Virus record (IMG/VR): IMGVR_UViG_3300025030_000041
Location: 124,001 to 188,000 of that record
Direction: 5' to 3' (one strand)
DNA: 64,000 bases
The translations under genes and the position numbers were made by a program. This document shows, in pieces, positions 1 to 64,000 of the stretch. The notes beneath the pieces are model-generated. The model was given only the letters and a program-made list of their open reading frames with translations, was not told the origin of the DNA and ran no database searches. How positions within the stretch are numbered: the first letter of the stretch is position 1; every line of letters starts with the position of its first letter.

Positions 1-72
1 GATTTAGCAAAAAGCTATATTCTTGAAACAATTTCTTTTAATTATAATAAAAATACTCATAAATTATTTATA

Positions 73-345
73 ATGGGGCATACCCCAAAATTAGACGTAG
101 TAGCCTTAGTATTTAAAGAAATAGAAAGAGAAGCACTATACTCAGACGACTATTTTCAAAGATGGGTAAGAGCTGACGCTAAAATTAGATTAGGCAATAT
201 GCTTGGTACATACGAGTATTCTCTCGCGGGCGGGATAAAACTTAACGTGGATAGATTTATTGCAATAGGAGAAAAAGAATTACAAGAAGTAAAAGAAGCT
301 ATAAAAACTGAAAATAGTCCATCTTTTATGTTTTTTAGTTATTAA
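73..345 (+). CDS. hypothetical protein
   Basis: 90-aa ORF with ATG in A-rich context; no recognisable motif. Confidence 0.5.
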   Translation: MGHTPKLDVVALVFKEIEREALYSDDYFQRWVRADAKIRLGNMLGTYEYSLAGGIKLNVDRFIAIGEKELQEVKEAIKTENSPSFMFFSY

Positions 346-346
346 A

Positions 347-796
347 ATGAAAATGAAATATTTTTTAGTCATACTTGTTTTTTTATTTTTAAATTTAGTA
401 TCGTATTCTCAAATTAAACAATATAGTAATACATACCGAGCTTTATTTCCAAATAATTCGAGTGGGTATAACTGGCAGTTAATTGGAAATGTATGTCAAG
501 GGTGTGGAGCAGGTTATATTGGTATTGAAAGGAGTCAATTTACAAATAGCTTTGGAAATTATCAATATATAGTATATTTGTACACTTCGTCGTTTAATAA
601 TAATAACCAATTATCATATACTTATTTTAATAAAGTTAAAGTTTATGCATTATTTAATAATCAATGGATAGCCTTAGATAATAATTTACCGTTTGATATG
701 ATAGTTGGAAGTCAACCAACTATAGCATATACATTATTTAGTCCGTCGTCTTTACAATATATTTTGGTTACAATTGAAACAATAACACCTTATTAA
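347..796 (+). CDS. putative exported/membrane protein
   Basis: N-terminal K-rich then hydrophobic signal-like segment (MKYFLVILVFLFLNLVSYSQ). Confidence 0.55.
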   Translation: MKMKYFLVILVFLFLNLVSYSQIKQYSNTYRALFPNNSSGYNWQLIGNVCQGCGAGYIGIERSQFTNSFGNYQYIVYLYTSSFNNNNQLSYTYFNKVKVYALFNNQWIALDNNLPFDMIVGSQPTIAYTLFSPSSLQYILVTIETITPY

Positions 797-1048
797 ATGG
801 CAAAGAAATTATCTGAAAATAGTACAATAGTAATTCATTTAAACATAAAGACTATGCTATATATATTAGGTGTATTAATTTCAGTATATAGTGTTGGATT
901 TTATTTTTTAAATAATAAATTAATTGATGTAAATAAGTCAGTTGACCAACTTAAAAAGGAAGACATAGAAATTTTAAAAACTTCTATGAATAGAACAGAA
1001 GGCCAATTACAAATTTTAATTAAGTACGTAGATAAAAAAACAAAATAA
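797..1048 (+). CDS. single-TM plus coiled-coil protein (lysis accessory-like)
   Basis: hydrophobic MLYILGVLISVYSVGFYFL followed by heptad-like C-terminus. Confidence 0.45.
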   Translation: MAKKLSENSTIVIHLNIKTMLYILGVLISVYSVGFYFLNNKLIDVNKSVDQLKKEDIEILKTSMNRTEGQLQILIKYVDKKTK

Positions 1049-1060
1049 TATTTTATAAAA

Positions 1061-1783
1061 ATGGATAAAATAAAAGGCGGAAAATCTGATAATATGAATC
1101 AAGATGATATTGCAAAAATGCATAAAGTTGAGGTAAACCATATTTTAAATCAGCTTGAACTAGGTATTCAAGTTGAGTTTGAGCATACTAATGATTATTA
1201 TCTTGCAAAAGAAATAGCATTAGACCATCTTTATGAAAATCCAAACTATTATACTGAAAGTAGGCCAAACAAGTGGGCAGAACAAGAATTAAAAAAAGAA
1301 AAAGTTTATGAATATGTAAAAACTTTCTCCCAATTTGTTAAAGAAAATGAAAATTCTTATATAAATATTCCAAATAATTTTAAATCAAGATTAGATATTG
1401 AGAAGAAAAAGTCAGAAGGCTATTTAAAAAGTCCTATTGAATATAAATTAAAAATAAAAATACTATCTGATTTTAATTATGCTTATAATAGATTTTTAGA
1501 AACTTTAGAATATAAACAAATATATGATGAAAATTCTAATGAAGCTGAAACTATTTTTAATAGTGACTTTAAAAATATTATATTAGATAGTTTAAAATCT
1601 ACATATTATTATTTTAGTCAAGGTAAATTTACAGATTTAAATAAAATCACGTTTGACGAATTTATAAGCATTTTTAATAGCGAATTAGATAAATTTAAGT
1701 ATACGGATTTTATAGAAAATACTAAAAACAGAATTAAATTAGCTGAAGATGTATCTAATTTAGTAAGTAATAAATTAAAATAA
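1061..1783 (+). CDS. DUF5661-like domain protein with internal capsid-targeting-like motif
   Basis: LGIQVEFEHTND...AKEIALDHLYENPNYYT motif; internal YVKTFSQFVKE. Confidence 0.6.
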   Translation: MDKIKGGKSDNMNQDDIAKMHKVEVNHILNQLELGIQVEFEHTNDYYLAKEIALDHLYENPNYYTESRPNKWAEQELKKEKVYEYVKTFSQFVKENENSYINIPNNFKSRLDIEKKKSEGYLKSPIEYKLKIKILSDFNYAYNRFLETLEYKQIYDENSNEAETIFNSDFKNIILDSLKSTYYYFSQGKFTDLNKITFDEFISIFNSELDKFKYTDFIENTKNRIKLAEDVSNLVSNKLK

Positions 1784-1791
1784 ATAATTAC

Positions 1792-2154
1792 ATGTTAAGA
1801 GAACTCCCATTTAGAGATGAATTAGACCCCAATTATTTAGTAGATCATGTTGAAATAAATGACGACGTTGAAGCTCTTATATATCAACTGCAAAGCATTA
1901 TGCTAACTAGCAAAGGAGAAGTCTTAGGAGCGTCAGACTTTGGAGCAAACTTAGAAGACTTATTATTTACGTTTAATGCTAATGAATTTACAATTAATAC
2001 TACTCTAAATAGCCAAACTTATTTATTTTGCAATTTAGCAGATAAATATAAAGTTAAATTTAGTACTAAATTTATTAAAGAAGGATTCCACGATGTTGGA
2101 TTAATAGACGCTAGTATAGAAGATAAGACCGTATTTGGCGTATTATTCAAATAA
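1792..2154 (+). CDS. baseplate wedge protein, T4 gp25/GPW-like
   Basis: IMLTSKGEVLGASDFGANLEDLLF matches the gp25 T.kGE....dFG..L..lLF signature. Confidence 0.75.
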   Translation: MLRELPFRDELDPNYLVDHVEINDDVEALIYQLQSIMLTSKGEVLGASDFGANLEDLLFTFNANEFTINTTLNSQTYLFCNLADKYKVKFSTKFIKEGFHDVGLIDASIEDKTVFGVLFK

Positions 2155-2231
2155 ATGAAAATGTATTATTTTTGTAAAATGGATAAACTGTATAAGATAC
2201 TATATGTAGGTGATACCCCCTATTTAAATTA

Positions 2232-2357
2232 ATGAAAAATTTTACTGAATTTTTAACTGAAATTTTTAATTCTACTACACAGATCAAGTGGGATAATTCA
2301 AAATACCCAGATTTAACTGGATATTTTATAAGTAAGGTTTTATATAAAAAAATATAA
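2232..2357 (+). pseudogene. 5' fragment of a capsid-targeted protein gene interrupted by the tnpB element
   Basis: MKNFTEFLTEIFNSTTQIKWDNSKYPDLTGYF aligns by eye with the N-terminus of 43799-44296 (MFKNFQKFIIEGLKNPLLINWNKSQSEWIGVF). Confidence 0.6.
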
Positions 2358-2433
2358 AAATATTTAAATAAAAAGAAAAAAATAATAGTTTTTTAGATTT
2401 TTTTTTAAATTTCTAAATAAAATAAATAATATT

Positions 2434-2502
2434 ATGAAGTCTTACTCAAATAGAAGAAAACTAAATAAAATAAAAAAAGACTTAGAAACTACTACCGTCT
2501 AA
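2434..2502 (+). pseudogene. C-terminal remnant of IS607-type serine recombinase TnpA
   Basis: MKSYSNRRKLNKIKKDLE resembles the recalled YS.RR....K.L C-terminus of IS607 TnpA; directly upstream of tnpB. Confidence 0.45.
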
Positions 2503-2510
2503 CCTAACTC

Positions 2511-3872
2511 ATGCAAACTATTAAACTACCATACTATACGTCCTCTAACTCTGATAAATCTACTATTTTGTCATACCTTAAACAATACTCAAACTGCCTA
2601 CACTTTATGTTCAACCGTACAAATGATAACCTTTCTGAAACTACTATCAAACACCTACCAATCAATAATATACAACTGTTAGACAGCTGGTTTAAACAGT
2701 CTTGTGTGAAAGAGGCTACTCAAATTGCTACTACAAATAAAAATACTAAAGTAATATTTGGTGGAAAAAAGAATTTTTTCAACAGACTAAATAACAAAAT
2801 AACAAAAGACGAATACAAAATACTAAAACTTAGCCCTCTCTACTCTATAGGAGAAAAATCTAACCCTAGTGTAAAAGCTAACCGTAAATTTCATATAGAG
2901 CAAGACCTACTAAACATAACTTTCAAACCAAACAAACTTACCAAAATACCACTCAAACTTCCAATACTAAAACAAAACTACCTTAAAATACTCAAAACAC
3001 TATACCTTAGACAAGAACAAAAAAATATTTCTATAACCTATAAAATAGACACTAAATACATATACATATCTTTCGACGAAAAAGAACTATCAGTAAATCC
3101 TAATAGACCCTATACTGAAAACAGAGTACTATCTATAGACTTAAATCCTAACTATATAGGTTGGTCAATAGTTGATTGGTTGTCTGAGAGTGAGTTTAGG
3201 GTAGTAAAGAGTGGGGTATATTCGTTAAAATATTTAAATGATATAGAGAGGAAATTAAAGTTAAGTTCTAGTGATAGTAAGAGGAAGTATATTAGTGATA
3301 AGAGGAAGTGCGAGGTATTGGAGATATGTAAGAATTTGGTAGGTAAAGGTTTGTATTATGGAGTAGAAATAATTGGTATAGAGGATTTGAGTATTAGGGG
3401 GTCTGATAAGGGAAAGGGTAGGATGTTTAATAGGTTATGTAATAATAATTGGTTGAGGAATGATATTGTTAATAATATTGGTAAGAGGTGTAATATTTAT
3501 GGTATAAGGATGCAGAAAGTTAGGGCTGAGTATAGTAGTTTTGTAGGAAATATGGTATTTAGGGGGCTGAAACTACCTGATATGGTATTGAGTGCAATAG
3601 AGATAGGTAGAAGAGCTTATGAATATGTGAATCAATATATTAAGAAAATAAAAGATAAAAAAAAGAATATAATAATACCAAATGATAAATTCTATAAAGA
3701 TTTAGTAGTCAAGTCATTGGAAGAATTTGATATTAAATTTGAGTTTAGTAATTTGGTAGAGTTATATTACTTAGTAAAAAAGTCTAAAATTAGATATAGA
3801 CTTTCTTTAGAGGAGTTAGGTTTAAAGTTTTTGAGGCAAAGACATAAAAAATATGAGGCTATTATAATATAG
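2511..3872 (+). CDS. tnpB: TnpB/Cas12f-like RNA-guided RuvC endonuclease lacking the Zn finger
   Basis: RuvC-I VLSIDLNPNYIGWSI, RuvC-II IGIEDLSI, RuvC-III LPDMVLSAIEIGRR; no CxxC pairs between II and III. Confidence 0.85.
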   Translation: MQTIKLPYYTSSNSDKSTILSYLKQYSNCLHFMFNRTNDNLSETTIKHLPINNIQLLDSWFKQSCVKEATQIATTNKNTKVIFGGKKNFFNRLNNKITKDEYKILKLSPLYSIGEKSNPSVKANRKFHIEQDLLNITFKPNKLTKIPLKLPILKQNYLKILKTLYLRQEQKNISITYKIDTKYIYISFDEKELSVNPNRPYTENRVLSIDLNPNYIGWSIVDWLSESEFRVVKSGVYSLKYLNDIERKLKLSSSDSKRKYISDKRKCEVLEICKNLVGKGLYYGVEIIGIEDLSIRGSDKGKGRMFNRLCNNNWLRNDIVNNIGKRCNIYGIRMQKVRAEYSSFVGNMVFRGLKLPDMVLSAIEIGRRAYEYVNQYIKKIKDKKKNIIIPNDKFYKDLVVKSLEEFDIKFEFSNLVELYYLVKKSKIRYRLSLEELGLKFLRQRHKKYEAIII

Positions 3873-3896
3873 TATTATATTTTTTAATATTTTTGA

Positions 3897-4142
3897 TATT
3901 TAAATAAATCTAATCCTGACATTTTATTTTATACAACACACGAAGAAAAAAGACAAAACCGTTATGAAAATTTAACAGATTTTCTTTTACAAACTTAGAT
4001 TGGAAATACTTATAGCTACACTATATTTGATATTGGAAATAACGGTAAAATTTATGTATTGACTAAAAATGGAATTGATAAAAACTTAATTAATCAATTA
4101 GAAATTAATGATACCTTTATGAATTGGATAAATGAATTATAA
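3897..4142 (+). pseudogene. 3' fragment of the interrupted gene, with internal TAG at 3996
   Basis: YLNKSNPDILFYTTHEEKRQNRYENL resembles FIEEIQPESFIFCALDESKTRRLFYDRF of 43799-44296; no start codon, in-frame stop. Confidence 0.5.
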
Positions 4143-4167
4143 AAAATAATAGGGCTTTTTATTTTGT

Positions 4168-4194
4168 AAAGGACTCAAAAATGAGTCCTTTTTT
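4168..4194 (+). terminator. intrinsic terminator
   Basis: AAAGGACTCA-AAAA-TGAGTCCTTT hairpin followed by T-run. Confidence 0.7.
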
Positions 4195-4215
4195 GTTTGA
4201 ATAAATAATAATATA

Positions 4216-5967
4216 ATGGCAGATTTAATAGTTTCAATTACTCCAAGTGAAGATACTAATTATTTAACATATAATGGTAATTATAGAATTTATACTACAT
4301 GTGAACTAATTGCAAGTGTAGTATCTATTACTGGTTATATGGAAAATATTAATTTTCAAACGTATGACCAACTTGGTATGAAGAGGTCATTTAGATATTC
4401 AACAGACAAACTAAATTGGTCATTATGGATAGACTTCGATTCATCTGATTTAAGCCCACTAACAACTTTACAATTAGATAAACCAATTTATATAAGTATA
4501 AAATATTTTTATAATTCGTCTATACAATTAGAAGGAGAACATTTAATACCTAATATTAAGATTGAGCAGTTTCAGTTATCATTTAAACCAAGTGTAGAAA
4601 CTTTGCCAGATTATATATATATGCCTCCAGTGGAATGTAGTGATGAATTTAGTCCAAATATTGTAGTATGTAGGAATCTGAAATTTGATCCATATAAATT
4701 AGCACCGATTGTTAATATAATTAAACAATTAAATAATAGTGTAAATCAACAATTTGGACATGAAGTTCTATATTTTAGAACTGGAAGTACTGCACCAGAT
4801 TATACATTTAAAGAATATACTTTACAAAAAGTAATAGATAAAAAGTGTATTAAAGTATTAGTATTAAATAATCAATTTCCAGATAATAAACCCGTATTTG
4901 CAGAATTTGGAGTAGACTTTGAAACTCCTTTTGAAATACATATAGTTAATGAATACTTTGAAGAACAATTTGGTAAAAACTCAAGACCTAGAAAAAGAGA
5001 TTTTATGTATTTTCAAAAATTAAATAGGGTATATGAAATACAAGGAAGTTATTCTTATAGAGATATTAATATGGAAGAAATGTATCATAGAGTACAATTA
5101 GTTAAGTATAACCCAAATATTGATATGCAAATGAATGCTGAAAATCAACAGGCAATAGATGATTTAATAGTATCAACAGATGAGTTATTTAAAGATGAAT
5201 TGAAAAAAGAAAAAGATGATGCTATATTACCTCAGCAATTTAATACTACAAATAGAATAAAAGGAGATTCTAGAAAATCTATTGATAAAGGACTATTAAT
5301 ATCTGATTATAACCAATTAATGAATTGGGGACCTATTATTAATAATTATTATGATCTTTCAAAAATGACAAATAATGTTGCAGTAAATTATAAATATGAA
5401 TCTAATCTTTTAGAAAATGATAATTTAACATTTAGTACTTATTTTAAATTAATAGGTAAAACATCAGGAAATGTAATTTTCCTAGATGGAAGTTTAGGTA
5501 GTCCTATTGATGGATTAAAAATTAGCGGGCAATATAATAGAACAAATAATATATTAGTTTTAAATATAAATTTAAATACATTATTAAAAACATATACACT
5601 CACTGATATAATTTTTGATAATTGGTATAATTTAATAATAGAAATATCAAATGAATTTCAACAAATTGGAGTATACTTATATGAACCTATAATAGATTCA
5701 TCAATGACAAATAACTGGAATGATTTTACTCAAATATTTAAGAAAATAGAAACATTAACTAGAACTATAATTAATACTACTGAAAATTATAAATTATTAA
5801 AGGGTGACTTATATTTATCTAATATAAGATTATTTAATTATTTAGTAAAAGAAGAAAATCATAAATTAGTAATGAGTATGCTAACTATAAAAGATGAAGG
5901 AAATTCTCCCATTGTAGATAATTGCAAAAGAGAACTAAAGATACCATATATTGCATTAAACAAATAA
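4216..5967 (+). CDS. neck/head-completion protein (T4 gp14-like core) with extra N- and C-terminal domains
   Basis: FGHEVLYFR...FGVDFETPFEIHI...FG...PRKRDFMYF...NRVYEI gp14-like motif series; adjacent to terL. Confidence 0.6.
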   Translation: MADLIVSITPSEDTNYLTYNGNYRIYTTCELIASVVSITGYMENINFQTYDQLGMKRSFRYSTDKLNWSLWIDFDSSDLSPLTTLQLDKPIYISIKYFYNSSIQLEGEHLIPNIKIEQFQLSFKPSVETLPDYIYMPPVECSDEFSPNIVVCRNLKFDPYKLAPIVNIIKQLNNSVNQQFGHEVLYFRTGSTAPDYTFKEYTLQKVIDKKCIKVLVLNNQFPDNKPVFAEFGVDFETPFEIHIVNEYFEEQFGKNSRPRKRDFMYFQKLNRVYEIQGSYSYRDINMEEMYHRVQLVKYNPNIDMQMNAENQQAIDDLIVSTDELFKDELKKEKDDAILPQQFNTTNRIKGDSRKSIDKGLLISDYNQLMNWGPIINNYYDLSKMTNNVAVNYKYESNLLENDNLTFSTYFKLIGKTSGNVIFLDGSLGSPIDGLKISGQYNRTNNILVLNINLNTLLKTYTLTDIIFDNWYNLIIEISNEFQQIGVYLYEPIIDSSMTNNWNDFTQIFKKIETLTRTIINTTENYKLLKGDLYLSNIRLFNYLVKEENHKLVMSMLTIKDEGNSPIVDNCKRELKIPYIALNK

Positions 5968-5978
5968 TAAAAAATAAA

Positions 5979-6608
5979 ATGAAACATATAAAACTTTTTG
6001 AACAGTTTATATCTGAAGAAGACATACCTAAACTTAGTCGTAAAGATATATTTATACCTAGGAGGCTTAAAGAAAGATGGGATGACTTACTTATCCATTA
6101 CCTTAATAAAGGGTATACCAAAGAACAAATATTCGTTGCTAAACCTTTTAATGAACTTATTTTTATAACTAAAAATAATATAGAAGATTTTAAGAATATT
6201 AAAGTTATAATTGGTAATGTTAGAATAAGCGAAATACATGATTTAAGAGAGCTAAGTATAGAAGAAGTAAATGGATATTTTAGTTGCTCTTATAATAACT
6301 TAACTAGTCTAGATGGCGTCCCTAAAAAAGTTGACGAATTTTATTGTTCTAATAATAAACTAACTAATCTCAAAGGATCTCCTAGTATAGTTAACGGTGG
6401 TTTTTATTGTTCTAATAATAAACTAACTAGTTTAGAGGGAGCTCCTAATAATGTTAATGAATTTGATTGTTCTTATAATTATTTAACTAGTCTAGAAGAT
6501 GCTCCTAAAATAGTTAATGGAAATTTTTTTATTACTTATAATTATAAAGATTTTACAGAAAAAGAAGTAAGAGAAGTAATCGATGTTAAAGGAATAGCTT
6601 ATGTTTAA
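5979..6608 (+). CDS. capsid-targeted 21-aa LRR protein, paralogue 1 (4 repeats)
   Basis: MKHIKLFEQFISEE, IFIPRRLKERWDD core, FxCSxNxLTSLEGAP repeats; start moved from 5922 to the conserved ATG. Confidence 0.85.
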   Translation: MKHIKLFEQFISEEDIPKLSRKDIFIPRRLKERWDDLLIHYLNKGYTKEQIFVAKPFNELIFITKNNIEDFKNIKVIIGNVRISEIHDLRELSIEEVNGYFSCSYNNLTSLDGVPKKVDEFYCSNNKLTNLKGSPSIVNGGFYCSNNKLTSLEGAPNNVNEFDCSYNYLTSLEDAPKIVNGNFFITYNYKDFTEKEVREVIDVKGIAYV

Positions 6609-6623
6609 AATAATTATTATTAT

Positions 6624-8585
6624 TTGCGTGATTTTTTAAAAGATGGAAATTTTACATCTATCAAGTTATCAGATAGTGAGAGTAAAATTAAAACTGATCC
6701 AAAAACAGGAGAGGTTATATCTCAGTCTTCCTCTTTTATTTGGACATCTGATAAAATAAATGATATTCTTCAAAAATATAATGACGGTTTAGTTGAAATT
6801 AAAGGGATGTCAAATAGTCCTTTTTTTACTGGAGATATAGAATTGCGCCGAGGAAATATATTGTTTGAGTATACTCCATATGAATTAAATGAAATTAGAA
6901 AATGTAGAGAAGATATATTATATTTTGCAGATACATACTGTAAACTAATGACTGACAATGGGTATGAATTAATAAAAACTGCACCACATCAAAGAGAAGT
7001 ATTACTAAATTATGTAAATAATAAATTTACAATTAGTATGCAATCTAGACAATCATTTAAGTCTACTACTGCTAGTATATTTATAGCATGGGTTACATGT
7101 TTTTCTTATGATAAGAATGTATTAATGATTGCTGATGTTAGTGAAACCACTAAAGAAATAATAGATAAGTTCTGGAATATTTATCGTACTTTGCCATTTT
7201 TTATAAAACCTGGTGTAATAAATGATTCAGTTATGTCAAAGAAATTTGATAATTTATGTAGAATATTTGGCAGAAATACTAGTACTAAAAGTGCTATTGG
7301 AGTAACTGCATCTATTGTTTATATTGATGAGTTTGCTCATATTGAGCCGTCGTTTATAGAAAAATTCTATAAATCTGTTTACCCAACTATTAGTTCTAAG
7401 CCTGATGGAAAAGTTATAATAACATCTACTCCAAATGGTCCAAATAAATTTTATGAATTATACTTAGGAGCATTAGATAAACAAAATGAATATGTTCCAA
7501 TTAGAGTAGACTGGTGGCAAATACCAGGAAGAGACGAAAAATGGAAAAATCAAGAAATTGCTAACTTAGGTAATATAGAGTCATTTAATCAAGAATATGG
7601 TTTACAGTTTTTTTCGAGCGACTCATTATTATTAACTTCAGATAATATAAAGAAAATAAACAACTTAAAAACTTCATTTATACATAAATCAATATTTAAT
7701 TTTGAAGATGAAGAGATAACATATACTGAATTAAAATGGCATCCTAATTTTAAATTAGATAATTTAAAAAATGATAAACATTGTTATGTATTTACTGTAG
7801 ATACTGCTGACGGTATAGAAAACGATTATTCTGTTATTAATATATGGAAATTAACAACTATTCCTTTTAAATCATTATTTAAAAATAGAGATCTATTTAG
7901 AAATGAAATAGATTGCTTTGGATTAGTACAAGTTGGAGTATTTAGAAGTAATACAACTGATATTAATCAATTTAGCCGTATATTAGAAATATTATCATTT
8001 AAAGTATTTAATACTGATCATGTAAGAATAATACTTGAAATGAATCATAAGGGTGACCTATTAGTTAATAAATTGGAAAATAATAATTCTTATTGGCCAG
8101 GATTATTATTATACAGCAAGCACTCTAATGAATCTAAAATATTAAAACCTGGTATAAAAACTACATCATCTAATAAAGTCAGGTTTTGTGAAAGATTAAA
8201 TTATTTTATAACGTTAGATAAAATAATGCCGACTGACTCTGAAACTATTAAAGAATTAAATGCATTTGGTAAAACTAAAAACGGGTCATATAGAGGACAA
8301 AATGGTCATGACGATTTAAGTATGAGCTGTGTATTTTTAAGTGCATTTTATGAAAGTTCATTATTTATAGAATTAGCAAGTGAAAGCTACGATTTAATAC
8401 AAAATGTTGAATATAAGAAAAAATTTGAAAATGAAATATTAAAATATAATACTGAACGCGAATATAGTACTAATTCTGTAAATTTCAATTCATTAAACCA
8501 AATAAATAATCTTTTTAATAATGTTAATAATGGAAATTACTTACCACATTCATTGATAAATAGTGAAGACCCTTATAAAATTTAA
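6624..8585 (+). CDS. terL: terminase large subunit (T4 gp17-like)
   Basis: SRQxxKST Walker A region, YIDEFAH Walker B, ITSTPNG coupling motif, TVDTADG and GHDDL RNase H-like nuclease motifs. Confidence 0.92.
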   Translation: MRDFLKDGNFTSIKLSDSESKIKTDPKTGEVISQSSSFIWTSDKINDILQKYNDGLVEIKGMSNSPFFTGDIELRRGNILFEYTPYELNEIRKCREDILYFADTYCKLMTDNGYELIKTAPHQREVLLNYVNNKFTISMQSRQSFKSTTASIFIAWVTCFSYDKNVLMIADVSETTKEIIDKFWNIYRTLPFFIKPGVINDSVMSKKFDNLCRIFGRNTSTKSAIGVTASIVYIDEFAHIEPSFIEKFYKSVYPTISSKPDGKVIITSTPNGPNKFYELYLGALDKQNEYVPIRVDWWQIPGRDEKWKNQEIANLGNIESFNQEYGLQFFSSDSLLLTSDNIKKINNLKTSFIHKSIFNFEDEEITYTELKWHPNFKLDNLKNDKHCYVFTVDTADGIENDYSVINIWKLTTIPFKSLFKNRDLFRNEIDCFGLVQVGVFRSNTTDINQFSRILEILSFKVFNTDHVRIILEMNHKGDLLVNKLENNNSYWPGLLLYSKHSNESKILKPGIKTTSSNKVRFCERLNYFITLDKIMPTDSETIKELNAFGKTKNGSYRGQNGHDDLSMSCVFLSAFYESSLFIELASESYDLIQNVEYKKKFENEILKYNTEREYSTNSVNFNSLNQINNLFNNVNNGNYLPHSLINSEDPYKI

Positions 8586-8592
8586 TTTAAAT

Positions 8593-9228
8593 ATGAAACA
8601 TATAAAACTATTTGAACAATTCATATCTGAAGAAGACACTCCTAAGCTTAGTGCTAAAGATATATTTATACCTAGAAGACTTAAAGAAAGATGGGATGAC
8701 CTGTTACTTCCTTACCTAAATAAAGGTTATACCAAAGAACAAATATTTGTAGCTAAACCCTTTGATGAACCTATTGTTATAACTAAAAATAATATAGGAG
8801 ACTTTAAAAGTATTAAAGTTATAATTGGTAATGTTAGAATACGTGGAATAACTGATTTGAGGAAGTTAGGTATAGAGGAAGTAACTGGTTTTTTTGATTG
8901 TTCTAATAATAGCTTAACTAGTCTAGAAGGAAGTCCTATTATAGTTGGAGGATTTTTCTATTGTTATAATAATAATTTAACTAGTCTTGAAGGAGCTCCT
9001 GCTACATTTAATGGATGGTTTAATTGTTCATTTAATAGCTTAACTAGTCTTGAAGGAGCTCCTGCTACATTTAATGGATGGTTTAATTGTTCATTTAATA
9101 GCTTAACTAGTCTAGAAGGAGCTCCTAAAGTAGTTAATGGCAAATTTGCTATTAATGATAATATAAAGAACTTTACAGAAAAAGAAGTAAGAGAAGTAGT
9201 TGATGTAAAAGGAAAAGTTATTGTTTAA
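8593..9228 (+). CDS. capsid-targeted LRR protein, paralogue 2 (4 repeats)
   Basis: same architecture; near-perfect 63-bp tandem duplication around 8990-9120. Confidence 0.85.
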   Translation: MKHIKLFEQFISEEDTPKLSAKDIFIPRRLKERWDDLLLPYLNKGYTKEQIFVAKPFDEPIVITKNNIGDFKSIKVIIGNVRIRGITDLRKLGIEEVTGFFDCSNNSLTSLEGSPIIVGGFFYCYNNNLTSLEGAPATFNGWFNCSFNSLTSLEGAPATFNGWFNCSFNSLTSLEGAPKVVNGKFAINDNIKNFTEKEVREVVDVKGKVIV

Positions 9229-9229
9229 A

Positions 9230-9856
9230 ATGAAACATATTAAATTATTTGAAGAATATATTAATAGTATAGAACTAATTACTGAATTAGCGATTAGCCT
9301 TGAAACACTACTTGATATTAATAATAAGTCTATTGCATTAGTTATGCAAGAACTTAAACATAAAAAGTATAAATACTCTATTTATGATTTTGAAAATTCT
9401 AAAGTTCTTGGATTTATGGAAATTGCTGAAGACGACGGCATAATGCAAGTATCTAAGGTTGCTTCTGAAAAAGGTTATGGCCCGCTATTATACGATATAT
9501 CCATGATGAATATTTATCCAAACGGACTTTCACCAGATAGAAGCTCAATAACTAGTGGAGCTCTAAATTTATGGAAATACTATTATGAAAATAGGCGAGA
9601 TATTATAAAAAAAGAAATTAAACCAGGAGATCCTGCCTATATGGAATCATATAAAATGGGAGAAGACCTTACTATACATACTAACCCTGAAATTTTAAAA
9701 CTATTAAACACTATTTATTATTTAAAACCAACTACTACATATTATAAATATACATCATTAAGCAATCAAATAATTAATGATAAAAATGCTTCGCCTAACT
9801 ATATTTTAAATAAAGGCCAAACTTACTTTTGGAAAAAATACCTTAATAAAGTATAA
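9230..9856 (+). CDS. capsid-targeted protein with GNAT-like fold
   Basis: MKHIKLFEEYI N-terminus; QVSKVASEKGYGPLLYD resembles the GNAT acetyl-CoA motif A; SPDRSSITSGALNLWKYY. Confidence 0.55.
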   Translation: MKHIKLFEEYINSIELITELAISLETLLDINNKSIALVMQELKHKKYKYSIYDFENSKVLGFMEIAEDDGIMQVSKVASEKGYGPLLYDISMMNIYPNGLSPDRSSITSGALNLWKYYYENRRDIIKKEIKPGDPAYMESYKMGEDLTIHTNPEILKLLNTIYYLKPTTTYYKYTSLSNQIINDKNASPNYILNKGQTYFWKKYLNKV

Positions 9857-10097
9857 AAAACTCTAAATTTAAATACTTATTTACCAATCTATTATAAAAA
9901 CAGTTAATATAGATAGGGACAAGTATTTGTCTAATTATTTTAAGTTTATTTAAAACTTTTTTTGGTTTTAATAATATATCTTAAATAAATTCTCTTTGAA
10001 AAATACAGACTAGAGTTTGCCTAGCAATAACTAGAGTCTTTCTGGTAGTTGAATAAACTTAACTTCAATCATTGAGAATTATCTTATTTAATTAAAT

Positions 10098-10170
10098 TCC
10101 TCTGTAGCTCAGTTGGTAGAGCACATAACTGTTAATTATGTGGTCGGTGGATCATGCCCATCCAGAGGAG
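10098..10170 (+). tRNA. tRNA-Asn(GTT)
   Basis: acceptor TCCTCTG/CAGAGGA, D arm GCTC/GAGC, anticodon arm CATAA-CTGTTAA-TTATG, discriminator G; atypical T loop, no encoded CCA. Confidence 0.88.
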
Positions 10171-10188
10171 CATAAAAACTTTTATTTT

Positions 10189-10455
10189 ATGAATGATACT
10201 ACTAAATTTAAAGAAAACATTGAAAGTATATTAAATGAAATTGGATCTCTTTTAATAGAAAAAAATAGAAAATACGGTAATTCTGCCCTTAATCCAATTA
10301 GAATTATGAGTAAAGTAGGGCCTACTGAACAGATTCTAATTAGAATAGATGATAAACTAAATCGTATTAAAAATCAGCAATTAGATGAAGACGAGGATGT
10401 TATTAATGATTTAATTGGATATTTAATTTTATTAAAAATTGCAAGAAAAAAATAG
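10189..10455 (+). CDS. DUF1599-like (nucleotide-modification-associated) protein
   Basis: LLIEKNRKYGNS...IRIDDKLNRI...DLIGYLIL; start moved to 10189 because 10138 lies inside the tRNA. Confidence 0.7.
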   Translation: MNDTTKFKENIESILNEIGSLLIEKNRKYGNSALNPIRIMSKVGPTEQILIRIDDKLNRIKNQQLDEDEDVINDLIGYLILLKIARKK

Positions 10456-10492
10456 ATGCTGTAAAATAAATAGTTAAAAAAAACTATTTAAT

Positions 10493-10618
10493 ATGGCAAA
10501 GGGTAAAAACTCCGGAAATTTCAAAATAAGTTTAAATAAAAAGAAAACAAATAGAAAACCAAAAAGTAAAAAAAGAGGAGGTAACTTTAAGCACTCTTTA
10601 TTAGGCCATTCTAAATAG
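10493..10618 (+). CDS. 41-aa highly basic peptide
   Basis: own translation MAKGKNSGNFKISLNKKKTNRKPKSKKRGGNFKHSLLGHSK fills the gap before the topoisomerase gene. Confidence 0.55.
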   Translation: MAKGKNSGNFKISLNKKKTNRKPKSKKRGGNFKHSLLGHSK

Positions 10619-10625
10619 CATATAT

Positions 10626-12467
10626 ATGTCAAAGGAATCTATAGACGGAAAATATAAAAAATTAACAGATATTGAGCATATTTTAATTAGACCTGGAATG
10701 TATATAGGGTCTATTAAACCTCATAAAGAAGTTAAATATATTTTAAATGAGAATAATAAGTTTGAATTAAAAGAGATAGAGTATATTCCAGCATTTATTA
10801 AAATATTTGATGAAATTTTAATAAATTCAGTAGATGAGTCAAAGAGAAAAGGAAGTAAACTTACTACCATAAAAGTTAATATTGATAATAATAAAATTAT
10901 TATTATTGATAACGGAGGAATACCTGTTATTAAGCACACTGAGTACAAGGAGTGGATACCAGAAATGATATTTTCTAATATGAAGTCTGGTAGTAATTTT
11001 AATGATAACGAGCAAAGAGAATCAGCTGGAACTAATGGGGTAGGATCAACTATTACTAATGTATTTTCAACAGAATTCTATATATCAACGTGTGATGGTA
11101 AAAAACGATTTGAACAAACCTTTTCTAATAATATGAGAAGCCGGTCAACCCCTAAAATAACTACCTCAAATAAAAATCACACTATTATATCATATATACC
11201 AGATTTAGAAAAATTTGGTTTGACTGCAATAGATGAAACTCATTTTAATTTAATTAAAAAACGAGTTTACGATATTGCTGGGTGTAACCCAAAATTAAAA
11301 GTTTATTTTAATAATGAAGAAATAAAAATAAAATCATTCCAAGACTATACTAAATATTATATTGATTCCTGTTTTTATGAAGAAGATAAAAGATGGAATA
11401 TTGGAATTGCTTTAAGTACAGACGGATTTCAACAAGTAAGTTTTGCTAATAGTACAGAAACTTATGCTGGTGGAACTCATACTGACTATATAACATCACA
11501 AATTATAAATCAATTACGAGAATATTTTAATAAAAAACATAAAGTTGATATTAAGCCGTCTGATCTTAAAAGTCATTTATTTTTATTCATTAATAGTACT
11601 ATCATAAACCCAGCATTTAATAGTCAAACTAAAGAAAAACTAATAACTGAAACAAAAGATTTTGGGTCAGAATATATTATTACTAATAAAACAATTCAAT
11701 TAATATTAAAATCAGAAATAGTAGAGCACATCTTAGACTGGATACAACGTAAAAAAGATGCAGAAGAAAATAAATTAGCAAGAGAACTTAATAAAAATCT
11801 TAATAAAATTAAAGTTGATAATTTAATTGATGCAAAGGGCAAAGAACGAATGAAATGCTCTATATTTTTATTCGAAGGATTATCAGCAGGAGCAGCTTTT
11901 AGAAAATATAGAGTTCCAGAGTATCAGGGTAGTTTTTCATTAAGAGGTAAATTCATTAATGCAATGGAAATACCAAATTCTAAATTAGTTGAAAATACTG
12001 AAGTTGTTAATATAATGGCGGCAGTTGGTCTTAAATTAGGGCATAAACCTGACTTAAAACAAATTAGATATGGCAAAATAATAATTGCCGTTGATATGGA
12101 TGTAGATGGTAACTCGATTTGTGGGTTACTAATTAATTTCTTTTATAAATATTGGCCCGAATTGTTTGATTATGGTATAATATCGAAATTAGAGTCACCG
12201 TTAGTAGTAGTAAAAAATATAAAAACTAAAAAGAAAATATCTTTCTATTCTCAAACTGATTATGATACCTGGGCAATCTCTAATAATCTTAAAGAATATG
12301 AAGTATCTTATAAAAAAGGATTAGCTGCACTTGTTGAAGAAGAATATAAAGATATAATACAAACTCCTAAATTATTAACATTAAAAAATAATGAGGATAG
12401 TAAAAAATATTTAAATATTTGGTTTGGCAAAGACTCTAATTTACGAAAAATAGAAATTTTGAAATAG
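10626..12467 (+). CDS. type IIA DNA topoisomerase ATPase/TOPRIM subunit (T4 gp39+gp60-like)
   Basis: EHILIRPGMYIGS, EILINSVDE, GTNGVGS (GHKL), FEGLSA and DMDVDG (TOPRIM), YKKGLA. Confidence 0.95.
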   Translation: MSKESIDGKYKKLTDIEHILIRPGMYIGSIKPHKEVKYILNENNKFELKEIEYIPAFIKIFDEILINSVDESKRKGSKLTTIKVNIDNNKIIIIDNGGIPVIKHTEYKEWIPEMIFSNMKSGSNFNDNEQRESAGTNGVGSTITNVFSTEFYISTCDGKKRFEQTFSNNMRSRSTPKITTSNKNHTIISYIPDLEKFGLTAIDETHFNLIKKRVYDIAGCNPKLKVYFNNEEIKIKSFQDYTKYYIDSCFYEEDKRWNIGIALSTDGFQQVSFANSTETYAGGTHTDYITSQIINQLREYFNKKHKVDIKPSDLKSHLFLFINSTIINPAFNSQTKEKLITETKDFGSEYIITNKTIQLILKSEIVEHILDWIQRKKDAEENKLARELNKNLNKIKVDNLIDAKGKERMKCSIFLFEGLSAGAAFRKYRVPEYQGSFSLRGKFINAMEIPNSKLVENTEVVNIMAAVGLKLGHKPDLKQIRYGKIIIAVDMDVDGNSICGLLINFFYKYWPELFDYGIISKLESPLVVVKNIKTKKKISFYSQTDYDTWAISNNLKEYEVSYKKGLAALVEEEYKDIIQTPKLLTLKNNEDSKKYLNIWFGKDSNLRKIEILK

Positions 12468-12471
12468 TTAT

Positions 12472-13809
12472 ATGGAAAAAACTATAAAAGACTTTTTAAA
12501 TGAAGAATATAAAGATTTCTCATTATATACAATAGAACAACGAGCTATTCCATCAGTAATAGATGGGTTTAAGCCAACTGCTCGTAAAATAGTTGCATGT
12601 AGTATTTCAATATGGAAAAACGGAACTGAAAAACCTCTTAAAGTATTTCAATTAGTAGGACAAGTTGCAAGTACAATGCATTATCACCATGGTAACTCTA
12701 GTGCTGAATCTGCTGTTATTACACTAGCCCAAAAATTTAAAAATAATTTACCTCTACTAGATGAAGTTGGCCAATTTGGCTCAATAAGATCTCCTGACCC
12801 AGGCGCAGCTCGATATATTGGAACTAAACTTACTAAAGTATTCAATTTAATTTATAAAGATAATGACTTAGTATCATATAAATATGATGAAGGAGATAAA
12901 ATAGAGCCTAATTACTATTTACCAATTATACCTATGGTTTTAATAAATGGCAGCTCTGGCATAGCAGTTGGATTTAGTAGTAATATCTTAAATAGAAATC
13001 CGTCTGACATTACTAACGCCTGTCTAAATATCCTAAATGATAAAAAATTTTATAAAATAAAACCATTTAATAACTATTTTTCTGGAGAATATAAAAATGA
13101 CCCTGAAAATAATAAAAGATGGATTATTAGAGGTAAATATACTGTAGAAAATACATCAACTATTAAAATAGTAGAACTACCTCCTAGCATGACATATGAA
13201 AAATATGAAAAAGTTTTAGATAAACTAGTTGAAAATAGACATATAGCGTCATATACAGATAATTGTAAAGATAATATCGACTACACTATTAAATTTAATA
13301 GAGAAAAATTAGCAAGTCTAACTGAAGACGAAATATTTAATTTATTAAAACTAGAAGAATCTGAAACTGAAATGTTTTCAACTTTAGACGAATATGGTAA
13401 ACTTAAAATATTTGAAAGTGCAGAAGATATTATTTACTATTTTGTCAATTTCAGACTAAACTTTTATATAAAAAGAAAAAATAGTTTAATAGATAAATTA
13501 AATCATGAACTAAAAATAATAGCAAATAAAGCTAAATTTATTAAAACTATTATTGATAATAAATTATCAATTAATAATCGTAAAAAAGACGATATATGCA
13601 ATGATATAGAAAAACTTAGCCTGGATAAAATAGAAGGGTCCTGGGACTATCTTTTACGATTACCAATATATTCCCTTACTAAGGAGTTATATGATAAATT
13701 AAAGGACGATTTTAAGTTTAAAATAGAAGAGTTGGATAAGCTTAAGAAGAAGGATCCAAAGTCTATGTATATAGAAGATTTAGAAGAACTAAAACGAAAC
13801 TTAAGATAA
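12472..13809 (+). CDS. type IIA DNA topoisomerase breakage-reunion subunit (T4 gp52-like)
   Basis: RAIPSVIDGFKPTARK, YHHGNSS, AARY catalytic tyrosine, LINGSSGIAVGF. Confidence 0.95.
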   Translation: MEKTIKDFLNEEYKDFSLYTIEQRAIPSVIDGFKPTARKIVACSISIWKNGTEKPLKVFQLVGQVASTMHYHHGNSSAESAVITLAQKFKNNLPLLDEVGQFGSIRSPDPGAARYIGTKLTKVFNLIYKDNDLVSYKYDEGDKIEPNYYLPIIPMVLINGSSGIAVGFSSNILNRNPSDITNACLNILNDKKFYKIKPFNNYFSGEYKNDPENNKRWIIRGKYTVENTSTIKIVELPPSMTYEKYEKVLDKLVENRHIASYTDNCKDNIDYTIKFNREKLASLTEDEIFNLLKLEESETEMFSTLDEYGKLKIFESAEDIIYYFVNFRLNFYIKRKNSLIDKLNHELKIIANKAKFIKTIIDNKLSINNRKKDDICNDIEKLSLDKIEGSWDYLLRLPIYSLTKELYDKLKDDFKFKIEELDKLKKKDPKSMYIEDLEELKRNLR

Positions 13810-16623
13810 TCCGAGTTTAAATTCTGCAATTTGTATAGTACTACTCGGGCTTCCTAATGTTCCAGTGATAGAGTATTTAAGTTGAGTACCTGCTGGTAAA
13901 AATATAGTTGGAAGTGATATATAGTAGTGAGTCGGACTAACGTTATCCCTAGTAATTATTTGATTGCTAGTTCCATTCCAAATTTTAAATATAATTTCAA
14001 ATGTTCCAGTCGTACCGCCTAAGTACAAATATATTACTCTATCATATGTTGCTGAGCCAACTAGTATATCGTCTAGCGTTAAGGTAAGCTGGGCCTGCCC
14101 ATATGTTAAAGTCTTATTCAATACTTTAACTCCACTCGTATTCCATTCTAGGTGTGTTGTCTTAGTAGAGGTACCATTATTCGTAGATAACTCACCTCCG
14201 CTATAACCGTTTAAATAAGTTTTACCCTGGGGTGCTGCTAATAAAGTTGGAGTCCACAGGGAACCTACCCCTGCCCCTATAACGGTGGTACCTCCAACTC
14301 CACTCCAAATCGCGCCGCCGCCTGATGTAGTATCAATACCTAATGTTAATATAAAGTCTGAAGAAGATGAATTAAGTGTACTTATTGCTAAGTGCTTAAA
14401 TATATTATTAGCAAAGGCAGAATGAAGATGTAAATTATAGTCTGGACTAGTCGTGCCAATACCAACTTTGCCCAATACTCCAGTTGATGTTGTATTTAAT
14501 ATTAAATTAGTTAATGTAGAATCGGTAATTGAAGTTGCAGTTCGTAAATGGGCTTTACCAGATTCAGTTTTAATAACTAATTCTGGATATAAATTATCAT
14601 AATTTGTAGCAAATCTAAATTCTTTTGAAGTAGATCCTGTATTAAATCTACTTATGTCCGTGGTTACTTGTAAATAGGTAGACTGTGTGATGTCATCTCC
14701 TACGGCGAATTGTCCAGTTGCAGTTTGATTATAAAAATAGAAGTAGTTACTTTGGGAGTCGTCAGCTGGTTTAATCCTAAGCATTGGCATATTAATCTTA
14801 GTCGTTCCAACGTCTCCTGCTAGATTAATCCAAAATTCTGTGTTTTTATTATTATAATCTGCGAAATATAGTCCACCCCATGATTTTTTAGTTATATATC
14901 TTCCACTTGAAGCAATTCCACCAAAAGTTAATCCATAAATATTTGCAGAGTATTCTCCTCCACCTCCTGTTGCTACTGTAGTAGAACTTGGCATTAAATG
15001 AATAGTTCCAATATCTTTATTTAATCCAGCAATATCAATGAGTGGGTGTTGATTAGCATAAGCTGATACATATGAACTTTGTATTAATACTTTTGTAGTA
15101 GAACTAGATCTATTAGTAGAATCTTGTGTTAAACTTAATAAATCAGAATAGTATGTTCCTAGATTATCATATGCATTAGTTAAAACAAATTGTCCATTTC
15201 TTGTATTAATTGCAGCAGTTATTCTATCATTAATACTATTATAATTAATATCAGGAGTTCCACTAGTTTTATTATTTCTAAGAGTAAATCCTATTATTGG
15301 TACATTAGAATCTGAGGTGCTTCTATATCCTGGATTTAATACAATTCCATAGTCGGTTGTATCAGTCGAGTTTCGGGTGTCGTCATTACGTATATATAAT
15401 CCTGTTGATTTAAAGTTATCAGTTACTAGTGTAACAGTAAAAGTTCTATGATATTCTATAGCAAAATTACTTACATTATTTTCCGCAAGTCTACTATATC
15501 TTAGTAAATTTAAAGTAGTATTTTTAGTATATCCAAAAATTTGATTATTTGTATTAACATCTATTAAAGCGTTAACAGTTTCTCCACCTTTAAATATTCC
15601 TATTTTTTCATTATCAAATCTAGTATATTCAGTTGTTCCATTTGTTCCACCAAAAAAATTAATACTAGATACATTTCTTTTAAATAAAATATTATTAGTT
15701 CCTTGCTCCCAACCTATTCCAAATTTATTAGTTCCTAGTTCTAGAGTTGTGCCATTCAGCCAACTAGATTTACCAATTCTAAATACATGTTCTTTATCAG
15801 AAGGATTAGTTTTATCTCTAGTGATAATATTCATACTTGTATTAAAATCTGTTCCAGGTTCAGCTGATCCAATAGTAGATAATAATAAATTTAATTGAAA
15901 TTCGCCATTAGTTGGAGTTCCAGTATAATCATAACTAAGTTTTGCTGTTTCGTTTTTATCAGTTAGTCTAGTAATAGGAGTTCCTGACGTATAATCATCT
16001 GTAAAAAATGATCCTATTGCTATATGGTATCTTGCACTATTATTTTTTCTAAAAATTGATAATAATGAATTATATAGTCCAGTATTTGAAAAATTTTTAT
16101 TAGTAATCGTAGAAGATAATGGGTCAAAATTTGTTAATAATAAGGAGTCGTTAAATATATCTGGACCATCATTATTATTTTTAAATACAATAAATTGATT
16201 TTCATTACCAGGTATAGCAATATCGGATATTAGTCTTTTAAATTCATTTCCAGTTTGAGCAAAAATTGGATTAGAAAATGAAAAAGAAGTTGGAACGAAT
16301 ACGTTTGAACTTTCTATCCAACTGTATACGTCACCTGTACTTGTATTTACCCAAAGATCACCGTCTAATATTTCAGGAATAGGACTAGTTAATGATGGGT
16401 CAGTTGATGAAATTAGCCATTGTGTTCCTCTATCTCCAGTATCTCCTGTTATTCCTTTAGGTCCAGGAGGCCCGGGAATACCTTGGTCTCCTTGCTCTCC
16501 AGCTTCTCCGATTGTTCCTATTCCAAGTTCTAATAATTTGCGTAAATTATAATTTATTTTCTCAGTATAAATTGATTGAGAGTCTGAACTAAATAATTCT
16601 TTTATATTAATTTTAATTGCCAA
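13801..16623 (-). CDS. tail fibre-like structural protein with collagen-like segment
   Basis: Gly-X-Y run GEAGEQGDQGIPGPPGPKGITGDTGDRG followed by RGTQW..DGDLWVNTSTGDVY; VGIGTTSP motif; Thr/Gly/Asn-rich. Confidence 0.65.
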   Translation of the reverse strand: MAIKINIKELFSSDSQSIYTEKINYNLRKLLELGIGTIGEAGEQGDQGIPGPPGPKGITGDTGDRGTQWLISSTDPSLTSPIPEILDGDLWVNTSTGDVYSWIESSNVFVPTSFSFSNPIFAQTGNEFKRLISDIAIPGNENQFIVFKNNNDGPDIFNDSLLLTNFDPLSSTITNKNFSNTGLYNSLLSIFRKNNSARYHIAIGSFFTDDYTSGTPITRLTDKNETAKLSYDYTGTPTNGEFQLNLLLSTIGSAEPGTDFNTSMNIITRDKTNPSDKEHVFRIGKSSWLNGTTLELGTNKFGIGWEQGTNNILFKRNVSSINFFGGTNGTTEYTRFDNEKIGIFKGGETVNALIDVNTNNQIFGYTKNTTLNLLRYSRLAENNVSNFAIEYHRTFTVTLVTDNFKSTGLYIRNDDTRNSTDTTDYGIVLNPGYRSTSDSNVPIIGFTLRNNKTSGTPDINYNSINDRITAAINTRNGQFVLTNAYDNLGTYYSDLLSLTQDSTNRSSSTTKVLIQSSYVSAYANQHPLIDIAGLNKDIGTIHLMPSSTTVATGGGGEYSANIYGLTFGGIASSGRYITKKSWGGLYFADYNNKNTEFWINLAGDVGTTKINMPMLRIKPADDSQSNYFYFYNQTATGQFAVGDDITQSTYLQVTTDISRFNTGSTSKEFRFATNYDNLYPELVIKTESGKAHLRTATSITDSTLTNLILNTTSTGVLGKVGIGTTSPDYNLHLHSAFANNIFKHLAISTLNSSSSDFILTLGIDTTSGGGAIWSGVGGTTVIGAGVGSLWTPTLLAAPQGKTYLNGYSGGELSTNNGTSTKTTHLEWNTSGVKVLNKTLTYGQAQLTLTLDDILVGSATYDRVIYLYLGGTTGTFEIIFKIWNGTSNQIITRDNVSPTHYYISLPTIFLPAGTQLKYSITGTLGSPSSTIQIAEFKLGLS

Positions 16624-16664
16624 AATGTATAAATTCTTTTTGTATAAATTTATTTATTTAAAGT

Positions 16665-17495
16665 TTAAAGTATTTCATTAATATCAGAAGATGTAATATT
16701 ATTTTGAGTAGTATCATCTGTATTATTTGTTCTAATCATATCATCTGAAATATTTAATGTTTTCATTAGTTCAGATTTCATATTTGGATTAGTTAAAGCA
16801 TATGACTCTTTATCTTTATTTAGTTCTTTTATTTTTTCAATTGGAATTTCTTCATTAATTTGTTTTATTAAATTACGTGTTCCTACTCCAACATAATATT
16901 CATTTTTTAATATTTCAGTCGGAGTAGACATAGAGTCAATATTATGAGTATTTGTAGTATATTCTTCTTGATTATTTTTTTCCTGATAGTCTAATTTTAA
17001 TTTTTTATATGAATCTTCTAAGAATAATAAATAATTTGCCTTTGTTTTAATTACATTAGTTAGTTGTCCTTGCATTGCTGACATAACTTCTAGTAGTCTA
17101 GGGTGAGTATTTCCGCTTGTTATTTCTTCCATTGCCTTCTTAATGCATATCTTTATAGTTTCTAATTGAAACTCAATATCATTCATACTCTCCTCATCTA
17201 GACGTTTCTTATATTTAAAGTAATCGTCATTATTTATTACACCGAGGTCTATGTAAAAATTAAAAAGACTAGTTAAAAGTTCGTTGCTTTTTATTTTAAA
17301 TTTAGATTCCATTTCATCAAAATTTATTAATGATACTGTATCATTTGCTAAATCTGATATTGTACTTTTTAATTCATCTTGATTATTATTTAATTCGTCT
17401 GAAATTTTAGTATTAGAATCTAAATTTAATAAAGACTCAATTTCTTCTTTTAATGCAATCTTTTTATCTTTATTTAAAATATTTTTATTTGACAT
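16665..17495 (-). CDS. probable terminase small subunit (T4 gp16-like)
   Basis: HPRLLEVMSAMQ resembles the HPRxYEV motif of T4-like gp16; helical. Confidence 0.5.
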   Translation of the reverse strand: MSNKNILNKDKKIALKEEIESLLNLDSNTKISDELNNNQDELKSTISDLANDTVSLINFDEMESKFKIKSNELLTSLFNFYIDLGVINNDDYFKYKKRLDEESMNDIEFQLETIKICIKKAMEEITSGNTHPRLLEVMSAMQGQLTNVIKTKANYLLFLEDSYKKLKLDYQEKNNQEEYTTNTHNIDSMSTPTEILKNEYYVGVGTRNLIKQINEEIPIEKIKELNKDKESYALTNPNMKSELMKTLNISDDMIRTNNTDDTTQNNITSSDINEIL

Positions 17496-17499
17496 ATCG

Positions 17500-18393
17500 T
17501 TAACTATAAACTTTTCCTTTTACATCAATTAATTCTCTTACTTCTTTTTGTGTAAATTTCTTTATATTATTATCAATCCAAACATTTCCTTTAACTATTT
17601 CAGGGGCTCCGTCAAGACTAGTTAGCATATTGTTATTACACATAAAACTTTCATTAATTATTCGTGGAGTTCCAATTAAATTAGTTAATATATTATAAGC
17701 ACACTTAAAGTATCTACTGACTATATTAGGGCCGCCTTCAAGACTAGTTAAGTTATTATTAGAACAATCAAAATATCCATTAACTGCAGTAGGACATCCT
17801 TCTAGACTAGTTAGTTTATTAGTATTACAATCAACATATCCATTAATCAATTTAGGCAAGTTGACTAGACTAGTTAAGTTATTATAAGAACAACTAAACG
17901 CACCACTTACTGTTTTTGGACCTCCTTCAAGACTAGTTAAGTTATTATTAGAACAATCAAAATATCCATTAACTGTAACAGGAGCTCCTTCAAGACTAGT
18001 TAAATTATTAGCATAACAATAAAAATTTCCATTCACTATAGTAGGAGATCCGTCTAAACTAGTTAAGGCATTATCAGAACAATCAAAAAAACCATCTATT
18101 TCATCTATACTTAATACTCTTAAATCATTTATACCTTTCACTCTAACATTACCTATTATTACTTTAATATTTTTAAAGTCTTCTATATTAGTATGCCCTA
18201 TACTAATAGCTTCATTAATAGGTTTCACTACAAATATTTGGTCTTTGGTATAACCTTTATTAAGGTAAGGAATAAGTAAGTCATCCCATCTTTCTTTTAG
18301 CCTTCTAGGTATAAATATATCTTTAGCGCTAAGCTTAGGAGTAGGGCTTTCTTCTTCAGATATAAATTGTTCAAATAGTTTTATATGTTTCAT
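17500..18393 (-). CDS. capsid-targeted LRR protein, paralogue 3 (8 repeats)
   Basis: conserved N-terminal core plus eight 21-aa repeats. Confidence 0.85.
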   Translation of the reverse strand: MKHIKLFEQFISEEESPTPKLSAKDIFIPRRLKERWDDLLIPYLNKGYTKDQIFVVKPINEAISIGHTNIEDFKNIKVIIGNVRVKGINDLRVLSIDEIDGFFDCSDNALTSLDGSPTIVNGNFYCYANNLTSLEGAPVTVNGYFDCSNNNLTSLEGGPKTVSGAFSCSYNNLTSLVNLPKLINGYVDCNTNKLTSLEGCPTAVNGYFDCSNNNLTSLEGGPNIVSRYFKCAYNILTNLIGTPRIINESFMCNNNMLTSLDGAPEIVKGNVWIDNNIKKFTQKEVRELIDVKGKVYS

Positions 18394-19676
18394 TATGCTC
18401 CAAAACCTATAATATTAAGAAAATTATTTAAATCATGACTACTAAAAATATTATCTGCGGCGTCATACGCTTCTAATTTACCATTTGGAAAGCTAACTAC
18501 TGCAACTTTAAATAAATCTTCTATTTTTGAGGGTTTTAACTCTCTTTTTAGTTTTTCAACTCTATTAATAAACGATTTTTCAGTTTTTAGTTTTGATTTT
18601 ATTATATTAGACCTAATATCTACATAATAAAATGTTACGTTATCACTATACTGATACTTTATCCAATGAGTATTAGTATTAGCCGTAGTACACCATTTTG
18701 TTCCTGCCCCGTATATACAAGACGCTTCATGAGTATGAGGCACTATAATAAACATATCAGAGTTATCTACAATAATGTCAGCTTGCTTTTTAATACCTCT
18801 TTCAAATTCACTTTTTGTTTTTATTTTATTTAATTCTTCTACTAAATCATATAATTCTTTAAAAGTTTTAAAACGATTTATATCTTTTTTTTCTACTGGA
18901 ACAACTCTTTTATTTAAGAGAGCGTCATATTCTTCTATTTTATTTCTAATATCATTAATACCAATTCCTTCTAAATAAGATTTACCCATAAATGGTAAAT
19001 ACTTTTTAGTTTTACTAGGATCTATAGATACTAATTGATTAAAAATATCCTCAGGTATAAGATTAGTTTCTAAATATTTTTGTTTAGCTATTTTAACTGA
19101 CTCGTCAGTTCTTTCTCCTTTACTTGCAGCAAACCATTTTGAACTAAAATACTCTAAATCTTTATAATCTAGCTTCTTGAGACTTTCTTTAACATTATCA
19201 TCAATATATCCAAGTTCGTTTAACCTTGCATATAAGTCATTAAACAAATTTATGTTGCTGTGATAAAAGTCTGTATCTTCATGCATACTAATTAAAAAGT
19301 CTATCATATCTTCTTTAGTTTTGAAGTATGTACTTTCTTTTACTGCAAATTTACCGTTATTCCAACTTTGCATTCCAGGCAATTTTCTTTTATCTTCTTC
19401 TGGTTTAAATGTACCTTCTACTTTAGAATCAAATTCAGTATACTTAGGAGTATCGGCCTTATGCCTTCCTTTAGAAGAACCAATTATAGATCTATATGTA
19501 TAATCATAATGAGGATGTTTAAAATTTTCGCCTCTATCTATCTCATGTTGATACCCTTTTAAAATTTTAGGGTAATCCTTAAATTCTATACGTTTAGACG
19601 CTCCGCCTTCTTTTACCCATTTAAGATAACCTTCATAATCTAAAAGATCTCTTCTTTTTACATTAAATGTATCCAT
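18393..19676 (-). CDS. multi-domain phage protein with C-terminal ASCxYGxGTKWC module
   Basis: 427-aa ORF; PHTHEASCIYGAGTKWCT motif; several VKE/LxE sites. Confidence 0.55.
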   Translation of the reverse strand: MDTFNVKRRDLLDYEGYLKWVKEGGASKRIEFKDYPKILKGYQHEIDRGENFKHPHYDYTYRSIIGSSKGRHKADTPKYTEFDSKVEGTFKPEEDKRKLPGMQSWNNGKFAVKESTYFKTKEDMIDFLISMHEDTDFYHSNINLFNDLYARLNELGYIDDNVKESLKKLDYKDLEYFSSKWFAASKGERTDESVKIAKQKYLETNLIPEDIFNQLVSIDPSKTKKYLPFMGKSYLEGIGINDIRNKIEEYDALLNKRVVPVEKKDINRFKTFKELYDLVEELNKIKTKSEFERGIKKQADIIVDNSDMFIIVPHTHEASCIYGAGTKWCTTANTNTHWIKYQYSDNVTFYYVDIRSNIIKSKLKTEKSFINRVEKLKRELKPSKIEDLFKVAVVSFPNGKLEAYDAADNIFSSHDLNNFLNIIGFGA

Positions 19677-19699
19677 TATACTAACTTTATTTTTTATTT

Positions 19700-20275
19700 T
19701 TAAACATAAACTTTTCCTTTAACATCAACTACTCCTTTTACCTCTTCTTCGGTAAAGTTCTTTGTATTATCATTAATAGCAAAGTCGTCATTAACTACTT
19801 TAGGAGCTCCTTTAAGGTTAGTTAGTTTGTTATGACTGCAATAAAATCCAGCGTTAACTATAATAGGAGCTCCTTCTAGACTAGTTAACGTATTATTACT
19901 ACAAAAATAATCTTTAGTTACTAATAATTTAGGTCCTCCTTTTAAGCTAGTTAATCTATTAAATGAACAATTGAAATCTCCAGACACTTCATCTAAATTT
20001 AATTCTTTTAAAATATCTCCATTTATTATAACATCACCTATTATTACTTTAATATCCTTAAATTCTTTTACATTATTTTTAGTTATCTCTAGCTCTTCAT
20101 CAAGGGGTTTAGCAACGAATATTTGTTCTTTAGTATAACCTTTATTAAGGTAAGGAAGTACTAAGTCATCCCACCTTTCTTTTAGTCTCCTAGGTATAAA
20201 GATGTCTTTAGCACTAAGTTTAGGTTTCTTAGAGTCTTCAAGTATAAATTGTTCAAATAGTTTTATAGGTTTCAC
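19700..20275 (-). CDS. capsid-targeted LRR protein, paralogue 4 (3 repeats, GTG start)
   Basis: MKPIKLFEQFILED plus family core and repeats. Confidence 0.85.
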   Translation of the reverse strand: MKPIKLFEQFILEDSKKPKLSAKDIFIPRRLKERWDDLVLPYLNKGYTKEQIFVAKPLDEELEITKNNVKEFKDIKVIIGDVIINGDILKELNLDEVSGDFNCSFNRLTSLKGGPKLLVTKDYFCSNNTLTSLEGAPIIVNAGFYCSHNKLTNLKGAPKVVNDDFAINDNTKNFTEEEVKGVVDVKGKVYV

Positions 20276-20281
20276 GTTATA

Positions 20282-21685
20282 TTACTTTTGATTTTTATCT
20301 AATCCATCTTTACTTTCTCCACTCTTTTCAATTTTTAATTTATCAGTTTTTGCATCTGTATAAGACGGATTTTGTCCAAACACAGGCTTAACTTTAGATT
20401 TTTTAAATTCTTCGAAATTCATAACATAGTTTGAATTAGAAGATTTAGAATTAAGTAAAGGATGTTTAAATGATATTTTTTCATCTAAACTTTCCACTTC
20501 ATCTAGCTTTTCTTTAGATTTAACTAAAACTCCATCATCTCCATAATGATATACTATAGTATCTCCAATATGATGATCAAAACTTTCAAAATCATCAACT
20601 AGTACTACAGCAACATAATTATCATCGTCAGAATCATAAAACTCCAAATAATCGGAATAACTAGCTTGACTTCCTATCATATCGTTTTTTAAAGATTCAA
20701 GCGTACCTTTTTTAATAATTTTAACTAATTCATCATTATAGTCTGAACCTACCATTCCAGGTTTAACCTCATCAAATTCCAAGTATATATTTTTAGAATT
20801 TTCATCTATTTTTTCTTCAGTTTCTTCTTCATCTTCTGTATCTAATAGATTTAATAGTGCTTTGGGTTTAGGAGTTTCTTCAGGAGATTTTTTACCTGGT
20901 CTAAATGGATTAACATGAGGTTTACCTTTTTCTTTTTCCTTCTCTTTTTCTTTTGGCTTAACTTCGGGTAATACTTCTACTTCTTCAGTATTAGTTTCAT
21001 CAATAGATTCGGAATTACATTTACATTTTCCTTTTACTATTGTACATTCACATTTTTCACATAATTTATCAATTTTTTCTTCAATTTTTTTCATTTCATC
21101 TAAATAAAAAGTTGTTAAAACTTTATCATCTTTAATTATTTCTAAGTAACCCCCTAAACTTGAATAATATAAATCATAATCACTACCCTTTACAGTCTCA
21201 TCTTCTTCAGGATAATCATATTGTTCTAAAGCTTGCTCTCCATCATTAAGCTCAATATAATTATCTGCAAAATATATTTGATATTCGTCAAATTCATCAT
21301 AATAAGTATTTCCAATATATAAATTAAAATCTTTTATATTTTCAGTAATATTATTTTCATTTAAAAACTTTTCTCTTTTTAAGATACTATATACTCGTTC
21401 AATTGCCTCTAAAACAAATTGTGGCTCTGTACCAAACCTATTTTGATTTCTTAATGCGAACTCAACAATATCGTCAATTGATATATATAGACTTGCATTA
21501 AAAATAAATTCCTCAACATTTTTATCATACTGTGATAATGCTCTCTCTATTTTAGAATATAATTCATCAGATATATCAGAAGACCTACTTGCTATTTCGG
21601 ATAATTGCAATTTAGCAGATTTTAATTCACTTGAATATTGAATTAAAAAGTCAGAATATGATTTCTCATTAATTATAGTTTCCAT
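20282..21685 (-). CDS. acidic putative head-core/internal protein
   Basis: very D/E-rich; Pro/Lys linker EVKPKEKEKEKEKGKPHVNPFRP; many I/LxE sites (IINE, FLNE, IDE, LDE). Confidence 0.5.
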   Translation of the reverse strand: METIINEKSYSDFLIQYSSELKSAKLQLSEIASRSSDISDELYSKIERALSQYDKNVEEFIFNASLYISIDDIVEFALRNQNRFGTEPQFVLEAIERVYSILKREKFLNENNITENIKDFNLYIGNTYYDEFDEYQIYFADNYIELNDGEQALEQYDYPEEDETVKGSDYDLYYSSLGGYLEIIKDDKVLTTFYLDEMKKIEEKIDKLCEKCECTIVKGKCKCNSESIDETNTEEVEVLPEVKPKEKEKEKEKGKPHVNPFRPGKKSPEETPKPKALLNLLDTEDEEETEEKIDENSKNIYLEFDEVKPGMVGSDYNDELVKIIKKGTLESLKNDMIGSQASYSDYLEFYDSDDDNYVAVVLVDDFESFDHHIGDTIVYHYGDDGVLVKSKEKLDEVESLDEKISFKHPLLNSKSSNSNYVMNFEEFKKSKVKPVFGQNPSYTDAKTDKLKIEKSGESKDGLDKNQK

Positions 21686-21708
21686 TTAATAATATTATTT
21701 TTTTTTAT

Positions 21709-23685
21709 TTATTCAATTTTTTTTAGATTATTCCATTCAAATTTATAATTCCCACAATCATACACTCTATAAATATTCCTACTTATCATTATATCATGTT
21801 CAGTCATATTACTGTCATAACCCTCTGCTATCAATTTATCCTTTCTAAAATTAAACCTATGCCTCCTTACTCCATCTACTACATACCAATAATTAGGTCT
21901 GCTGGTACTCACATACTCAAATCCTAATTTAATATACAAGTTATTATCCTTGGCGTTTGTCCAACATCTATTAGCATAACTTATAATTTTAATAGGAGTA
22001 TACTCTTCCACAAAATATTTAAATAGTTTAGACGCTGCACCTATTACACTAGTATTTAACTTATTACAAAACCTTAATAACTCATACTCTCCATTTTTAG
22101 ATACTTGGCCTAAACTTTTTCTTTTATTACCAAATGTCATCAAACTAACTAACTCCTCTCCATAATACAAACCTATATTATATTTACTTACACACTTGCC
22201 CTGCAAATGATTATCTTCTAAAAACTGATTAGACTCTTTAAACGAGACTTCTTTAATTCTACACTTCCTAGAATATATTCTATTAAGAGTCTTATTTAAA
22301 AGGTTAAGTATACGTGATTTAATAATATCTTGCATATAAGTCCAGTCATCTTCCCATATATGAATTAAAGTTATATCATTTTTAATAGCAAGTTCAGTTT
22401 TTGTTAAATGATAGTTTTTATCTCTATATAATTCATTATGCCAATATACTCCATTAAATTCAAATGCTAATTTATAATCAGGTAAATATACGTCAAGTTC
22501 CTTTGGAGAAATAACACTTCTGTCATTAACTGTAATACTTATTAGAGTGTCTATTGATAAAATAAAATCATAAATACTTTTTTGAGAATCAGAGTAACTA
22601 TATACTGGATTACAATGAATACACGGAGTAACTTTATATCTTATTACTCTTAAATATAAAAAATTTAAAAGTATTGAGTACTCATTATTACATTTATCAC
22701 ATAAAATTTTAATATTTCTATTTAAATCTATACTTAGAATATTTAAATTATCATATTTTTCTTTTATTCTAATGATAGATTTTTTTAAATTATTATCTTT
22801 TATTTTATCAGTAATATATTTAGATTTAGTTGGATTATCTACCCCATACTTTTCTATTAAAGACTTTTTTATTTTATCTTTAACTAAACCAAATTGAACA
22901 TTATAGTCAACTTGGTATTTATCATTACATGTATTTTTTCTTTTAATATTTGAAGTTTGTATTTCTTCTTTATCTCTATTTAAATGAGAATTTTTAATTT
23001 TATTTCTTATTTTTTCTGATTGATTCGGATGGCTAACACCATACTTTTTAATAGAAGTATTTTTAATTTTATCTCTAATTTCTTTAGATTGAGAAATATA
23101 TTCTACTCCGCGTCTTTCTAAATTAGTTTTTTTAATTTTTTCTTTAACTTTTTCTAATTGAAAGACATTATCTATTCCATATTTTTGTTTTATTTTTAGT
23201 CTAATTTCGTCTTTGCTCTTATTAAATGGATGGTCAGTTTTTGTTTTACCATTCTTATAAGCAACTTCCCATGGAGAGTTACCTCCATTTTTTTTCATAG
23301 TTTCTTTTTTAAGTAGAATCGTTTCTTCATTAATTACGCATTGTGAACAACAATACTTTCTATACCCAATTGAAATATTTCTATAATCAACAATATTATT
23401 ACATTCTTTATTATTACATTTAATTATAGAAGTTATATCATTTATATAATGATATAATAATTGATTAAAATATTTATCATTTCTTAATAAACTTTCCAAA
23501 CTATTTTTAATACTGTAATTTAAAACTTCTAAATATAAATTAAAATAATTTTTCTTTATATATTTTTCAGTACATCTGGACGCTGGCCTATCTAATATAA
23601 AATCTATTATACCATTATACGAATCTTTAGGTTTTTCTGTAAAAACATTTTCTTCTAAAAGACTAATAACTTTATTTTTATCCAT
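21709..23685 (-). CDS. Hef-like homing endonuclease
   Basis: Cys clusters, KYGVxN repeats, ELDVYLPDYKLAFEFNGVYWH nuclease motif, C-terminal FLEDNHLQG...YELLRFC domain; free-standing downstream of tail tube. Confidence 0.75.
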   Translation of the reverse strand: MDKNKVISLLEENVFTEKPKDSYNGIIDFILDRPASRCTEKYIKKNYFNLYLEVLNYSIKNSLESLLRNDKYFNQLLYHYINDITSIIKCNNKECNNIVDYRNISIGYRKYCCSQCVINEETILLKKETMKKNGGNSPWEVAYKNGKTKTDHPFNKSKDEIRLKIKQKYGIDNVFQLEKVKEKIKKTNLERRGVEYISQSKEIRDKIKNTSIKKYGVSHPNQSEKIRNKIKNSHLNRDKEEIQTSNIKRKNTCNDKYQVDYNVQFGLVKDKIKKSLIEKYGVDNPTKSKYITDKIKDNNLKKSIIRIKEKYDNLNILSIDLNRNIKILCDKCNNEYSILLNFLYLRVIRYKVTPCIHCNPVYSYSDSQKSIYDFILSIDTLISITVNDRSVISPKELDVYLPDYKLAFEFNGVYWHNELYRDKNYHLTKTELAIKNDITLIHIWEDDWTYMQDIIKSRILNLLNKTLNRIYSRKCRIKEVSFKESNQFLEDNHLQGKCVSKYNIGLYYGEELVSLMTFGNKRKSLGQVSKNGEYELLRFCNKLNTSVIGAASKLFKYFVEEYTPIKIISYANRCWTNAKDNNLYIKLGFEYVSTSRPNYWYVVDGVRRHRFNFRKDKLIAEGYDSNMTEHDIMISRNIYRVYDCGNYKFEWNNLKKIE

Positions 23686-23703
23686 TTCTGTATTTGCTAA
23701 ACT

Positions 23704-23731
23704 AAAAGAGCTGCATTATGCAGCTCTTTTT
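23704..23731 (-). terminator. intrinsic terminator after tail tube gene
   Basis: AAAAGAGCTGCA-TTA-TGCAGCTCTTTT perfect 12-bp stem. Confidence 0.8.
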
Positions 23732-23758
23732 ATATTAAAAAGAATTAGTTTTGTTTTT

Positions 23759-24319
23759 TTATGGTTTTCTTATTTCTGTCCAAGAGTCTGCTCTTAATGA
23801 TAAGTCTAATGCATAAAGTTCTTCTGAATTATAATCTAAAGCCATAGGATTAAATTTTTCATTTAATATAACGGGACTAAATTTAAATTCTCTAAAAATA
23901 TCTCCGTTTTTGTTGTGTATAGCAATATAACATTCTCCGGCATAATCTTTTTTAAGTCCTTGTGATCCTGTCTCAGGGTCAAATTGAATATCTGCCCATT
24001 TACGTAGTATATTATATACGTACATACTATTATTATCGTTTAAGTTAACGGTGAAGTTAATTTTAAGATCTGCTGTAGTATTTTCAGGTTTAGACTTAGC
24101 ATATGACCTAGTCGAGAATTTATATTTTTGTTCAACGACTCCAACTGGCGTAATTTCAGGTAGTCCTTCTATTTTTAGAACGTGTTCAACTAAAATTTCA
24201 GATCCTGCTGAAACTGTAGCCGGAGGAGTTATAATAACTTGAAATTGATTTAAAAATACAGGTTCGTAGTTTTTTACACTAGCTGTTGAATTTTTAAAAT
24301 GTGGTAAGCCTGATGCCAT
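23759..24319 (-). CDS. tail tube protein (T4 gp19-like)
   Basis: 186 aa; YEPVFLNQFQV, INFTVNLND, LRKWADIQFDPETG..G.KKDY tube signature. Confidence 0.8.
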   Translation of the reverse strand: MASGLPHFKNSTASVKNYEPVFLNQFQVIITPPATVSAGSEILVEHVLKIEGLPEITPVGVVEQKYKFSTRSYAKSKPENTTADLKINFTVNLNDNNSMYVYNILRKWADIQFDPETGSQGLKKDYAGECYIAIHNKNGDIFREFKFSPVILNEKFNPMALDYNSEELYALDLSLRADSWTEIRKP

Positions 24320-24375
24320 CTATATAGTATTATTTTTAGTTATTTATTTTATTTATTTATTCAAAAAAAAAACTT

Positions 24376-25011
24376 TTAAACATAAACGTCTTCTTTTACA
24401 TCAATTACTTCTATTACTTCTTTTTTTGTAAATTTCTTTGTATTATTAGAACAATCAAACCATCCATTAATTGTAGTAGGAGCTCCTTCAAGACTAGTTA
24501 AATAATTATAAGAACAATCAAAACCTCCATTAACTGTAACAGGGGCTCCTTCAAGACTAGTTAACTTATTATTAGAACAATAAAAATATCCATTAACTGT
24601 AACAGGAGCTCCTTCAAGACTAGTTAACTTATTATAAAAACATGAAAAATATCCATTAACCGTCATAGGAGCTCCTTCTAGACTAGTTAAGTTAGTATTA
24701 GAACAATCAAAATTTCCAACTACTTCTTCTATATTTAGCTCTCTTAAATCGTTTATTTCCTTTATTCTAACATTACTAATTATGACTTTAATATTCTTAA
24801 AGTCTTCTATATTATTTTTAGTTATAAGCATATCTTTATTAAAAGGTTTAGCAATAAATATTTGTTCTTTGGTATAGCCTTTATTTAGGTAAGGAAGTAA
24901 CAGGTCATCCCAACGTTCTTTAAGTCTTCTAGGTATAAATATATCTTTAGCACTAAGTTTAGGAGTTTCTTCTTCAGATATAAATTGTTCAAACAGCTTC
25001 ATATGTTTCAT
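24376..25011 (-). CDS. capsid-targeted LRR protein, paralogue 5 (4 repeats)
   Basis: family core and repeats. Confidence 0.85.
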   Translation of the reverse strand: MKHMKLFEQFISEEETPKLSAKDIFIPRRLKERWDDLLLPYLNKGYTKEQIFIAKPFNKDMLITKNNIEDFKNIKVIISNVRIKEINDLRELNIEEVVGNFDCSNTNLTSLEGAPMTVNGYFSCFYNKLTSLEGAPVTVNGYFYCSNNKLTSLEGAPVTVNGGFDCSYNYLTSLEGAPTTINGWFDCSNNTKKFTKKEVIEVIDVKEDVYV

Positions 25012-25016
25012 TATTT

Positions 25017-25343
25017 TTATGAATTTATTTGAGTAGAAGTATCTATTGTTTGCGATGTATCTGACAATTTTACAACTTCGTCTGATACAGATGGTCCAGT
25101 TGATAATTTGCGTACACCTAATAATGATGCTCCTAATGTTATTATACCAGATGAGTAAAAAATTATGTCGTTTTTATTACTTATATATGAAAAATCTATG
25201 CATCCATATATAAAGCATAATAGTCCTATTAAGATTGTAATAACTCCACATACTCCAGTAGAACTAGTTTTTCCATCGGAATTAGACAGCATTTGTTGCC
25301 AGCTAAATTTATTAATATTTTCTTTTAAATCTTCAATTGTCAT
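25017..25343 (-). CDS. two-TM membrane protein (holin-like)
   Basis: SNSDGKTSS followed by two hydrophobic helices. Confidence 0.5.
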   Translation of the reverse strand: MTIEDLKENINKFSWQQMLSNSDGKTSSTGVCGVITILIGLLCFIYGCIDFSYISNKNDIIFYSSGIITLGASLLGVRKLSTGPSVSDEVVKLSDTSQTIDTSTQINS

Positions 25344-25350
25344 TTTTTAT

Positions 25351-25533
25351 TTATATTTTTATTTCTCCTCTATATATAATTTGATTAAAATCGCTCATAT
25401 GGTCTATTACGAATCGTTTAGCAGAATCTTCAGATTTAAAATATAAAAAATCATATTTATCTATTACTCCAATAAGATAATTAATTTTTACTTCATATCT
25501 ATAGTTATCATCAGACTTATATGTATAATCCAT
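25351..25533 (-). CDS. hypothetical protein
   Basis: 60-aa ORF filling an operon gap. Confidence 0.5.
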   Translation of the reverse strand: MDYTYKSDDNYRYEVKINYLIGVIDKYDFLYFKSEDSAKRFVIDHMSDFNQIIYRGEIKI

Positions 25534-25545
25534 ATTATTTAATTT

Positions 25546-26175
25546 TTATTTAGGAGGGGTAGTCGCTGCTTCTTTTTTTCTATCTATTACTCCATAAATT
25601 ATTTTACTTCCTTTTTTAAAGTCTTGAATACTCCTAAATCTAAAAAATGTGGATCCTTCTACTACTATTGCAGTATAAGAAATTTTTGAATTTCCTAATT
25701 CAGTTTTAGCTTTAGATATATTTTGTGGATTTATTAATTCAATTTGTAATTGATTTGTTGTATCATCTGCTTCATTTAATGGAAATGTAAAGTATATAAT
25801 ATACACGTCACCAGATCTCCAATTATCAGAGTATAGTATGCCATCTAATTCGTCTTTATCAGAATCATCTAAGTTTCTCCATTTTTCTATTTTATAATTT
25901 CCTTTTTTAAATCCAATTGGTGAATCCCTTTCCATATTTCCAACTGAATATCCTTCGTCTTTTAAGTATTTTCTTGCATCATAAAATGCTTGAAAATCAG
26001 TTTCTCCTTTATCTACTTTTTCGGCTAATGCTACGTTTCTATTTTCGATTCCAAAATCATTTTTAATTAAATCAATATCAGATACTTTTTTATTAATGAA
26101 ATCATATAAGGTTTCATTTTTAATACTTACTAAATTTTCTTGTATAAATTCTTCAAATAATTTTATAAATTTCAT
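25546..26175 (-). CDS. capsid-targeted hypothetical protein
   Basis: MKFIKLFEEFIQE; alternative upstream ATG (26205) overlaps the LRR-6 stop. Confidence 0.7.
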   Translation of the reverse strand: MKFIKLFEEFIQENLVSIKNETLYDFINKKVSDIDLIKNDFGIENRNVALAEKVDKGETDFQAFYDARKYLKDEGYSVGNMERDSPIGFKKGNYKIEKWRNLDDSDKDELDGILYSDNWRSGDVYIIYFTFPLNEADDTTNQLQIELINPQNISKAKTELGNSKISYTAIVVEGSTFFRFRSIQDFKKGSKIIYGVIDRKKEAATTPPK

Positions 26176-26197
26176 ATTTTTATTTTTATTTTTATTT

Positions 26198-26833
26198 TTA
26201 AACATAAACCTTTCCTTTTACATCAATTACTTCTCTTACTTCTTTTTCTGTAAATTTCTTTGTATTATTAGAACAATCAAACCATCCATTAATTGTAGTA
26301 GGAGCTCCTTCAAGACTAGTTAGTTTATTCGTATTACAATCAAAATATCCATTAAATGTAGCAGGAGCTCCTTCAAGACTAGTTATATTATTAATAAAAC
26401 AATAATAACTTCCCTTAGCTATAGTAGGACCCCCTTCAAGACTATTTAACTTATTATTAGAACAATAAAAACCTCCATTAACTGTAGTAGGAGATCCTTC
26501 AAGACTAGTTAAACTATTATTAGAACAATAAAAAAAACCAGTTACTTCGTCTATATCTAGCCCACTCAAATAAGTTATTTCATGTATTCTAACGTTACCT
26601 ATTATAACTTTAATATTCTTAAAGTCTTCTATATTATTTTTAGTTATAAGCATATCTTTATTAAAAGGTTTAGCGACAAATATTTGTTCTTTAGTATAAC
26701 CTTTATTTAGGTAAGGAAGTAACAGGTCATCCCAACGTTCTTTAAGTCTTCTAGGTATAAATATATCTTTAGCACTAAGTTTAGGAGTTTCTTCTTCAGA
26801 TATAAACTGCTCAAAAAGTTTTATATGTTTCAT
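26198..26833 (-). CDS. capsid-targeted LRR protein, paralogue 6 (4 repeats)
   Basis: family core; N- and C-terminal blocks nearly identical to paralogue 5. Confidence 0.85.
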   Translation of the reverse strand: MKHIKLFEQFISEEETPKLSAKDIFIPRRLKERWDDLLLPYLNKGYTKEQIFVAKPFNKDMLITKNNIEDFKNIKVIIGNVRIHEITYLSGLDIDEVTGFFYCSNNSLTSLEGSPTTVNGGFYCSNNKLNSLEGGPTIAKGSYYCFINNITSLEGAPATFNGYFDCNTNKLTSLEGAPTTINGWFDCSNNTKKFTEKEVREVIDVKGKVYV

Positions 26834-27525
26834 TTTAATTCGTCTTGATTTAAATCTAGTACTTTATTAAAATTGTCATTTGATATTAACACAACTTTCA
26901 TAGGCTGGTTATTAGTATATTCTAAGTAATTTAATTTTGGGAATGCTATAAATTTAATATCATTATATTCAAACAAAAATGGGGATTCAATTTGTTCTTT
27001 AAATATATCAGATCCTGATGGTAATGTAATACTAGTTTTTTTAGATTTTACCCCTATATTTTTAGCAAAAAACTCTACAATATTTTTATTTGAAGTTTCA
27101 GTAAATATTAATAGACTATTAATATTCGTTTCTAAAGTTTTTAAAAGACTTGGGAATAATGTATTGTTTAAATAAGTAAAATATTGTTGTTCTTTAAGTA
27201 TATTTTCAGCTTGCTTAATTGATTCATCATCTTTAGTGTCATTCGCAGGCTCAGCTTCATTAATGAATGATAAAAAATCTTTAGTATATTGTTCATCTAT
27301 TTTATAAGTAAACCAGTTTGATTTTTCATTTAATTTAATACCAAATAATGATTTATTATTATAATTTATAGTTGAAATATAAAATTTTTTATTATTTGTT
27401 AGTTCTATTAATCTTATAGATTCTTTATTATTTTCTTTTATTAAAGAAATATTTTTTATTCTATTAGGTAAAATATTATTAGAATATAAAAAATTAGAGA
27501 TTATAGTATTTAATTGTCTTTCCAT
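26830..27525 (-). CDS. hypothetical protein
   Basis: 231-aa ORF coupled by ATGA overlap. Confidence 0.6.
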   Translation of the reverse strand: MERQLNTIISNFLYSNNILPNRIKNISLIKENNKESIRLIELTNNKKFYISTINYNNKSLFGIKLNEKSNWFTYKIDEQYTKDFLSFINEAEPANDTKDDESIKQAENILKEQQYFTYLNNTLFPSLLKTLETNINSLLIFTETSNKNIVEFFAKNIGVKSKKTSITLPSGSDIFKEQIESPFLFEYNDIKFIAFPKLNYLEYTNNQPMKVVLISNDNFNKVLDLNQDELK

Positions 27526-27825
27526 TTAATTTAATTTATTTTGAATAAAATATGTTATTTTAATACTACCATCAGCTTGAGTATCTATATCAAATAATTC
27601 AGTATCCCATAGATCTCCTAGGACATCATTCATTAGTTCTATGGTTAAAGTATCTTCTGGAATAACATTATACACATAATTTCCATCTGTAGTTACTCCA
27701 TCATATTCTATATCTCTAGCATGTTCTTTAAAGGTATTCCATAATATTTTTTTAATTTCATCTGGGTGATACTCTTCAAATTCATTAATAAATTCCTCAA
27801 ATATTTTAATGTGTTTCATTTTCAT
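27526..27825 (-). CDS. capsid-targeted small acidic protein
   Basis: MKHIKIFEEFINE. Confidence 0.7.
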   Translation of the reverse strand: MKMKHIKIFEEFINEFEEYHPDEIKKILWNTFKEHARDIEYDGVTTDGNYVYNVIPEDTLTIELMNDVLGDLWDTELFDIDTQADGSIKITYFIQNKLN

Positions 27826-28520
27826 GTATAAACTCCACCTTTTACTTTAACAGCGTTTCTCACTTCTTTTTCTGTAAATACTTTACTATTATAAGTAATA
27901 GTAAAATTTCCACCAACAATAGTAGGAGCTCCTTCTAGACTAATTAACATATTATCAGAACAATGAAAATTTCCAGTAACTGTAGTAGGAGCTCCTTCTA
28001 GACTAATTAACATATTATCAGAACAATGAAAATTTTCATTAACTGTAGTAGGAGCTCCTTCTAGACTAGTTAATTTATTATTAAAACAATAAAAATCTCC
28101 ATTAACTATAATAGGGCTTCCTTCAAGACTAGTTAATTTATTATTAAAACAATAAAAATCTCCATTAACTATAATAGGGCTTCCTTCAAGACTAGTTAGC
28201 TTATTATTAGAACAATTAAAATATCCAGTTACTTCTTCTATACCTAGTGCTCTCAGATCAGTTATTTCTTTTATTCTAACACCACCTATTATTACTTTAA
28301 TATTTTTAAAGTCTTCTATATTATCTTTAGTTATAATAATAGGTTCATTAAATGGTTTAGCAACAAGTATTTGTTCTTTGGTATAACCTTTATTTAGGTA
28401 AGGAATGAGCAAATCATCCCATCTTTCTTTAAGCCTCCTAGGTATAAATATATCTTTAGCGCTAGGCTTAGGAGTTTCTTCTTCAGATATGAATTGTTCA
28501 AAAAGTTTTATATATTTCAT
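27822..28520 (-). CDS. capsid-targeted LRR protein, paralogue 7 (5 repeats)
   Basis: family core; two pairs of near-identical 63-bp repeats. Confidence 0.85.
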   Translation of the reverse strand: MKYIKLFEQFISEEETPKPSAKDIFIPRRLKERWDDLLIPYLNKGYTKEQILVAKPFNEPIIITKDNIEDFKNIKVIIGGVRIKEITDLRALGIEEVTGYFNCSNNKLTSLEGSPIIVNGDFYCFNNKLTSLEGSPIIVNGDFYCFNNKLTSLEGAPTTVNENFHCSDNMLISLEGAPTTVTGNFHCSDNMLISLEGAPTIVGGNFTITYNSKVFTEKEVRNAVKVKGGVYT

Positions 28521-28981
28521 TTTCCTCCAATGTGATCTCCTATTATTGCTCCAACTGAGGCATTAAATAATCTACTTGTTAATAGGTCATATAAAATACC
28601 TTTTTCAATTCCTAGAGCTTTTGATATAGCTTTACCAATCCATGGTCCAGCAATAAACCCTGTTACGCCTCCTACTAATTTAGATATTATGCCTTCGTCT
28701 AATTTAGAAATTTCAGGATCCTTTTTTAGTTCTTCTAGTAGTTTAGTTTCTATTTCTTTATAGATACATAAAATGTCTTCATCATTTAATGATTCTTTAG
28801 TATTTTCATTAATTTTATAAATAATACTAATATTTTCTGCAATTCTAAGTATATTAGAAACAATTAGGTCTTTATTATCAATGAAGATAATTGTATCATC
28901 CAATTCCTCTAAAATATTTGCAGATATTATTTCTTTATCTAAAATAATAGTTTCTACTATACAGTCATTAAATAATTTCAT
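28517..28981 (-). CDS. hypothetical protein with Gly-rich amphipathic C-terminus
   Basis: KLDEGIISKLVGGVTGFIAGPWIGKAISKALGI; start moved to ATG 28981. Confidence 0.55.
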   Translation of the reverse strand: MKLFNDCIVETIILDKEIISANILEELDDTIIFIDNKDLIVSNILRIAENISIIYKINENTKESLNDEDILCIYKEIETKLLEELKKDPEISKLDEGIISKLVGGVTGFIAGPWIGKAISKALGIEKGILYDLLTSRLFNASVGAIIGDHIGGK

Positions 28982-28985
28982 ATTA

Positions 28986-29612
28986 TTATTTATATAAATT
29001 ATGTAGTTTTTCTTTAGCATTTTTTAATTTATGCTTATCCTCACTAGATAGTTTCGTGCCTGCTCTATTAATATAATAATTTAGTCTAGACATTGCTTGT
29101 TTTAGGCTATCCGATTCTTTCTTAAGATATTTAGCTATTTCAATTGCATTTTTTGTAAAAATTCCTTCTTTAGGCTCCCATTTAGTTTTAACTTTTCCAG
29201 ACCATTTCTTTTCAAATACATGTTTTTCATTTAATTTAAGTGATTCGTCATAAGTAACTTCTTCCCAAGATATAATTTCTTTTAATATTCTTTCATAAAT
29301 AAGACCAGTTAATCGATCTTCTATAGTTACTGATTTTGGTCCTTTTTCATTATCAAGTTTAATATCTTTTGCTGCTTTTAATGCATCATCAATTGATGTA
29401 TATTCACCGATAACTGTAATTCCAGAGTTATCTTCATAATACTCTGAGTCAATATCTAAAAATGTATTACTAACACTAACCCAAAACATATTAGGTTCTT
29501 TATCATCCCCTACCATCTCTTTTGCATTTTTAGCAGCTTCTGTATTTTCAGTATAGTTAGCATAGGATTCATTTACAGATTTCCAGTCAGAATATTTTTT
29601 AATATAATTCAT
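28986..29612 (-). CDS. capsid-targeted hypothetical protein
   Basis: MNYIKKYSDWKSVNE variant of the motif; KLNE internal site. Confidence 0.65.
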   Translation of the reverse strand: MNYIKKYSDWKSVNESYANYTENTEAAKNAKEMVGDDKEPNMFWVSVSNTFLDIDSEYYEDNSGITVIGEYTSIDDALKAAKDIKLDNEKGPKSVTIEDRLTGLIYERILKEIISWEEVTYDESLKLNEKHVFEKKWSGKVKTKWEPKEGIFTKNAIEIAKYLKKESDSLKQAMSRLNYYINRAGTKLSSEDKHKLKNAKEKLHNLYK

Positions 29613-29630
29613 TTTAAATTTTTGTTTTTT

Positions 29631-29930
29631 TTATTTATTTTGAAATTCATTTAGTATTTTTAAGTTATTATGTAATTTTTCACATAGAGACATAAAATCG
29701 GGTCTTTCATTTTCTATTAAATAAAACCATTCTCCATTTATTTTGTGGTGTTTCCATATTCTATGAAAAAACCCTTCTAAATTCCTTGCATATTTACTTT
29801 TAAATGTTGAAATTACTTCAATTTTATTTGGACATCCAGTTTGTAAATTTTTTAATCTTGACTCTAAATCTCGAGTAATCCCAATTTTATAATTATCAGT
29901 TTGGTCTTGTCTTAGTAAATAAATTAGCAT
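29631..29930 (-). CDS. GIY-YIG superfamily (T5orf172/MUG113-like) protein
   Basis: IYLL..YKIGITRDLESRLKNLQTG...E..FH...GEWF. Confidence 0.8.
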   Translation of the reverse strand: MLIYLLRQDQTDNYKIGITRDLESRLKNLQTGCPNKIEVISTFKSKYARNLEGFFHRIWKHHKINGEWFYLIENERPDFMSLCEKLHNNLKILNEFQNK

Positions 29931-30211
29931 TACTTTGTTAATTCAAAATATTTTTCACCAGAATCTATTTTATAACCAGATTTTTCTAGAAAATACTTCC
30001 ATTCATTAGGATTATGACTTTTTAAAAAATCTTTTAGCTGAGCAATTTCATCTTCGATGTATATATCATATATTGTAAAATTAATTGATGAATCTAAATT
30101 TGAACCAATAAATAGGAGGTTATTATCCGGAGAATATAAAATACCTATAGTTTCATCCAAAAAATTCTTTTCTTGTTCAACTATGTAATCTTTAAATGAT
30201 TGAATTTTCAT
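29930..30211 (-). CDS. capsid-targeted small protein
   Basis: MKIQSFKDYIVE. Confidence 0.6.
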   Translation of the reverse strand: MKIQSFKDYIVEQEKNFLDETIGILYSPDNNLLFIGSNLDSSINFTIYDIYIEDEIAQLKDFLKSHNPNEWKYFLEKSGYKIDSGEKYFELTK

Positions 30212-30416
30212 ATTAAAATGTTTATTTAACTCTAATTTATTTATTTATTCAAAATGTGTTAATCCATTTGTATTAAATAATAGTAATTGGTTTCTTTACT
30301 TATACTTATAGTAGTGTGTAAATGATAAACAATAGAGTTAAAACAATTTAGCTATAAAAACATACATAAAGTATATATTAACTTAAAAATGGTGAGCCTT
30401 TAATACTTTAAATTTA

Positions 30417-32066
30417 ATGGAAGTCATATCTAAAAAACTCATAATAGATAAATTAAATTCTTATAAATTTAAAGTTAAAGAATTTCAAGTAGATATTATT
30501 TATGAAATACTAGACTCATTTTTAAATGGATATACTAATGTTATATTGAATGCTCCAACTGGTGTAGGAAAAAGTGTAATTGGATTTATTGTAGCGGATA
30601 TACTAGGAGATATTGAGAAAGAAAAATTAAAATCAATAATATTAATACAAAATAATTCATTAGTCGATCAATATAAAGATATGTTTCAATATTTTTCAAA
30701 TACTGAAATTATAAAAGGTGCCGATAATTATGAATGTGAAATTTTAAATAAAAGTGCAAAGTACTGTATTTATAATATATTAAAAGAACAAAAAAGTAAA
30801 GGTAAATTATATAATTGTTATAACTGTAAATTTAAGAAGTCAAGACAAAAAATAAATGAAATACCTCATCTTATAACAAATTATCAATATTTTTTCATAT
30901 CGCGACTATATTCAGACCATTTAGAAAAACGATTAATTACAATATATGATGAGTGCCATGAAATTAATGACGCTTTTTCTAATAGTTATACAATATATAT
31001 TTCTGAGCAATTACTAAATGAATATTTAAAAGAATTACAAAGTGAAGACCCTAATATTCTAAGTAGAGCTTTAAATATATTTAATTTTGTATCAATATTA
31101 GATAAAGATTATCGTAAAACCTTAAATTTTTTATTTGAAGCATATTCGTTATTAGAAAAATATTTTCATGATAAAGCATTAGAAAGAGTTTTGAAAAATG
31201 ATTATAAAGGGTACTATAAATATAAATCTAAAGAAATAAAATATAAAGGGCTAGGTTGTAAAATTGATGATTTATTAAAATATAACTACACTCACACTGT
31301 AGATATTAATAATGTAACTAACGAGCTAACTATAAAACCTGTATTTATAAATGATTTGTTTAGTAGTATTACTTTTTCAAAATTTAATCTATTCATGAGC
31401 GCAACAATTCATCAAGATTTTATAATTAAAACTTTAAATTTAGATAAAAATGCTATAAAATTCATAGGAGCAGACTCTCCATTTAAAAAAGAAAATAAAA
31501 AAGTTATATTTTTAAATTCACATACTTTAAATTATAAGAATACTAAAGACTCGGGTGTTATACAAAAAATATCAGATATATGTAATTTAATAATTGAAAA
31601 AAAACATAAAAACGAAAAAGGTATTATCTTAACACCATCTTTTTATTTAACAAATGAAATATTTAATAATTTTATAAAATTAAATTCAATTAAAGTATTT
31701 AAACATGAAAGTGGACAAATCCTAAATTTAATCATAAATGATTTTAAGTTATATAATGGTCCAGCTTTACTAATATCTCCATCTCTATTTATAGGAATAG
31801 ACTTACCAAACGATTTTTCAAGATTTCAAATAATGATAAAGGCACCATTTCATTCTTTAGGAGATTCGCGTATGTCATATATATTAAAAAATTACCCTGA
31901 TATTTATAATATAATTACAATGTTTAAAATTATACAAGGATTTGGAAGAAGCACTAGAAATGAACATGACTACTCGACTACATACTGCCTAGATACTAAT
32001 ATCAAACGGCTATTTAATATCGCCCCACTGGAAATACAAAATCAATTTGATATAATAAATGTATAA
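30417..32066 (+). CDS. DinG/XPD-family SF2 helicase
   Basis: APTGVGKS Walker A, YDECH Walker B, MSATI motif III, GIDLP and IQGFGRSTR motif VI; Cys residues at the Fe-S position. Confidence 0.85.
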   Translation: MEVISKKLIIDKLNSYKFKVKEFQVDIIYEILDSFLNGYTNVILNAPTGVGKSVIGFIVADILGDIEKEKLKSIILIQNNSLVDQYKDMFQYFSNTEIIKGADNYECEILNKSAKYCIYNILKEQKSKGKLYNCYNCKFKKSRQKINEIPHLITNYQYFFISRLYSDHLEKRLITIYDECHEINDAFSNSYTIYISEQLLNEYLKELQSEDPNILSRALNIFNFVSILDKDYRKTLNFLFEAYSLLEKYFHDKALERVLKNDYKGYYKYKSKEIKYKGLGCKIDDLLKYNYTHTVDINNVTNELTIKPVFINDLFSSITFSKFNLFMSATIHQDFIIKTLNLDKNAIKFIGADSPFKKENKKVIFLNSHTLNYKNTKDSGVIQKISDICNLIIEKKHKNEKGIILTPSFYLTNEIFNNFIKLNSIKVFKHESGQILNLIINDFKLYNGPALLISPSLFIGIDLPNDFSRFQIMIKAPFHSLGDSRMSYILKNYPDIYNIITMFKIIQGFGRSTRNEHDYSTTYCLDTNIKRLFNIAPLEIQNQFDIINV

Positions 32067-32094
32067 AAATAAACGATTGATTATCAATTAATTA

Positions 32095-32169
32095 TATTTA
32101 GTTCAAAAATAAAGTACTTAAAAATTTTAATATATCAAACTTATTTCTTATTTTTGTATTAAATATAAC
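32095..32169 (+). promoter_or_regulatory. gene-less promoter module, copy 1 (upstream GTTA deleted)
   Basis: near-identical to 35873-35950 and 56282-56359; TATTTTTG at 32149 fits the Bacteroidota -7 box TAnnTTTG. Confidence 0.65.
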
Positions 32170-32263
32170 GGTTACAGCCTTATTTAGTGTGGGCAAAATT
32201 TTTGTTTTCTTTTTTCTCCTCACAGTTCGTAGTAATGTTGATACGAAGCACGGTTATTGCATG

Positions 32264-32471
32264 TAACGTTTTCGGGCTTGGAGATAGTTTTTAATGCGAT
32301 TTAAACAACAGAAATATGTTAGAAAAGATACAGAAAAAAGTAGAAGACCTTAGAATAAAGGTATATGCTGGACAGAACAACGAAGACACAGAAAAATACT
32401 TATATGACATTGAGCAAATGATATTCAAAGCGATGGACGAAGCATTAAAGATTTCTTCCAAGCCAGTGTTA
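32264..32471 (+). repeat. attC-like hairpin H1 (208 bp, contains start of ORF 32316)
   Basis: TAAC gttttcg GGCTTGGA ... TCCAAGCC agt GTTA. Confidence 0.75.
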
Positions 32472-32564
32472 GCAGATAGTTGCCAACATAATTGGCTGAA
32501 ATCTCATTCAAGGCATATGCTCTATTGTGGGAGCTGCGGTAAATATAAACCCGAAGGCTCTTAG
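32316..32564 (+). CDS. cassette protein crossing the GTTA junction, CxxxW...CxxC C-terminus
   Basis: junction at KPV|LADS; Zn-ribbon-like CQHNW..CGSCG. Confidence 0.65.
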   Translation: MLEKIQKKVEDLRIKVYAGQNNEDTEKYLYDIEQMIFKAMDEALKISSKPVLADSCQHNWLKSHSRHMLYCGSCGKYKPEGS

Positions 32565-32578
32565 TTGGCAATTTCTGC

Positions 32579-32658
32579 TAACGTTTTGCAGATAAGCGAA
32601 GGCACAAATAGCTTTGGCTTTGTGGGGTGGGATTTGGGCTTTTGCTTATGTGCTGTTA
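32579..32658 (+). repeat. attC-like hairpin H2 (80 bp)
   Basis: TAAC gttttgc AGATAAGCGAAGGC ... GCTTTTGCTTATGT gct GTTA. Confidence 0.85.
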
Positions 32659-32733
32659 TGTGTCTGTAAAATTTTTAATAATTATTTTTTGCGTGGGAAT
32701 TAATCAATTTAATCATTTAATAAAAACAACAAA

Positions 32734-33264
32734 ATGGAAACTTTAAACAAATTATTTACCGAACAAGATGTAGAAAATGTATCAGAAAAAATACTTTCAT
32801 CAACTAAACAAAAAATCAAAGACCAAATTGCTGATACCTTTTACGAAGAAATGTCAGATTGTTTGTTTGAACATTACAACAATTTCAAAGACGGAATGAA
32901 AGCCGATTTGCTAAAGGAAATTACAGACCAATATGTAAGCGACCCTGTAAATTATCAATTTAGAGAATTTAGAAATAAGCTATTTGCAGAGAACAAAGAT
33001 GTAATTCTAAAATCATTGACCGACCAAGCAATTTTTGAAACAGTTGAGAGTATCATTTTAGAATATACTCATAAACAACAAACTTTTGGATGGATGTGGA
33101 ATGAGGCTATCGCAAAAATTGTATTAGCAAATTGGGGTAAATTCAAAGATGATGAAAGAATACAAATGTCATTTGGTAGAGAAATTGATAATTTGAAAGG
33201 ACAAATACAAAGACTGCAAGAACGACTAAATGAAGTTTCATCAATAGTAGACGAAAATCATTAA
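32734..33264 (+). CDS. cassette hypothetical protein (helical, C-terminal coiled coil)
   Basis: 176-aa ORF inside module 32655-33315. Confidence 0.7.
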   Translation: METLNKLFTEQDVENVSEKILSSTKQKIKDQIADTFYEEMSDCLFEHYNNFKDGMKADLLKEITDQYVSDPVNYQFREFRNKLFAENKDVILKSLTDQAIFETVESIILEYTHKQQTFGWMWNEAIAKIVLANWGKFKDDERIQMSFGREIDNLKGQIQRLQERLNEVSSIVDENH

Positions 33265-33311
33265 ATCATTTGTGCGGTGGGAAAAATAATTATTAAAAAT
33301 TTTATTGCACA

Positions 33312-33401
33312 TAACGGTTGGGGGTTTGCGATAGTGCCGCTTACCACAAATTCCAATTTCAGCACTAAACTTCATAGCGGCATTTTGCAAACCCTGTGTT
33401 A
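33312..33401 (+). repeat. attC-like hairpin H3 (90 bp)
   Basis: TAAC ggttgg GGGTTTGCGATAGTGCCGCT ... AGCGGCATTTTGCAAACCC tgt GTTA. Confidence 0.85.
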
Positions 33402-33448
33402 TATGAAGTTTTATTTTTTGAAGGGCGGGCAACAAACAAATTATTAAA

Positions 33449-33718
33449 ATGGAAAAATTAACATCAATCAGATTGCAGCCAATGATTAACATCAATAAAC
33501 CCAATATGGATTTGTGGTGTCCGACATTAAATTTTGGAAGAAAGAAAGCAGGTAAATTCAAATTTCCAATAGTATTTAAAAGTATTAAACCTGCTGAAAA
33601 ACTTTACGATGAACTCCAAAATTTAATTGGCAAATCATTGGACGAAGTGAAAGCTGCATCTGAACCGCTTTATGATAAATACAAGAAGTACGATTATCGG
33701 GTGGGTGGTAAAAAATAA
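33449..33718 (+). CDS. cassette hypothetical protein
   Basis: 89-aa ORF in module 33398-33731. Confidence 0.65.
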   Translation: MEKLTSIRLQPMININKPNMDLWCPTLNFGRKKAGKFKFPIVFKSIKPAEKLYDELQNLIGKSLDEVKAASEPLYDKYKKYDYRVGGKK

Positions 33719-33727
33719 AATTTCCTA

Positions 33728-33841
33728 TAACGGTTTGGTATAAACGCAGTGTTTAACTAAACTTAATTTGAAATACAAAACTTAAAATTATGATAAAGAC
33801 ATTGATTGAAAAACTGGAAACATTACGTTTATACTTTGTTA
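33728..33841 (+). repeat. attC-like hairpin H4 (114 bp, contains start of ORF 33790)
   Basis: TAAC ggtttg GTATAAACGCAGTGTTT ... AAACATTACGTTTATAC ttt GTTA. Confidence 0.85.
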
Positions 33842-33996
33842 GTAAACGCTGTTTTAAAGTAACTTATAAAAGTAAATTGAATGGTAATATAGGAACAATT
33901 GGATATTATGGTAAATCAATTGATGGTGTTAAGAAAAAGTTTCAAAAAGAATTTGAAAATTCAATTATTTTAGACGTTTCTTACAATGTTTACTAA
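33790..33996 (+). CDS. cassette protein crossing the GTTA junction
   Basis: LRLYFV|SKR; stop codon is the TAA of the next TAAC. Confidence 0.65.
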   Translation: MIKTLIEKLETLRLYFVSKRCFKVTYKSKLNGNIGTIGYYGKSIDGVKKKFQKEFENSIILDVSYNVY

Positions 33997-34365
33997 CGTT
34001 ATCGGGCTTGGCGAAGGGCGATTATTAACCGAGAATGTTACTACGAAGAACTAAACAAAAATTTAATAAATAAAAAAAGCGATGGAAATAGATGTAAAAA
34101 AACTGATGCCAGAAGTAACAGATAATCATTTTGAAACGATAGACTTGTTACTTAAAGCAAACCAAGAAATAATTGAAGCATTACATATTATGCAATCCAG
34201 CATTGACAATTGGGATGATGCAGAATGTATGCAAATCAATAAAGACAGAATGATAAAATACTTTAATAGATTTAGTAAGGAGGTGTAGGCTTTTTATTTA
34301 TTAAATTTTTGAACCGAAATGATAATACGAAGCGATAAACTAAGCCTTTTGCCAAGCCTGTGTTA
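33994..34365 (+). repeat. attC-like hairpin H5 (372 bp, encloses ORF 34082-34288)
   Basis: TAAC gttatcg GGCTTGGCGAAGGGC ... GCCTTTTGCCAAGCC tgt GTTA. Confidence 0.8.
34082..34288 (+). CDS. hypothetical protein inside hairpin loop
   Basis: 68-aa ORF with A-rich leader. Confidence 0.6.
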   Translation: MEIDVKKLMPEVTDNHFETIDLLLKANQEIIEALHIMQSSIDNWDDAECMQINKDRMIKYFNRFSKEV

Positions 34366-34404
34366 TAAGGCGAAGCGAACCGTTGGCTTTTCGCCAATGG
34401 CTTA

Positions 34405-34533
34405 TAACGGTTTGCAGGTTTATTCAGTTGCGACTTTAAAAACGAAAAATTATGATAACAGAAAAACAATACTTAAAAGCGAAAAAGTTAATTGCAGACT
34501 ACGAAAGCCAGCAATTGAATAAACATGTTGTTA
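34405..34533 (+). repeat. attC-like hairpin H6 (129 bp, contains start of ORF 34452)
   Basis: TAAC ggtttgc AGGTTTATTCAGTTGC ... GCAATTGAATAAACAT gtt GTTA. Confidence 0.85.
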
Positions 34534-34622
34534 TAAGCAGTAAGCCGACCTCAAAAAAGAAGAAGGTGATTATAGATGCAGATAAATTTTCAAAGATGTG
34601 TGATGTTATTAAACGGATATAG
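34452..34622 (+). CDS. 56-aa cassette protein crossing the GTTA junction (not in ORF track)
   Basis: own translation MITEKQYLKAKKLIADYESQQLNKHVV|ISSKPTSKKKKVIIDADKFSKMCDVIKRI. Confidence 0.6.
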   Translation: MITEKQYLKAKKLIADYESQQLNKHVVISSKPTSKKKKVIIDADKFSKMCDVIKRI

Positions 34623-34634
34623 GCTTATTGCTGC

Positions 34635-34758
34635 TAACGGCTACAAACATGCTTAGTGCCTAATTAAATAGTAATTAACAATCAAAATAGTAGAATTATG
34701 AAAATAGCAAAAATGTTCAAAACTGCACTACAACAGGCATTAAGTATGTTTGTTGTTA
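34635..34758 (+). repeat. attC-like hairpin H7 (124 bp, contains start of ORF 34698)
   Basis: TAAC ggctac AAACATGCTTAGTGCCT ... AGGCATTAAGTATGTTT gtt GTTA. Confidence 0.85.
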
Positions 34759-34958
34759 GCAACCATGTTTACTGGGTTTTCCGTAAATTCAAACGACTTG
34801 AAACAATGGAAACTGCACCTGAAACATGGTTAATTGATGTGGATTTTGCAATCCATTTTGTAGAGCCATTTAAAAGTTATAAAGAGGCAAAGAAAGCAGT
34901 TGACTTTGCAAAACATTTACAACCTTGGCAAGAGTTTGTCATCTTACATGGTTGCTAA
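34698..34958 (+). CDS. cassette protein crossing the GTTA junction
   Basis: ALSMFVV|SNH; stop codon is the TAA of the next TAAT core. Confidence 0.65.
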   Translation: MKIAKMFKTALQQALSMFVVSNHVYWVFRKFKRLETMETAPETWLIDVDFAIHFVEPFKSYKEAKKAVDFAKHLQPWQEFVILHGC

Positions 34959-35045
34959 TGGTTGAGTGTATGAGTAGTGTGGCTTTGCACATACTTTCAA
35001 CTTACAGATAAACTTATTTAGCCACATTACTTATACACTTTGTTA
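34956..35045 (+). repeat. attC-like hairpin H8 (90 bp, TAAT core)
   Basis: TAAT ggttga GTGTATGAGTAGTGTGGCT ... AGCCACATTACTTATACAC ttt GTTA. Confidence 0.85.
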
Positions 35046-35067
35046 TAGGTATGTAAAATTTACGGAT

Positions 35068-35292
35068 ATGAAATTTATAAAAAAACAATTACTTAGAAGT
35101 ATAAACTTTGTTAAACGCTATTGGGAATTTATCGTTGTAGAATTTGCCGAAGATTTGGATTTAACTTGGTTTGGTAAATGGTTTTTAAGAACAATGATGT
35201 TTGGTTTATTTATGTGTTATATTCCAATAGTAATTGTTTTTATGCCACTATGGTTAATTATATTCAAATACGATGAAAGTTTAGGAATGTAG
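35068..35292 (+). CDS. cassette membrane protein (one TM)
   Basis: hydrophobic MMFGLFMCYIPIVIVFMPLWLIIF. Confidence 0.6.
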   Translation: MKFIKKQLLRSINFVKRYWEFIVVEFAEDLDLTWFGKWFLRTMMFGLFMCYIPIVIVFMPLWLIIFKYDESLGM

Positions 35293-35312
35293 GTAGTAAA
35301 TTTTATTACCTA

Positions 35313-35400
35313 TAACATTTAGGTGTATGAGAAGGTTTGCTTAGATGAACTTTCAAATTACCGACAATACTTATAGCAAACTTTCTTATACACCTTGTTA
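35313..35400 (+). repeat. attC-like hairpin H9 (88 bp; second copy at 55317)
   Basis: TAAC atttag GTGTATGAGAAGGTTTGCT ... AGCAAACTTTCTTATACAC ctt GTTA. Confidence 0.85.
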
Positions 35401-35460
35401 TAACCAGTACGATAAAATTAGTAGAAACTTAAATTGAAACATAAATAAAATTTTTTAAAT

Positions 35461-35781
35461 ATGAACGAATACAAATTAAAATTATTGGATTACATCTCAA
35501 AAAATTATGAGAATGTGGTAAAATCAGCACAAGGTGGTGAATATATTGAAATAGATTTAATACCAAACAGCCACGATGGATTACACGATTTACCCGAAAT
35601 TTTGGAATGTTGTGAAAAAAACGGAATTGATGTATATATGTTTTTACGTAGTTATCCAATGGATATTGGTGATGGTATTAGAATGGGAAGATATATGTAT
35701 TATATGCAAAAAACCACCAAGGCAATACTGGATGATTTAAAAAATTTTAACACAGAAACTCAAAACGAAGAACAAAAGTAA
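35461..35781 (+). CDS. cassette hypothetical protein
   Basis: 106-aa ORF in module 35397-35794. Confidence 0.65.
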   Translation: MNEYKLKLLDYISKNYENVVKSAQGGEYIEIDLIPNSHDGLHDLPEILECCEKNGIDVYMFLRSYPMDIGDGIRMGRYMYYMQKTTKAILDDLKNFNTETQNEEQK

Positions 35782-35790
35782 TATTGGTTA

Positions 35791-35876
35791 TAACGTTCTG
35801 TAAATATGATTAGTTGAAGAGTACTGTCATTTATAATTTAGTAGATTGATTATCAATTAATTATATTTACTTGTTA
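35791..35876 (+). repeat. attC-like hairpin H10 (86 bp; copies at 56199 and partial at 32075)
   Basis: TAAC gttct GTAAATATGATTAGTTGA ... TCAATTAATTATATTTAC tt GTTA. Confidence 0.85.
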
Positions 35877-35950
35877 TATTTAGTTCAAAAATAAAGTACT
35901 AAACGTGTTAATATATCAAAAATATTTCTTATTTTTGTATTAAATATAAC
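35873..35950 (+). promoter_or_regulatory. gene-less promoter module, copy 2
   Basis: GTTATATTTAGTTCAAAAATAA...TTATTTTTGTATTAAATATAAC; TAnnTTTG at 35930. Confidence 0.7.
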
Positions 35951-36070
35951 GGTTGAGAATATAAGTAGTAACCGATTTGAAACAAAAATGTTAAATTAAC
36001 GTATAATGATATTAAAAGGTAGTAACTTAAATAAACCACATAACTCGGTTATTACTTATATTCTTTGTTA
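35947..36070 (+). repeat. attC-like hairpin H11 (124 bp)
   Basis: TAAC ggttga GAATATAAGTAGTAACCGA ... TCGGTTATTACTTATATTC ttt GTTA. Confidence 0.85.
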
Positions 36071-36097
36071 TGTGTATGTAAAAATAAATTTATACCA

Positions 36098-36373
36098 ATG
36101 AAAAAAGAAATTAAAATAGGTGACAAGACGTTTGAATTTGAGAGTCCAAACATCTTAGATAAATCAACAACAGATATGATGAATGACTGGTGTAGATTAG
36201 TAGAACAACAAAAGAGTGATGAAGATGTTTGGACGGTGATACCTGAACTACCAGAATACAAATTCAAAAATCTTAAAATAGAGAGTAGTCCGTTTGAAAC
36301 AACAGAAGAAACTACTGAAATGACAGTAACTTTTAAGTATGATGATTTTGAATTTGATGATAAAAACTCATAA
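36098..36373 (+). CDS. cassette acidic hypothetical protein
   Basis: ATG at 36098 in module 36067-36395. Confidence 0.65.
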   Translation: MKKEIKIGDKTFEFESPNILDKSTTDMMNDWCRLVEQQKSDEDVWTVIPELPEYKFKNLKIESSPFETTEETTEMTVTFKYDDFEFDDKNS

Positions 36374-36391
36374 ATTTATTTTTATTACACA

Positions 36392-36474
36392 TAACGGTTG
36401 AGGGTTTATGCAGTTAAATTTTTACCAATAAAAAATAGAAATGAAAAAATTTTATTGCATTAAACCCTGTGTTA
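36392..36474 (+). repeat. attC-like hairpin H12 (83 bp)
   Basis: TAAC ggttga GGGTTTATGCAGTTAAATTTTT ... AAAAATTTTATTGCATTAAACCC tgt GTTA. Confidence 0.85.
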
Positions 36475-36552
36475 GCCGTCTGTATTTTTTAAACATTATT
36501 TTTTTAGGGAGGCATTTAATTAATCAATTTAATCATTAATAAAAACAAAAAA

Positions 36553-37110
36553 ATGGAACAAGTAAAAAAAGCATACGAAGAAATATTCAAAGCGTTAAAG
36601 AAACACAAGGACATTTGCGTTTTTGATGTAGAAGATTTGGAAAGAAAATCAAAAGTTCATCTTTTCGGGCTTACATTAAAAGAGGAATATGGCTTAAACA
36701 TAGACCCGAAGCAAGTTCAGGCGGTAAACTATTTTAAACCATCAGACCATACTTGGATTGGATGGTATGGCGAAAAGCATAATCGAACAATAAGCTGGAG
36801 CGTTGATGGCAGACAGCCCGAAGATGAACTTTTATTGCAAATCGGATTTCCAACAGGGGCTTATATTTTTGGCGAAGATTATGCAACCGATTTCTTTCAA
36901 AAGTTTTGGTTGGAATTGAAAACATACAAGCCCGATTATATTGATGAAGCGAACTGTTGCTTGTATTGGAACATCAAAAACGCAAAAGAGATTTTCAATT
37001 CATATAACGCTTTGCTAAAAAAATATTACGAACTAAATAAAGAGGATGCGAAACAAAGACTAATTGATAAAATGAAAAAGGAATTGGAGCAGTTAGAAAA
37101 ATCATCTTAA
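36553..37110 (+). CDS. cassette hypothetical protein
   Basis: 185-aa ORF in module 36471-37159; ISWSVDGRQP, FPTGAYIFG motifs. Confidence 0.7.
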   Translation: MEQVKKAYEEIFKALKKHKDICVFDVEDLERKSKVHLFGLTLKEEYGLNIDPKQVQAVNYFKPSDHTWIGWYGEKHNRTISWSVDGRQPEDELLLQIGFPTGAYIFGEDYATDFFQKFWLELKTYKPDYIDEANCCLYWNIKNAKEIFNSYNALLKKYYELNKEDAKQRLIDKMKKELEQLEKSS

Positions 37111-37283
37111 TCATTGGAGCGTTGGCAAAAAATAATGTTTAAAAAATATTGCGGCTAACTATTATATATATACAAGTATGCTTAATATATTGAATATGAA
37201 TACTAAATTCGATTGCATTATCAGACAATTTAAAAAAACTCAGATAACCCCTTAATACACATCAAATAAAACAATTTAAACTT

Positions 37284-37484
37284 ATGAAAATTGAAAAAAT
37301 AAAATGTGAAAGATGTGGTGAAATACTAAATCCTAAAACTACTAAATGGCTTGAACTTTCACAAACTGATGGCAATTATTATGACGCCATACCTATTGGT
37401 CATATATCACAAGGAGGATTTAGTTTCGGAACTACATGTGCAATTATACAACTTAAAGAAACTATAAAATGTTTAAAAAATTAA
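37284..37484 (+). CDS. small Zn-binding-like protein
   Basis: CERCGE...W.EL...C. Confidence 0.55.
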   Translation: MKIEKIKCERCGEILNPKTTKWLELSQTDGNYYDAIPIGHISQGGFSFGTTCAIIQLKETIKCLKN

Positions 37485-37693
37485 GTCAAGACCAAATTAA
37501 TGAAGTCTTAAATCATGCAAAAGATATGATAAGACAACACCCAGAATACAGATGGGGCCAATCTGTATTTAATTCACTATGCCAGTTTTACCCAGACACA
37601 GCTAATGCAATCCGCACAACTGAAAATGATCCGTATTATAATGATGGTATAGTTGACCAGTGTATTAATTTTATAAAAGAAAAAGAGGATTAA
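37469..37693 (+). CDS. small phage protein
   Basis: YRWGQSVFN...DPYY motif. Confidence 0.6.
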   Translation: MFKKLSQDQINEVLNHAKDMIRQHPEYRWGQSVFNSLCQFYPDTANAIRTTENDPYYNDGIVDQCINFIKEKED

Positions 37694-37716
37694 AAATTTA
37701 ATTTTAATCCTCTTTT
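37681..37716. terminator. bidirectional intrinsic terminator between convergent genes
   Basis: AAAAGAGGATTAAAA-ATTTAA-TTTTAATCCTCTTTT. Confidence 0.75.
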
Positions 37717-37735
37717 CTTATTTTAAATTATTAAT

Positions 37736-40564
37736 TTAAAAGCTTGGAATAAACCCTGTTGACGAACTTGATAGTTGGCCATTAGCTCTAGTAATAGTGA
37801 TTCTATTAACTATTTTATGTAGAGCTCTAGTAAAGTTTACACTAATATCTATTATACCAGTATTAGTTTCAATTACTTCAGACGTATTATTTGAAGCATC
37901 CATTATTACTTCAAATGAAGTTAATCCTCCTGCAGCTTTAACCGCTTCTAAATAGTTTTCTACAATTGTTCTTATTCTTAATCTTGTAATTTCATCATTA
38001 AAATCAAATAAGAAGTTGAATAATATTCTTTCAATATCATTTTCAATTGTAATTAAGCTATCTCTAACATGTAGGTTATTTAATGCAGATTGGATTTTTT
38101 GGTATCCTGTGTTATTACTCATTAACATAATACCAAATCCTCTTTTTCTTGTAATTAGATTAAATCCTATAGGTTCAAGATAGTCTCTATCAGTTTTAGT
38201 TAATTCATATTCTATACCAATTACTTCCGAATCGCTTATTATACCTCTTTTTGCGGCTGTTGCAGTAAATGGATTTCCTCCAGTAAATTTACGCATAAAC
38301 AAATTCGCTACATACATAGCTGGAGGTATTAACTTATTTTGTCCAGCCTCTCTTATGATTAACCACGGCATACAATATGCGGCAAACGTAGACATATTAA
38401 TACCACCAATTTGCTCATCTACTAAGTTAAAAGTAAACGAAGGGTTTAATGATAAATCTCCGCCTTGTGATATATATTGTGAACTTACTAATCCCGTTGT
38501 TGAATCAATAAAAGATGGGTCATTTGATTTTTCAAATTGTTCAAATGATGGAGCATTCACAAATGCAATCATTCGTTGATGCATTGCTGCAAGTTTAATT
38601 AAAGGATTTTTACTTGCTCCACTTATATCGCCTGACCAACAATCAATTAAATATCTAACATTAACGATTTCTCGTTCCGCAAGAGTAGATGGAATATTAG
38701 TACTATCAAATAAGTAATTTAGAATAGTATTTTGATTAATTCCATTAGCCAAATGCCTATTAATATCTAATTTAAATTCTTTAAGAGTTTGTCCTTTAAT
38801 TTCAGTAATAAATGTATCAACTCCTTTAATTGAAGTAACTGATACTGGACTTCCATTTACTAAAATTTCATCTTTACATTTTACAGTTAAATATGTAGTA
38901 GTAACTAAAGGAGATCCACTATCAACTTTAGTTTCTTTAACTGATAAAATTCTAGTAAGTCGAGGTCTTCCTTCAGATACTGACGCTCTTAAAAATTGTC
39001 CAGGTTTTAAAAATTCTGAAGTATTAGTTGAGTTATCATATGTTGTAGTATTACCTTGTACTATTTTTTTAACAATAACAACTTCAGTTGGACTAACTTG
39101 AGAATCAACATTAAAATCTAAAGAAAATTCAGTTTGAGATGTATTAAATTCTATAACTGTATCTGGCCCGGATGTATATGTTAATATATCGCTTTGATTT
39201 AATAAAGTTATATCGTCATATGCTTTAATTGTAATATATTTTAAATTACCATTTCCAGTATCTACAAATGATCCTTCAACTTTAATATATTTAACAGTTG
39301 GTGAAGGAAGATTATCAGTATTTATATCACCCGTTTTAATAAATCCATCAAAATATGATTTATAAAGGGGAGTTCCTTCATATGCTCGTACTACTTTAGT
39401 AGTTCCACTTACATATGCGGTGTTACTAGTAATAGTACCAGGAACTGTATTTGTTCCATCAGCATCATCTTGATATAATAAAATACTAGATACTGGCTTT
39501 TTATAAGAAATAACATCTATTAATTTAGTACCGTAATCATCAGCATCTTTAGTTAATTCAGAATATCCATGACCAATTAAATCTAACCTATGTGACTCAA
39601 TACTTAAATCTGTAAAAGTATCATTAGTTAAATCAATTAGCTCAGTTTTTTCTGTATCTATTGCACAAAGCACTTCAGTTATAGGAAATAAATTATTAAC
39701 TAATCTTGAAATATCAATTATTCTACCTCCTCTATCTTTAAAATCAGGAATCATACACCCTTGAGTTCTTCCAAGAACTTTTATTTCTTTAAGTTGTAAA
39801 AACTCATTAATTAAAGACTTTTTAAGTCCTTCTGCTGTAAAATATTTACCAAATACTGCGTCTTTAGATAAAGATATATAGTCATTATAAGTACCTTCTA
39901 TTATAAGAACATCAACAAAATAATCACTTATATAATCTTTAGGATGTATAAAAGATGGAACTGGAATTTGGTCAGCTAATGAGCCATACCACTCTTGAAC
40001 AGTTATGTCATACCCTAAAATTTCAGCTTTTTTAGTAAAAATAGTAACAGGTTTTTTACCTAAATTAGAGAATGATAATATTTTGTTTACCTCAGATGTT
40101 CCAGTTAAGCCAGACGCATTATTTTTAACCTTAGTAAGTTGTTTATCACTTGCAAACCAAAGTTTTTGTGTATTGAAAAATTTAGAGTATCCATCTTGAG
40201 CTGGTAAACTTATAGTATTTCCAGTAGATACTTCAGTATTAAATGTAGTAAAATACGCCTTATCTAGTGTATCATCAATAGGGCCAACGTTCATTACATA
40301 TACTGGGCCTTCTTTAAGAGCTATCTCAATTGCTCTATGAAAAAAACATCCTCTATTTTCTAAATAAGGATCTTTATCACCAAAAACTGAATTTCTAGTT
40401 CTTAAATCTGGTATAAATACTATACTATTAATTGGGCCTTTGCGGCTATTTCCAATTATTAATCTGCCAGTAGTAATAGGCAAAGAAATATTAGAACTTT
40501 GGTCTATTTCGATTTGGTATACACCAGATGATTTAAATTGTTGTAAATTTAATGTTTCAGCCAT
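37736..40564 (-). CDS. contractile tail sheath protein (T4 gp18-like)
   Basis: FKSSGVYQIEIDQS, GNSRKGP, PPAMYVANLF, AAKRGII, SALNNLHVRD.L, LFNFLFDFNDEITR, DASNNT.EVI sheath motifs. Confidence 0.92.
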   Translation of the reverse strand: MAETLNLQQFKSSGVYQIEIDQSSNISLPITTGRLIIGNSRKGPINSIVFIPDLRTRNSVFGDKDPYLENRGCFFHRAIEIALKEGPVYVMNVGPIDDTLDKAYFTTFNTEVSTGNTISLPAQDGYSKFFNTQKLWFASDKQLTKVKNNASGLTGTSEVNKILSFSNLGKKPVTIFTKKAEILGYDITVQEWYGSLADQIPVPSFIHPKDYISDYFVDVLIIEGTYNDYISLSKDAVFGKYFTAEGLKKSLINEFLQLKEIKVLGRTQGCMIPDFKDRGGRIIDISRLVNNLFPITEVLCAIDTEKTELIDLTNDTFTDLSIESHRLDLIGHGYSELTKDADDYGTKLIDVISYKKPVSSILLYQDDADGTNTVPGTITSNTAYVSGTTKVVRAYEGTPLYKSYFDGFIKTGDINTDNLPSPTVKYIKVEGSFVDTGNGNLKYITIKAYDDITLLNQSDILTYTSGPDTVIEFNTSQTEFSLDFNVDSQVSPTEVVIVKKIVQGNTTTYDNSTNTSEFLKPGQFLRASVSEGRPRLTRILSVKETKVDSGSPLVTTTYLTVKCKDEILVNGSPVSVTSIKGVDTFITEIKGQTLKEFKLDINRHLANGINQNTILNYLFDSTNIPSTLAEREIVNVRYLIDCWSGDISGASKNPLIKLAAMHQRMIAFVNAPSFEQFEKSNDPSFIDSTTGLVSSQYISQGGDLSLNPSFTFNLVDEQIGGINMSTFAAYCMPWLIIREAGQNKLIPPAMYVANLFMRKFTGGNPFTATAAKRGIISDSEVIGIEYELTKTDRDYLEPIGFNLITRKRGFGIMLMSNNTGYQKIQSALNNLHVRDSLITIENDIERILFNFLFDFNDEITRLRIRTIVENYLEAVKAAGGLTSFEVIMDASNNTSEVIETNTGIIDISVNFTRALHKIVNRITITRANGQLSSSSTGFIPSF

Positions 40565-40647
40565 TTCTTAAAATTTATTTTTATATTTTTATTTATTTAA
40601 AAAATAATGCAAAAAAAAATAAAATGACAGAAAAATAAATTATTATT

Positions 40648-41094
40648 TTAAGTATAGACATCACCTTTTACATCAATTAATTTTCGTACTTCTTCTTCTG
40701 TAAATTTCTTCTTATTATTATTACTAAAAAAATTTCCATTAACTATTTTAGGAGCGCCTTCTAGACTAATTAAGTTATTATAAGAACAACTAAAATATCC
40801 AACTACTTCTTCTATATTTAGCTCTCTTAAATCGTTTATTTCCTTTATTTTAGCATTACCTATTAAAACCGTAATATTCTTAAAATCTTTCATATTATCT
40901 TTAGTTATAATAAAAGTGTCATTAATGGGTTTCACTACAAATATTTGTTCTTTGGTATAACCTTTATTAAGGTAAGGAAGTAATAAGTCATCCCATCTTT
41001 CTTTAAGCCTCCTAGGTATAAATATATCTTTAGCGCTAAGCTTAGGAGTTTCTTCTTCGGATATAAATTGTTCAAATAGTTTTATGTGTTTCAT
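40648..41094 (-). CDS. capsid-targeted LRR protein, paralogue 8 (1 repeat)
   Basis: minimal member with intact N- and C-caps. Confidence 0.85.
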   Translation of the reverse strand: MKHIKLFEQFISEEETPKLSAKDIFIPRRLKERWDDLLLPYLNKGYTKEQIFVVKPINDTFIITKDNMKDFKNITVLIGNAKIKEINDLRELNIEEVVGYFSCSYNNLISLEGAPKIVNGNFFSNNNKKKFTEEEVRKLIDVKGDVYT

Positions 41095-43191
41095 TTATCT
41101 AATCCTGTCAGTTCTAAAAGTTAAATTTTGTATAGTACTATCTATACAAATTATATCAAAAATTGGTTTATATAAAAATAAGGTAGAACCTGCGAAGTCT
41201 GCATCACTAAATATGTCTATTACGTCTATGTAGTTATTTGTAGAATTTGTTAATAATTTAATACTAAACGTGTTTGGAACAATTTCATCATTAAAAATTA
41301 GTCTAAATACTTGGCCGTTTTTCCATTTATTTTTAGAATCGTCTATTATAATTTCAACATCTCCATTTAATACTATTCTAGTACCAGAGTTAACATGTCT
41401 TAAGTAGTTAGTAAATTGTTTTAATTCTATTGTTGTTACATTTATAATATTTACTTCTGGAGAATTTGATAAATTATAATTTTGTACAGTATTAGTTATT
41501 CCAATTTTATTCGGAACATTTTTATCAATTGAAATTCCATCACCGTTTTTTATTGCGTCTATATTATACGAAACTTGGATAGACGTTTTATTATTATAAA
41601 TATTACTAATTTCATCATAATTTTTATTAATTAAACTCATTATAGTTTCGGTATTATCAAATAATGCTTGGTTTGAATTTAATGAATCCTCTATTGTTTT
41701 AAGTCTAGTATCTATTGAAGTAGTCACAGCAGAATCTATTATTAATGATTTTAAATCTGTAATTTCATTTTTTATATTAACAATTTCACTAATATTATCT
41801 CCATAAATTCTAGTTAAATCTTTAAATTGAGTAAGAACATCAGTGTAAAGGTCTAATGAAAATGTAGAATAATCATTAATACTTTTTTCTATAAATACAG
41901 TATCAATAGATGTATCAAATTTAAAATTAGCTTTAAATGCATATGATGTTCCATTAGTATTATTAATAGGGTCTGGCCGATATTTCATTAAAGTTGGAAT
42001 TTTAAAATTAATTCCAGATTGTTCAGGTTTATTTAAAAATAAAATACCATATAAATTAGTAGAAGTATCAGCTGGATTATTTTGATCAAATACATCATAA
42101 TATATTAATACAGCATTAAATTCAAAAGATTTACTTCCAGCGTCATCAGCTAATTGGCTTAAAGATTTAATTGATAAATTTTGTGAAGCTAATGTATAAT
42201 CATTTAATGTAAAATCCAAAGATATACCGTCTAAAGTAGACCTCTTATATTCTACCGTAGTAGATCCTTTTATTTTTCTTATTTTTTCAGTTAATGCACT
42301 ATGAAAATTAGTTATGGAATCAGTAAAATATGAATTATTAGTTTGATTTGGTGAATGCCAATATCTTTCTTCCCATTGAGATAACTGGTAATTATATATT
42401 TCTTGTGTTACACTTCTATCATCAATATCAAAAAATGATTTAATAGATAATCCGTATGGATGAGTATCAAAATAATTTCTTCCAACTAAATATTCAGTAT
42501 TTAATGGATTATCAGGAATATTAGTTAAATTCATTCCAGGTGCATAATTCTCGTCTTCTACTGAATCAAATAATACATAAGGCGTATTACCAACGGAGGT
42601 AGGAGTATGAATATATACCTCAGTATACGCATTTTTAGAATGTTTAACACTATTAACAACATCTATATCTGCAATATATCGTACAACTTTTTTATAATTT
42701 GATGGAGTATTAGTATTACTTAATAGGTGTTCATCTTCTTCAACAAATAAATCTTTAACATTTGTAATTGAATTTTCAAATGGAGTAGCTTTTCTAAATC
42801 GCATAACCCCTAATTCTTTAAGCCATTTCCAAAATACTCTTTCACTTACATTTCTTTTTAATTCTCTATTATAAGCACTCCTACTTGTAATTAAACTTTC
42901 TAAGTTTAAACAATAATTTTGAAATGACTCACTTAAATTAATAGATTGGTCAGTATTTACTCCTTCTATTAATGGGGTTTCTCCTAATACATTAAATTGT
43001 AAAAAATTTTGGTTAGTTTCAGCGTCATTTATTTTACCTATTTCTGGGATACGTAATAATGCAAATTTGCTAAATACAAACTTATTTCCTGTATTATTTG
43101 CAGTAGTCGTTAAGTCTTCAATTGAAGACGGAAATGAATAAAAAATACCCTCGCTGCTTTTTATTGGTTTTATAAATGGAGTTGTTGCCAT
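41095..43191 (-). CDS. large putative virion structural protein
   Basis: 698 aa beside sheath gene; FVFSKFALLRIP, ERVFWKWLKE, AYTEVYIH motifs; coiled-coil segment. Confidence 0.55.
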   Translation of the reverse strand: MATTPFIKPIKSSEGIFYSFPSSIEDLTTTANNTGNKFVFSKFALLRIPEIGKINDAETNQNFLQFNVLGETPLIEGVNTDQSINLSESFQNYCLNLESLITSRSAYNRELKRNVSERVFWKWLKELGVMRFRKATPFENSITNVKDLFVEEDEHLLSNTNTPSNYKKVVRYIADIDVVNSVKHSKNAYTEVYIHTPTSVGNTPYVLFDSVEDENYAPGMNLTNIPDNPLNTEYLVGRNYFDTHPYGLSIKSFFDIDDRSVTQEIYNYQLSQWEERYWHSPNQTNNSYFTDSITNFHSALTEKIRKIKGSTTVEYKRSTLDGISLDFTLNDYTLASQNLSIKSLSQLADDAGSKSFEFNAVLIYYDVFDQNNPADTSTNLYGILFLNKPEQSGINFKIPTLMKYRPDPINNTNGTSYAFKANFKFDTSIDTVFIEKSINDYSTFSLDLYTDVLTQFKDLTRIYGDNISEIVNIKNEITDLKSLIIDSAVTTSIDTRLKTIEDSLNSNQALFDNTETIMSLINKNYDEISNIYNNKTSIQVSYNIDAIKNGDGISIDKNVPNKIGITNTVQNYNLSNSPEVNIINVTTIELKQFTNYLRHVNSGTRIVLNGDVEIIIDDSKNKWKNGQVFRLIFNDEIVPNTFSIKLLTNSTNNYIDVIDIFSDADFAGSTLFLYKPIFDIICIDSTIQNLTFRTDRIR

Positions 43192-43233
43192 TATTTAATA
43201 TTTTTTTAAGATAATTAGAGCTATATGTAGGTA

Positions 43234-43749
43234 TTAATAATTAATAATTCCAGCTTTAGTATCAATTGCATGTTTTATTTCTTTTTGTAAAAACTTTTTG
43301 CCTCTATTTTGGGATATGATAACATCATCTGTAACTAATTTAGGAGCTCCTTCTAGACTAGTTAATGCATTAAAAGTACTAATGAATCTGCCATTTACTA
43401 TTTTAGGACTACCTTTACGATTAGTTAAATTATTGCTAGAACAATTAAAATCTCCAAGCACCTCATCTATATCTATATCCCATTTATTCATATCGCCGTT
43501 TATATAAACTAAACCAACTATAATTTTAATATCTTTAAAATCTTTTACATTATTATCATTTATAATAACTTCATCTCTAAGAGATTTAGCAACTACTATT
43601 TGTTCTTTTGTATAACCTTTATTAAGGTAAGGGATAAGAAGGTCATCCCATCTTTCTTTAAGTCTTCTAGGTATAAATATATTTTTACGACTAAGTTTAG
43701 GTATGTCTTCTTCAGATATAAACTGTTCAAATAATTTAATACGTCTCAT
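43234..43749 (-). CDS. capsid-targeted LRR protein, paralogue 9 (2 repeats, divergent)
   Basis: MRRIKLFEQFISEE plus family core. Confidence 0.8.
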   Translation of the reverse strand: MRRIKLFEQFISEEDIPKLSRKNIFIPRRLKERWDDLLIPYLNKGYTKEQIVVAKSLRDEVIINDNNVKDFKDIKIIVGLVYINGDMNKWDIDIDEVLGDFNCSSNNLTNRKGSPKIVNGRFISTFNALTSLEGAPKLVTDDVIISQNRGKKFLQKEIKHAIDTKAGIINY

Positions 43750-43798
43750 TATTTTTATTTATATAAAAATTAAAAAAAAATATGATTTGCTCCTTGAA

Positions 43799-44296
43799 TT
43801 AAAAATTAAAATCTTTTGCAATTTTAGTTATATTGTTATCTAATTCAGTTAGGTCACACTCTTTAGATTTTAATATATAAAAATCCAAATTAAAAAATTG
43901 TAATGGCTTATGTGTATACTTTAAAGATGACCTGTATTTTTTAACAATTTTATAACAAAACCTATCATAAAAAAGTCTTCTAGTTTTAGATTCGTCTAAT
44001 GCACAAAAAATAAAAGACTCTGGCTGTATTTCTTCTATAAATTGAATGGCTGCTGAATCGATAGTAGGAATAGATAAAAAAGCTTTTTTAGGATCATTTA
44101 ACAACTTAAATTCTCCATTTGCTTTAAACTTAAATAACCAGTGGTTTTGTAAAGTTGAATAGTTTGTGATAGCTATATCATATTTAATATCATCTATTTT
44201 AAATACTCCTATCCATTCGCTTTGCGATTTATTCCAATTTATTAATAACGGATTTTTTAATCCTTCTATAATAAATTTTTGAAAATTTTTAAACAT
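43799..44296 (-). CDS. capsid-targeted protein (intact relative of pseudogene at 2232/3897)
   Basis: MFKNFQKFIIE; RRLFYDRF motif. Confidence 0.65.
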   Translation of the reverse strand: MFKNFQKFIIEGLKNPLLINWNKSQSEWIGVFKIDDIKYDIAITNYSTLQNHWLFKFKANGEFKLLNDPKKAFLSIPTIDSAAIQFIEEIQPESFIFCALDESKTRRLFYDRFCYKIVKKYRSSLKYTHKPLQFFNLDFYILKSKECDLTELDNNITKIAKDFNF

Positions 44297-44993
44297 AAAC
44301 TTCTCCTTTTATATCAATAACATGTCTTACTTCTTTTTCTGTAAATTTCTTTAAATTATTGCTTATATTAAAATCTCCTCTTATTATAGAGGGTGTCCCT
44401 TCAAGGCTAGTTAATCTATTATAAGAACAATCAAAAAAGCCATTAACTATAACGGGACCACCATCTAAACTAGTTAAGATATTATTAGAACAATTAAAGT
44501 TACCTCCTATTGTGGAAAGGCATCCTTCAAGACTAGTTAACTTATTATTAGAGCATGAGAAATTTCCATTAACTGATACAGGACTTCCTTCTAAACTAGT
44601 TAAGTTATTATTAGAACAACTAAAATACCCATTAACTATAGTAGGACCGCCTTCTAAACTAGTTAGTTTATTTAACTTATTTAAGTAACAATCAAAATTT
44701 CCTGATATTTCATCTACCCTTAATACTCTCAAATCATTTATTCCTCGTATTATAGCATTACCTATTATAACTTTAATATTCTTAAAGTCTTTTATATTAT
44801 TTTTAGTTATACTAATAACTTCATTAAAGGGTTTAGTTACAAATATTTGGTCTTTTGTATAACCTTTATTTAGATATGGAATACACAAAGAATCTCGTCT
44901 TTCTTTAAGTGGTATAAATATATCTTTGACACTATAATTATGATTCTTAAATTTATTAGATGCATTACAGTCTAATAGACTATGATATTTCAT
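44289..44993 (-). CDS. LRR protein, paralogue 10 (5 repeats; targeting peptide replaced)
   Basis: family core from KDIFIP onward, unrelated first ~20 aa. Confidence 0.8.
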   Translation of the reverse strand: MKYHSLLDCNASNKFKNHNYSVKDIFIPLKERRDSLCIPYLNKGYTKDQIFVTKPFNEVISITKNNIKDFKNIKVIIGNAIIRGINDLRVLRVDEISGNFDCYLNKLNKLTSLEGGPTIVNGYFSCSNNNLTSLEGSPVSVNGNFSCSNNKLTSLEGCLSTIGGNFNCSNNILTSLDGGPVIVNGFFDCSYNRLTSLEGTPSIIRGDFNISNNLKKFTEKEVRHVIDIKGEVYV

Positions 44994-44995
44994 TT

Positions 44996-46429
44996 TTATA
45001 AAGTATCTACTGTTAATTTAATTAAGTCAGCCATAGATTTAAATGGTTGTTTACTATTTATTACTTTCTTTAGTGCATCTTCTACTAATTTTTCGTCGAA
45101 CCCAGCTTTAATTAATTTAGTTTTAGCTTTACTTAAAATCTCCGAGTCTTTTATATTTTTTGCTTTATTTACTTCAGGTTTATTTACAGCGTCTTTAATT
45201 GTAAAAGTTACAAAATTTTCTACAGTTTCTTCTGCTTGTTTAGTAACTTTCTCTAATTCTTTCTTTTTAGTTTCATCTTCTTTTTGTTTTAGTTGAGTTT
45301 CTAATTTAAAAATAAGTTCTTTTTGTTTTTTTAATTCTTCTACATATTTAGAAGTATCAGTTGGTTTAACAACAGTATTTAATTTATTAATATCAGTATT
45401 TAAATTTTGTTCTTCCTCTTTTAATCTCTTATTTAAACCGGATATTTCGACTTGAATTTTTTCTTTTTCTTTTTTAGTAATATTGGCACTATTAATAATA
45501 TTTTCTTTTTGCCTAATAGATTTTTTAATAATTATAATATTTTTATTAGTTATATCAATCTGTTCTTTTAAATCATTAATACTAGCCCGAGGAGCTTCTT
45601 CTTTTTTTTCGGTAGGCACTTCTTTTTTTTCAGTAGGCCCTTCTTTTTTCTCAATAGGTATTTCTAATTTCGAAATACTTTCTGTAGCTTGCTTATTACT
45701 TTCAATAAATTCATTTTTAAATTTTTCTAAGTCTTTAAATAATGGGTCTTTACTAATATCTTCTGATGGAATTAAAGCCTGCCTAACATCTGCTTCTAAA
45801 TTAGTCAAAGCAACTTTAATAAGATTAAACCGGTTCAATAATATATCTTTGATTGCCACTAACTCTTTAACTCTTTTCGGTTTATCATGGTATTTTTCTG
45901 CTAACTTTTTTAAATCATTTACGAAATTATCAAATTTATTTTCTATAAATTCTATATTAGATGTTTTAGCTTTTCGCAAAGCTTCCTTTGCATTTTTAGT
46001 TCTTTCATATAATATTTCAGTTCTTGTTTTCAATTCGTCATACTCAGGCAATCCTCGCTGCTGAGATTTTTTCAATTGCTTTAATGCAATTGTTCCTTTG
46101 TAATATTCCTCTTCTAACATTAATTCTCTAAATAATAAAGTTAAATACGTTTTTAATAATTTACTAGAACTAATAGTAGAATCACCTAACACAGCGTCAG
46201 CTATATCTCTTACAGATTGACCTTTAAATTTTCTAAATTTCTTAAATCTTAAATCTTTAGCATCTATACTTTCTTCTAAAGAATCTAACCCTACTATATC
46301 TTCACCTTCTTTTTTTATTTTTAAAGACTCTTTATCAAATTTAGCCTTAGTAAATAACCCATGTATAAAACTAAATAACCCCTCGTTAATACTATTTTCT
46401 TGCATTTTATTTTTTTTATTTTTAAGCAA
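44996..46429 (-). CDS. Lys/Glu-rich coiled-coil protein, putative internal head protein
   Basis: SINE|GLFSFI possible processing site; long heptad stretches. Confidence 0.5.
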   Translation of the reverse strand: MLKNKKNKMQENSINEGLFSFIHGLFTKAKFDKESLKIKKEGEDIVGLDSLEESIDAKDLRFKKFRKFKGQSVRDIADAVLGDSTISSSKLLKTYLTLLFRELMLEEEYYKGTIALKQLKKSQQRGLPEYDELKTRTEILYERTKNAKEALRKAKTSNIEFIENKFDNFVNDLKKLAEKYHDKPKRVKELVAIKDILLNRFNLIKVALTNLEADVRQALIPSEDISKDPLFKDLEKFKNEFIESNKQATESISKLEIPIEKKEGPTEKKEVPTEKKEEAPRASINDLKEQIDITNKNIIIIKKSIRQKENIINSANITKKEKEKIQVEISGLNKRLKEEEQNLNTDINKLNTVVKPTDTSKYVEELKKQKELIFKLETQLKQKEDETKKKELEKVTKQAEETVENFVTFTIKDAVNKPEVNKAKNIKDSEILSKAKTKLIKAGFDEKLVEDALKKVINSKQPFKSMADLIKLTVDTL

Positions 46430-49400
46430 CTTTTAATAAAGTTAAAATTCTATTTCCCATTGTTGCAGTTGCTCCAGACGTTAACCATCTTCCTTCTATT
46501 GCTTGCCCAGCTGAAACTGTTACAATAGCAGTTGTAGTAGCTATAAATCTATCATTATTACCATTATTTAATAATACAGTTTTATCTGAATTAGTTACTA
46601 AAGATCCATTTGCATATACTGATATAGTTATTGATCTAGAATTTGTAGTATGCGTTAAATCTGTATTAAACCATACAATATATGTTCCAGCTCCAGGAGT
46701 AATTGTCATATCAGTAGCAAGAACTGCAGTAGCAGAAGCCGTTGTAATATTTCCAGCAGCATTTACACTATTATATGGCAAGTTAGGAGCTCCCCATTCT
46801 ATTCCATTAGCTGCCCCTGAATTTGCAATTATAGCTTGCCCATTAGTTCCTACCCCTAGCCTAACATTATTAGTTCCACTATGAGTTATAATATCTCCTT
46901 TAGTAGTTAAAGGAGATAAATTATTAAATCCAGTAGTTTGAGTAGAAGCATTAGTTCCTCCATTTGCTATAGGCAATACTCCAGTAACTCCTGTAGTTAA
47001 TGAAATATTAGTTATTGTATTTAAACTACCATTTATTGTTTTATTTGTTAATGACTGAATAAAATCTTGAAATACAAACGTATCATTTCCAGTTAATAAT
47101 GGTAAAGATATAGTTCTATCTGCTAAAACGGCTGATCCACTAAAAATATAATTAAATGTATTACCAGGATTTCTTAATTTTAAATATGTATCTCTAAATA
47201 TTTGTTCAAATAATCCAAATGTATTAGATTGGTCATTATATATAATACCTGAATTTAATTGTACTTTATTAGTAATTGTTATTTTAGTAGACGTATGTGT
47301 ATTAATATTAATGTCTGATACTGCATTTGTTCCAATTGAATGTTGATGGTCAGACTTAGCAAAGCTATTTGCAATTCCTATACTATTAGATGTACTAACT
47401 GAAATAGGGATTCCACTAGTTAATGGGTCACTTCCATTAGGTAAGTGTCTAGATGCATGAGATGTTACATCTATTCCATCTACTAGATTTATATTAATAA
47501 TATTATTATTATTTAAATCTAAATTGCCAGTTAACAAACGAGTTCCATTAGTTAATAAATATTGTGGATGGTCATCATCACTTAATCCTAATAAATTACC
47601 ATGGTTAGCTCCGGCACTAATTGCACTTGAACTTCCAGCAAAAGTTGGTCTCTCGTCTCTAATTTGTATTATATTAAAGGTTCCTTCTTTAACTACAATT
47701 GATGCAATAGGAGTAACTGAATCTATAAAAAATGGAGGAGGAAGAGGTAATGCCGCAGACTCAACTTCAATTAGTGTTGCATATTCGGCTTGTGCGTATA
47801 TTAGCATATACCGTTCAGTATTGCCTTCTCCTGATAAATATAATGAATGTTTAGCATAATATCCTGATGTTATTGGAGTTAATGTTCCAGTGTTAGTATC
47901 ATAATATGTATTACTTGCAGTATTTTGAGAATATTTATACCAACTGTTACTACCATCTCTATAAAAGGCTTCCCATGTTATAGAGGTTCCCCCCGTTGGA
48001 AGATACTCTTTAGTTCCAAAATGATAATGACCTCCTGTTACATCTAGTTGTCTGTCTATAGCAGATTCAGAAACAGTAGATCCTGAATTAAATATTGTTC
48101 CAATTACTTCTCTTATATAATCTTCTAATTCATTTGCATGATTATTAATATTAATTGAACTTGTATCTATAAAATTTAAAGATCCATCTCTAACTGCAGC
48201 TCGACCTAATATAACATTATATTTTAAATCAGGGTCTGATGCAGAAACAGCTACAGTAGAACTAGAGTTTACATAAACATAATTATGTGAATTATTAGTT
48301 AAATTTAAAACGGTAGTATTCCAACTAACTTCTTTTTTATAATTTAGAAGTTGATCTGTTAAAAATCCAGTTCCAGCTTCAACTAATACTTGTAATGCAG
48401 GCGAGCCATATTCTGATAAATTTCCACCAGTTAATACTCCAGTTACTATACTAGATTTAAGTAATTTAGTTATATTAGTAAGTCTATCAGTTCTAAGCCC
48501 TTGATAAATATCTCCAGTTACAACATTTCCACCAACTACTCCTGATTCATTAAATGATATACTAAACGAGGCATTATCTGGATTTATAAAAATTCTACTT
48601 CTACTTCCTATTCCAGTATAACCCCCAATTGTTAATGGATGTAAAACTGATAAATCCTCTTCATTTTCAGCTAAAATACTACCAGCTACTATAATAGTAC
48701 ATCCACTTCCTACATTTCCATTTTCAATTCCAATATTCCAGTGTTTAATTTCAGTACTTAAAATATCACAAGATGCTCCATTTTGTAAATATATTCCAAC
48801 TCCTACTAAAGGCGAACCTCCTGGACCATATAACTCTCCTCCTATTATTCCTAATTCGGCCTCAACTCCAGTTGCATAAATTCCATACGAATCCCCTATA
48901 GCGTGAAGATGAATCGTATCGATATGAGTAGATGCCTCATATCCGTTATTTGAATCTATACATATTCCTTTCGAAAAATTTCCAGTTATACTAATTCCGT
49001 TTATAAAAGACTCTGTATCTTGATTTTCAGATTTAATTAATACTCCTATATCACAATCATTAATACTTATATTATAAATAGAATCGTGTGTAACTTCAGC
49101 GTCATTAATATAAATTGCAGAGTAGTCAGATCCTGCATTTTTTAGCGCTAGATTAGATATTTGGGTATATTCGCCAAGACTTATGATATGATGTAAACTT
49201 GAGTCAGGCTCTATTATTATATTCGTATTAGAGTGTCCTATTATAGAAACATAAGGCTTATTTTTTAAATCTATTAAGGGTTCAGTATATGTACCTGGGC
49301 CAACTCGTAGTTCATACCTATTATTTATAGTATTATTTGTAATACTATTTAATGCAGTAACAATAGATGAATAATCTCCTCCAAGTTTAGCTACATTTAT

Positions 49401-50540
49401 TACATTTTTATCTTGACCTTGAATATAAATAGCACTTCCATTTAATTCAGATTTAGTTCTATCTATTAAACCATTAAATACTCCAACTGCATTAGAATTT
49501 TCAACAACTAAGTCTTGGGTACAGTCTTCAAAACTAACAGCATTTGCAAATAAAGTTTGGCCTGCTCCAGTATTAGGAAGCCAAATACCTTTAGCAAATC
49601 CTCTTAAATTTAGTCCAATTAATCTTAGTTTACCTCCATTTATAGCTTTAATTCCAGTATTTCCTGCTCCTGGACATCTAATTTGTACAGAATTTGTAAT
49701 AAATTCACAATTTAATCCATCAACGATAGCGACTTCAGTAGGATATGGAGTAGACATTCCAGTAGTTATACTATTCTGTAATGCGATTTTACCAATTCCT
49801 GAACCATTATTTGTTGCAATAAATCCTTTATTAAATTGGTAATTGCTACCAATCATGCCTTTGTTTATAAAAACAGTAGAGTCATTTCCAGGAGCTTCAC
49901 ATTTTACTAAAATGTCGTTATTACCAAATCTTACAAATTCTACATGAAATGCGTCATTAGTTGTTCCAGTTAGACTAGAATGATATACTGCGGCATATCC
50001 TGTTCCAGTTGCTCCTGTTAAAGTACAACAACTAACTTCAGAATTAATTGATCCAATGATTACATGTTTATTAGGAGAATCAACCTGTATTATAGTGACA
50101 TCTTCATTAGTTCCACTAAGATAAACGTATGGTTTTAATGTAATAGTATCTTCAGTAAATATTCCAGGCCCAGTTTTTACATAATATCTATTAGATGAAG
50201 TATTATCAGTTATAGAATCTATTGCGGTTTTTATTGAAGAGAATTCTCCAATTCCAGGATTTAGTTTTACATTTATTACATTTTCTGTAAAAAGTCTATT
50301 ATCATTAATAAATATAGTATTATTTAAATCAGATAATGAAGTTATATCAATACCATTAAATTTTGCAGTGATATAGCCTAAGTCTAGTGCATTTCCTAAA
50401 TCTGTTGAATTTCTAAGTTCATCAGAACTATATTCTTGTTCTAAATCATAGTTTGTAGTAGGATGTGTAAATGTTCTTTTTCCTAAATCATTGAATATTA
50501 TAGTTCCTAATGTTCCAGTCGTTGTTATTAAAAAAGCCAT
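46422..50540 (-). CDS. tail fibre/tailspike with two beta-helix-like modules
   Basis: duplicated GxFSSIxxAxxSITxN...Y...GPG.Y.E pectinesterase-like openers; Gly/Thr/Asn-rich fibre C-terminus. Confidence 0.7.
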   Translation of the reverse strand: MAFLITTTGTLGTIIFNDLGKRTFTHPTTNYDLEQEYSSDELRNSTDLGNALDLGYITAKFNGIDITSLSDLNNTIFINDNRLFTENVINVKLNPGIGEFSSIKTAIDSITDNTSSNRYYVKTGPGIFTEDTITLKPYVYLSGTNEDVTIIQVDSPNKHVIIGSINSEVSCCTLTGATGTGYAAVYHSSLTGTTNDAFHVEFVRFGNNDILVKCEAPGNDSTVFINKGMIGSNYQFNKGFIATNNGSGIGKIALQNSITTGMSTPYPTEVAIVDGLNCEFITNSVQIRCPGAGNTGIKAINGGKLRLIGLNLRGFAKGIWLPNTGAGQTLFANAVSFEDCTQDLVVENSNAVGVFNGLIDRTKSELNGSAIYIQGQDKNVINVAKLGGDYSSIVTALNSITNNTINNRYELRVGPGTYTEPLIDLKNKPYVSIIGHSNTNIIIEPDSSLHHIISLGEYTQISNLALKNAGSDYSAIYINDAEVTHDSIYNISINDCDIGVLIKSENQDTESFINGISITGNFSKGICIDSNNGYEASTHIDTIHLHAIGDSYGIYATGVEAELGIIGGELYGPGGSPLVGVGIYLQNGASCDILSTEIKHWNIGIENGNVGSGCTIIVAGSILAENEEDLSVLHPLTIGGYTGIGSRSRIFINPDNASFSISFNESGVVGGNVVTGDIYQGLRTDRLTNITKLLKSSIVTGVLTGGNLSEYGSPALQVLVEAGTGFLTDQLLNYKKEVSWNTTVLNLTNNSHNYVYVNSSSTVAVSASDPDLKYNVILGRAAVRDGSLNFIDTSSININNHANELEDYIREVIGTIFNSGSTVSESAIDRQLDVTGGHYHFGTKEYLPTGGTSITWEAFYRDGSNSWYKYSQNTASNTYYDTNTGTLTPITSGYYAKHSLYLSGEGNTERYMLIYAQAEYATLIEVESAALPLPPPFFIDSVTPIASIVVKEGTFNIIQIRDERPTFAGSSSAISAGANHGNLLGLSDDDHPQYLLTNGTRLLTGNLDLNNNNIININLVDGIDVTSHASRHLPNGSDPLTSGIPISVSTSNSIGIANSFAKSDHQHSIGTNAVSDININTHTSTKITITNKVQLNSGIIYNDQSNTFGLFEQIFRDTYLKLRNPGNTFNYIFSGSAVLADRTISLPLLTGNDTFVFQDFIQSLTNKTINGSLNTITNISLTTGVTGVLPIANGGTNASTQTTGFNNLSPLTTKGDIITHSGTNNVRLGVGTNGQAIIANSGAANGIEWGAPNLPYNSVNAAGNITTASATAVLATDMTITPGAGTYIVWFNTDLTHTTNSRSITISVYANGSLVTNSDKTVLLNNGNNDRFIATTTAIVTVSAGQAIEGRWLTSGATATMGNRILTLLKVA

Positions 50541-50548
50541 TTATTATC

Positions 50549-51004
50549 TTATCTTATTTTAAATACTGCTTCAATTGTTGGGTGGTCAATTAAAGTCCCA
50601 TTACAATATAATTGAACCTTATCTCCTGCATTAAAATTTATATTATATGATGAATATCCAGAATTGGTTGCACTTATATTTAAAAATGCTCCTGTTACTA
50701 AAACTTCATTAACATGAACTTCAGCTGACCATGTGAAATTACCATCTGTTGCAGCACTTATGTATAATAGAGTCGCATTAAACGGTAAAATAAAAGGGCT
50801 TTGATTCATATAGATTGAGTCTAATCCTTTTAAATACGAATTAGTGGTATTTCCATTTTTACCACCAAGAACTTGTATAGTTTTAGTTAATGAATCTATA
50901 TTTACATAATTCATATTAACACCATCAGTTCCAACATCAGGAGAACCAACATTAATTAATTTGTTATTATCTAGGTCTATATCAGTAAGAAAGGTCTTTG
51001 CCAT
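50549..51004 (-). CDS. tail fibre-associated protein
   Basis: IDLDNNKLINVGSP...DGVNMNYV fibre motif; upstream of the large fibre gene. Confidence 0.55.
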   Translation of the reverse strand: MAKTFLTDIDLDNNKLINVGSPDVGTDGVNMNYVNIDSLTKTIQVLGGKNGNTTNSYLKGLDSIYMNQSPFILPFNATLLYISAATDGNFTWSAEVHVNEVLVTGAFLNISATNSGYSSYNINFNAGDKVQLYCNGTLIDHPTIEAVFKIR

Positions 51005-51101
51005 TTAGTTTATTTATTTTCTTTTTAAAATTATCTTTTAAAAATTTATTTATTTTAAAATCTATTTTCAAATAAATAATAAGAAAATATTGTATATAAA
51101 A

Positions 51102-51614
51102 ATGGGATATGCTAAATTATATGAAGAGTTTCTTTTTGAAGTATCAGTAGAAGCTGAAGATGTAAAAACAGAAGATTTAATATCAGAAGATAAGTTTAAA
51201 TCTCTAATTACTAAATTAGTTAAACATGAATTAAAAGAAGAACTTGATCCAGAAGAAGAAACTAAAGAAGTTTCTATGGAAGGTTTAACTAAAGAAGAAC
51301 TTGAGAAAGTAAATAAGTTTATTGAAACTTTATGGGTTAATGAAGAACCTAGTAAAAATGAAGTAAATGAAGCTGATTGGTTTGGATTAAAAAGAAAAAA
51401 ATTAGAAGAAAATTTAAATAGTAAAGTAAAAGTATGGGTTCCTAACGCTATGAATAAGCCTACTCAAGAAATTCTTAATAAATTCTGGGAAGATGCTAAA
51501 AACGATAGTTATGACGGACTTCCTAGTATAGGCGAAGATAAAAACTTAATATATAGACCATCCAGTTCAATAAAATGGGGTACAAAACGACATGCTTTTG
51601 GCGGCGGTAAATAA
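51102..51614 (+). CDS. capsid-targeted acidic protein
   Basis: MGYAKLYEEFLFE; VNE|AD site; ATG at 51102. Confidence 0.6.
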   Translation: MGYAKLYEEFLFEVSVEAEDVKTEDLISEDKFKSLITKLVKHELKEELDPEEETKEVSMEGLTKEELEKVNKFIETLWVNEEPSKNEVNEADWFGLKRKKLEENLNSKVKVWVPNAMNKPTQEILNKFWEDAKNDSYDGLPSIGEDKNLIYRPSSSIKWGTKRHAFGGGK

Positions 51615-51743
51615 TTTTATTTAATTAGACACCAATAAGTTATATAATATATGATATATTTATTTTTATATATCGCATATTTTTATTAATTTTACAGTAC
51701 AATTAGTTCTTTATTATTGTTTAACAATTAAAACTTAGAACTC

Positions 51744-52088
51744 ATGGAAGCATTACTTATAACATTTAATAATGGAGTATTTTCACCATTATTATACGAT
51801 TCTAAAACTAATAAAATGTTAGTTATTATTAATAGAATGTGTTTAGAAAATGATTGTGAATTAATTCTTAATATAGAAGATTTTGAGTTATTAAAGCTTA
51901 CATATAATAAAGAAAATAAATTATACAATGGGCCTGGCATTTATAATAATAAATGCGAAAAAACTAATTATATAAAAGCCAATGATGTAATAGCGTATTT
52001 TACTAGAAAATATAGCGAGATTGGTGAAATGTCTGATGCTAAGTCTACTCAAATTAATATAAATAAGTCTTTACAATTCTTTAATTAA
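51744..52088 (+). CDS. hypothetical protein
   Basis: 114-aa ORF. Confidence 0.55.
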   Translation: MEALLITFNNGVFSPLLYDSKTNKMLVIINRMCLENDCELILNIEDFELLKLTYNKENKLYNGPGIYNNKCEKTNYIKANDVIAYFTRKYSEIGEMSDAKSTQININKSLQFFN

Positions 52089-52234
52089 TAATACACGAAA
52101 CATTTCTTTCTAAAGTATGAGGAGAAAATGATAAGTTCAGAATATATACTTTATTAATAATTCAACTAAATTCTATTTTTACACAGAGAGTATTACTAAT
52201 TTTTATATTTAAATTAAACTAAAAACTATAAATC

Positions 52235-54364
52235 ATGAAAAAAATTCTTTTATTTTTAAGTATTGGATATTTATCAATTCAATTTTCAAGTGCTCAGTTT
52301 GCAATAATAAAAACACAAACTAATGCAACATGTGTAGGAGATAGTAATGGTACAGCAAAAGTTTCAGTAAGTAGACGAACCCCTCCATATACTTACTCTT
52401 GGTCTAAAGACGGATCAACCGATGTTATTGGAATATCTGATAGTCTAAGTGGGTTAACTGCAGGGTCTTATAATTGCAATATTACAGACGTTGAGGGATT
52501 CCAAACTACCATCTCATTTACTATTACTTATAAAAGTCGTATTATTAGTACAACTGGGGGGTTTGGGTGTGAGACCATACTTCCATCATGTAGTTCTAGT
52601 AATACCGGGTCAGCATGTATACAAGTTTGGCAAGGAATTCCTCCATATACCTATTCTTGGAATACTACTCCTATACAGACAACTGAGACGGCCATTAATC
52701 TTTCCGAAGGATATTACACATATAGTATTACAGATTCACTTGGATGTTCAGATACTAATTCTTTTTATTTACCCTCAGCTATTCCTAACTTCAATCTTTC
52801 ATTCGCGGCAAGCCCACAAACTGGAGTATCACCTCTTGCTGTAGCTTTTAATAATAATACACCAAATATTGATAATTATACTTTTAAATGGTTTTTTGGT
52901 GATGGAAACTCTATTGATGATAGCAGTAGTACAGTATTTCATACATATCAATACTCAGGTAGCTATGATATAGCGCTAATTGCAATTGATAAAAATACTG
53001 GGTGTAGCGACACTCTTTTAAAAAATGGATTTATTTATACAACTGGAGCAGGATGTACACATAGCGCAACAATTACTACACTAAGTTCTACTACAGCGTG
53101 CCAAGGAGATACTATAATTCTTTCTGCAAATATAGACACATCTTTTACTTATAAATGGAATATAAACGGCACGGCTATTGATGGAGAAACTAATAATATA
53201 TTAAAAGCTACTCAAACTGGATATTATTCCGTAACTGTTTTAAAAGATAATTGTCCAGTTACCTCAAATGCTACACCAGTAACATTTAAAAATGGGCCAC
53301 CTATTCCTACTATTACTTCGGTAGGAACAATTGAGCCATGTATAGGTGGAGCAGTTACATTATCAGTTATGCCTATATATGGAATAAACTATTTATGGAA
53401 TACTGGAGATACTACTAATTCTATAACTACACATAATACTGGAATTTATTCAGTATCATTAGTAGATACTATATCAGGGTGTAGTAAAATGTCTGATATA
53501 TATAGACTTAGCACAACTCTATCTATACAAGATATTTGTATGGTAACATCAAATGATTCTTCAACTCATAATATTATTATTTGGGAAAAACCCATATCTA
53601 CTAATATAGATAGCTTTATAATTTATAGAGAAGTTGTAACGAATGTATATAATAAAATTGCAAGTATTAATTACAATTCATTAAGTGAATATCATGATTA
53701 TGACGCTAATCCAAATGTAACATCGTATAAGTATAAAATTGAAGTCATTGATACATGTGGCTCAGTGAGCCAATTAAGTAATTTTCATAACAGTATTCAT
53801 TTACAAAATTTAGGTAATGGTAATTTTCAGTGGACTCTATATAATATAGAAAATTCTATTAATCCTATCCAGTATTATATAATGTATCGTGACAATTATA
53901 GAAATGGCAGTTTTTTGCCAATAAGTAGTACTATTCCATCTGGAAATTCAACGTATACAGACTTAGAGTATTCAATGTATCCAGATGCTAAGTATAGAGT
54001 CGCAGCTTTATGGAATATTTCATGTATTCCTACTAAAAAAACTAATGAAATACCTCCAAATACTACGTATTCTAATATAAAAAATCAGGAAAGTATACCC
54101 ACTGGAATTTCATTTAATAATATAGATTTAAGTATCTCAGCTTACCCTAACCCTACAAATAATATAGTAAATATAGAAGGATTAGGACAGATTAAAAAAG
54201 GATCAATACAAATTATTAATATTACTGGACAAATCCTTTACACTGAGCATATTTCAAGCACTCCTAATATAAAACAAATAGATATTAGTAGTTACTATAA
54301 TGGATTTTATACTATAGTTATAGAAAATCATGGAATTAAAACCTATAAAAAAATAAAAAAATAA
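52235..54364 (+). CDS. T9SS-cargo-like surface protein: signal peptide, SprB-like repeats, PKD and Ig-like domains, type A C-terminal sorting domain
   Basis: MKKILLFLSIGYL signal; C..S.G.A....G.PPYTYSW repeats; WFFGDG...HTY...G.Y PKD; AYPNPTNNIVNI...IDISSYYNGFYTIVI...YKKIKK CTD. Confidence 0.85.
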   Translation: MKKILLFLSIGYLSIQFSSAQFAIIKTQTNATCVGDSNGTAKVSVSRRTPPYTYSWSKDGSTDVIGISDSLSGLTAGSYNCNITDVEGFQTTISFTITYKSRIISTTGGFGCETILPSCSSSNTGSACIQVWQGIPPYTYSWNTTPIQTTETAINLSEGYYTYSITDSLGCSDTNSFYLPSAIPNFNLSFAASPQTGVSPLAVAFNNNTPNIDNYTFKWFFGDGNSIDDSSSTVFHTYQYSGSYDIALIAIDKNTGCSDTLLKNGFIYTTGAGCTHSATITTLSSTTACQGDTIILSANIDTSFTYKWNINGTAIDGETNNILKATQTGYYSVTVLKDNCPVTSNATPVTFKNGPPIPTITSVGTIEPCIGGAVTLSVMPIYGINYLWNTGDTTNSITTHNTGIYSVSLVDTISGCSKMSDIYRLSTTLSIQDICMVTSNDSSTHNIIIWEKPISTNIDSFIIYREVVTNVYNKIASINYNSLSEYHDYDANPNVTSYKYKIEVIDTCGSVSQLSNFHNSIHLQNLGNGNFQWTLYNIENSINPIQYYIMYRDNYRNGSFLPISSTIPSGNSTYTDLEYSMYPDAKYRVAALWNISCIPTKKTNEIPPNTTYSNIKNQESIPTGISFNNIDLSISAYPNPTNNIVNIEGLGQIKKGSIQIINITGQILYTEHISSTPNIKQIDISSYYNGFYTIVIENHGIKTYKKIKK

Positions 54365-54423
54365 TTAAATATTAAATACTGCTAAATTACAATATACTTT
54401 TGTATTATTTTAATACAAGTATG

Positions 54424-54460
54424 TATATCAAAAACTTTTCTTATATTTGTATTAAATACT
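54424..54460 (+). promoter_or_regulatory. Bacteroidota-type promoter related to the promoter module
   Basis: TATATCAAAAACTTTTCTTATATTTGTATTAAATA; TATATTTG at 54442. Confidence 0.6.
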
Positions 54461-54492
54461 AAGTTTTATTTTTAACCTAAAACCTATATATC

Positions 54493-54906
54493 ATGACATT
54501 AGATGAATCTATAAAAGTACTTGAATTATTTAACAAGTGGAGAAGAGGTGAAGAGATACCTCAAGAAAACCCGACTAAAATTGGAATAGCAATTGATATT
54601 GTTTTAGATGAATTAAAAAAGTTAAGCCACTTTACGCATAATACAGTAGAATGTGATAAAAATAGGATAGGCCCTACTGATTTAATAGACTTAGAAAAAA
54701 ATGATTTAGTTAAATTATTAACAGTTACATTGCCATATTATTCAAAACTAAGTGAATCTGAAAAAGACCTAGTTGCTAAAGGTGGATTATTACCAAATGG
54801 TAGTACTACAGGAGAGCTATATTGGAATTATTGTAAGTTAGTTAGTATGGACCGGCTAGATTTATTTAAATTATATGTTATATGCAAAGACAGTTGGAAG
54901 AGATAA
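54493..54906 (+). CDS. hypothetical phage protein (possibly fused modules)
   Basis: N-terminal FNKWRRG...KIGIAID motif. Confidence 0.65.
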   Translation: MTLDESIKVLELFNKWRRGEEIPQENPTKIGIAIDIVLDELKKLSHFTHNTVECDKNRIGPTDLIDLEKNDLVKLLTVTLPYYSKLSESEKDLVAKGGLLPNGSTTGELYWNYCKLVSMDRLDLFKLYVICKDSWKR

Positions 54907-55046
54907 CCCCAAACTATTGATTATAAAAGAGCAATGACTCATTTTTTAAAAATTAATATTTGCATAGCTTTCATAGATTTTTAAAGTGCAGTCTAAACAT
55001 ATATACATAATAGCCAAAAATTAAATAGACCTAACAAACTTAGAAA

Positions 55047-55309
55047 ATGCAAACGAAAATTTGGATAACATATAAGCCTGATATTGACAAATTTCGGGAA
55101 TGGGATATTATGATGCCAACTCATTGGATAAAACTTCCTGATAATCCGAAAGAGTATTATTTTTTAGTTTATTAATAGAAACAAAAGAAGGAACAATGAA
55201 AGTATGTCGGGATGATTGGATTATCAAAGAACCATTTCAAACAGGCAATATATATATTTATCCTTGTAAAGACGATATTTTTCAAAGTACCTACTACGTC
55301 GTCTTATAA
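55047..55309 (+). pseudogene. two overlapping truncated gene remnants
   Basis: PTHWIKLPDNP (DUF551-like C-terminus) and TKEGTM...DWIIKE...YPCKDDIF.STY, in different frames, both lacking N-termini. Confidence 0.55.
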
Positions 55310-55316
55310 TTGGTAG

Positions 55317-55393
55317 TAATGATTTAGTGTATGAGAAGGATTGCTTAGATGAACTACCAAATTAACTACAGTTGTTGATAGCAAACTTTCTTG
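55317..55393 (+). repeat. truncated copy of hairpin H9
   Basis: GTGTATGAGAAGGATTGCTTAGATGAACT...AGCAAACTTTCTT, with terminal ATACAC..GTTA missing. Confidence 0.75.
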
Positions 55394-55414
55394 TAAAATT
55401 TAACTTTTTGAGCT

Positions 55415-55585
55415 ATGGATAGAATAAGAATTGAAATATTAGAATACAATTATTGGGAGCATTTTAAAGCACTAAAAGATATTGCATTGATTTTACCAAT
55501 TGAACACCCAAAAAGAAAGAAACTTGAAAAAGCTACAAACGAAATATTGAAAGAATTACACGAACTAAAGAGTGGTGGCAGTTAA
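55415..55585 (+). CDS. 56-aa cassette protein (not in ORF track)
   Basis: own translation MDRIRIEILEYNYWEHFKALKDIALILPIEHPKRKKLEKATNEILKELHELKSGGS. Confidence 0.6.
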   Translation: MDRIRIEILEYNYWEHFKALKDIALILPIEHPKRKKLEKATNEILKELHELKSGGS

Positions 55586-55598
55586 ATTTTATTTCTGC

Positions 55599-55722
55599 TA
55601 ACAGTTGGGGGTATATGTAGTGCGAGATTTTAAACACTAAACTTGACTTAACCCCAGAACTTAATTAGAAGTAGAAATGTTGAATAAATCGCTGAACCTC
55701 ACATTACATATACACCTTGTTA
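55599..55722 (+). repeat. attC-like hairpin H13 (124 bp)
   Basis: TAAC agttg GGGGTATATGTAGTGCGAG ... CTCACATTACATATACACC tt GTTA. Confidence 0.85.
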
Positions 55723-55772
55723 TACCCCGTATTTCGTGGGTTGGAAATTATAAACTTAATAAATAAATAAAA

Positions 55773-56003
55773 ATGAAAAATCTAATAGTAGAAAAACCAG
55801 AAGTAAAATTGAATGAAGAAGAAAAAGTAAATTCCTTCATTGAAAACTCAAAAAGTAATGATGGTGTTATCATTAAAATTCAAAATAATGTATATAGACA
55901 TTTAATAGATAAAGATGGTAAATGTTTTATTAAAAATATAACACCTATTTTTGAGTTTGATAGTTACGATGAATTGGAAACGATTTTAAAAACACAAATA
56001 TGA
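55773..56003 (+). CDS. cassette hypothetical protein
   Basis: 76-aa ORF in module 55719-56202. Confidence 0.6.
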   Translation: MKNLIVEKPEVKLNEEEKVNSFIENSKSNDGVIIKIQNNVYRHLIDKDGKCFIKNITPIFEFDSYDELETILKTQI

Positions 56004-56185
56004 TAACATTAATTTATTTAGGTATAGGGTGGTTAATTGGATTTTTAATAATTCAAACTTATCAAAAATTAGGTACTATAATAGTAGATACTAACGTAGA
56101 TAGTTATAGATTGAGAGTTAAATGTTTACTTTCATTTTTAGGTATTATAAATTTAATAGTAGTTCCTATTTTGAGGGTAAGGTAA
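56000..56185 (+). CDS. cassette two-TM membrane protein
   Basis: two hydrophobic segments; ATGA overlap with previous ORF. Confidence 0.55.
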   Translation: MITLIYLGIGWLIGFLIIQTYQKLGTIIVDTNVDSYRLRVKCLLSFLGIINLIVVPILRVR

Positions 56186-56198
56186 AAAATATTGTGTA

Positions 56199-56285
56199 TA
56201 ATGCCCCGTAAATATAATTTAGTTAAAGAGTACTGTCATTTATAATTTAGTAGATTGATTATCAATTAATTATATTTACCTGTTA
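56199..56285 (+). repeat. attC-like hairpin H14 (copy of H10)
   Basis: TAAT gcccc GTAAATATAATTTAGTT ... ATCAATTAATTATATTTAC ct GTTA; loop nearly identical to H10. Confidence 0.85.
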
Positions 56286-56359
56286 TATTTAGTTCAAAAA
56301 TAAAGTACTAAAAATGTTAATATATCAAAAACATTTCTTATTTTTGTATTAAATATAAT
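56282..56359 (+). promoter_or_regulatory. gene-less promoter module, copy 3 (no downstream + strand gene)
   Basis: near-identical to copy 2; TAnnTTTG at 56339. Confidence 0.7.
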
Positions 56360-56469
56360 ATATATATATTCAATTAACGTTATCATATTGATTATTAATA
56401 TATTTAGTTAAAAATATTTAAAGATTCATTTTAAAACTTTAAAAATAGAGACTGTCTTATTTAACCTAC

Positions 56470-57270
56470 TTACTTACTTACTTTTACAGTATCAGATAGT
56501 GCCATTATTTTATATAATTCAGTTAAATTAACACATAATCCGGGTGTACTATTCATTTTAGTATCAATAATTTCGGCCAGGGTTCTTAGTAAAATAAATA
56601 AAGGTTCTCCTAATACAGCTTTATACTGAGGAATATGCCCAATTTTAACAGTTGCTCCATCAGTCCAAATTTCATTTGATATATCATGAATACTACTTCC
56701 TGCTGTAGTATTAACTTGAGAACTACTATTAATTGTTATAATTCCTCCTTTTAATTCTATCATAGACTGAGTTCCTTTATGTTCTAATACTATAGAATTA
56801 TCTGGCAGAATATTAACTTTAGATTCATCTAATTCAAAAGTTAATCCTTTAGTCGTAGTATAATACATTTTTAGTTTTACATCGCCATCAAAACAAAATA
56901 TATGAGTTCCATCATACTCACTTTGTAATTGGTCTTTAACGTCTTTTGCTAATTCTTGGTGAAAATGATATTCTGGACAGTAAATATCTTGGTTATCAAA
57001 AGTAACTTTAAGAATAGCCCCATTTTTAGGTATTGAGATTTGTCCAGATAATCCGTCTTGCCCAAAAATATTACCTAAACGAGGATACGCCCATGGTAAA
57101 TCTTCAGTTGCTAAATTATCAAAAACGCCAAATACATTAATTTTACATCTTCCTTTTTTTTCAGGATCTTGATTATCTACAACCTTACCTAAAAAATCTC
57201 TACCTAAAAATTCATCTCTACCTAAATTATAAATATCTCTATTTTGGCCTATTTGCCTTGATAAACTCAT
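56470..57270 (-). CDS. baseplate central spike/hub, gp5/VgrG N-terminal OB-fold type, no lysozyme domain
   Basis: FLGKVVDNQDPEKKGRCKINVFG...DLPWAYP...SIPK.G..L.V.F. Confidence 0.8.
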   Translation of the reverse strand: MSLSRQIGQNRDIYNLGRDEFLGRDFLGKVVDNQDPEKKGRCKINVFGVFDNLATEDLPWAYPRLGNIFGQDGLSGQISIPKNGAILKVTFDNQDIYCPEYHFHQELAKDVKDQLQSEYDGTHIFCFDGDVKLKMYYTTTKGLTFELDESKVNILPDNSIVLEHKGTQSMIELKGGIITINSSSQVNTTAGSSIHDISNEIWTDGATVKIGHIPQYKAVLGEPLFILLRTLAEIIDTKMNSTPGLCVNLTELYKIMALSDTVKVSK

Positions 57271-57304
57271 AATACTAAACTCTTAATTTATTTGTAAACA
57301 TTTC

Positions 57305-58480
57305 TTATCGTTGAGGTTTCTTATCATATACATTTCCTAACTCAGTTCTTATATTAGGTGGTATAAATTTATTAATATCATCATAAACTTTCTTATTAGT
57401 TAATGGTAAGTTAAGAAGCAAGGGTTTTCCTTTATATACATTACCCATTGGAGTTAATTTAGATTCTAACTTATTTACAACTCCACCTATTAATTCTGCT
57501 GGAGCTCTTCCTATTTTACCTAATACATTATCTTTAATAATGTCAGCTTTTTTAATTGCATTACTAAAAATTCCAAAATTATCTCCAGTATAAGCTGTTT
57601 TTAATTTATTAGTTTCGTCTAATCTAATTTTATCTACATTATACTCATCTTGTGTTTGCGGGGCATGCCCGACTCCTCTTATCATTGTTGTATCAAAATA
57701 TGGAAATTTATTTTTTTCATACCACTTATGTACTTTAATTTTAAATTTGCCATTAGCCATTTTAGGATCTGCATTATCAACAGAATCTCCACCTGGAAAA
57801 CTTTCACTAAAATCAAATTCACATTGAGTAAATACAAATTCTATATAGTTTAATTGATTTACTATACTTTCTAATCGTAAAAGCCGTTCCTCATCAGTTA
57901 AAGCATTCATTTTTACATTATCTAATGCATCCAATGTTGCTCTAATATTTCTAAATTCACAAACTTGAATACTCATCTCAAAATATCTTAAATTTTCTGG
58001 AACTACTTCTCGCATATATACAGTGTCATAAATTGCGCTTCTATATAAATTTGCTAAAAATGCCATCCGCAAATCAACTGATTCTAAACAATTAAAAGTT
58101 AAAACTGCAGTTTGAAGCGGCTTACTTATATCAGTACTCAATTTCCATACTTCATTTAAGCCTTCAATAGACTGAAAATACCAAGGAGTAGTATCCTGTA
58201 TCCAACTTATAATATCTCTAAACTTATCTAAATAATCAGACTCCTTTTTATATCCTAATAAACTTAAATATTCAATTGCGCCATACCCATCACCTGGACG
58301 AGTAAATAACGGTGAATTCATTAATTTGCTATCATATTGTAAAAAAGAATTTAAATTAAATTGAACATTAAATGAAAGAAAGGTTGGATCTTCAATTCCA
58401 TATTTACTTTCAAATAAAAATCCTCTTCTAAAATTTTGAAATTCATTAGTATTTACAAAACTTCTTAGATTAGTAGCCAT
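57305..58480 (-). CDS. putative baseplate/tube-initiator structural protein
   Basis: EDPTFLSF, PWYFQSIEGL, CLESVDLR, REVVPENLRYF; baseplate cluster context. Confidence 0.45.
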   Translation of the reverse strand: MATNLRSFVNTNEFQNFRRGFLFESKYGIEDPTFLSFNVQFNLNSFLQYDSKLMNSPLFTRPGDGYGAIEYLSLLGYKKESDYLDKFRDIISWIQDTTPWYFQSIEGLNEVWKLSTDISKPLQTAVLTFNCLESVDLRMAFLANLYRSAIYDTVYMREVVPENLRYFEMSIQVCEFRNIRATLDALDNVKMNALTDEERLLRLESIVNQLNYIEFVFTQCEFDFSESFPGGDSVDNADPKMANGKFKIKVHKWYEKNKFPYFDTTMIRGVGHAPQTQDEYNVDKIRLDETNKLKTAYTGDNFGIFSNAIKKADIIKDNVLGKIGRAPAELIGGVVNKLESKLTPMGNVYKGKPLLLNLPLTNKKVYDDINKFIPPNIRTELGNVYDKKPQR

Positions 58481-58493
58481 TTAATTTATTTAT

Positions 58494-60008
58494 TTAAACT
58501 GCTGAATTTGGATTAGTACTACCTATTTCAGGTATAGGCTTCCACTCTCGCTTTGTTAAAATCATCTGAGTCCAAAAATTAGTTGTATCACCTGTATATT
58601 GGTTACTTCCCTTACTATAATTTACTATTAAACTATCTACATAATAATAATCAGATAAAAATCTATCAATTTTTATATTTAATTGTTTTTCAGCTTGATA
58701 GATACTTCCATCTAAATCTTTTTCTTCATATTCTTCACTATGTACAGAATCTGACGAGTTTTCATTTACTATTACAATTGGTATTCTCATACCTCTAATT
58801 ACAGATGGATTATACCCAAGAGTAGTTATTTTTAATTGGATTTTATTTAATTCAATATTATTTTGAAAATTATGAAATTTGCTATATATATAATTCATAT
58901 GTCTATTATCGTATTCTATTCCAGCCCATTTATGTACTTCTAAATCTTTTAAAACATCATTTGTCGGTTTCAAACTATTCTTTTTAGATTTCATATTTCG
59001 AGTAACTAATGACTCTACAAATAAATCTTGATATTTATTAGTTTCTAGATTAGCTTCATAATAATTCATTTTACGTCTTACTCCATTCTCAATTAAGTTA
59101 CTTCCTAAATTAGAAACTAAATTATAACTTGTAATAAACATTGGAGACTTTCTATATTTAGAAAAATTACTAAATAATAATCTCATAGTATCGTCTTCTA
59201 TTTCTTTTTTATCATTTAATAAATAATCAGTCATAGTTAATGAATAAAAAATAAAATCATCTATTGTTTGCTCATCACTAAATTGGTTATTGACATTAAT
59301 TAAATTTAAATAATAGTACTTATCAATAAATGTTCTATAAAAAGATTCATCATTTTTCCAAATATGTTTTACTGTATCTTTTATAAAACCTTCATAATTC
59401 CAATTTGGATTAATCCATGTCATTTTATCATCCATGGAGTCTTCATTTGTAGCATATCCAATCTGCATTTCAATAGCTAATTGTTTAAATAAATCAAAAG
59501 ATGTTAAGTCTTTATACGCTTTAATATTATATTTCCATAAAGTCGGAACAAATAAAATACCACTTATTGTAAATGTTTTATTTTTACCATGCATTTCCAT
59601 TTCTCCACTTCCACTTGACATTGGAGTTGCATCAATTATTAAAAAATCAGCGCGTATAGGTTTATATTGCTCTTTTTTAGACCTAATATATATACTTATC
59701 TTTTCATCAGATTTAGGAAAAAAAGCACTATTTAAATTTCCATTTACATCTAATACTGTTACAGTAATACTTGGCAAAAATGAATCTTCTTCTAATCTCA
59801 ATGACCTAATAGTATCATATGCAAACCTATATTTACCAATTTGAATAAATGGAAATAAATCCCCGTATATTCTAGATTCATCTCTTAACGAATCTTTCCT
59901 TTGTTCAGGTTTAACACTTGGATTATCTAAAACAGTATCCATAGTAGACATCTTTTCTAATGGTATCTTAGGATCAACTAGAGTAAGTATTTTATTTGAA
60001 ACTCCCAT
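58494..60008 (-). CDS. putative baseplate hub protein (gp27/GpD-like)
   Basis: position between gp53-like and gp5-like genes; FIDKYYYLNLINVN motif. Confidence 0.5.
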   Translation of the reverse strand: MGVSNKILTLVDPKIPLEKMSTMDTVLDNPSVKPEQRKDSLRDESRIYGDLFPFIQIGKYRFAYDTIRSLRLEEDSFLPSITVTVLDVNGNLNSAFFPKSDEKISIYIRSKKEQYKPIRADFLIIDATPMSSGSGEMEMHGKNKTFTISGILFVPTLWKYNIKAYKDLTSFDLFKQLAIEMQIGYATNEDSMDDKMTWINPNWNYEGFIKDTVKHIWKNDESFYRTFIDKYYYLNLINVNNQFSDEQTIDDFIFYSLTMTDYLLNDKKEIEDDTMRLLFSNFSKYRKSPMFITSYNLVSNLGSNLIENGVRRKMNYYEANLETNKYQDLFVESLVTRNMKSKKNSLKPTNDVLKDLEVHKWAGIEYDNRHMNYIYSKFHNFQNNIELNKIQLKITTLGYNPSVIRGMRIPIVIVNENSSDSVHSEEYEEKDLDGSIYQAEKQLNIKIDRFLSDYYYVDSLIVNYSKGSNQYTGDTTNFWTQMILTKREWKPIPEIGSTNPNSAV

Positions 60009-60019
60009 GTATTAAATAG

Positions 60020-60610
60020 TTAACCAAATATTTTTTTAGTAAGTAATCTTTCTTTTAATCTAGCCTTACTTAATGGTTCAGGACAATTTTGAGTAGTTAT
60101 TTGAGTAACATCTGGGCCGAATACAATTTCTCCATTTTCTATTTTAATATTCTGAGTTCCGGGCTTAGATATATTAGGAGGTAATACTTCTTTTTTTCCT
60201 AACTCTACCTTCTGCTTAATTAAATCTAACCTCTTTTTATCTTTAACTGTTTCAGCCTTTATTGCAATCTCTTCTTTTTTATTTTGATTTTCATTTATAC
60301 CATCAGACGGAGTAACTATCATTGCATCCATCTCGCTTCTCTCTGGGATTAGCAGGATTTGCCCAGGCTCAATTGATAATGGATTTGATATTCCATTATA
60401 AGTTAATATATAATCTAACAGAGACTCATCCCCGTACTTTAATTTAGCTATTAAATCAGGTCGCATTGCAAATTCATCTGTTACTACTACAATGTCTTTA
60501 ATAGCTGGAGCAAATTTATATTTAATAGTATTAACAGCTAAGTCAACTATAACATCGTTATTAGGTTTTTTAAAAAACCTTTTATTAAGAAGAGTCGTTA
60601 AATTTAGCAT
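60020..60610 (-). CDS. baseplate wedge protein, gp53/LysM-like
   Basis: MRPDLIAKLKYGD....DYILTYNGISNPLSIEPGQILLIP. Confidence 0.75.
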   Translation of the reverse strand: MLNLTTLLNKRFFKKPNNDVIVDLAVNTIKYKFAPAIKDIVVVTDEFAMRPDLIAKLKYGDESLLDYILTYNGISNPLSIEPGQILLIPERSEMDAMIVTPSDGINENQNKKEEIAIKAETVKDKKRLDLIKQKVELGKKEVLPPNISKPGTQNIKIENGEIVFGPDVTQITTQNCPEPLSKARLKERLLTKKIFG

Positions 60611-60613
60611 TAA

Positions 60614-62344
60614 TTAGAAATTAGTTTTTGTTCCATCAATAAATGCAGGAAGAGCTGGGTTATTTGCCATATATTCACCCCATCTAACTTTAACTCTATC
60701 TCTTATGACATCTACATCTCGCTTATTTCCTCTAGCTGAATCATTATCTTTTTTAAGAGTTTCTGCTGTATTTTTATTAGTTGGTATTCCATTAACATCT
60801 GCCCCGGGAAATGTATTTCTTTCAGATGGTAATTGGCCAAGAGTAGAATAATACATTCGGCCTGTTCCTAAATTTAACATACTTTCTATATCTCCTTTAT
60901 CTCTAGGTTTTCCATGTTTTAATTTAACAGTAAAAGTTACTTCAGTAGGAAAATCCTCTGCACCTAATTTTTCTGAAAATTCAAGAGTACTGTCATCTAA
61001 TATTAAATTACCAATAACTGCTATAGGATTTAACGGATTTCCAATTGCTAAATGCCATTCTCCAATAGGCTCACCTGTTAATAATGATTTAACAGATAAC
61101 ATCTTAGGTCTAGACTGAGACGCTAAGTTACCCATCGCTAAGTTTAATCCGCCCTTTATTAATTCTTCTAACCCTGCTCCTGAAAATAATTTACTTAAAA
61201 AAGACTCTCCACCTTTAGTTGCAGCGCCGAGCTGGCTTTTTATAGAATCATAATATTTACCACTATAAAATAAGTTTTGATCTCCTAAGAAACCAACTTT
61301 ATTAGATTTTGGAAAATACCGTCTCGCACCACCCCAAAATTTAGCATTAGAAAATGTTAATAATAAAAAATTAGATATAATATCTAGCATTGCAACCTTA
61401 GGACTTATCTTATCATAAGAATTTAATTTATAATGAAATTTAACAGTAATTGGATTATCAAATTTAAGTCCACGAGTTCTCATATGTGTTTTATCAATAA
61501 CATTAACAGGTCCGTATACTCTATTTTGAAATGACCCACTAGACGGATCGTATATGCCTTTGGCCCACTCATTATAGTTTTCCTTTCTTCCATCCCAATC
61601 GCCATTCCCTTGACCTGCTTGTATTAATCCAAGAGCTTTCTGTATTTTATCTGGTGCAAATTGTTCAATTCCGCTACCAAACTGGGTCTCATTACCATCA
61701 ATATTTTGCACTTCAGACTTTAGTTCCTCCCAATTATATCCATATGTAAATTTTAAAATATCTTTAAGTGAATTGCCTGGGTCTTCACCTAACCAACTAA
61801 CCGACTGAGCAATTGGTACTAATATTTGGTCTTCTGTGCCTTTAAGATTATCTAAAACAGGCATTGGATAACGTCTTAAAGTAATCATATAATTATTAGG
61901 TATTTTACCATAATGTTTACAATATAAAAAATCATTCCATGAATACGGAGCTGGACCAAATACTGAATTTTCATCTTTTTGATCTTGAGACCATTTAATA
62001 ATTTTAGCAGCAGTTGGGGTAGATGCCTCTGGGGCGTATTGATCATTTAAATTTGTAAGATAATGTGAAGTCTCATTATACTCGGCTTTATTTAATCCAT
62101 ATCCATTCTTTGCAACTCTAAATACAACATAATTATTAAATAATGAATTAGTACCACTAATAGAAGGTATATCACCAGTTAATACCTTATCAGTATATCC
62201 TCCTGTAATATTTTCAGTGATAGACTTAGTAGTAACACTACTTGCAACATTTTCTTGTTGAGTATCTAGCATATCATCCAATAATTCTGGATTCATACCA
62301 GCAGCAAGCATTTGCTCTCGTCGACTCTTAGGATCAATTGCCAT
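60614..62344 (-). CDS. putative baseplate structural protein
   Basis: FLYCKHYGKIPNNYMITLRRYP; GEWHLAIGNPLNPIAVIGNLI...GAEDFPTE....V.LKHGKPRD; baseplate cluster. Confidence 0.5.
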   Translation of the reverse strand: MAIDPKSRREQMLAAGMNPELLDDMLDTQQENVASSVTTKSITENITGGYTDKVLTGDIPSISGTNSLFNNYVVFRVAKNGYGLNKAEYNETSHYLTNLNDQYAPEASTPTAAKIIKWSQDQKDENSVFGPAPYSWNDFLYCKHYGKIPNNYMITLRRYPMPVLDNLKGTEDQILVPIAQSVSWLGEDPGNSLKDILKFTYGYNWEELKSEVQNIDGNETQFGSGIEQFAPDKIQKALGLIQAGQGNGDWDGRKENYNEWAKGIYDPSSGSFQNRVYGPVNVIDKTHMRTRGLKFDNPITVKFHYKLNSYDKISPKVAMLDIISNFLLLTFSNAKFWGGARRYFPKSNKVGFLGDQNLFYSGKYYDSIKSQLGAATKGGESFLSKLFSGAGLEELIKGGLNLAMGNLASQSRPKMLSVKSLLTGEPIGEWHLAIGNPLNPIAVIGNLILDDSTLEFSEKLGAEDFPTEVTFTVKLKHGKPRDKGDIESMLNLGTGRMYYSTLGQLPSERNTFPGADVNGIPTNKNTAETLKKDNDSARGNKRDVDVIRDRVKVRWGEYMANNPALPAFIDGTKTNF

Positions 62345-62380
62345 ATATTAATACCTCTTTTTTATTATTTATTAAAAATA

Positions 62381-62410
62381 AAAAAAGCCTTAAAAAATTA
62401 AGGCCTTTTT
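62381..62410 (-). terminator. probable intrinsic terminator
   Basis: AAAAAAGCCTTAA-AAAA-TTAAGGCCTTTTT imperfect hairpin downstream of 62431-62832. Confidence 0.55.
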
Positions 62411-62430
62411 AAAATTATGTTAAATATGCA

Positions 62431-62832
62431 TTATTCAGTTGGAAATAACTCCCTAATATCGTCATGATCAATAGATTTATCACCAGATACTGTTTTTAGT
62501 ATGCGACCATCACCATCTTCATCATGCTGACCAAATTTAACTTTAGCAACTGTAGTAAAATGTTCACGAATTTTAGAAAAATAATTTATTTCATCTTCAT
62601 CATAATCATCAATACTAAATGGAATAGCATATACTGGTAAAATACTATACCCTGCATCATTTTTATCATAATGCTCCCAATGGCCTTCATCAACAAAAAT
62701 ATAGTATATATCCTTTTTTAATTTATTTTTTTCATATTTTTGTTTTTGTTTTTCAAAGTCAGGGTCCCCATCATATTTATATTTTGGTCTAGGCGACTTA
62801 AATTCTTCAAATAATTTTACATATTTTTTCAT
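62431..62832 (-). CDS. capsid-targeted acidic protein
   Basis: MKKYVKLFEEF. Confidence 0.65.
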   Translation of the reverse strand: MKKYVKLFEEFKSPRPKYKYDGDPDFEKQKQKYEKNKLKKDIYYIFVDEGHWEHYDKNDAGYSILPVYAIPFSIDDYDEDEINYFSKIREHFTTVAKVKFGQHDEDGDGRILKTVSGDKSIDHDDIRELFPTE

Positions 62833-62892
62833 TTTCTTATTATATTTTTAATTATTTATATTGAAAAATTTCAGAAAACTTATAAAAACTAG

Positions 62893-62918
62893 TATATATA
62901 TATATATATATATATATA
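62893..62918. repeat. (TA)13 microsatellite
   Basis: direct count in intergenic DNA. Confidence 0.9.
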
Positions 62919-62945
62919 ACATTGATACACAATTAAATAAAATTT

Positions 62946-63578
62946 TCAAAAATAAACTTCTCCTTTTATATCAACTATGCCTCTTATTTCTTCTTCTGTA
63001 AATTTCTTCACATTATCGATAATCATAAAATCTCCTTTAACTATCTTAGGAGCTCCTTCTATACTAGTTATAATATTATAAGAACACTTAAAATCTCCAT
63101 TAACTATCGTAGGAGCTCCTACTAGACTAGTTATATCATTAGTAGAACAACTAAAATCTCCATTAGATATAGTAGGGCCGCCTTCTAGACTAGTTAACTT
63201 ATTATGAAAACAACTAAAATCTCCATTAGATATAGTAGGAGATCCTTTTAAACTAGTTAATCCATTAAATGAACAATTAAACTCTCCAGATACTTCTTCT
63301 AAATTTAATTCTTTTAAAATATCACCATTTATTCTAACACCACCTATTATTACTTTAATATCCTTAAATTCTTTTACATTAGTGTTATTTATACTAATAA
63401 ATTCATTAAAATCTTTAGATACATATATTTGGTCTTTAGTATACCCTTTATTTAGGTATGGAATAAGTAAGTCATCCCATCTTTCTTTAAGTCTTCTTGG
63501 TATAAATATATCTTTAGCACTAAGTTTAGGAGCTTCTTCTTTGAGTATAAATTGTTCAAATAGTTTTATATGTTTCAT
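62946..63578 (-). CDS. capsid-targeted LRR protein, paralogue 11 (4 repeats)
   Basis: family core; middle block shared with paralogue 4. Confidence 0.85.
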   Translation of the reverse strand: MKHIKLFEQFILKEEAPKLSAKDIFIPRRLKERWDDLLIPYLNKGYTKDQIYVSKDFNEFISINNTNVKEFKDIKVIIGGVRINGDILKELNLEEVSGEFNCSFNGLTSLKGSPTISNGDFSCFHNKLTSLEGGPTISNGDFSCSTNDITSLVGAPTIVNGDFKCSYNIITSIEGAPKIVKGDFMIIDNVKKFTEEEIRGIVDIKGEVYF

Positions 63579-64000
63579 TTCTTAAATTCTCTTTTAACAA
63601 AACTATAAGTATTAATATTTTCAGGTTTTATAAAAATTTCAGTTTCAGTAGGTCTATTAACTAATGTGAAGCTATTACCTTTATCTTCTATAAATCCATT
63701 AAATTTTGCAGCAGAATACACAATTTCCCCATTTTTAGTCATATCATAAACTTTATATACTGAATCTTTTATTAAATTATCTTCCATATTACGTGATTCT
63801 TTAGAAAACGCTAAGTAATCATTATTATTTTGAAATTTTGAAGAAGACTTTTCATCAATACTTTCATTTTCTTTTTCCGGTACATTATACCCTTTTCTTT
63901 TAGCATATGAATAAGCTATTGCAATAGCTTGTTGTTGAGGGTATCCTTCATGCCTTAATTTAGAAATCTTTTTACTTATATAATCTTGAGCATCTTTACT
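63575..64000 (-). CDS. partial phage protein (5' end outside window)
   Basis: frame is open from 64000 to 63575; contains ISKKISKLRHEGYPQQQAIAIAYS motif. Confidence 0.6.
   Translation of the reverse strand, partial: SKDAQDYISKKISKLRHEGYPQQQAIAIAYSYAKRKGYNVPEKENESIDEKSSSKFQNNNDYLAFSKESRNMEDNLIKDSVYKVYDMTKNGEIVYSAAKFNGFIEDKGNSFTLVNRPTETEIFIKPENINTYSFVKREFKK

What the first reader, a model, noticed from the sequence alone, without database searches (positions are those of the whole stretch)
52235..54364. Phage-encoded T9SS cargo adhesin
Seen: a Sec-type signal peptide, SprB-like repeats, PKD and Ig-like domains and a type A C-terminal sorting domain (YPNP...KKIKK) in an intact 709-aa ORF between virion genes and array 2. 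Established: such CTDs route proteins through the Bacteroidota type IX secretion system to the cell surface. Inference: the phage remodels the host surface (superinfection exclusion, aggregation, T9SS jamming) or recently captured a host gene. It also points to a Bacteroidota host.
Basis: partly seen in the sequence, partly recalled or inferred. Interest (0 to 1): 0.7.

Follow-up and report, generated by a model that had tools for sequence, protein, structure and literature searches.

The report
Jumbo phage gene for T9SS-exported adhesin
A 246-kb phage of Bacteroidota bacteria carries an old, host-derived gene for a bead-string surface protein with both address tags for the host's type IX secretion system; this is real but has published precedent and no function has been tested.

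Summary
Window 52235-54364 (+) is an intact 709-aa ORF. It has a Sec signal peptide, two SprB-type repeats, a PKD domain, two Ig-like domains, a double FN3-like module and a type A T9SS C-terminal domain that passes the Pfam and NCBIfam cut-offs.

The gene sits in a 246-kb, 26% GC jumbo myovirus record from groundwater, between the tail-fibre and baseplate genes. An independent assembly spans it at the depth of its flanks, so it is not a chimera.

All relatives found are chromosomal T9SS cargo genes of uncultured low-GC Bacteroidota, at 38-48% identity over the full length. Its third-position GC matches the phage, so the capture is old, not recent.

Related large phages carry other signal-peptide + CTD genes at other loci: one of 30 IMG/VR relatives, and four of five 630-735-kb phages. 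A complex model docks the CTD onto a Bacteroidota PorV, scoring 0.83 against 0.01 for the best control.

Most likely the infected cell exports it through Sec and then T9SS as a surface or released adhesin-like protein. What it does for the phage is inferred only.

Phage-encoded T9SS cargo, with the same hypothesis, was published in 2020 (Cryophage). I rate this a new member of a known kind, of moderate interest.

The parts
52089..52234 (+). Upstream intergenic region of 146 nt, presumably holding the gene's own promoter, which is not defined. There is no Shine-Dalgarno sequence.
   Evidence: Sequence read. The PWM of the phage's 17-copy promoter-like element scores only 1.9 here, and 153 sites in the genome score as well or better. 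The sigma-70 scan is not above shuffles.
52235..54364 (+). Complete ORF of 709 aa plus stop: a T9SS type A cargo, adhesin-like.
52235..52297 (+). Sec/SPI signal peptide, residues 1-21. Predicted cleavage is SSA|Q, which exposes Gln22 (the Bacteroidetes Q-rule).
   Evidence: Sequence. The N-termini of cellular homologues are alike. pLDDT is below 50 for residues 1-19. The Q-rule is described in PMC5837995. No predictor was run.
52298..52777 (+). Two SprB-type Ig-like repeat domains, residues about 22-107 and 120-181.
   Evidence: Pfam PF13573, 2 stretches, E 4.5e-10. PHROG 'Hoc-like' matches on residues 28-89. AF2 strands.
52793..53044 (+). PKD domain, residues 187-270.
   Evidence: PF00801 E 2.6e-8 and PF18911 E 1.6e-7.
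53045..53518 (+). Two Ig-like beta-sandwich domains, residues 271-428.
   Evidence: AF2 model. Weak PKD_3 match. 37-48% identical to the nine closest cellular homologues.
53519..54124 (+). Double FN3-like module just before the CTD, residues 429-630. It is the best conserved part and has three invariant Cys.
   Evidence: 51-57% identity to metagenomic homologues and up to 63% to MAG loci. Atlas structural matches with TM 0.74-0.81 lie in Bacteroidota proteins, several of which also carry type A or CHU_C sorting domains.
54125..54361 (+). Linker and T9SS type A C-terminal sorting domain, residues 631-709, with seven beta strands.
   Evidence: PF18962 and TIGR04183 pass their cut-offs. It aligns to the CTDs of PDB 7pzj and 8glk/8glj. 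Seven strands between 634 and 708. Predicted docking on PorV: ipSAE 0.83 against a best control of 0.01.
54394..54422 (+). Weak AT-rich hairpin 30 nt after the stop codon. A terminator role is doubtful.
   Evidence: Minimum free energy -8.8 kcal/mol, z -1.84, 9 of 200 shuffles as good. The terminator scan did not report it.
54409..54468 (+). Copy of the phage's 17-copy promoter-like element, which contains a TAnnTTTG box. It serves the next gene (54493-54906) and marks the end of the target's transcription unit.

Best explanation
The gene is a genuine accessory ('moron-like') gene of a jumbo myovirus that infects Bacteroidota. It descends from a chromosomal family of Bacteroidota T9SS cargo proteins. 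The phage lineage has held it long enough for its composition to become phage-like.

Shown here:
- Sec signal peptide, with Gln predicted at +1.
- A string of about eight Ig/PKD/FN3-type beta-sandwich domains with conserved cysteines and no enzymatic domain.
- A type A CTD at the extreme C-terminus.
- Its own intergenic spacers, on the strand opposite to the neighbouring virion genes, in a region that varies among related phages.

Inferred mechanism:
1. The protein is made in the infected cell and crosses the inner membrane by Sec.
2. Signal peptidase I cleaves it. Gln22 may then be cyclised by the host glutaminyl cyclase.
3. It folds in the periplasm.
4. The PorV/SprA translocon recognises the CTD and carries it across the outer membrane.
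5. PorU removes the CTD.
6. The protein is either released or fixed to the cell surface.

There it would act as a binding or coat protein that changes the infected cell's surface. The benefit to the phage is the least certain step. Candidates are masking or displacing T9SS-dependent surface receptors to exclude other phages, or sticking infected cells to surfaces or to neighbouring host cells.
For: Domains and cut-offs.

Structure: all-beta AF2 model with a seven-strand CTD. The best PDB likeness is the Ig-string protein GhpA of Aureispira.

Phage context: the record is 246,115 bp and 92% complete. It encodes sheath, baseplate, terminase, topoisomerase II and helicase.

Contiguity: a single 4019-nt Logan contig covers 51703-55721 with 0 mismatches in two samples. 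Its depth is 19.9 and 10.8, against 19.6 and 11.7 for the flanking tail-fibre contig. Fragments of the gene's first 600 nt and its upstream region occur at 100% identity in two other samples from other studies, X5 and X6.

Origin: the nearest homologues lie among bacterial housekeeping and T9SS genes. 136 stretches in GTDB genomes encode a relative; the 79 loci kept are nearly all titled Bacteroidota, and a few only 'uncultured bacterium'. None was found in 2.9 million IMG/VR contigs. In the tree the phage copy sits on its own branch of length 0.69 inside the bacterial family.

Amelioration: GC3 is 15.1% against a phage median of 13.9% and 18-43% in the homologues.

Constraint kept: the phage copy keeps all 34 invariant columns of the 16-sequence alignment, seven Cys among them, and both targeting signals, although the CTD is only 20-32% identical to those of the homologues.

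Recurrence: other signal-peptide + CTD ORFs occur in related large phages at other loci.

Docking: the CTD against PorV of a groundwater Bacteroidota MAG scores ipSAE 0.83, best control 0.01. The mark was reached by 51 of 78 solved complexes and 2 of 108 mismatched pairs. The runs agree in at least 92% of contacts and the partner's pLDDT is at least 77.

T9SS in likely host lineages: the MAGs that hold the closest homologues all encode PorV, and one has PorU next to it.
Against: - There is no expression or secretion evidence. No RNA run holding the gene was listed.
- The host is unknown, so the presence of a T9SS in it is assumed.
- No promoter could be assigned. The downstream hairpin is weak.
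- The codon-usage fit to the phage is at the 7th percentile, although GC3 is typical.
- The PorV docking may reflect the model's memory of solved PorV-CTD complexes. It shows likeness, not binding.
- PHROG matches to Hoc-like decoration proteins, and the gene's position amid virion genes, allow a structural role.
- Nothing here discriminates between the proposed benefits.
Confidence: 0.6

Rival explanations
1. It is a virion decoration or fibre-associated protein (Hoc-like). The Ig-like string would be displayed on the capsid or tail to bind surfaces or host glycans. The CTD would then be just another beta-sandwich, and the hydrophobic N-terminus would not work as a signal peptide.
For: PHROG matches to three 'Hoc-like head decoration' families, best E 1.7e-6. 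The gene lies between the tail-fibre and baseplate genes. BFVD structural matches include phage Ig/FN3 structural proteins.
Against: The N-terminus has the n-, h- and c-regions of an SPI signal peptide, like its cellular homologues. The CTD passes the curated T9SS cut-offs and docks on PorV in silico. The conserved cysteines fit an extracytoplasmic protein. The gene is on the opposite strand to the virion operons, with its own spacers. It is absent from the syntenic locus of related phages. A gene held this long for a cytoplasmic structural role would be expected to lose both export signals.
Confidence: 0.1
2. It is a neutral passenger: a host gene picked up by illegitimate recombination, carried without benefit to the phage, and possibly not expressed.
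For: It is a singleton. No other IMG/VR contig encodes this family. It lies in a variable region. No promoter was identified. There is no RNA evidence.
Against: The ORF is intact over 2.1 kb. GC3 is fully phage-like, which needs long residence. Through that time the frame, all family-invariant residues and both targeting signals survived. The terminal branch (0.69) is close to the family median of 0.5. Other large Bacteroidota phages independently carry signal-peptide + CTD genes.
Confidence: 0.12
3. It is an assembly chimera or host contamination: the gene belongs to a bacterial contig wrongly joined to phage DNA.
For: All homologues are bacterial. The gene's GC, 30.5%, is above the genome mean of 26%.
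Against: An independent assembly gives one contig across the gene and both neighbouring ORFs, with 0 mismatches and the same depth as the virion genes, in two samples. Phage genes lie on both sides within one 246-kb record. The higher GC lies in codon positions 1 and 2 (91st percentile), not in GC3 (65th percentile). The nearest bacterial homologue is only 42-48% identical.
Confidence: 0.02

Closest known systems
T9SS type A cargo genes of 'Cryophage', a 76-kb Bacteroidetes phage (Bellas et al. 2020, Nat Commun, PMC7468147)
   Same: These are phage-encoded proteins with T9SS type A sorting domains. They lie in flexible genome regions near tail-fibre variants. The authors proposed the same idea: the phage hijacks the host T9SS, possibly for superinfection exclusion or inter-strain competition.
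   Different: The Cryophage cargoes are an endoglucanase, a GH39 and a PA14 protein. This one has no enzymatic domain. The host phage here is a 246-kb jumbo myovirus from groundwater, not a 76-kb cryoconite phage. I could not fetch the Cryophage record to compare sequences.
Chromosomal SprB-repeat/PKD T9SS cargo proteins of uncultured Bacteroidota, e.g. P0001-P0009 and loci L094-L172, including a Rifle groundwater MAG
   Same: They share the order PKD, two Ig-like domains, double FN3-like module, type A CTD, along with the signal peptide and the invariant cysteines. Identity is 38-48% overall, 51-57% in the residue 429-630 module against metagenomic homologues and up to 63% against MAG loci.
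   Different: The 15 aligned cellular proteins are longer (760-1200 aa; up to about 1600 aa among the MAG loci), with more N-terminal repeats or extra domains. The phage copy is shorter than all 15 aligned homologues. Its GC3 is lower than in all 13 measured homologues.
SprB, the gliding-motility adhesin of Flavobacterium johnsoniae
   Same: It contains SprB-type repeats (PF13573) and is a T9SS-dependent surface protein.
   Different: By my own knowledge, SprB is about nine times larger, carries a type B CTD (TIGR04131/CHU_C) and needs SprF. This protein has a type A CTD, and the phage genome has no CHU_C domain. It is not an SprB orthologue.
Signal-peptide + CTD ORFs of other large Bacteroidota phages: IMGVR_UViG_3300010883_000010, LR745206, LR756501, LR756502, LR756504
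   Same: They have an N-terminal signal peptide, in five of the six ORFs read predicted to expose Gln at +1, plus Por_Secre_tail above cut-off. They occur in phages whose tail sheath is related to this one's.
   Different: The passenger domains are unrelated (PKD_6 + MAM, or small proteins of 140-522 aa) and the loci differ. None is a homologue of this protein's core.
Hoc-like Ig-domain decoration proteins of phage capsids
   Same: Tandem Ig-like domains, with PHROG profile matches.
   Different: By my own knowledge, Hoc has no signal peptide and no T9SS CTD and is encoded with head genes.

Membership tests
T9SS type A cargo (TIGR04183 / PF18962 CTD proteins) | A C-terminal domain of about 70-80 aa at the extreme C-terminus that matches the family profile above the curated cut-off | tested here: met
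   PF18962 scores 43.1 bits (cut-off 27) over residues 637-707 of 709. TIGR04183 scores 29.3 bits (cut-off 23).
T9SS type A cargo (TIGR04183 / PF18962 CTD proteins) | An N-terminal Sec signal peptide for export to the periplasm | tested here: met
   MKK, then a hydrophobic stretch, then SSA|Q, by inspection. Homologues have the same pattern. No SignalP-type tool was available, so this is met by sequence reading only.
T9SS type A cargo (TIGR04183 / PF18962 CTD proteins) | The CTD folds as a compact seven-strand Ig-like beta-sandwich | tested here: met
   The AF2 model has seven strands between residues 634 and 708, with pLDDT about 70-84. The definition is taken from the abstract of PMC11285876.
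T9SS type A cargo (TIGR04183 / PF18962 CTD proteins) | The CTD is recognised by the PorV shuttle and the SprA translocon | tested here: inconclusive
   In silico only. ipSAE is 0.83 against a best control of 0.01. The mark was reached by 51 of 78 solved complexes and 2 of 108 mismatched pairs. The runs agree in at least 92% of contacts and partner pLDDT is at least 77. The pass may come from memory of solved PorV-CTD complexes.
T9SS type A cargo (TIGR04183 / PF18962 CTD proteins) | The producing cell has a T9SS, and secretion depends on it, with the CTD removed by PorU | not testable with these tools
   The host is unknown. MAGs with the closest homologues encode PorV, and one has PorU adjacent.
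SprB gliding adhesin family | A type B CTD (TIGR04131 / CHU_C) with a cognate PorP/SprF-like partner | tested here: not met
   The protein has no CHU_C match and neither does the genome. The CTD is type A.
SprB gliding adhesin family | SprB repeats (PF13573) | tested here: met
   Two stretches, E 4.5e-10. A shared repeat does not establish orthology.
Hoc-like phage decoration proteins | A cytoplasmic virion protein with no export signal, encoded in the head module | tested here: not met
   A signal peptide and a T9SS CTD are present. The gene lies on the opposite strand between the fibre and baseplate genes.
Phage accessory ('moron') genes | Not part of the conserved core, and variable among relatives | tested here: met
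   The baseplate block is syntenic in four relatives, but nothing beyond the hub gene matches. Only 1 of 30 related records has any CTD gene.
Phage accessory ('moron') genes | An autonomous transcription unit with its own promoter and terminator | tested here: inconclusive
   The gene has its own spacers of 146 nt and 128 nt and is on the opposite strand to the virion genes. No promoter could be assigned and the hairpin is weak.

The most novel reading that the evidence does not exclude
Large phages of Bacteroidota may, as a recurrent strategy, encode their own cargo for the host's type IX secretion system (signal peptide + type A CTD). The infected cell would then re-dress its surface. This could block T9SS-dependent phage receptors against superinfection, or glue infected cells to surfaces or neighbours. 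The present adhesin-like protein, the PKD_6 + MAM protein of a related phage and the small CTD proteins of the 630-735-kb phages would be independent instances of one unrecognised host-takeover function.
Probability: 0.3. Interest if true: 0.6.

Novelty: new member of a known kind. Interest (0 to 1): 0.4.

Why it matters
T9SS-dependent surface proteins drive gliding, adhesion and virulence in Bacteroidota. Phage-resistant Flavobacterium mutants repeatedly carry mutations in gliding and T9SS genes (titles and abstracts listed). A phage that feeds its own cargo into this pathway could alter adsorption of rival phages, aggregation or surface attachment of infected cells.

The idea has been in print since 2020 but has never been tested. 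This gene is a compact, intact 709-aa candidate with no enzymatic domain, so it suits such a test.

The survey here adds that signal-peptide + CTD genes recur in the very large Bacteroidota phages. The jumbo-phage papers I searched did not mention this: T9SS had zero occurrences in the 25 listed.

The gene also gives a phylum-level host assignment for an uncultured 246-kb groundwater phage.

Tried and rejected
1. Sister strain with a different cassette. Loose ends of Logan contigs at 52208 and 54456 suggested one. The 30-nt loose end matched two IMG/VR contigs. These share no DNA or protein similarity with this genome, only a chance AT-rich match of about 25 nt. Rejected.

2. Shared promoter. 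The target's upstream region scores only 1.9 with the PWM of the 17-copy element, and 153 genomic sites score as well. The sigma-70 consensus scan is at chance level. No expression class could be assigned.

3. Terminator. The hairpin after the stop codon is marginal.

4. Host by tRNA. The phage tRNA-Asn has no informative match in the three MAGs with the closest homologues.

5. RNA evidence. Only three tiny metatranscriptomes from the same study were listed, and none holds the gene.

6. Direct comparison with Cryophage MT820023. The record is not in the phage collection.

7. PorV reference from Swiss-Prot. It is not held. I used PorV of a groundwater MAG instead.

8. Rfam. Only the tRNA was found in the window.

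9. Alignment A1 was too variable for a genome scan. The scan was redone with the conserved module A2.

10. Pfam and PHROG on the small neighbouring ORFs (51090-51614, 51744-52088, 54493-54906, 55773-56003) and on the 1372-aa ORF gave nothing. Its 'tail fibre' label therefore rests on position, size and a weak fibre match (E 0.0086) of the ORF beside it (50549-51004).
Full report
**Observation**

Window 52235-54364 (+) is an uninterrupted ATG-started ORF of 709 aa.

Profile searches give these matches:
- Por_Secre_tail, residues 637-707, E 5.4e-11, 43.1 bits against a curated cut-off of 27.
- SprB repeat, two stretches, E 4.5e-10.
- PKD, residues 187-253, E 2.6e-8.
- NCBIfam TIGR04183, the type A T9SS sorting domain, 29.3 bits against a cut-off of 23.

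The N-terminus has the three regions of an SPI signal peptide and ends SSA followed by Gln. That is the pattern of the Bacteroidetes Q-rule (sequence; rule described in PMC5837995). No signal-peptide predictor was available, so this rests on reading the sequence and on the very similar N-termini of cellular homologues.

An AlphaFold2 model built on 16 sequences (mean pLDDT 77, pTM 0.35, as expected for beads on a string) is entirely beta. After the signal peptide it shows two SprB-type domains, a PKD domain, two Ig-like domains, a two-domain FN3-like module, a disordered linker (620-631) and a seven-strand C-terminal sandwich. The best PDB likenesses are segments of GhpA, the Ig-string grappling-hook protein of Aureispira, followed by generic Ig/FN3 ectodomains. 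No catalytic fold appears.

The last 89 residues align to the CTDs of PDB 7pzj and 8glk/8glj.

The one exception is that I could not identify a tandem 'array 2' beside the gene.

**The carrier is a phage and the gene belongs to it**

The window is positions 124001-188000 of a single 246,115-bp IMG/VR virus record. The record is estimated 92% complete, has 26% GC and uses the standard genetic code.

The window encodes a 942-aa tail sheath, a gp5-like baseplate hub, a gp25-like wedge protein, large terminase, both topoisomerase II subunits and a helicase. The target sits in a small plus-strand island (51090-56185). On one side is a minus-strand fibre block (46422-51004) and on the other the minus-strand baseplate block (56470-62344).

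Public groundwater metagenomes hold the stretch. In two samples the independent Logan assembly gives one 4019-nt contig covering 51703-55721 with no mismatch. Its depth is 19.9 and 10.8, against 19.6 and 11.7 for the contig that carries the fibre gene, and overlapping contigs link the two. In two further samples from other studies (X5, X6), fragments of the gene's first 600 nt and its upstream region occur at 100% identity. A chimera is excluded.

**Host**

The sheath's closest relatives in the phage collection, at 29-34% identity, are:
- the 460-735-kb uncultured phages LR7565xx and LR745206
- the Prevotella Lak phages
- Flavobacterium phage MaF61
- Tenacibaculum phages PTm1 and PTm5

Only 15 of 286 ORFs have a Shine-Dalgarno core. 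A 17-copy element of about 50 nt contains the Bacteroidota -7 box TAnnTTTG. Together with the T9SS signal and the origin of the homologues, this supports a Bacteroidota host. Nothing finer could be established.

**Origin of the gene**

The 5.8-billion-protein search returns 1499 hits. The best are 38-48% identical over 76-98% of the query, and all are longer, at 760-1200 aa. The three contexts examined are bacterial: PBP1, PorP/SprF, TonB-dependent receptor, sigma-70, DAP epimerase and HtrA.

The shared architecture runs from the PKD domain to the CTD. The most conserved part is residues 429-630, at 51-57% identity to the eight homologues aligned. The CTD is only 20-32% identical.

Scanning one genome per GTDB species with that module found 136 stretches encoding a relative. 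The 79 loci kept are nearly all titled Bacteroidota (a few only 'uncultured bacterium'), are mostly uncultured low-GC lineages, and include three paralogues in a Rifle groundwater MAG. The same scan of 2.9 million viral contigs found none. The phage collection holds only one weak match, to the SprB part.

In a maximum-likelihood tree the phage protein sits inside the bacterial family on its own branch of 0.69 substitutions per site, against a family median of 0.5. It has no supported sister.

The gene's GC3 is 15.1%. That is at the 65th percentile of the phage's genes, whose median is 13.9%, and lower than in all 13 cellular homologues measured (18-43%). The gene's higher overall GC lies in codon positions 1 and 2.

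So the transfer went from bacteria to the phage lineage, and it was not recent. Through that time the reading frame, every family-invariant residue (seven cysteines among them) and both targeting signals were kept.

**Is it core or accessory?**

In four related IMG/VR phages the baseplate block is syntenic up to the hub gene. Beyond it, nothing matches the window's genes 46422-56185.

Only one of 30 related records, most of them fragments, has any Por_Secre_tail domain. That protein is 1033 aa with signal peptide + PKD_6 + MAM + CTD, and it lies at a different locus.

Four of the five 630-735-kb phages carry one or two CTD ORFs above the cut-off. The four ORFs I could read in the huge phages (three of them above the cut-off) each have a signal peptide, and three of these end just before Gln. 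Lak-B2, PTm1 and MaF61 have none.

T9SS cargo genes are therefore sporadic in large Bacteroidota phages, were acquired independently, and recur.

**Mechanism**

The steps shown and the steps inferred are listed under Best explanation.

One extra in-silico test was run. Residues 625-709 were folded with PorV of the groundwater MAG, whose PorV gene lies next to PorU. The result was ipSAE 0.83 in all three runs, with a best control of 0.01. The mark was reached by 51 of 78 solved complexes and 2 of 108 mismatched pairs. The runs agree in at least 92% of contacts and the partner's pLDDT is at least 77.

The contacts include the YPNP strand, the loop at 661-670 and the C-terminal strand. PorV-CTD complexes have been solved, so this shows that the phage CTD looks like a genuine PorV ligand. 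It does not show that it binds.

The residue 429-630 module has structural matches (TM 0.74-0.81) in Bacteroidota proteins with unrelated N-terminal domains. Several of those clusters also carry type A or type B (CHU_C) sorting domains. In the 15 aligned homologues the module lies directly before the CTD. I read it as a stalk or spacer; that reading is inference.

**Comparison with what is known**

Bellas et al. 2020 described three T9SS type A cargo genes in flexible islands of the 76-kb 'Cryophage'. They called it a unique occurrence and proposed hijacking of the host T9SS, possibly for superinfection exclusion (PMC7468147).

Q-rule signal peptides in Porphyromonas phages were noted in 2023 (PMC10367356). 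BFVD holds viral proteins named 'SprB repeat' and 'Por secretion system C-terminal sorting domain-containing protein'.

The 25 jumbo-phage papers listed contained no mention of T9SS.

The finding is thus a new member of a known but untested kind. The protein is not an SprB orthologue, because it has a type A CTD and the genome has no CHU_C domain. It does not fit Hoc-type decoration proteins either.

**Verdict**

| Item | Result |
|---|---|
| Observation | confirmed |
| Interpretation | partly supported |
| Novelty | modest |
| Interest | 0.4 |

Cargo status and host phylum are supported. 'Recent capture' and chimera are not. Function is untested.

Noticed in passing
window 54409-54468 and 56306-56365 (+); also 32131 and 35912 (+); 17 copies in the 246-kb genome: A highly conserved element of about 50-60 nt that contains a Bacteroidota-type TAnnTTTG box. 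About 55 nt upstream it is often paired with a divergent arm on the other strand, for example at window 56281 (-). Several copies are followed by 140-500 nt without an ORF and with more G+C (GGTTTGCAG...). These may be divergent promoters, possibly driving small RNAs.
   Followed up: partly
window 5922-6608, 8563-9228, 17500-18393, 24376-25011, 26198-26833, 27822-28520, 44289-44993, 62946-63578: At least eight paralogous genes built from 63-bp (21-aa) leucine-rich-type repeats are scattered on both strands. Pfam gives only weak LRR_4 matches, and none has a CTD.
   Followed up: partly
G000:C1:77653-78120 (+) and 233753-234181 (-), outside the window: Two tyrosine recombinases (Phage_integrase, E 1.5e-39 and 2e-36) occur in a jumbo myovirus. 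They could serve integration, dimer resolution or DNA inversion.
   Followed up: no
L088 8534-11635 (IMGVR_UViG_3300010883_000010); L007 1147-1707 (LR756502.1); L181, L183, L184 (LR745206, LR756504, LR756500): Other large Bacteroidota phages encode unrelated proteins with a signal peptide and a T9SS type A CTD: a PKD_6 + MAM protein of 1033 aa and small proteins of 186-496 aa. Five of the six ORFs read have a signal peptide that ends just before Gln.
   Followed up: partly
window 21709-23685 (-): A 658-aa ORF gives strong PHROG matches to homing/HNH endonuclease families (E 8.6e-132) among the structural genes.
   Followed up: no
window 51082-51730 and 55599-55721: The source samples hold a second variant at similar depth. 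It has 4-14% divergence and a 268-nt skip inside ORF 51102-51614. Between about 51730 and 55599, which includes the target gene, only one form is seen. A co-occurring relative may differ there.
   Followed up: partly
window 347-796 (+): A 149-aa ORF has a signal-peptide-like N-terminus ending SYS followed by Gln, so it is another candidate exported phage protein. It has no family match.
   Followed up: no
whole genome: Shine-Dalgarno cores are nearly absent: 15 of 286 ORFs have one at -20 to -5. Upstream regions are A/T-rich, as in Bacteroidota.
   Followed up: yes

What the first reader, a model, noticed from the sequence alone, without database searches (positions are those of the whole stretch)
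54420..56359. Second, decaying cassette array 18 kb away that shares parts with array 1
Seen: copies of H9 (right end and module start deleted at about 55393), H10 and the promoter module, one new hairpin (H13), a two-gene module and truncated gene remnants. It interrupts the virion gene region next to the T9SS-cargo gene. Inference: units move between loci, and decayed arrays leave clusters of small orphan genes, a possible general source of jumbo phage ORFans.
Basis: partly seen in the sequence, partly recalled or inferred. Interest (0 to 1): 0.66.

Follow-up and report, generated by a model that had tools for sequence, protein, structure and literature searches.

The report
Decayed integron-like cassette array in phage
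The 2-kb stretch is a worn-out, recombinase-less outpost of a phage-encoded, integron-like gene-cassette system (hairpin sites, promoter cassettes and two Xer-like recombinases elsewhere in the same 246-kb genome) that also occurs in many related environmental phages and may explain how big phages shuffle small unknown genes.

Summary
H13 is not new: a copy lies at genome 68.1 kb. The H10+promoter block is a genome-wide repeat with at least 13 copies, not a part shared only with array 1.

The units are cassettes bounded by TAAC. Each starts with an imperfect hairpin (TAAC-G, 5-nt bubble, about 20-bp variable stem, loop, T-GTTA) and ends with ATK-N5-TAAC. One 237-nt cassette occurs three times at 99% identity with breakpoints exactly at TAAC.

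Two Xer/IntI-like tyrosine recombinases sit at array ends behind a conserved TAAC|TAYTATATRTA junction. Array 1 ends in a 19-codon remnant of such a gene. Recombinase relatives in 56 of 80 IMG/VR loci carry the same hairpins upstream, and in one trio a 960-nt TAAC-bounded block has moved next to that junction.

Region 2 is a decayed, recombinase-less array. Only one hairpin is intact. H9 and H10 score at background, three TAAC sites read TAAT or TAAG, one gene is fragmented, and the last promoter has no gene behind it.

Best reading: a phage integron analogue, a new variant of a known kind.

The parts
54352..54466 (+). Degenerate promoter-like palindromic module. The junction reads CTAAG instead of TAAC.
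   Evidence: It is 70% identical over 111 nt to genome 46527-46636, and its 35-nt core is 86-94% identical to the other promoter copies. Inverted arms lie at 54409-54456.
54493..54906 (+). ORF137, a cassette-like gene without its own hairpin. It is a true ORFan.
   Evidence: No Pfam or PHROG hit. No paralogue in the genome. Only itself was found among 5.8 billion protein clusters.
54949..55003 (+). Upstream-region motif (AGATTTTTAAAGTGCAnnCTAAAC) also found, inverted, at genome 11983-12037.
   Evidence: 82% identical over 55 nt. In the 13-kb locus the motif lies just upstream of a 442-aa gene.
55047..55309 (+). Broken gene: ORF42 (55047-55175) and ORF37 (55196-55309) lie in different frames.
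   Evidence: ORF37 matches only positions 92-121 of the 300-position phrog_419 profile, E 3.7e-8.
55317..55395 (+). H9 remnant. The junction has mutated to TAAT and the end of the right arm plus GTTA is deleted after about 55393.
   Evidence: 85.5% identical over 69 nt to 35323-35390. It folds at -5.8 kcal/mol with z -0.05, against -17.3 kcal/mol and z -5.9 for the intact copy. It scores 10.3 bits against the model, versus 62.9.
55415..55585 (+). ORF56, a cassette gene. It is followed by the canonical cassette end ATTTCTGCTAAC (55591-55602).
   Evidence: No family hit and no paralogue.
55599..55722 (+). H13, the only intact hairpin site in region 2: TAAC, 5-nt bubble, stem, 65-nt loop, TT-GTTA.
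   Evidence: The model gives 103 bits on the + strand and 13 bits on the - strand, but H13 was a training sequence. It is 77% identical to genome 68122-68302. Its stem is weakened: the DNA fold has z -1.1.
55773..56185 (+). Two-gene cassette payload: ORF76 and ORF61, which overlap at ATGA.
   Evidence: There were no family hits apart from a weak PHROG match for ORF76, E 0.0055. No paralogues.
56191..56285 (+). H10 copy, the hairpin of the promoter cassette. The preceding junction reads ATTGTGTATAAT, that is TAAT rather than TAAC.
   Evidence: Part of a block 92% identical over 171 nt to 35780-35949. It scores 12.5 bits against the model, versus 33.9 for the array-1 copy.
56282..56358 (+). Promoter-like palindromic module (GTTATATTTAGTTCAAAAATAA, 34 nt, TTATTTTTGTATTAAATATAAT). 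No gene lies downstream on this strand.
   Evidence: The core 36-mer occurs 17 times in the genome. The next feature is the end of the convergent baseplate gene.
56355..56445 (+). Degenerate attI-like array terminus (TAAT|ATATATATATATTCAATTAAC...) with no recombinase gene behind it.
   Evidence: 94% identical over 85 nt to an inverted copy at genome 13122-13206, where it follows ...GCTAAC|TATTATATATATTC. The same TAAC|TAYTATATRTA junction precedes the recombinase genes.
32075..37247 (+). Array 1: two promoter cassettes, ten intact hairpin sites and about 12 small genes. It ends in an attI-like junction (TAAC at 37156-37159) and a 19-codon remnant of a recombinase gene (37145-37247).
   Evidence: Sequence. 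The model gives ten hits with E below 1e-4, all on the + strand. The remnant is 91% identical over 103 nt to genome 77290-77392, which is the region upstream of Int1 plus its first codons.
34405..34639 (+). Reference mobile cassette: hairpin plus a 56-aa gene. It is present three times in the genome.
   Evidence: 99% identical to genome 75296-75532 and to 234575-234808 on the reverse strand. Identity begins at TAAC and ends at ...ATTGCTGCTAAC, and the flanks are unrelated.

Best explanation
Region 2 (about 54365-56469) is a small, recombinase-less and partly eroded array of a phage-borne integron-like cassette system.

**How the system is built**
- In this 246-kb genome about 34 hairpin sites lie in about 8 clusters.
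- A cassette is the DNA from one TAAC to the next.
- It opens with an imperfect hairpin on the gene-sense strand: TAAC-G, a bubble of about 5 nt against 1-2 nt, a stem of about 20 bp that is variable but co-varying and carries fixed G.T wobbles, a loop of 30-70 nt or more, then T-GTTA.
- It then carries a payload: one or two small genes, or a promoter.
- It closes with ATK-N5-TAAC.
- Two Xer/XerA-like tyrosine recombinases, each placed behind a conserved TAAC|TAYTATATRTA junction (attI-like) at the end of an array, are the likely enzymes.

**Likely mechanism (inferred)**
- The recombinases cut at or next to TAAC of the folded sense strand, which has the geometry of the attC bottom strand.
- They excise cassettes and reinsert them at other hairpin sites or at the attI-like junction.

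**What is shown**
- The anatomy, the co-variation and the strand asymmetry of the hairpins.
- TAAC-exact breakpoints of moved units.
- The linkage of recombinase and arrays across many phages.
- The erosion of region 2.

**What is inferred**
- That these recombinases catalyse the moves.
- That single-stranded folding is the substrate.
- That the 36-nt module is an early promoter. It contains TAnnTTTG, the Bacteroidota -7 element as I recall it.

In region 2 most sites can probably no longer recombine, because their junctions read TAAT or TAAG and the arms are truncated. Its genes are therefore probably stranded there.
For: **Unit boundaries**
- Three 99%-identical copies of a 237-nt cassette have breakpoints exactly at TAAC on both sides, in unrelated flanks. 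One copy sits directly before the junction in front of Int2.
- Ends of BLAST matches between arrays pile up at TAAC. 26% of left ends fall at -4 to -6 and 20% of right ends at -3 to +2, against 4.3% of random positions within 4 nt.
- In L063 and L064 a 960-nt block that is 99.9% identical to one in L083 lies next to the attI-like junction. In L083 it lies inside the array. Both ends are at TAAC, and the rest of the loci are 97-100% identical.

**Enzymes**
- PF00589 hits at genome 77653-78120 (+) and 233753-234181 (-), both at array ends.
- The catalytic motifs are visible in the sequences.
- The best families are XerA/integron integrase, below their cut-offs.
- Array 1 ends in a copy of the Int1 upstream region and its start.

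**Conservation**
- 56 of 80 IMG/VR loci that encode relatives at 53-65% identity carry 198 such hairpins. The hairpins lie upstream of the recombinase and in the same orientation. They include the H9 and H13 stem families.
- The TAAC|TAYTATATRTA junction lies about 45-50 nt before the recombinase ATG in nearly all of these loci.
- 74% of array bases lie in ORFs on the recombinase strand, and the median spacing between sites is 410 nt.

**attC-like structure**
- G follows TAAC in 168 of 178 unique hairpins, as reported for attC bottom strands.
- The bubble is asymmetric.
- All four Watson-Crick pair types occur at nearly every stem position.
- 19 of 25 RNAalifold pairs show compensatory changes.
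- G:T pairs number 273 against 1 A:C.
- Sense-strand model scores far exceed antisense scores, for example 62.9 against 17.9 bits.
- More distant homologues at 38-45% identity in bacteria and archaea sit beside hairpins of the complementary, canonical attC top-strand form.

**Decay of region 2**.
Against: - No experiment and no read-level evidence of excision. The only public runs are assembled contigs, and they showed no informative joints.
- The recombinases lack the insertion specific to integron integrases. About 46 residues are missing relative to VchIntIA. They score below every NCBIfam cut-off, so they could be ordinary Xer-like or lysogeny integrases.
- Relatives were found through the recombinase, so the co-occurrence of hairpins and recombinase could reflect shared ancestry of one phage clade rather than a functional link.
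- The G.T asymmetry, the sense-strand orientation and the start codons inside 75 of 178 loops fit an RNA-level role equally well.
- Most match ends between arrays are not at TAAC.
- The hairpin statistics were computed on elements preselected for pairing in the first 14 stem positions. Only positions 15-18 and the RNAalifold and model results are independent of that choice.
- Gene orientation is opposite to that of classical integron cassettes.
Confidence: 0.62

Rival explanations
1. PeSL-like regulatory cassettes. On this reading the promoter modules and stem-loops are transcription or RNA elements of the early-gene regions. Units reshuffle by general recombination between these repeated regulatory sequences, as in the T4-type phages RB49 and phi1. 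The tyrosine recombinases play no part.
For: - The parts shared between region 2 and other loci are non-coding promoter and hairpin segments, while the genes are unique.
- The promoter block is a high-copy repeat of 120-175 nt, long enough for homologous exchange.
- H13 shares its hairpin and 5' leader up to the ATG with the 68-kb copy, but the genes behind them differ.
- PeSLs are known to mediate modular shuffling and to form mini-circles in hyperplastic regions rich in ORFans (PMC2839356; PMC4122927).
Against: - The stems differ in sequence between sites, so little homology is available. Yet breakpoints fall within the 4-5 nt TAAC in three independent contexts and in the L063/L083 block.
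- No terminator-like stem-loop followed by a T-run was found.
- The recombinase, the attI-like junction and the hairpins keep a conserved order and orientation across many phages.
- An attC-like bubble and the AAC-G signature are not needed for a terminator.
Confidence: 0.2
2. The hairpins are primarily RNA structures. They would act as 5'-leader stabilisers, processing sites or translation-initiation platforms for each small gene. Their TAAC/GTTA ends would be conserved for an RNA-binding or RNA-cleaving protein. DNA mobility would be incidental.
For: - The structure is markedly better on the sense (transcribed) strand: 273 G:U-type pairs against 1 A:C.
- A G.U pair at stem position 14 is kept in 42 of 45 sequences.
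- 75 of 178 elements hold the start codon of the downstream ORF in their loop.
- The first hairpin starts just after the promoter-like core, so it would form the 5' end of the transcript.
Against: - An RNA role cannot by itself explain DNA breakpoints exactly at TAAC. It also does not explain the conserved junction in front of the recombinase genes or the recombinase remnant at the end of array 1.
- No Rfam family matches.
- The two roles are not mutually exclusive.
Confidence: 0.12
3. Single-strand transposition by an HUH (IS200/IS605-type or REP/RAYT-type) enzyme that recognises subterminal hairpins and cuts at a tetranucleotide, here TAAC.
For: - The units are bounded by the same tetranucleotide on both sides, with a hairpin just inside the left end.
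- Insertion 3' of a TAAC that ends another unit would give tandem arrays.
- This resemblance rests on my own knowledge of IS608.
Against: - No Y1 transposase (PF01797) was found anywhere in the genome, which is about 92% complete.
- No serine recombinase was found either.
- Two tyrosine recombinases are present at array ends instead.
- TnpB and Rep families were not searched.
Confidence: 0.03
4. The similarity is trivial: a single segmental duplication of part of array 1, or chance matches in AT-rich DNA.
For: - The genome is 26% GC, and short AT-rich matches are common.
- The bare ATK-N5-TAAC motif occurs at the frequency expected by chance genome-wide.
Against: - The shared segments map to different loci, orders and orientations.
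- E-values reach 1e-59.
- Simulated genomes give 0-2 hairpin elements per strand, against 20 in total on the two strands of the real genome.
- The model hits have E values down to 1e-21 and occur only in arrays.
Confidence: 0.01

Closest known systems
Integrons (intI, attI, attC cassette arrays), including CALINs (clusters of attC sites lacking an integrase) reported in some phages (Qi et al. 2023, PMC9892861)
   Same: - A tyrosine recombinase lies next to a specific junction site and an array of small, mostly unknown genes.
- The genes are separated by imperfect hairpins in which only AAC...GTT is conserved.
- There is an unpaired central bubble, and a G follows AAC on one strand (PMC2727003).
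- The loop is variable. Cassettes are about 400 nt.
- Unit boundaries lie at the AAC/GTT box.
- After reverse-complementing, the layout is the canonical one: the recombinase is divergent from the top strand of the array.
- Recombinase-less arrays occur elsewhere in the same genome, as CALINs do.
   Different: - The recombinase lacks the insertion specific to IntI.
- 163 of 178 stems pair ungapped over at least 16 of 18 positions, so there are no extrahelical bases. Fixed G.T wobbles are present instead.
- Genes are read from the strand equivalent to the attC bottom strand, so the hairpin precedes its gene and often contains its start codon.
- Promoters are themselves cassettes, and there is no single Pc promoter.
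- There are several arrays and two recombinases in one virus genome.
- The phage cases published so far are bacterial integron fragments or two- to four-site CALINs found with IntegronFinder, without a phage-clade recombinase.
PeSLs (promoter-early stem-loops) of T4-type phages (Arbiol et al. 2010, PMC2839356; Comeau et al. 2014, PMC4122927)
   Same: - Repeated promoter-plus-stem-loop modules flank small ORFan genes in hyperplastic regions of a large phage genome.
- They are proposed to drive modular shuffling.
   Different: - PeSLs are sigma-70-type promoters with terminator stem-loops, and they recombine by homology.
- Here the stems vary in sequence and no terminator-like stem-loop followed by a T-run was found.
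- Breakpoints are at a fixed tetranucleotide.
- Dedicated recombinase genes are linked to the arrays.
Xer recombination on folded single-stranded DNA (CTX-phi attP(+) hairpin with XerCD) and archaeal XerA
   Same: - The closest solved structures and families are XerA and XerC-like.
- From my own knowledge, CTX-phi uses a folded hairpin with an unpaired central region as the Xer substrate.
   Different: - CTX-phi integrates a whole phage genome at the host dif site using host enzymes.
- Here a phage-encoded enzyme would move sub-genomic cassettes within and between phage genomes.
- No dif-like 11-6-11 site was identified.

Membership tests
Integron integrase (IntI) | Tyrosine-recombinase fold with the catalytic R..K..HxxR..H..Y residues | tested here: met
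   PF00589 scores 132.9 and 122.7 bits, over its cut-off. The motifs GLRVSE, GKGRKDR, HxLRHS, GHSS and IYTH are visible in P0001 and P0002.
Integron integrase (IntI) | IntI-specific additional domain: an insertion in the catalytic domain that contacts the extrahelical bases of attC | tested here: not met
   Against VchIntIA (2A3V), residues 21-179 align with 18-179 and residues 204-260 with 250-306. Thus 25 residues stand where IntI has 71. TIGR02249 matches in two pieces and scores 170.7 and 135.2 bits against a cut-off of 265.
Integron (platform) | Recombinase gene adjacent to a primary site (attI) followed by an array of cassettes | tested here: met
   The TAAC|TAYTATATRTA junction lies about 45-50 nt upstream of the recombinase ATG in this genome and in nearly all viral loci examined, with hairpin arrays beyond it. 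Function of the junction as attI is inferred.
Integron (platform) | Promoterless cassettes expressed from a common promoter Pc, with each ORF followed by its attC | tested here: not met
   ORFs lie on the recombinase strand, 74% against 14%, with the hairpin upstream of each ORF. Promoter-like modules are themselves TAAC-bounded cassettes present in 17 copies.
attC recombination site | Imperfect palindrome with conserved AAC...GTT (R''/R' boxes), variable L boxes and a variable terminal loop, 57-141 bp long | tested here: met
   In 178 unique elements TAAC and GTTA are invariant by construction of the scan, but the flanking G (168 of 178) and T (172 of 178) were not imposed. Stems co-vary. Lengths peak at 80-100 nt and 120-140 nt.
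attC recombination site | Unpaired central spacer between the R and L boxes | tested here: met
   The left spacer is 5 nt in 120 of 178 elements and the right spacer is 1-2 nt in 149 of 178. RNAalifold places an internal loop after the R box.
attC recombination site | Two or three extrahelical bases in the L stem that set strand choice | tested here: not met
   163 of 178 stems pair ungapped over at least 16 of 18 positions. Asymmetry comes instead from G.T wobbles, 273 against 1 A:C.
attC recombination site | Recognition by the curated attC covariance model (IntegronFinder, HattCI) and recombination by an IntI | not testable with these tools
   The attC model is not in Rfam, where no family matched.
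PeSL (T4-type promoter-early stem-loop) | Strong sigma-70-like promoter joined to a stem-loop that terminates transcription | tested here: not met
   Sigma-70-like matches are at the chance level, 17 found against 17.7 expected, and there are 0 terminator-like sites in 54300-56500. The promoter-like core has a Bacteroidota-type TAnnTTTG element instead, which is my own knowledge and was not tested.
IS200/IS605 or REP/RAYT elements | HUH Y1 transposase encoded in the genome | tested here: not met
   PF01797 gave no match at E up to 1 in the whole 246-kb record.

The most novel reading that the evidence does not exclude
A widespread, virus-borne analogue of the integron. On this reading a compact Xer/XerA-like recombinase without the IntI domain recombines folded hairpin sites that have no extrahelical bases and encode strand choice by fixed G.T wobbles and an asymmetric bubble. 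It would move gene cassettes and promoter cassettes among several arrays within a jumbo-phage genome and between phages. The result would be a dedicated engine for acquiring and shuffling small accessory (ORFan) genes in viruses. Eroded, recombinase-less arrays such as region 2 would be its fossils.
Probability: 0.5. Interest if true: 0.9.

Novelty: new variant of a known kind. Interest (0 to 1): 0.8.

Why it matters
Integrons are regarded as bacterial and archaeal devices. In phages, the literature I could search reports only captured fragments of bacterial integrons or tiny clusters of attC sites.

A native phage system would give a concrete, testable mechanism for the clusters of small unknown genes that fill large phage genomes. 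The system seen here has its own recombinase clade, its own site architecture and promoter cassettes, and it appears in dozens of environmental viral contigs. It would mirror in phages the role of chromosomal integrons as stores of defence genes in bacteria.

It would also show that recombination on hairpin sites does not need the IntI-specific domain. That bears on how integron integrases arose from Xer-like enzymes.

Region 2 adds the life-cycle end point. Once the junction sites mutate, the cassettes are stranded in the middle of the virion gene region.

Tried and rejected
- **Rfam.** Both arrays were searched at a permissive threshold. Only chance miRNA-level hits appeared.
- **Relatives of this phage.** I looked for close relatives to test whether region 2 is an insertion. 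The megablast search of the phage collection found nothing. The 391-aa neighbouring protein found nothing in viral contigs. The baseplate-hub protein found only the same contig in metagenomes, plus one 29%-identity hit. The promoter pattern found only fragments of the same phage at 100% identity. The insertion claim therefore could not be tested by synteny.
- **Reads.** All 13 runs are kept as assembled contigs. Laying four of them on 52600-58400 showed assemblies breaking at the repeats and low-depth identical fragments in other groundwater and soil samples. There were no joints indicating excision. The 'goes back' and 'skips' joints are explained by the repeated promoter block and the 13-kb locus. 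This is no evidence against mobility, because contigs drop rare variants.
- **Protein level.** Region-2 ORFs have no paralogues in the genome and no homologues in the 83 related loci searched. ORF137 has no relative in the large protein collection. Gene function is therefore left open.
- **First hairpin scan.** A loose TAAC...GTTA fold scan gave 307 mostly spurious hits and was replaced by stem-anchored scans.
- **Other enzymes.** There is no HUH transposase and no serine recombinase. The helicase upstream of array 1 (30417-32066) is not a recombinase.
- **Model search with default filters.** It missed the minus-strand and short-loop copies. The affected stretches were rerun with filters off. 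Four 20-kb stretches (L170, L173, L176, L177) were searched with default filters only.


Full report
**Setting**

The window is bases 124001-188000 of a single 246,115-bp viral contig with 26% GC. CheckV estimates it to be about 92% complete. It comes from groundwater metagenomes.

Region 2 lies between a + strand gene for a protein with SprB, PKD and T9SS C-terminal sorting domains (52235-54364) and the end of a - strand baseplate-hub gene (56470-57270).

**Checking the observation**

Repeat finding and BLAST against the whole genome confirm the following:
- A degenerate promoter module at 54412-54466.
- An H9 copy at 55317-55395. It is 85.5% identical over 69 nt to 35323-35390, and its right end is cut off after about 55393.
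- Hairpin H13 at 55599-55722.
- A two-gene module at 55773-56185.
- The H10+promoter block at 56185-56358, 92% identical over 171 nt to array 1.

ORF37 (55196-55309) matches only positions 92-121 of a 300-position PHROG profile. It lies in a different frame from ORF42 just upstream, so this is a broken gene.

Two details are wrong:
- H13 is not new. It is 77% identical over 181 nt to genome 68122-68302.
- The H10+promoter block is one of at least 13 copies across the genome, and its 36-nt core occurs 17 times.

Region 2 also ends in an 85-nt segment that is 94% identical to an inverted copy at 13.1 kb. A 55-nt segment at 54949-55003 matches 12.0 kb, but in the opposite relative order.

The shared pieces thus come from at least four loci and are not collinear. 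None of the six ORFs has a paralogue in the genome. ORF137 has no relative among 5.8 billion protein clusters.

**What the units are**

Array 1 (32.1-37.2 kb) is a run of small + strand genes. Each gene is preceded by an imperfect inverted repeat.

The key result is a 237-nt segment (34403-34639) holding a hairpin and a 56-aa gene. It occurs three times in the genome at 99% identity. In a three-way alignment the identity begins exactly at TAAC and ends exactly at ...ATTGCTGCTAAC, with unrelated sequence outside.

The unit is therefore TAAC to TAAC:
- The hairpin belongs to the 5' end of its cassette.
- The promoter module has the same format: TAAC, the H10 hairpin, a palindromic promoter-like core, then ATTAAATATAAC. 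It is a cassette whose payload is a promoter.
- In several cassettes the loop contains the start codon of the gene. In one, the two arms (33994 and 34330) enclose a whole 68-aa gene.

**Enzymes**

The genome has no Y1 (HUH) transposase and no serine recombinase. It has two tyrosine recombinases:
- Int1 (271 aa) at genome 77341-78156, on the + strand, at the end of the 75-77 kb array.
- Int2 (267 aa) at 233720-234523, on the - strand, at the end of the 234-239 kb array.

They are 51% identical to each other. Int2 is closer (up to 65%) to recombinases of other viral contigs than to Int1.

The best families are XerA/integron integrase, then integron integrase and XerC/D. All score below their cut-offs. 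The best solved structures are archaeal XerA-like proteins. Against VchIntIA the alignment skips about 46 residues, so the IntI-specific insertion is absent.

Each recombinase gene is preceded, about 48 nt before the ATG, by a cassette end followed by an AT-rich junction...CCGCTAAC|TATTATATATATAC for Int1. Array 1 ends with the same junction plus a 19-codon remnant of an Int1-like gene (37145-37247, 91% identical to 77290-77392). Region 2 and the 13-kb locus end with the junction alone. In region 2 it has degenerated to TAAT|ATATATATATATTC.

**Beyond this genome**

A search with Int2 found 201 relatives in IMG/VR, of which 80 loci at 53-65% identity were examined.
- 56 of the 80 loci carry 198 TAAC-stem-GTTA elements. 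They lie upstream of the recombinase and are in the same orientation.
- They include stems of the H9 and H13 families and of the hairpins at 32586 and 35956 in the window.
- Nearly all loci show TAAC|TAYTATATRTA at about 45-50 nt before the recombinase start.
- Within arrays, 74% of bases lie in ORFs on the recombinase strand against 14% on the other strand. The median spacing between sites is 410 nt.

In bacterial and archaeal genomes only three metagenome-assembled contigs hold close relatives (58% identity or more). The remaining homologues, at 38-45% identity, carry few such hairpins. Those hairpins lie downstream of the recombinase and have the complementary form, TAAC-A...gAAC(C)-GTTA. 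That is how canonical attC top strands look.

The reverse complement of the phage hairpin has this canonical form. The phage gene-sense strand therefore corresponds to the attC bottom strand. After reverse-complementing, the layout is the classical one, with the recombinase divergent from the array. The genes, however, are read the other way.

**Evidence for movement at TAAC**

Between arrays, ends of BLAST matches pile up at TAAC. 26% of left ends fall at -4 to -6 and 20% of right ends at -3 to +2, against 4.3% of random positions within 4 nt. Most ends lie elsewhere, as expected from divergence.

The cleanest case is L063 and L064 against L083:
- The recombinase and 3.8 kb downstream are 97% identical, and another 1.8 kb is 100% identical.
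- A 960-nt block (99.9% identical, TAAC to TAAC) lies inside the array in L083.
- In L063 and L064 the same block lies directly against the TAAC|TATTTTATAT junction.

That is the outcome expected of excision followed by reinsertion at a primary site. In this genome, one of the three copies of the 237-nt cassette likewise abuts the junction in front of Int2.

**Structure of the sites**

In 178 unique elements:
- The left spacer is 5 nt in 120 elements and the right spacer is 1-2 nt in 149.
- G follows TAAC in 168 and T precedes GTTA in 172.
- Nearly every stem position shows all four Watson-Crick pair types.
- 86% of cells are Watson-Crick pairs, against 33% when partner arms are shuffled. This figure is inflated by preselection on positions 1-14. 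Positions 15-18 were not preselected and are still 81-94% paired.

An independent MAFFT/RNAalifold analysis of 45 sequences gives the same structure. 19 of 25 pairs show compensatory changes. A G.U pair next to the R box is kept in 44 of 45 sequences, and another at stem position 14 in 42 of 45.

G:T pairs outnumber A:C by 273 to 1. Covariance-model scores are far higher on the sense strand, 62.9 against 17.9 bits for H9. 163 of 178 stems pair without gaps, so there are no extrahelical bases. This fits the absence of the IntI insertion that reads such bases in integrons; that link is an inference.

The literature on attC sites describes conserved AAC/GTT boxes, an unpaired central spacer, a G after AAC on the bottom strand, cleavage within AAC, and a variable loop (PMC2727003).

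**Census and decay**

The covariance model R1 was run over the window with filters off. It finds ten sites in array 1 and only H13 in region 2 at E below 1e-4, all on the + strand. Nothing significant appears elsewhere in the 64 kb. Genome-wide there are about 34 sites in about 8 clusters, each co-oriented with the local genes.

In region 2:
- The H9 remnant scores 10.3 bits, against 62.9 for the intact copy. It folds at -5.8 kcal/mol with z about 0, against -17.3 kcal/mol and z -5.9.
- The H10 copy scores 12.5 bits, against 33.9.
- H13 itself is weakened (z -1.1).
- The junctions before H9, before H10 and after the last promoter read TAAT. The junction after the first promoter reads CTAAG.
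- The last promoter module faces the end of the convergent baseplate gene, with no gene to drive.

'Decaying' is therefore a fair description.

**Mechanism and rivals**

The best-supported reading is a phage-borne integron analogue in which region 2 is an inactive, CALIN-like remnant. Shown: the anatomy, the co-variation, the strand asymmetry, TAAC-exact breakpoints, the linkage of recombinase, junction and array across many phages, and the erosion. Inferred: that Int1 and Int2 catalyse the moves, that the folded sense strand is the substrate, and that the 36-nt core is a promoter.

The main rival is a PeSL-like system of regulatory cassettes shuffled by homology (PMC2839356). It explains why only non-coding parts are shared. 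It does not explain breakpoints confined to a tetranucleotide between stems of different sequence. It does not explain the conserved recombinase-junction architecture. No terminator-like sites were found.

An RNA-level role for the hairpins fits the sense-strand G.U pattern and the start codons in loops (75 of 178). It may coexist with a DNA role, but it cannot produce DNA breakpoints.

Relatives were found through the recombinase, so part of the co-occurrence could be shared ancestry. No read-level or experimental evidence for excision was obtainable.

**Novelty**

Published phage cases are captured bacterial integrons or clusters of two to four attC sites found with IntegronFinder (PMC9892861). 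Keyword searches found no description of a phage-clade recombinase with its own hairpin arrays. These searches cover open-access text only.

I file the system as a new variant of a known kind. It works like an integron, but it fails three defining tests: the IntI insertion, extrahelical bases, and promoterless cassettes with the ORF before the attC site.

Region 2 is one example. No other eroded cores were detectable in this window.

Noticed in passing
window 33373, 33757, 34050, 55640 (hairpin loops); 54970-54995; genome 11990-12020 (-): A recurring motif, (A)GCACTAAACTT, sits in many hairpin loops just upstream of the gene start. A longer version, AGATTTTTAAAGTGCAnnCTAAAC, lies upstream of genes outside hairpins. 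It is found in 40 of 178 loops. It may be a second promoter class or a leader signal.
   Followed up: partly
178 hairpins in L007-L089 and in the genome arrays: In 75 of 178 elements the start codon of an ORF of 40 aa or more lies inside the hairpin loop, and the right arm is coding sequence. In array 1 the arms at 33994 and 34330 enclose a whole 68-aa gene. This is unexplained under a simple attC analogy.
   Followed up: partly
L130 (Desulfitobacterium sp. Sab5, 11727-16323), L098 and L091 (Nitrospirae MAGs), L113, L140 (Altarchaeum MAG): Bacterial and archaeal homologues of the phage recombinase (38-45% identity, same length, so apparently also without the IntI insertion) have canonical-looking attC hairpins downstream, of the form TAACA...AACGTTA. 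This suggests that integron-like platforms without the insertion exist outside phages.
   Followed up: no
window 28000-28470, 40700-41050, 43330-43700, 44340-44950, and many other genome sites: Families of 63-nt tandem repeats and repeated segments of about 640 nt (75-88% identical) lie inside large - strand genes at more than 15 places in the genome. They probably encode repeat-domain structural or fibre proteins.
   Followed up: no
window 52235-54364: A phage gene encodes a protein with an SprB repeat, PKD domains and a T9SS C-terminal sorting domain. It also shows weak similarity to Hoc-like head decoration proteins. This points to a Bacteroidota host.
   Followed up: partly
window 32075-32122 versus 35844-35904 and 56253-56313: The first promoter cassette of array 1 lacks 13 nt (CTTGTTATATTTA) between direct TATATTTA repeats. 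The deletion removes the GTTA of the H10 hairpin, a small slippage-type lesion in an otherwise intact array.
   Followed up: no
window 14001-15000; window 10098-10171: A 1-kb stretch with 36.5% GC stands in a 26% GC genome at the point where the coding strand switches. A tRNA-Asn(GTT) gene lies nearby.
   Followed up: no
L003 1-327 versus genome 245669-245995: A segment of about 330 nt near genome 126.5 kb (window about 2500-2830) is 95% identical to one near the right end of the contig.
   Followed up: no
runs X5-X8 laid on window 52600-58400: Short contigs identical to parts of this phage occur at low depth in groundwater and soil samples from other studies. One contig in X5 carries an intact H9 right arm (…ATACACCTTGTTATGTG) in another context.
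   Followed up: partly
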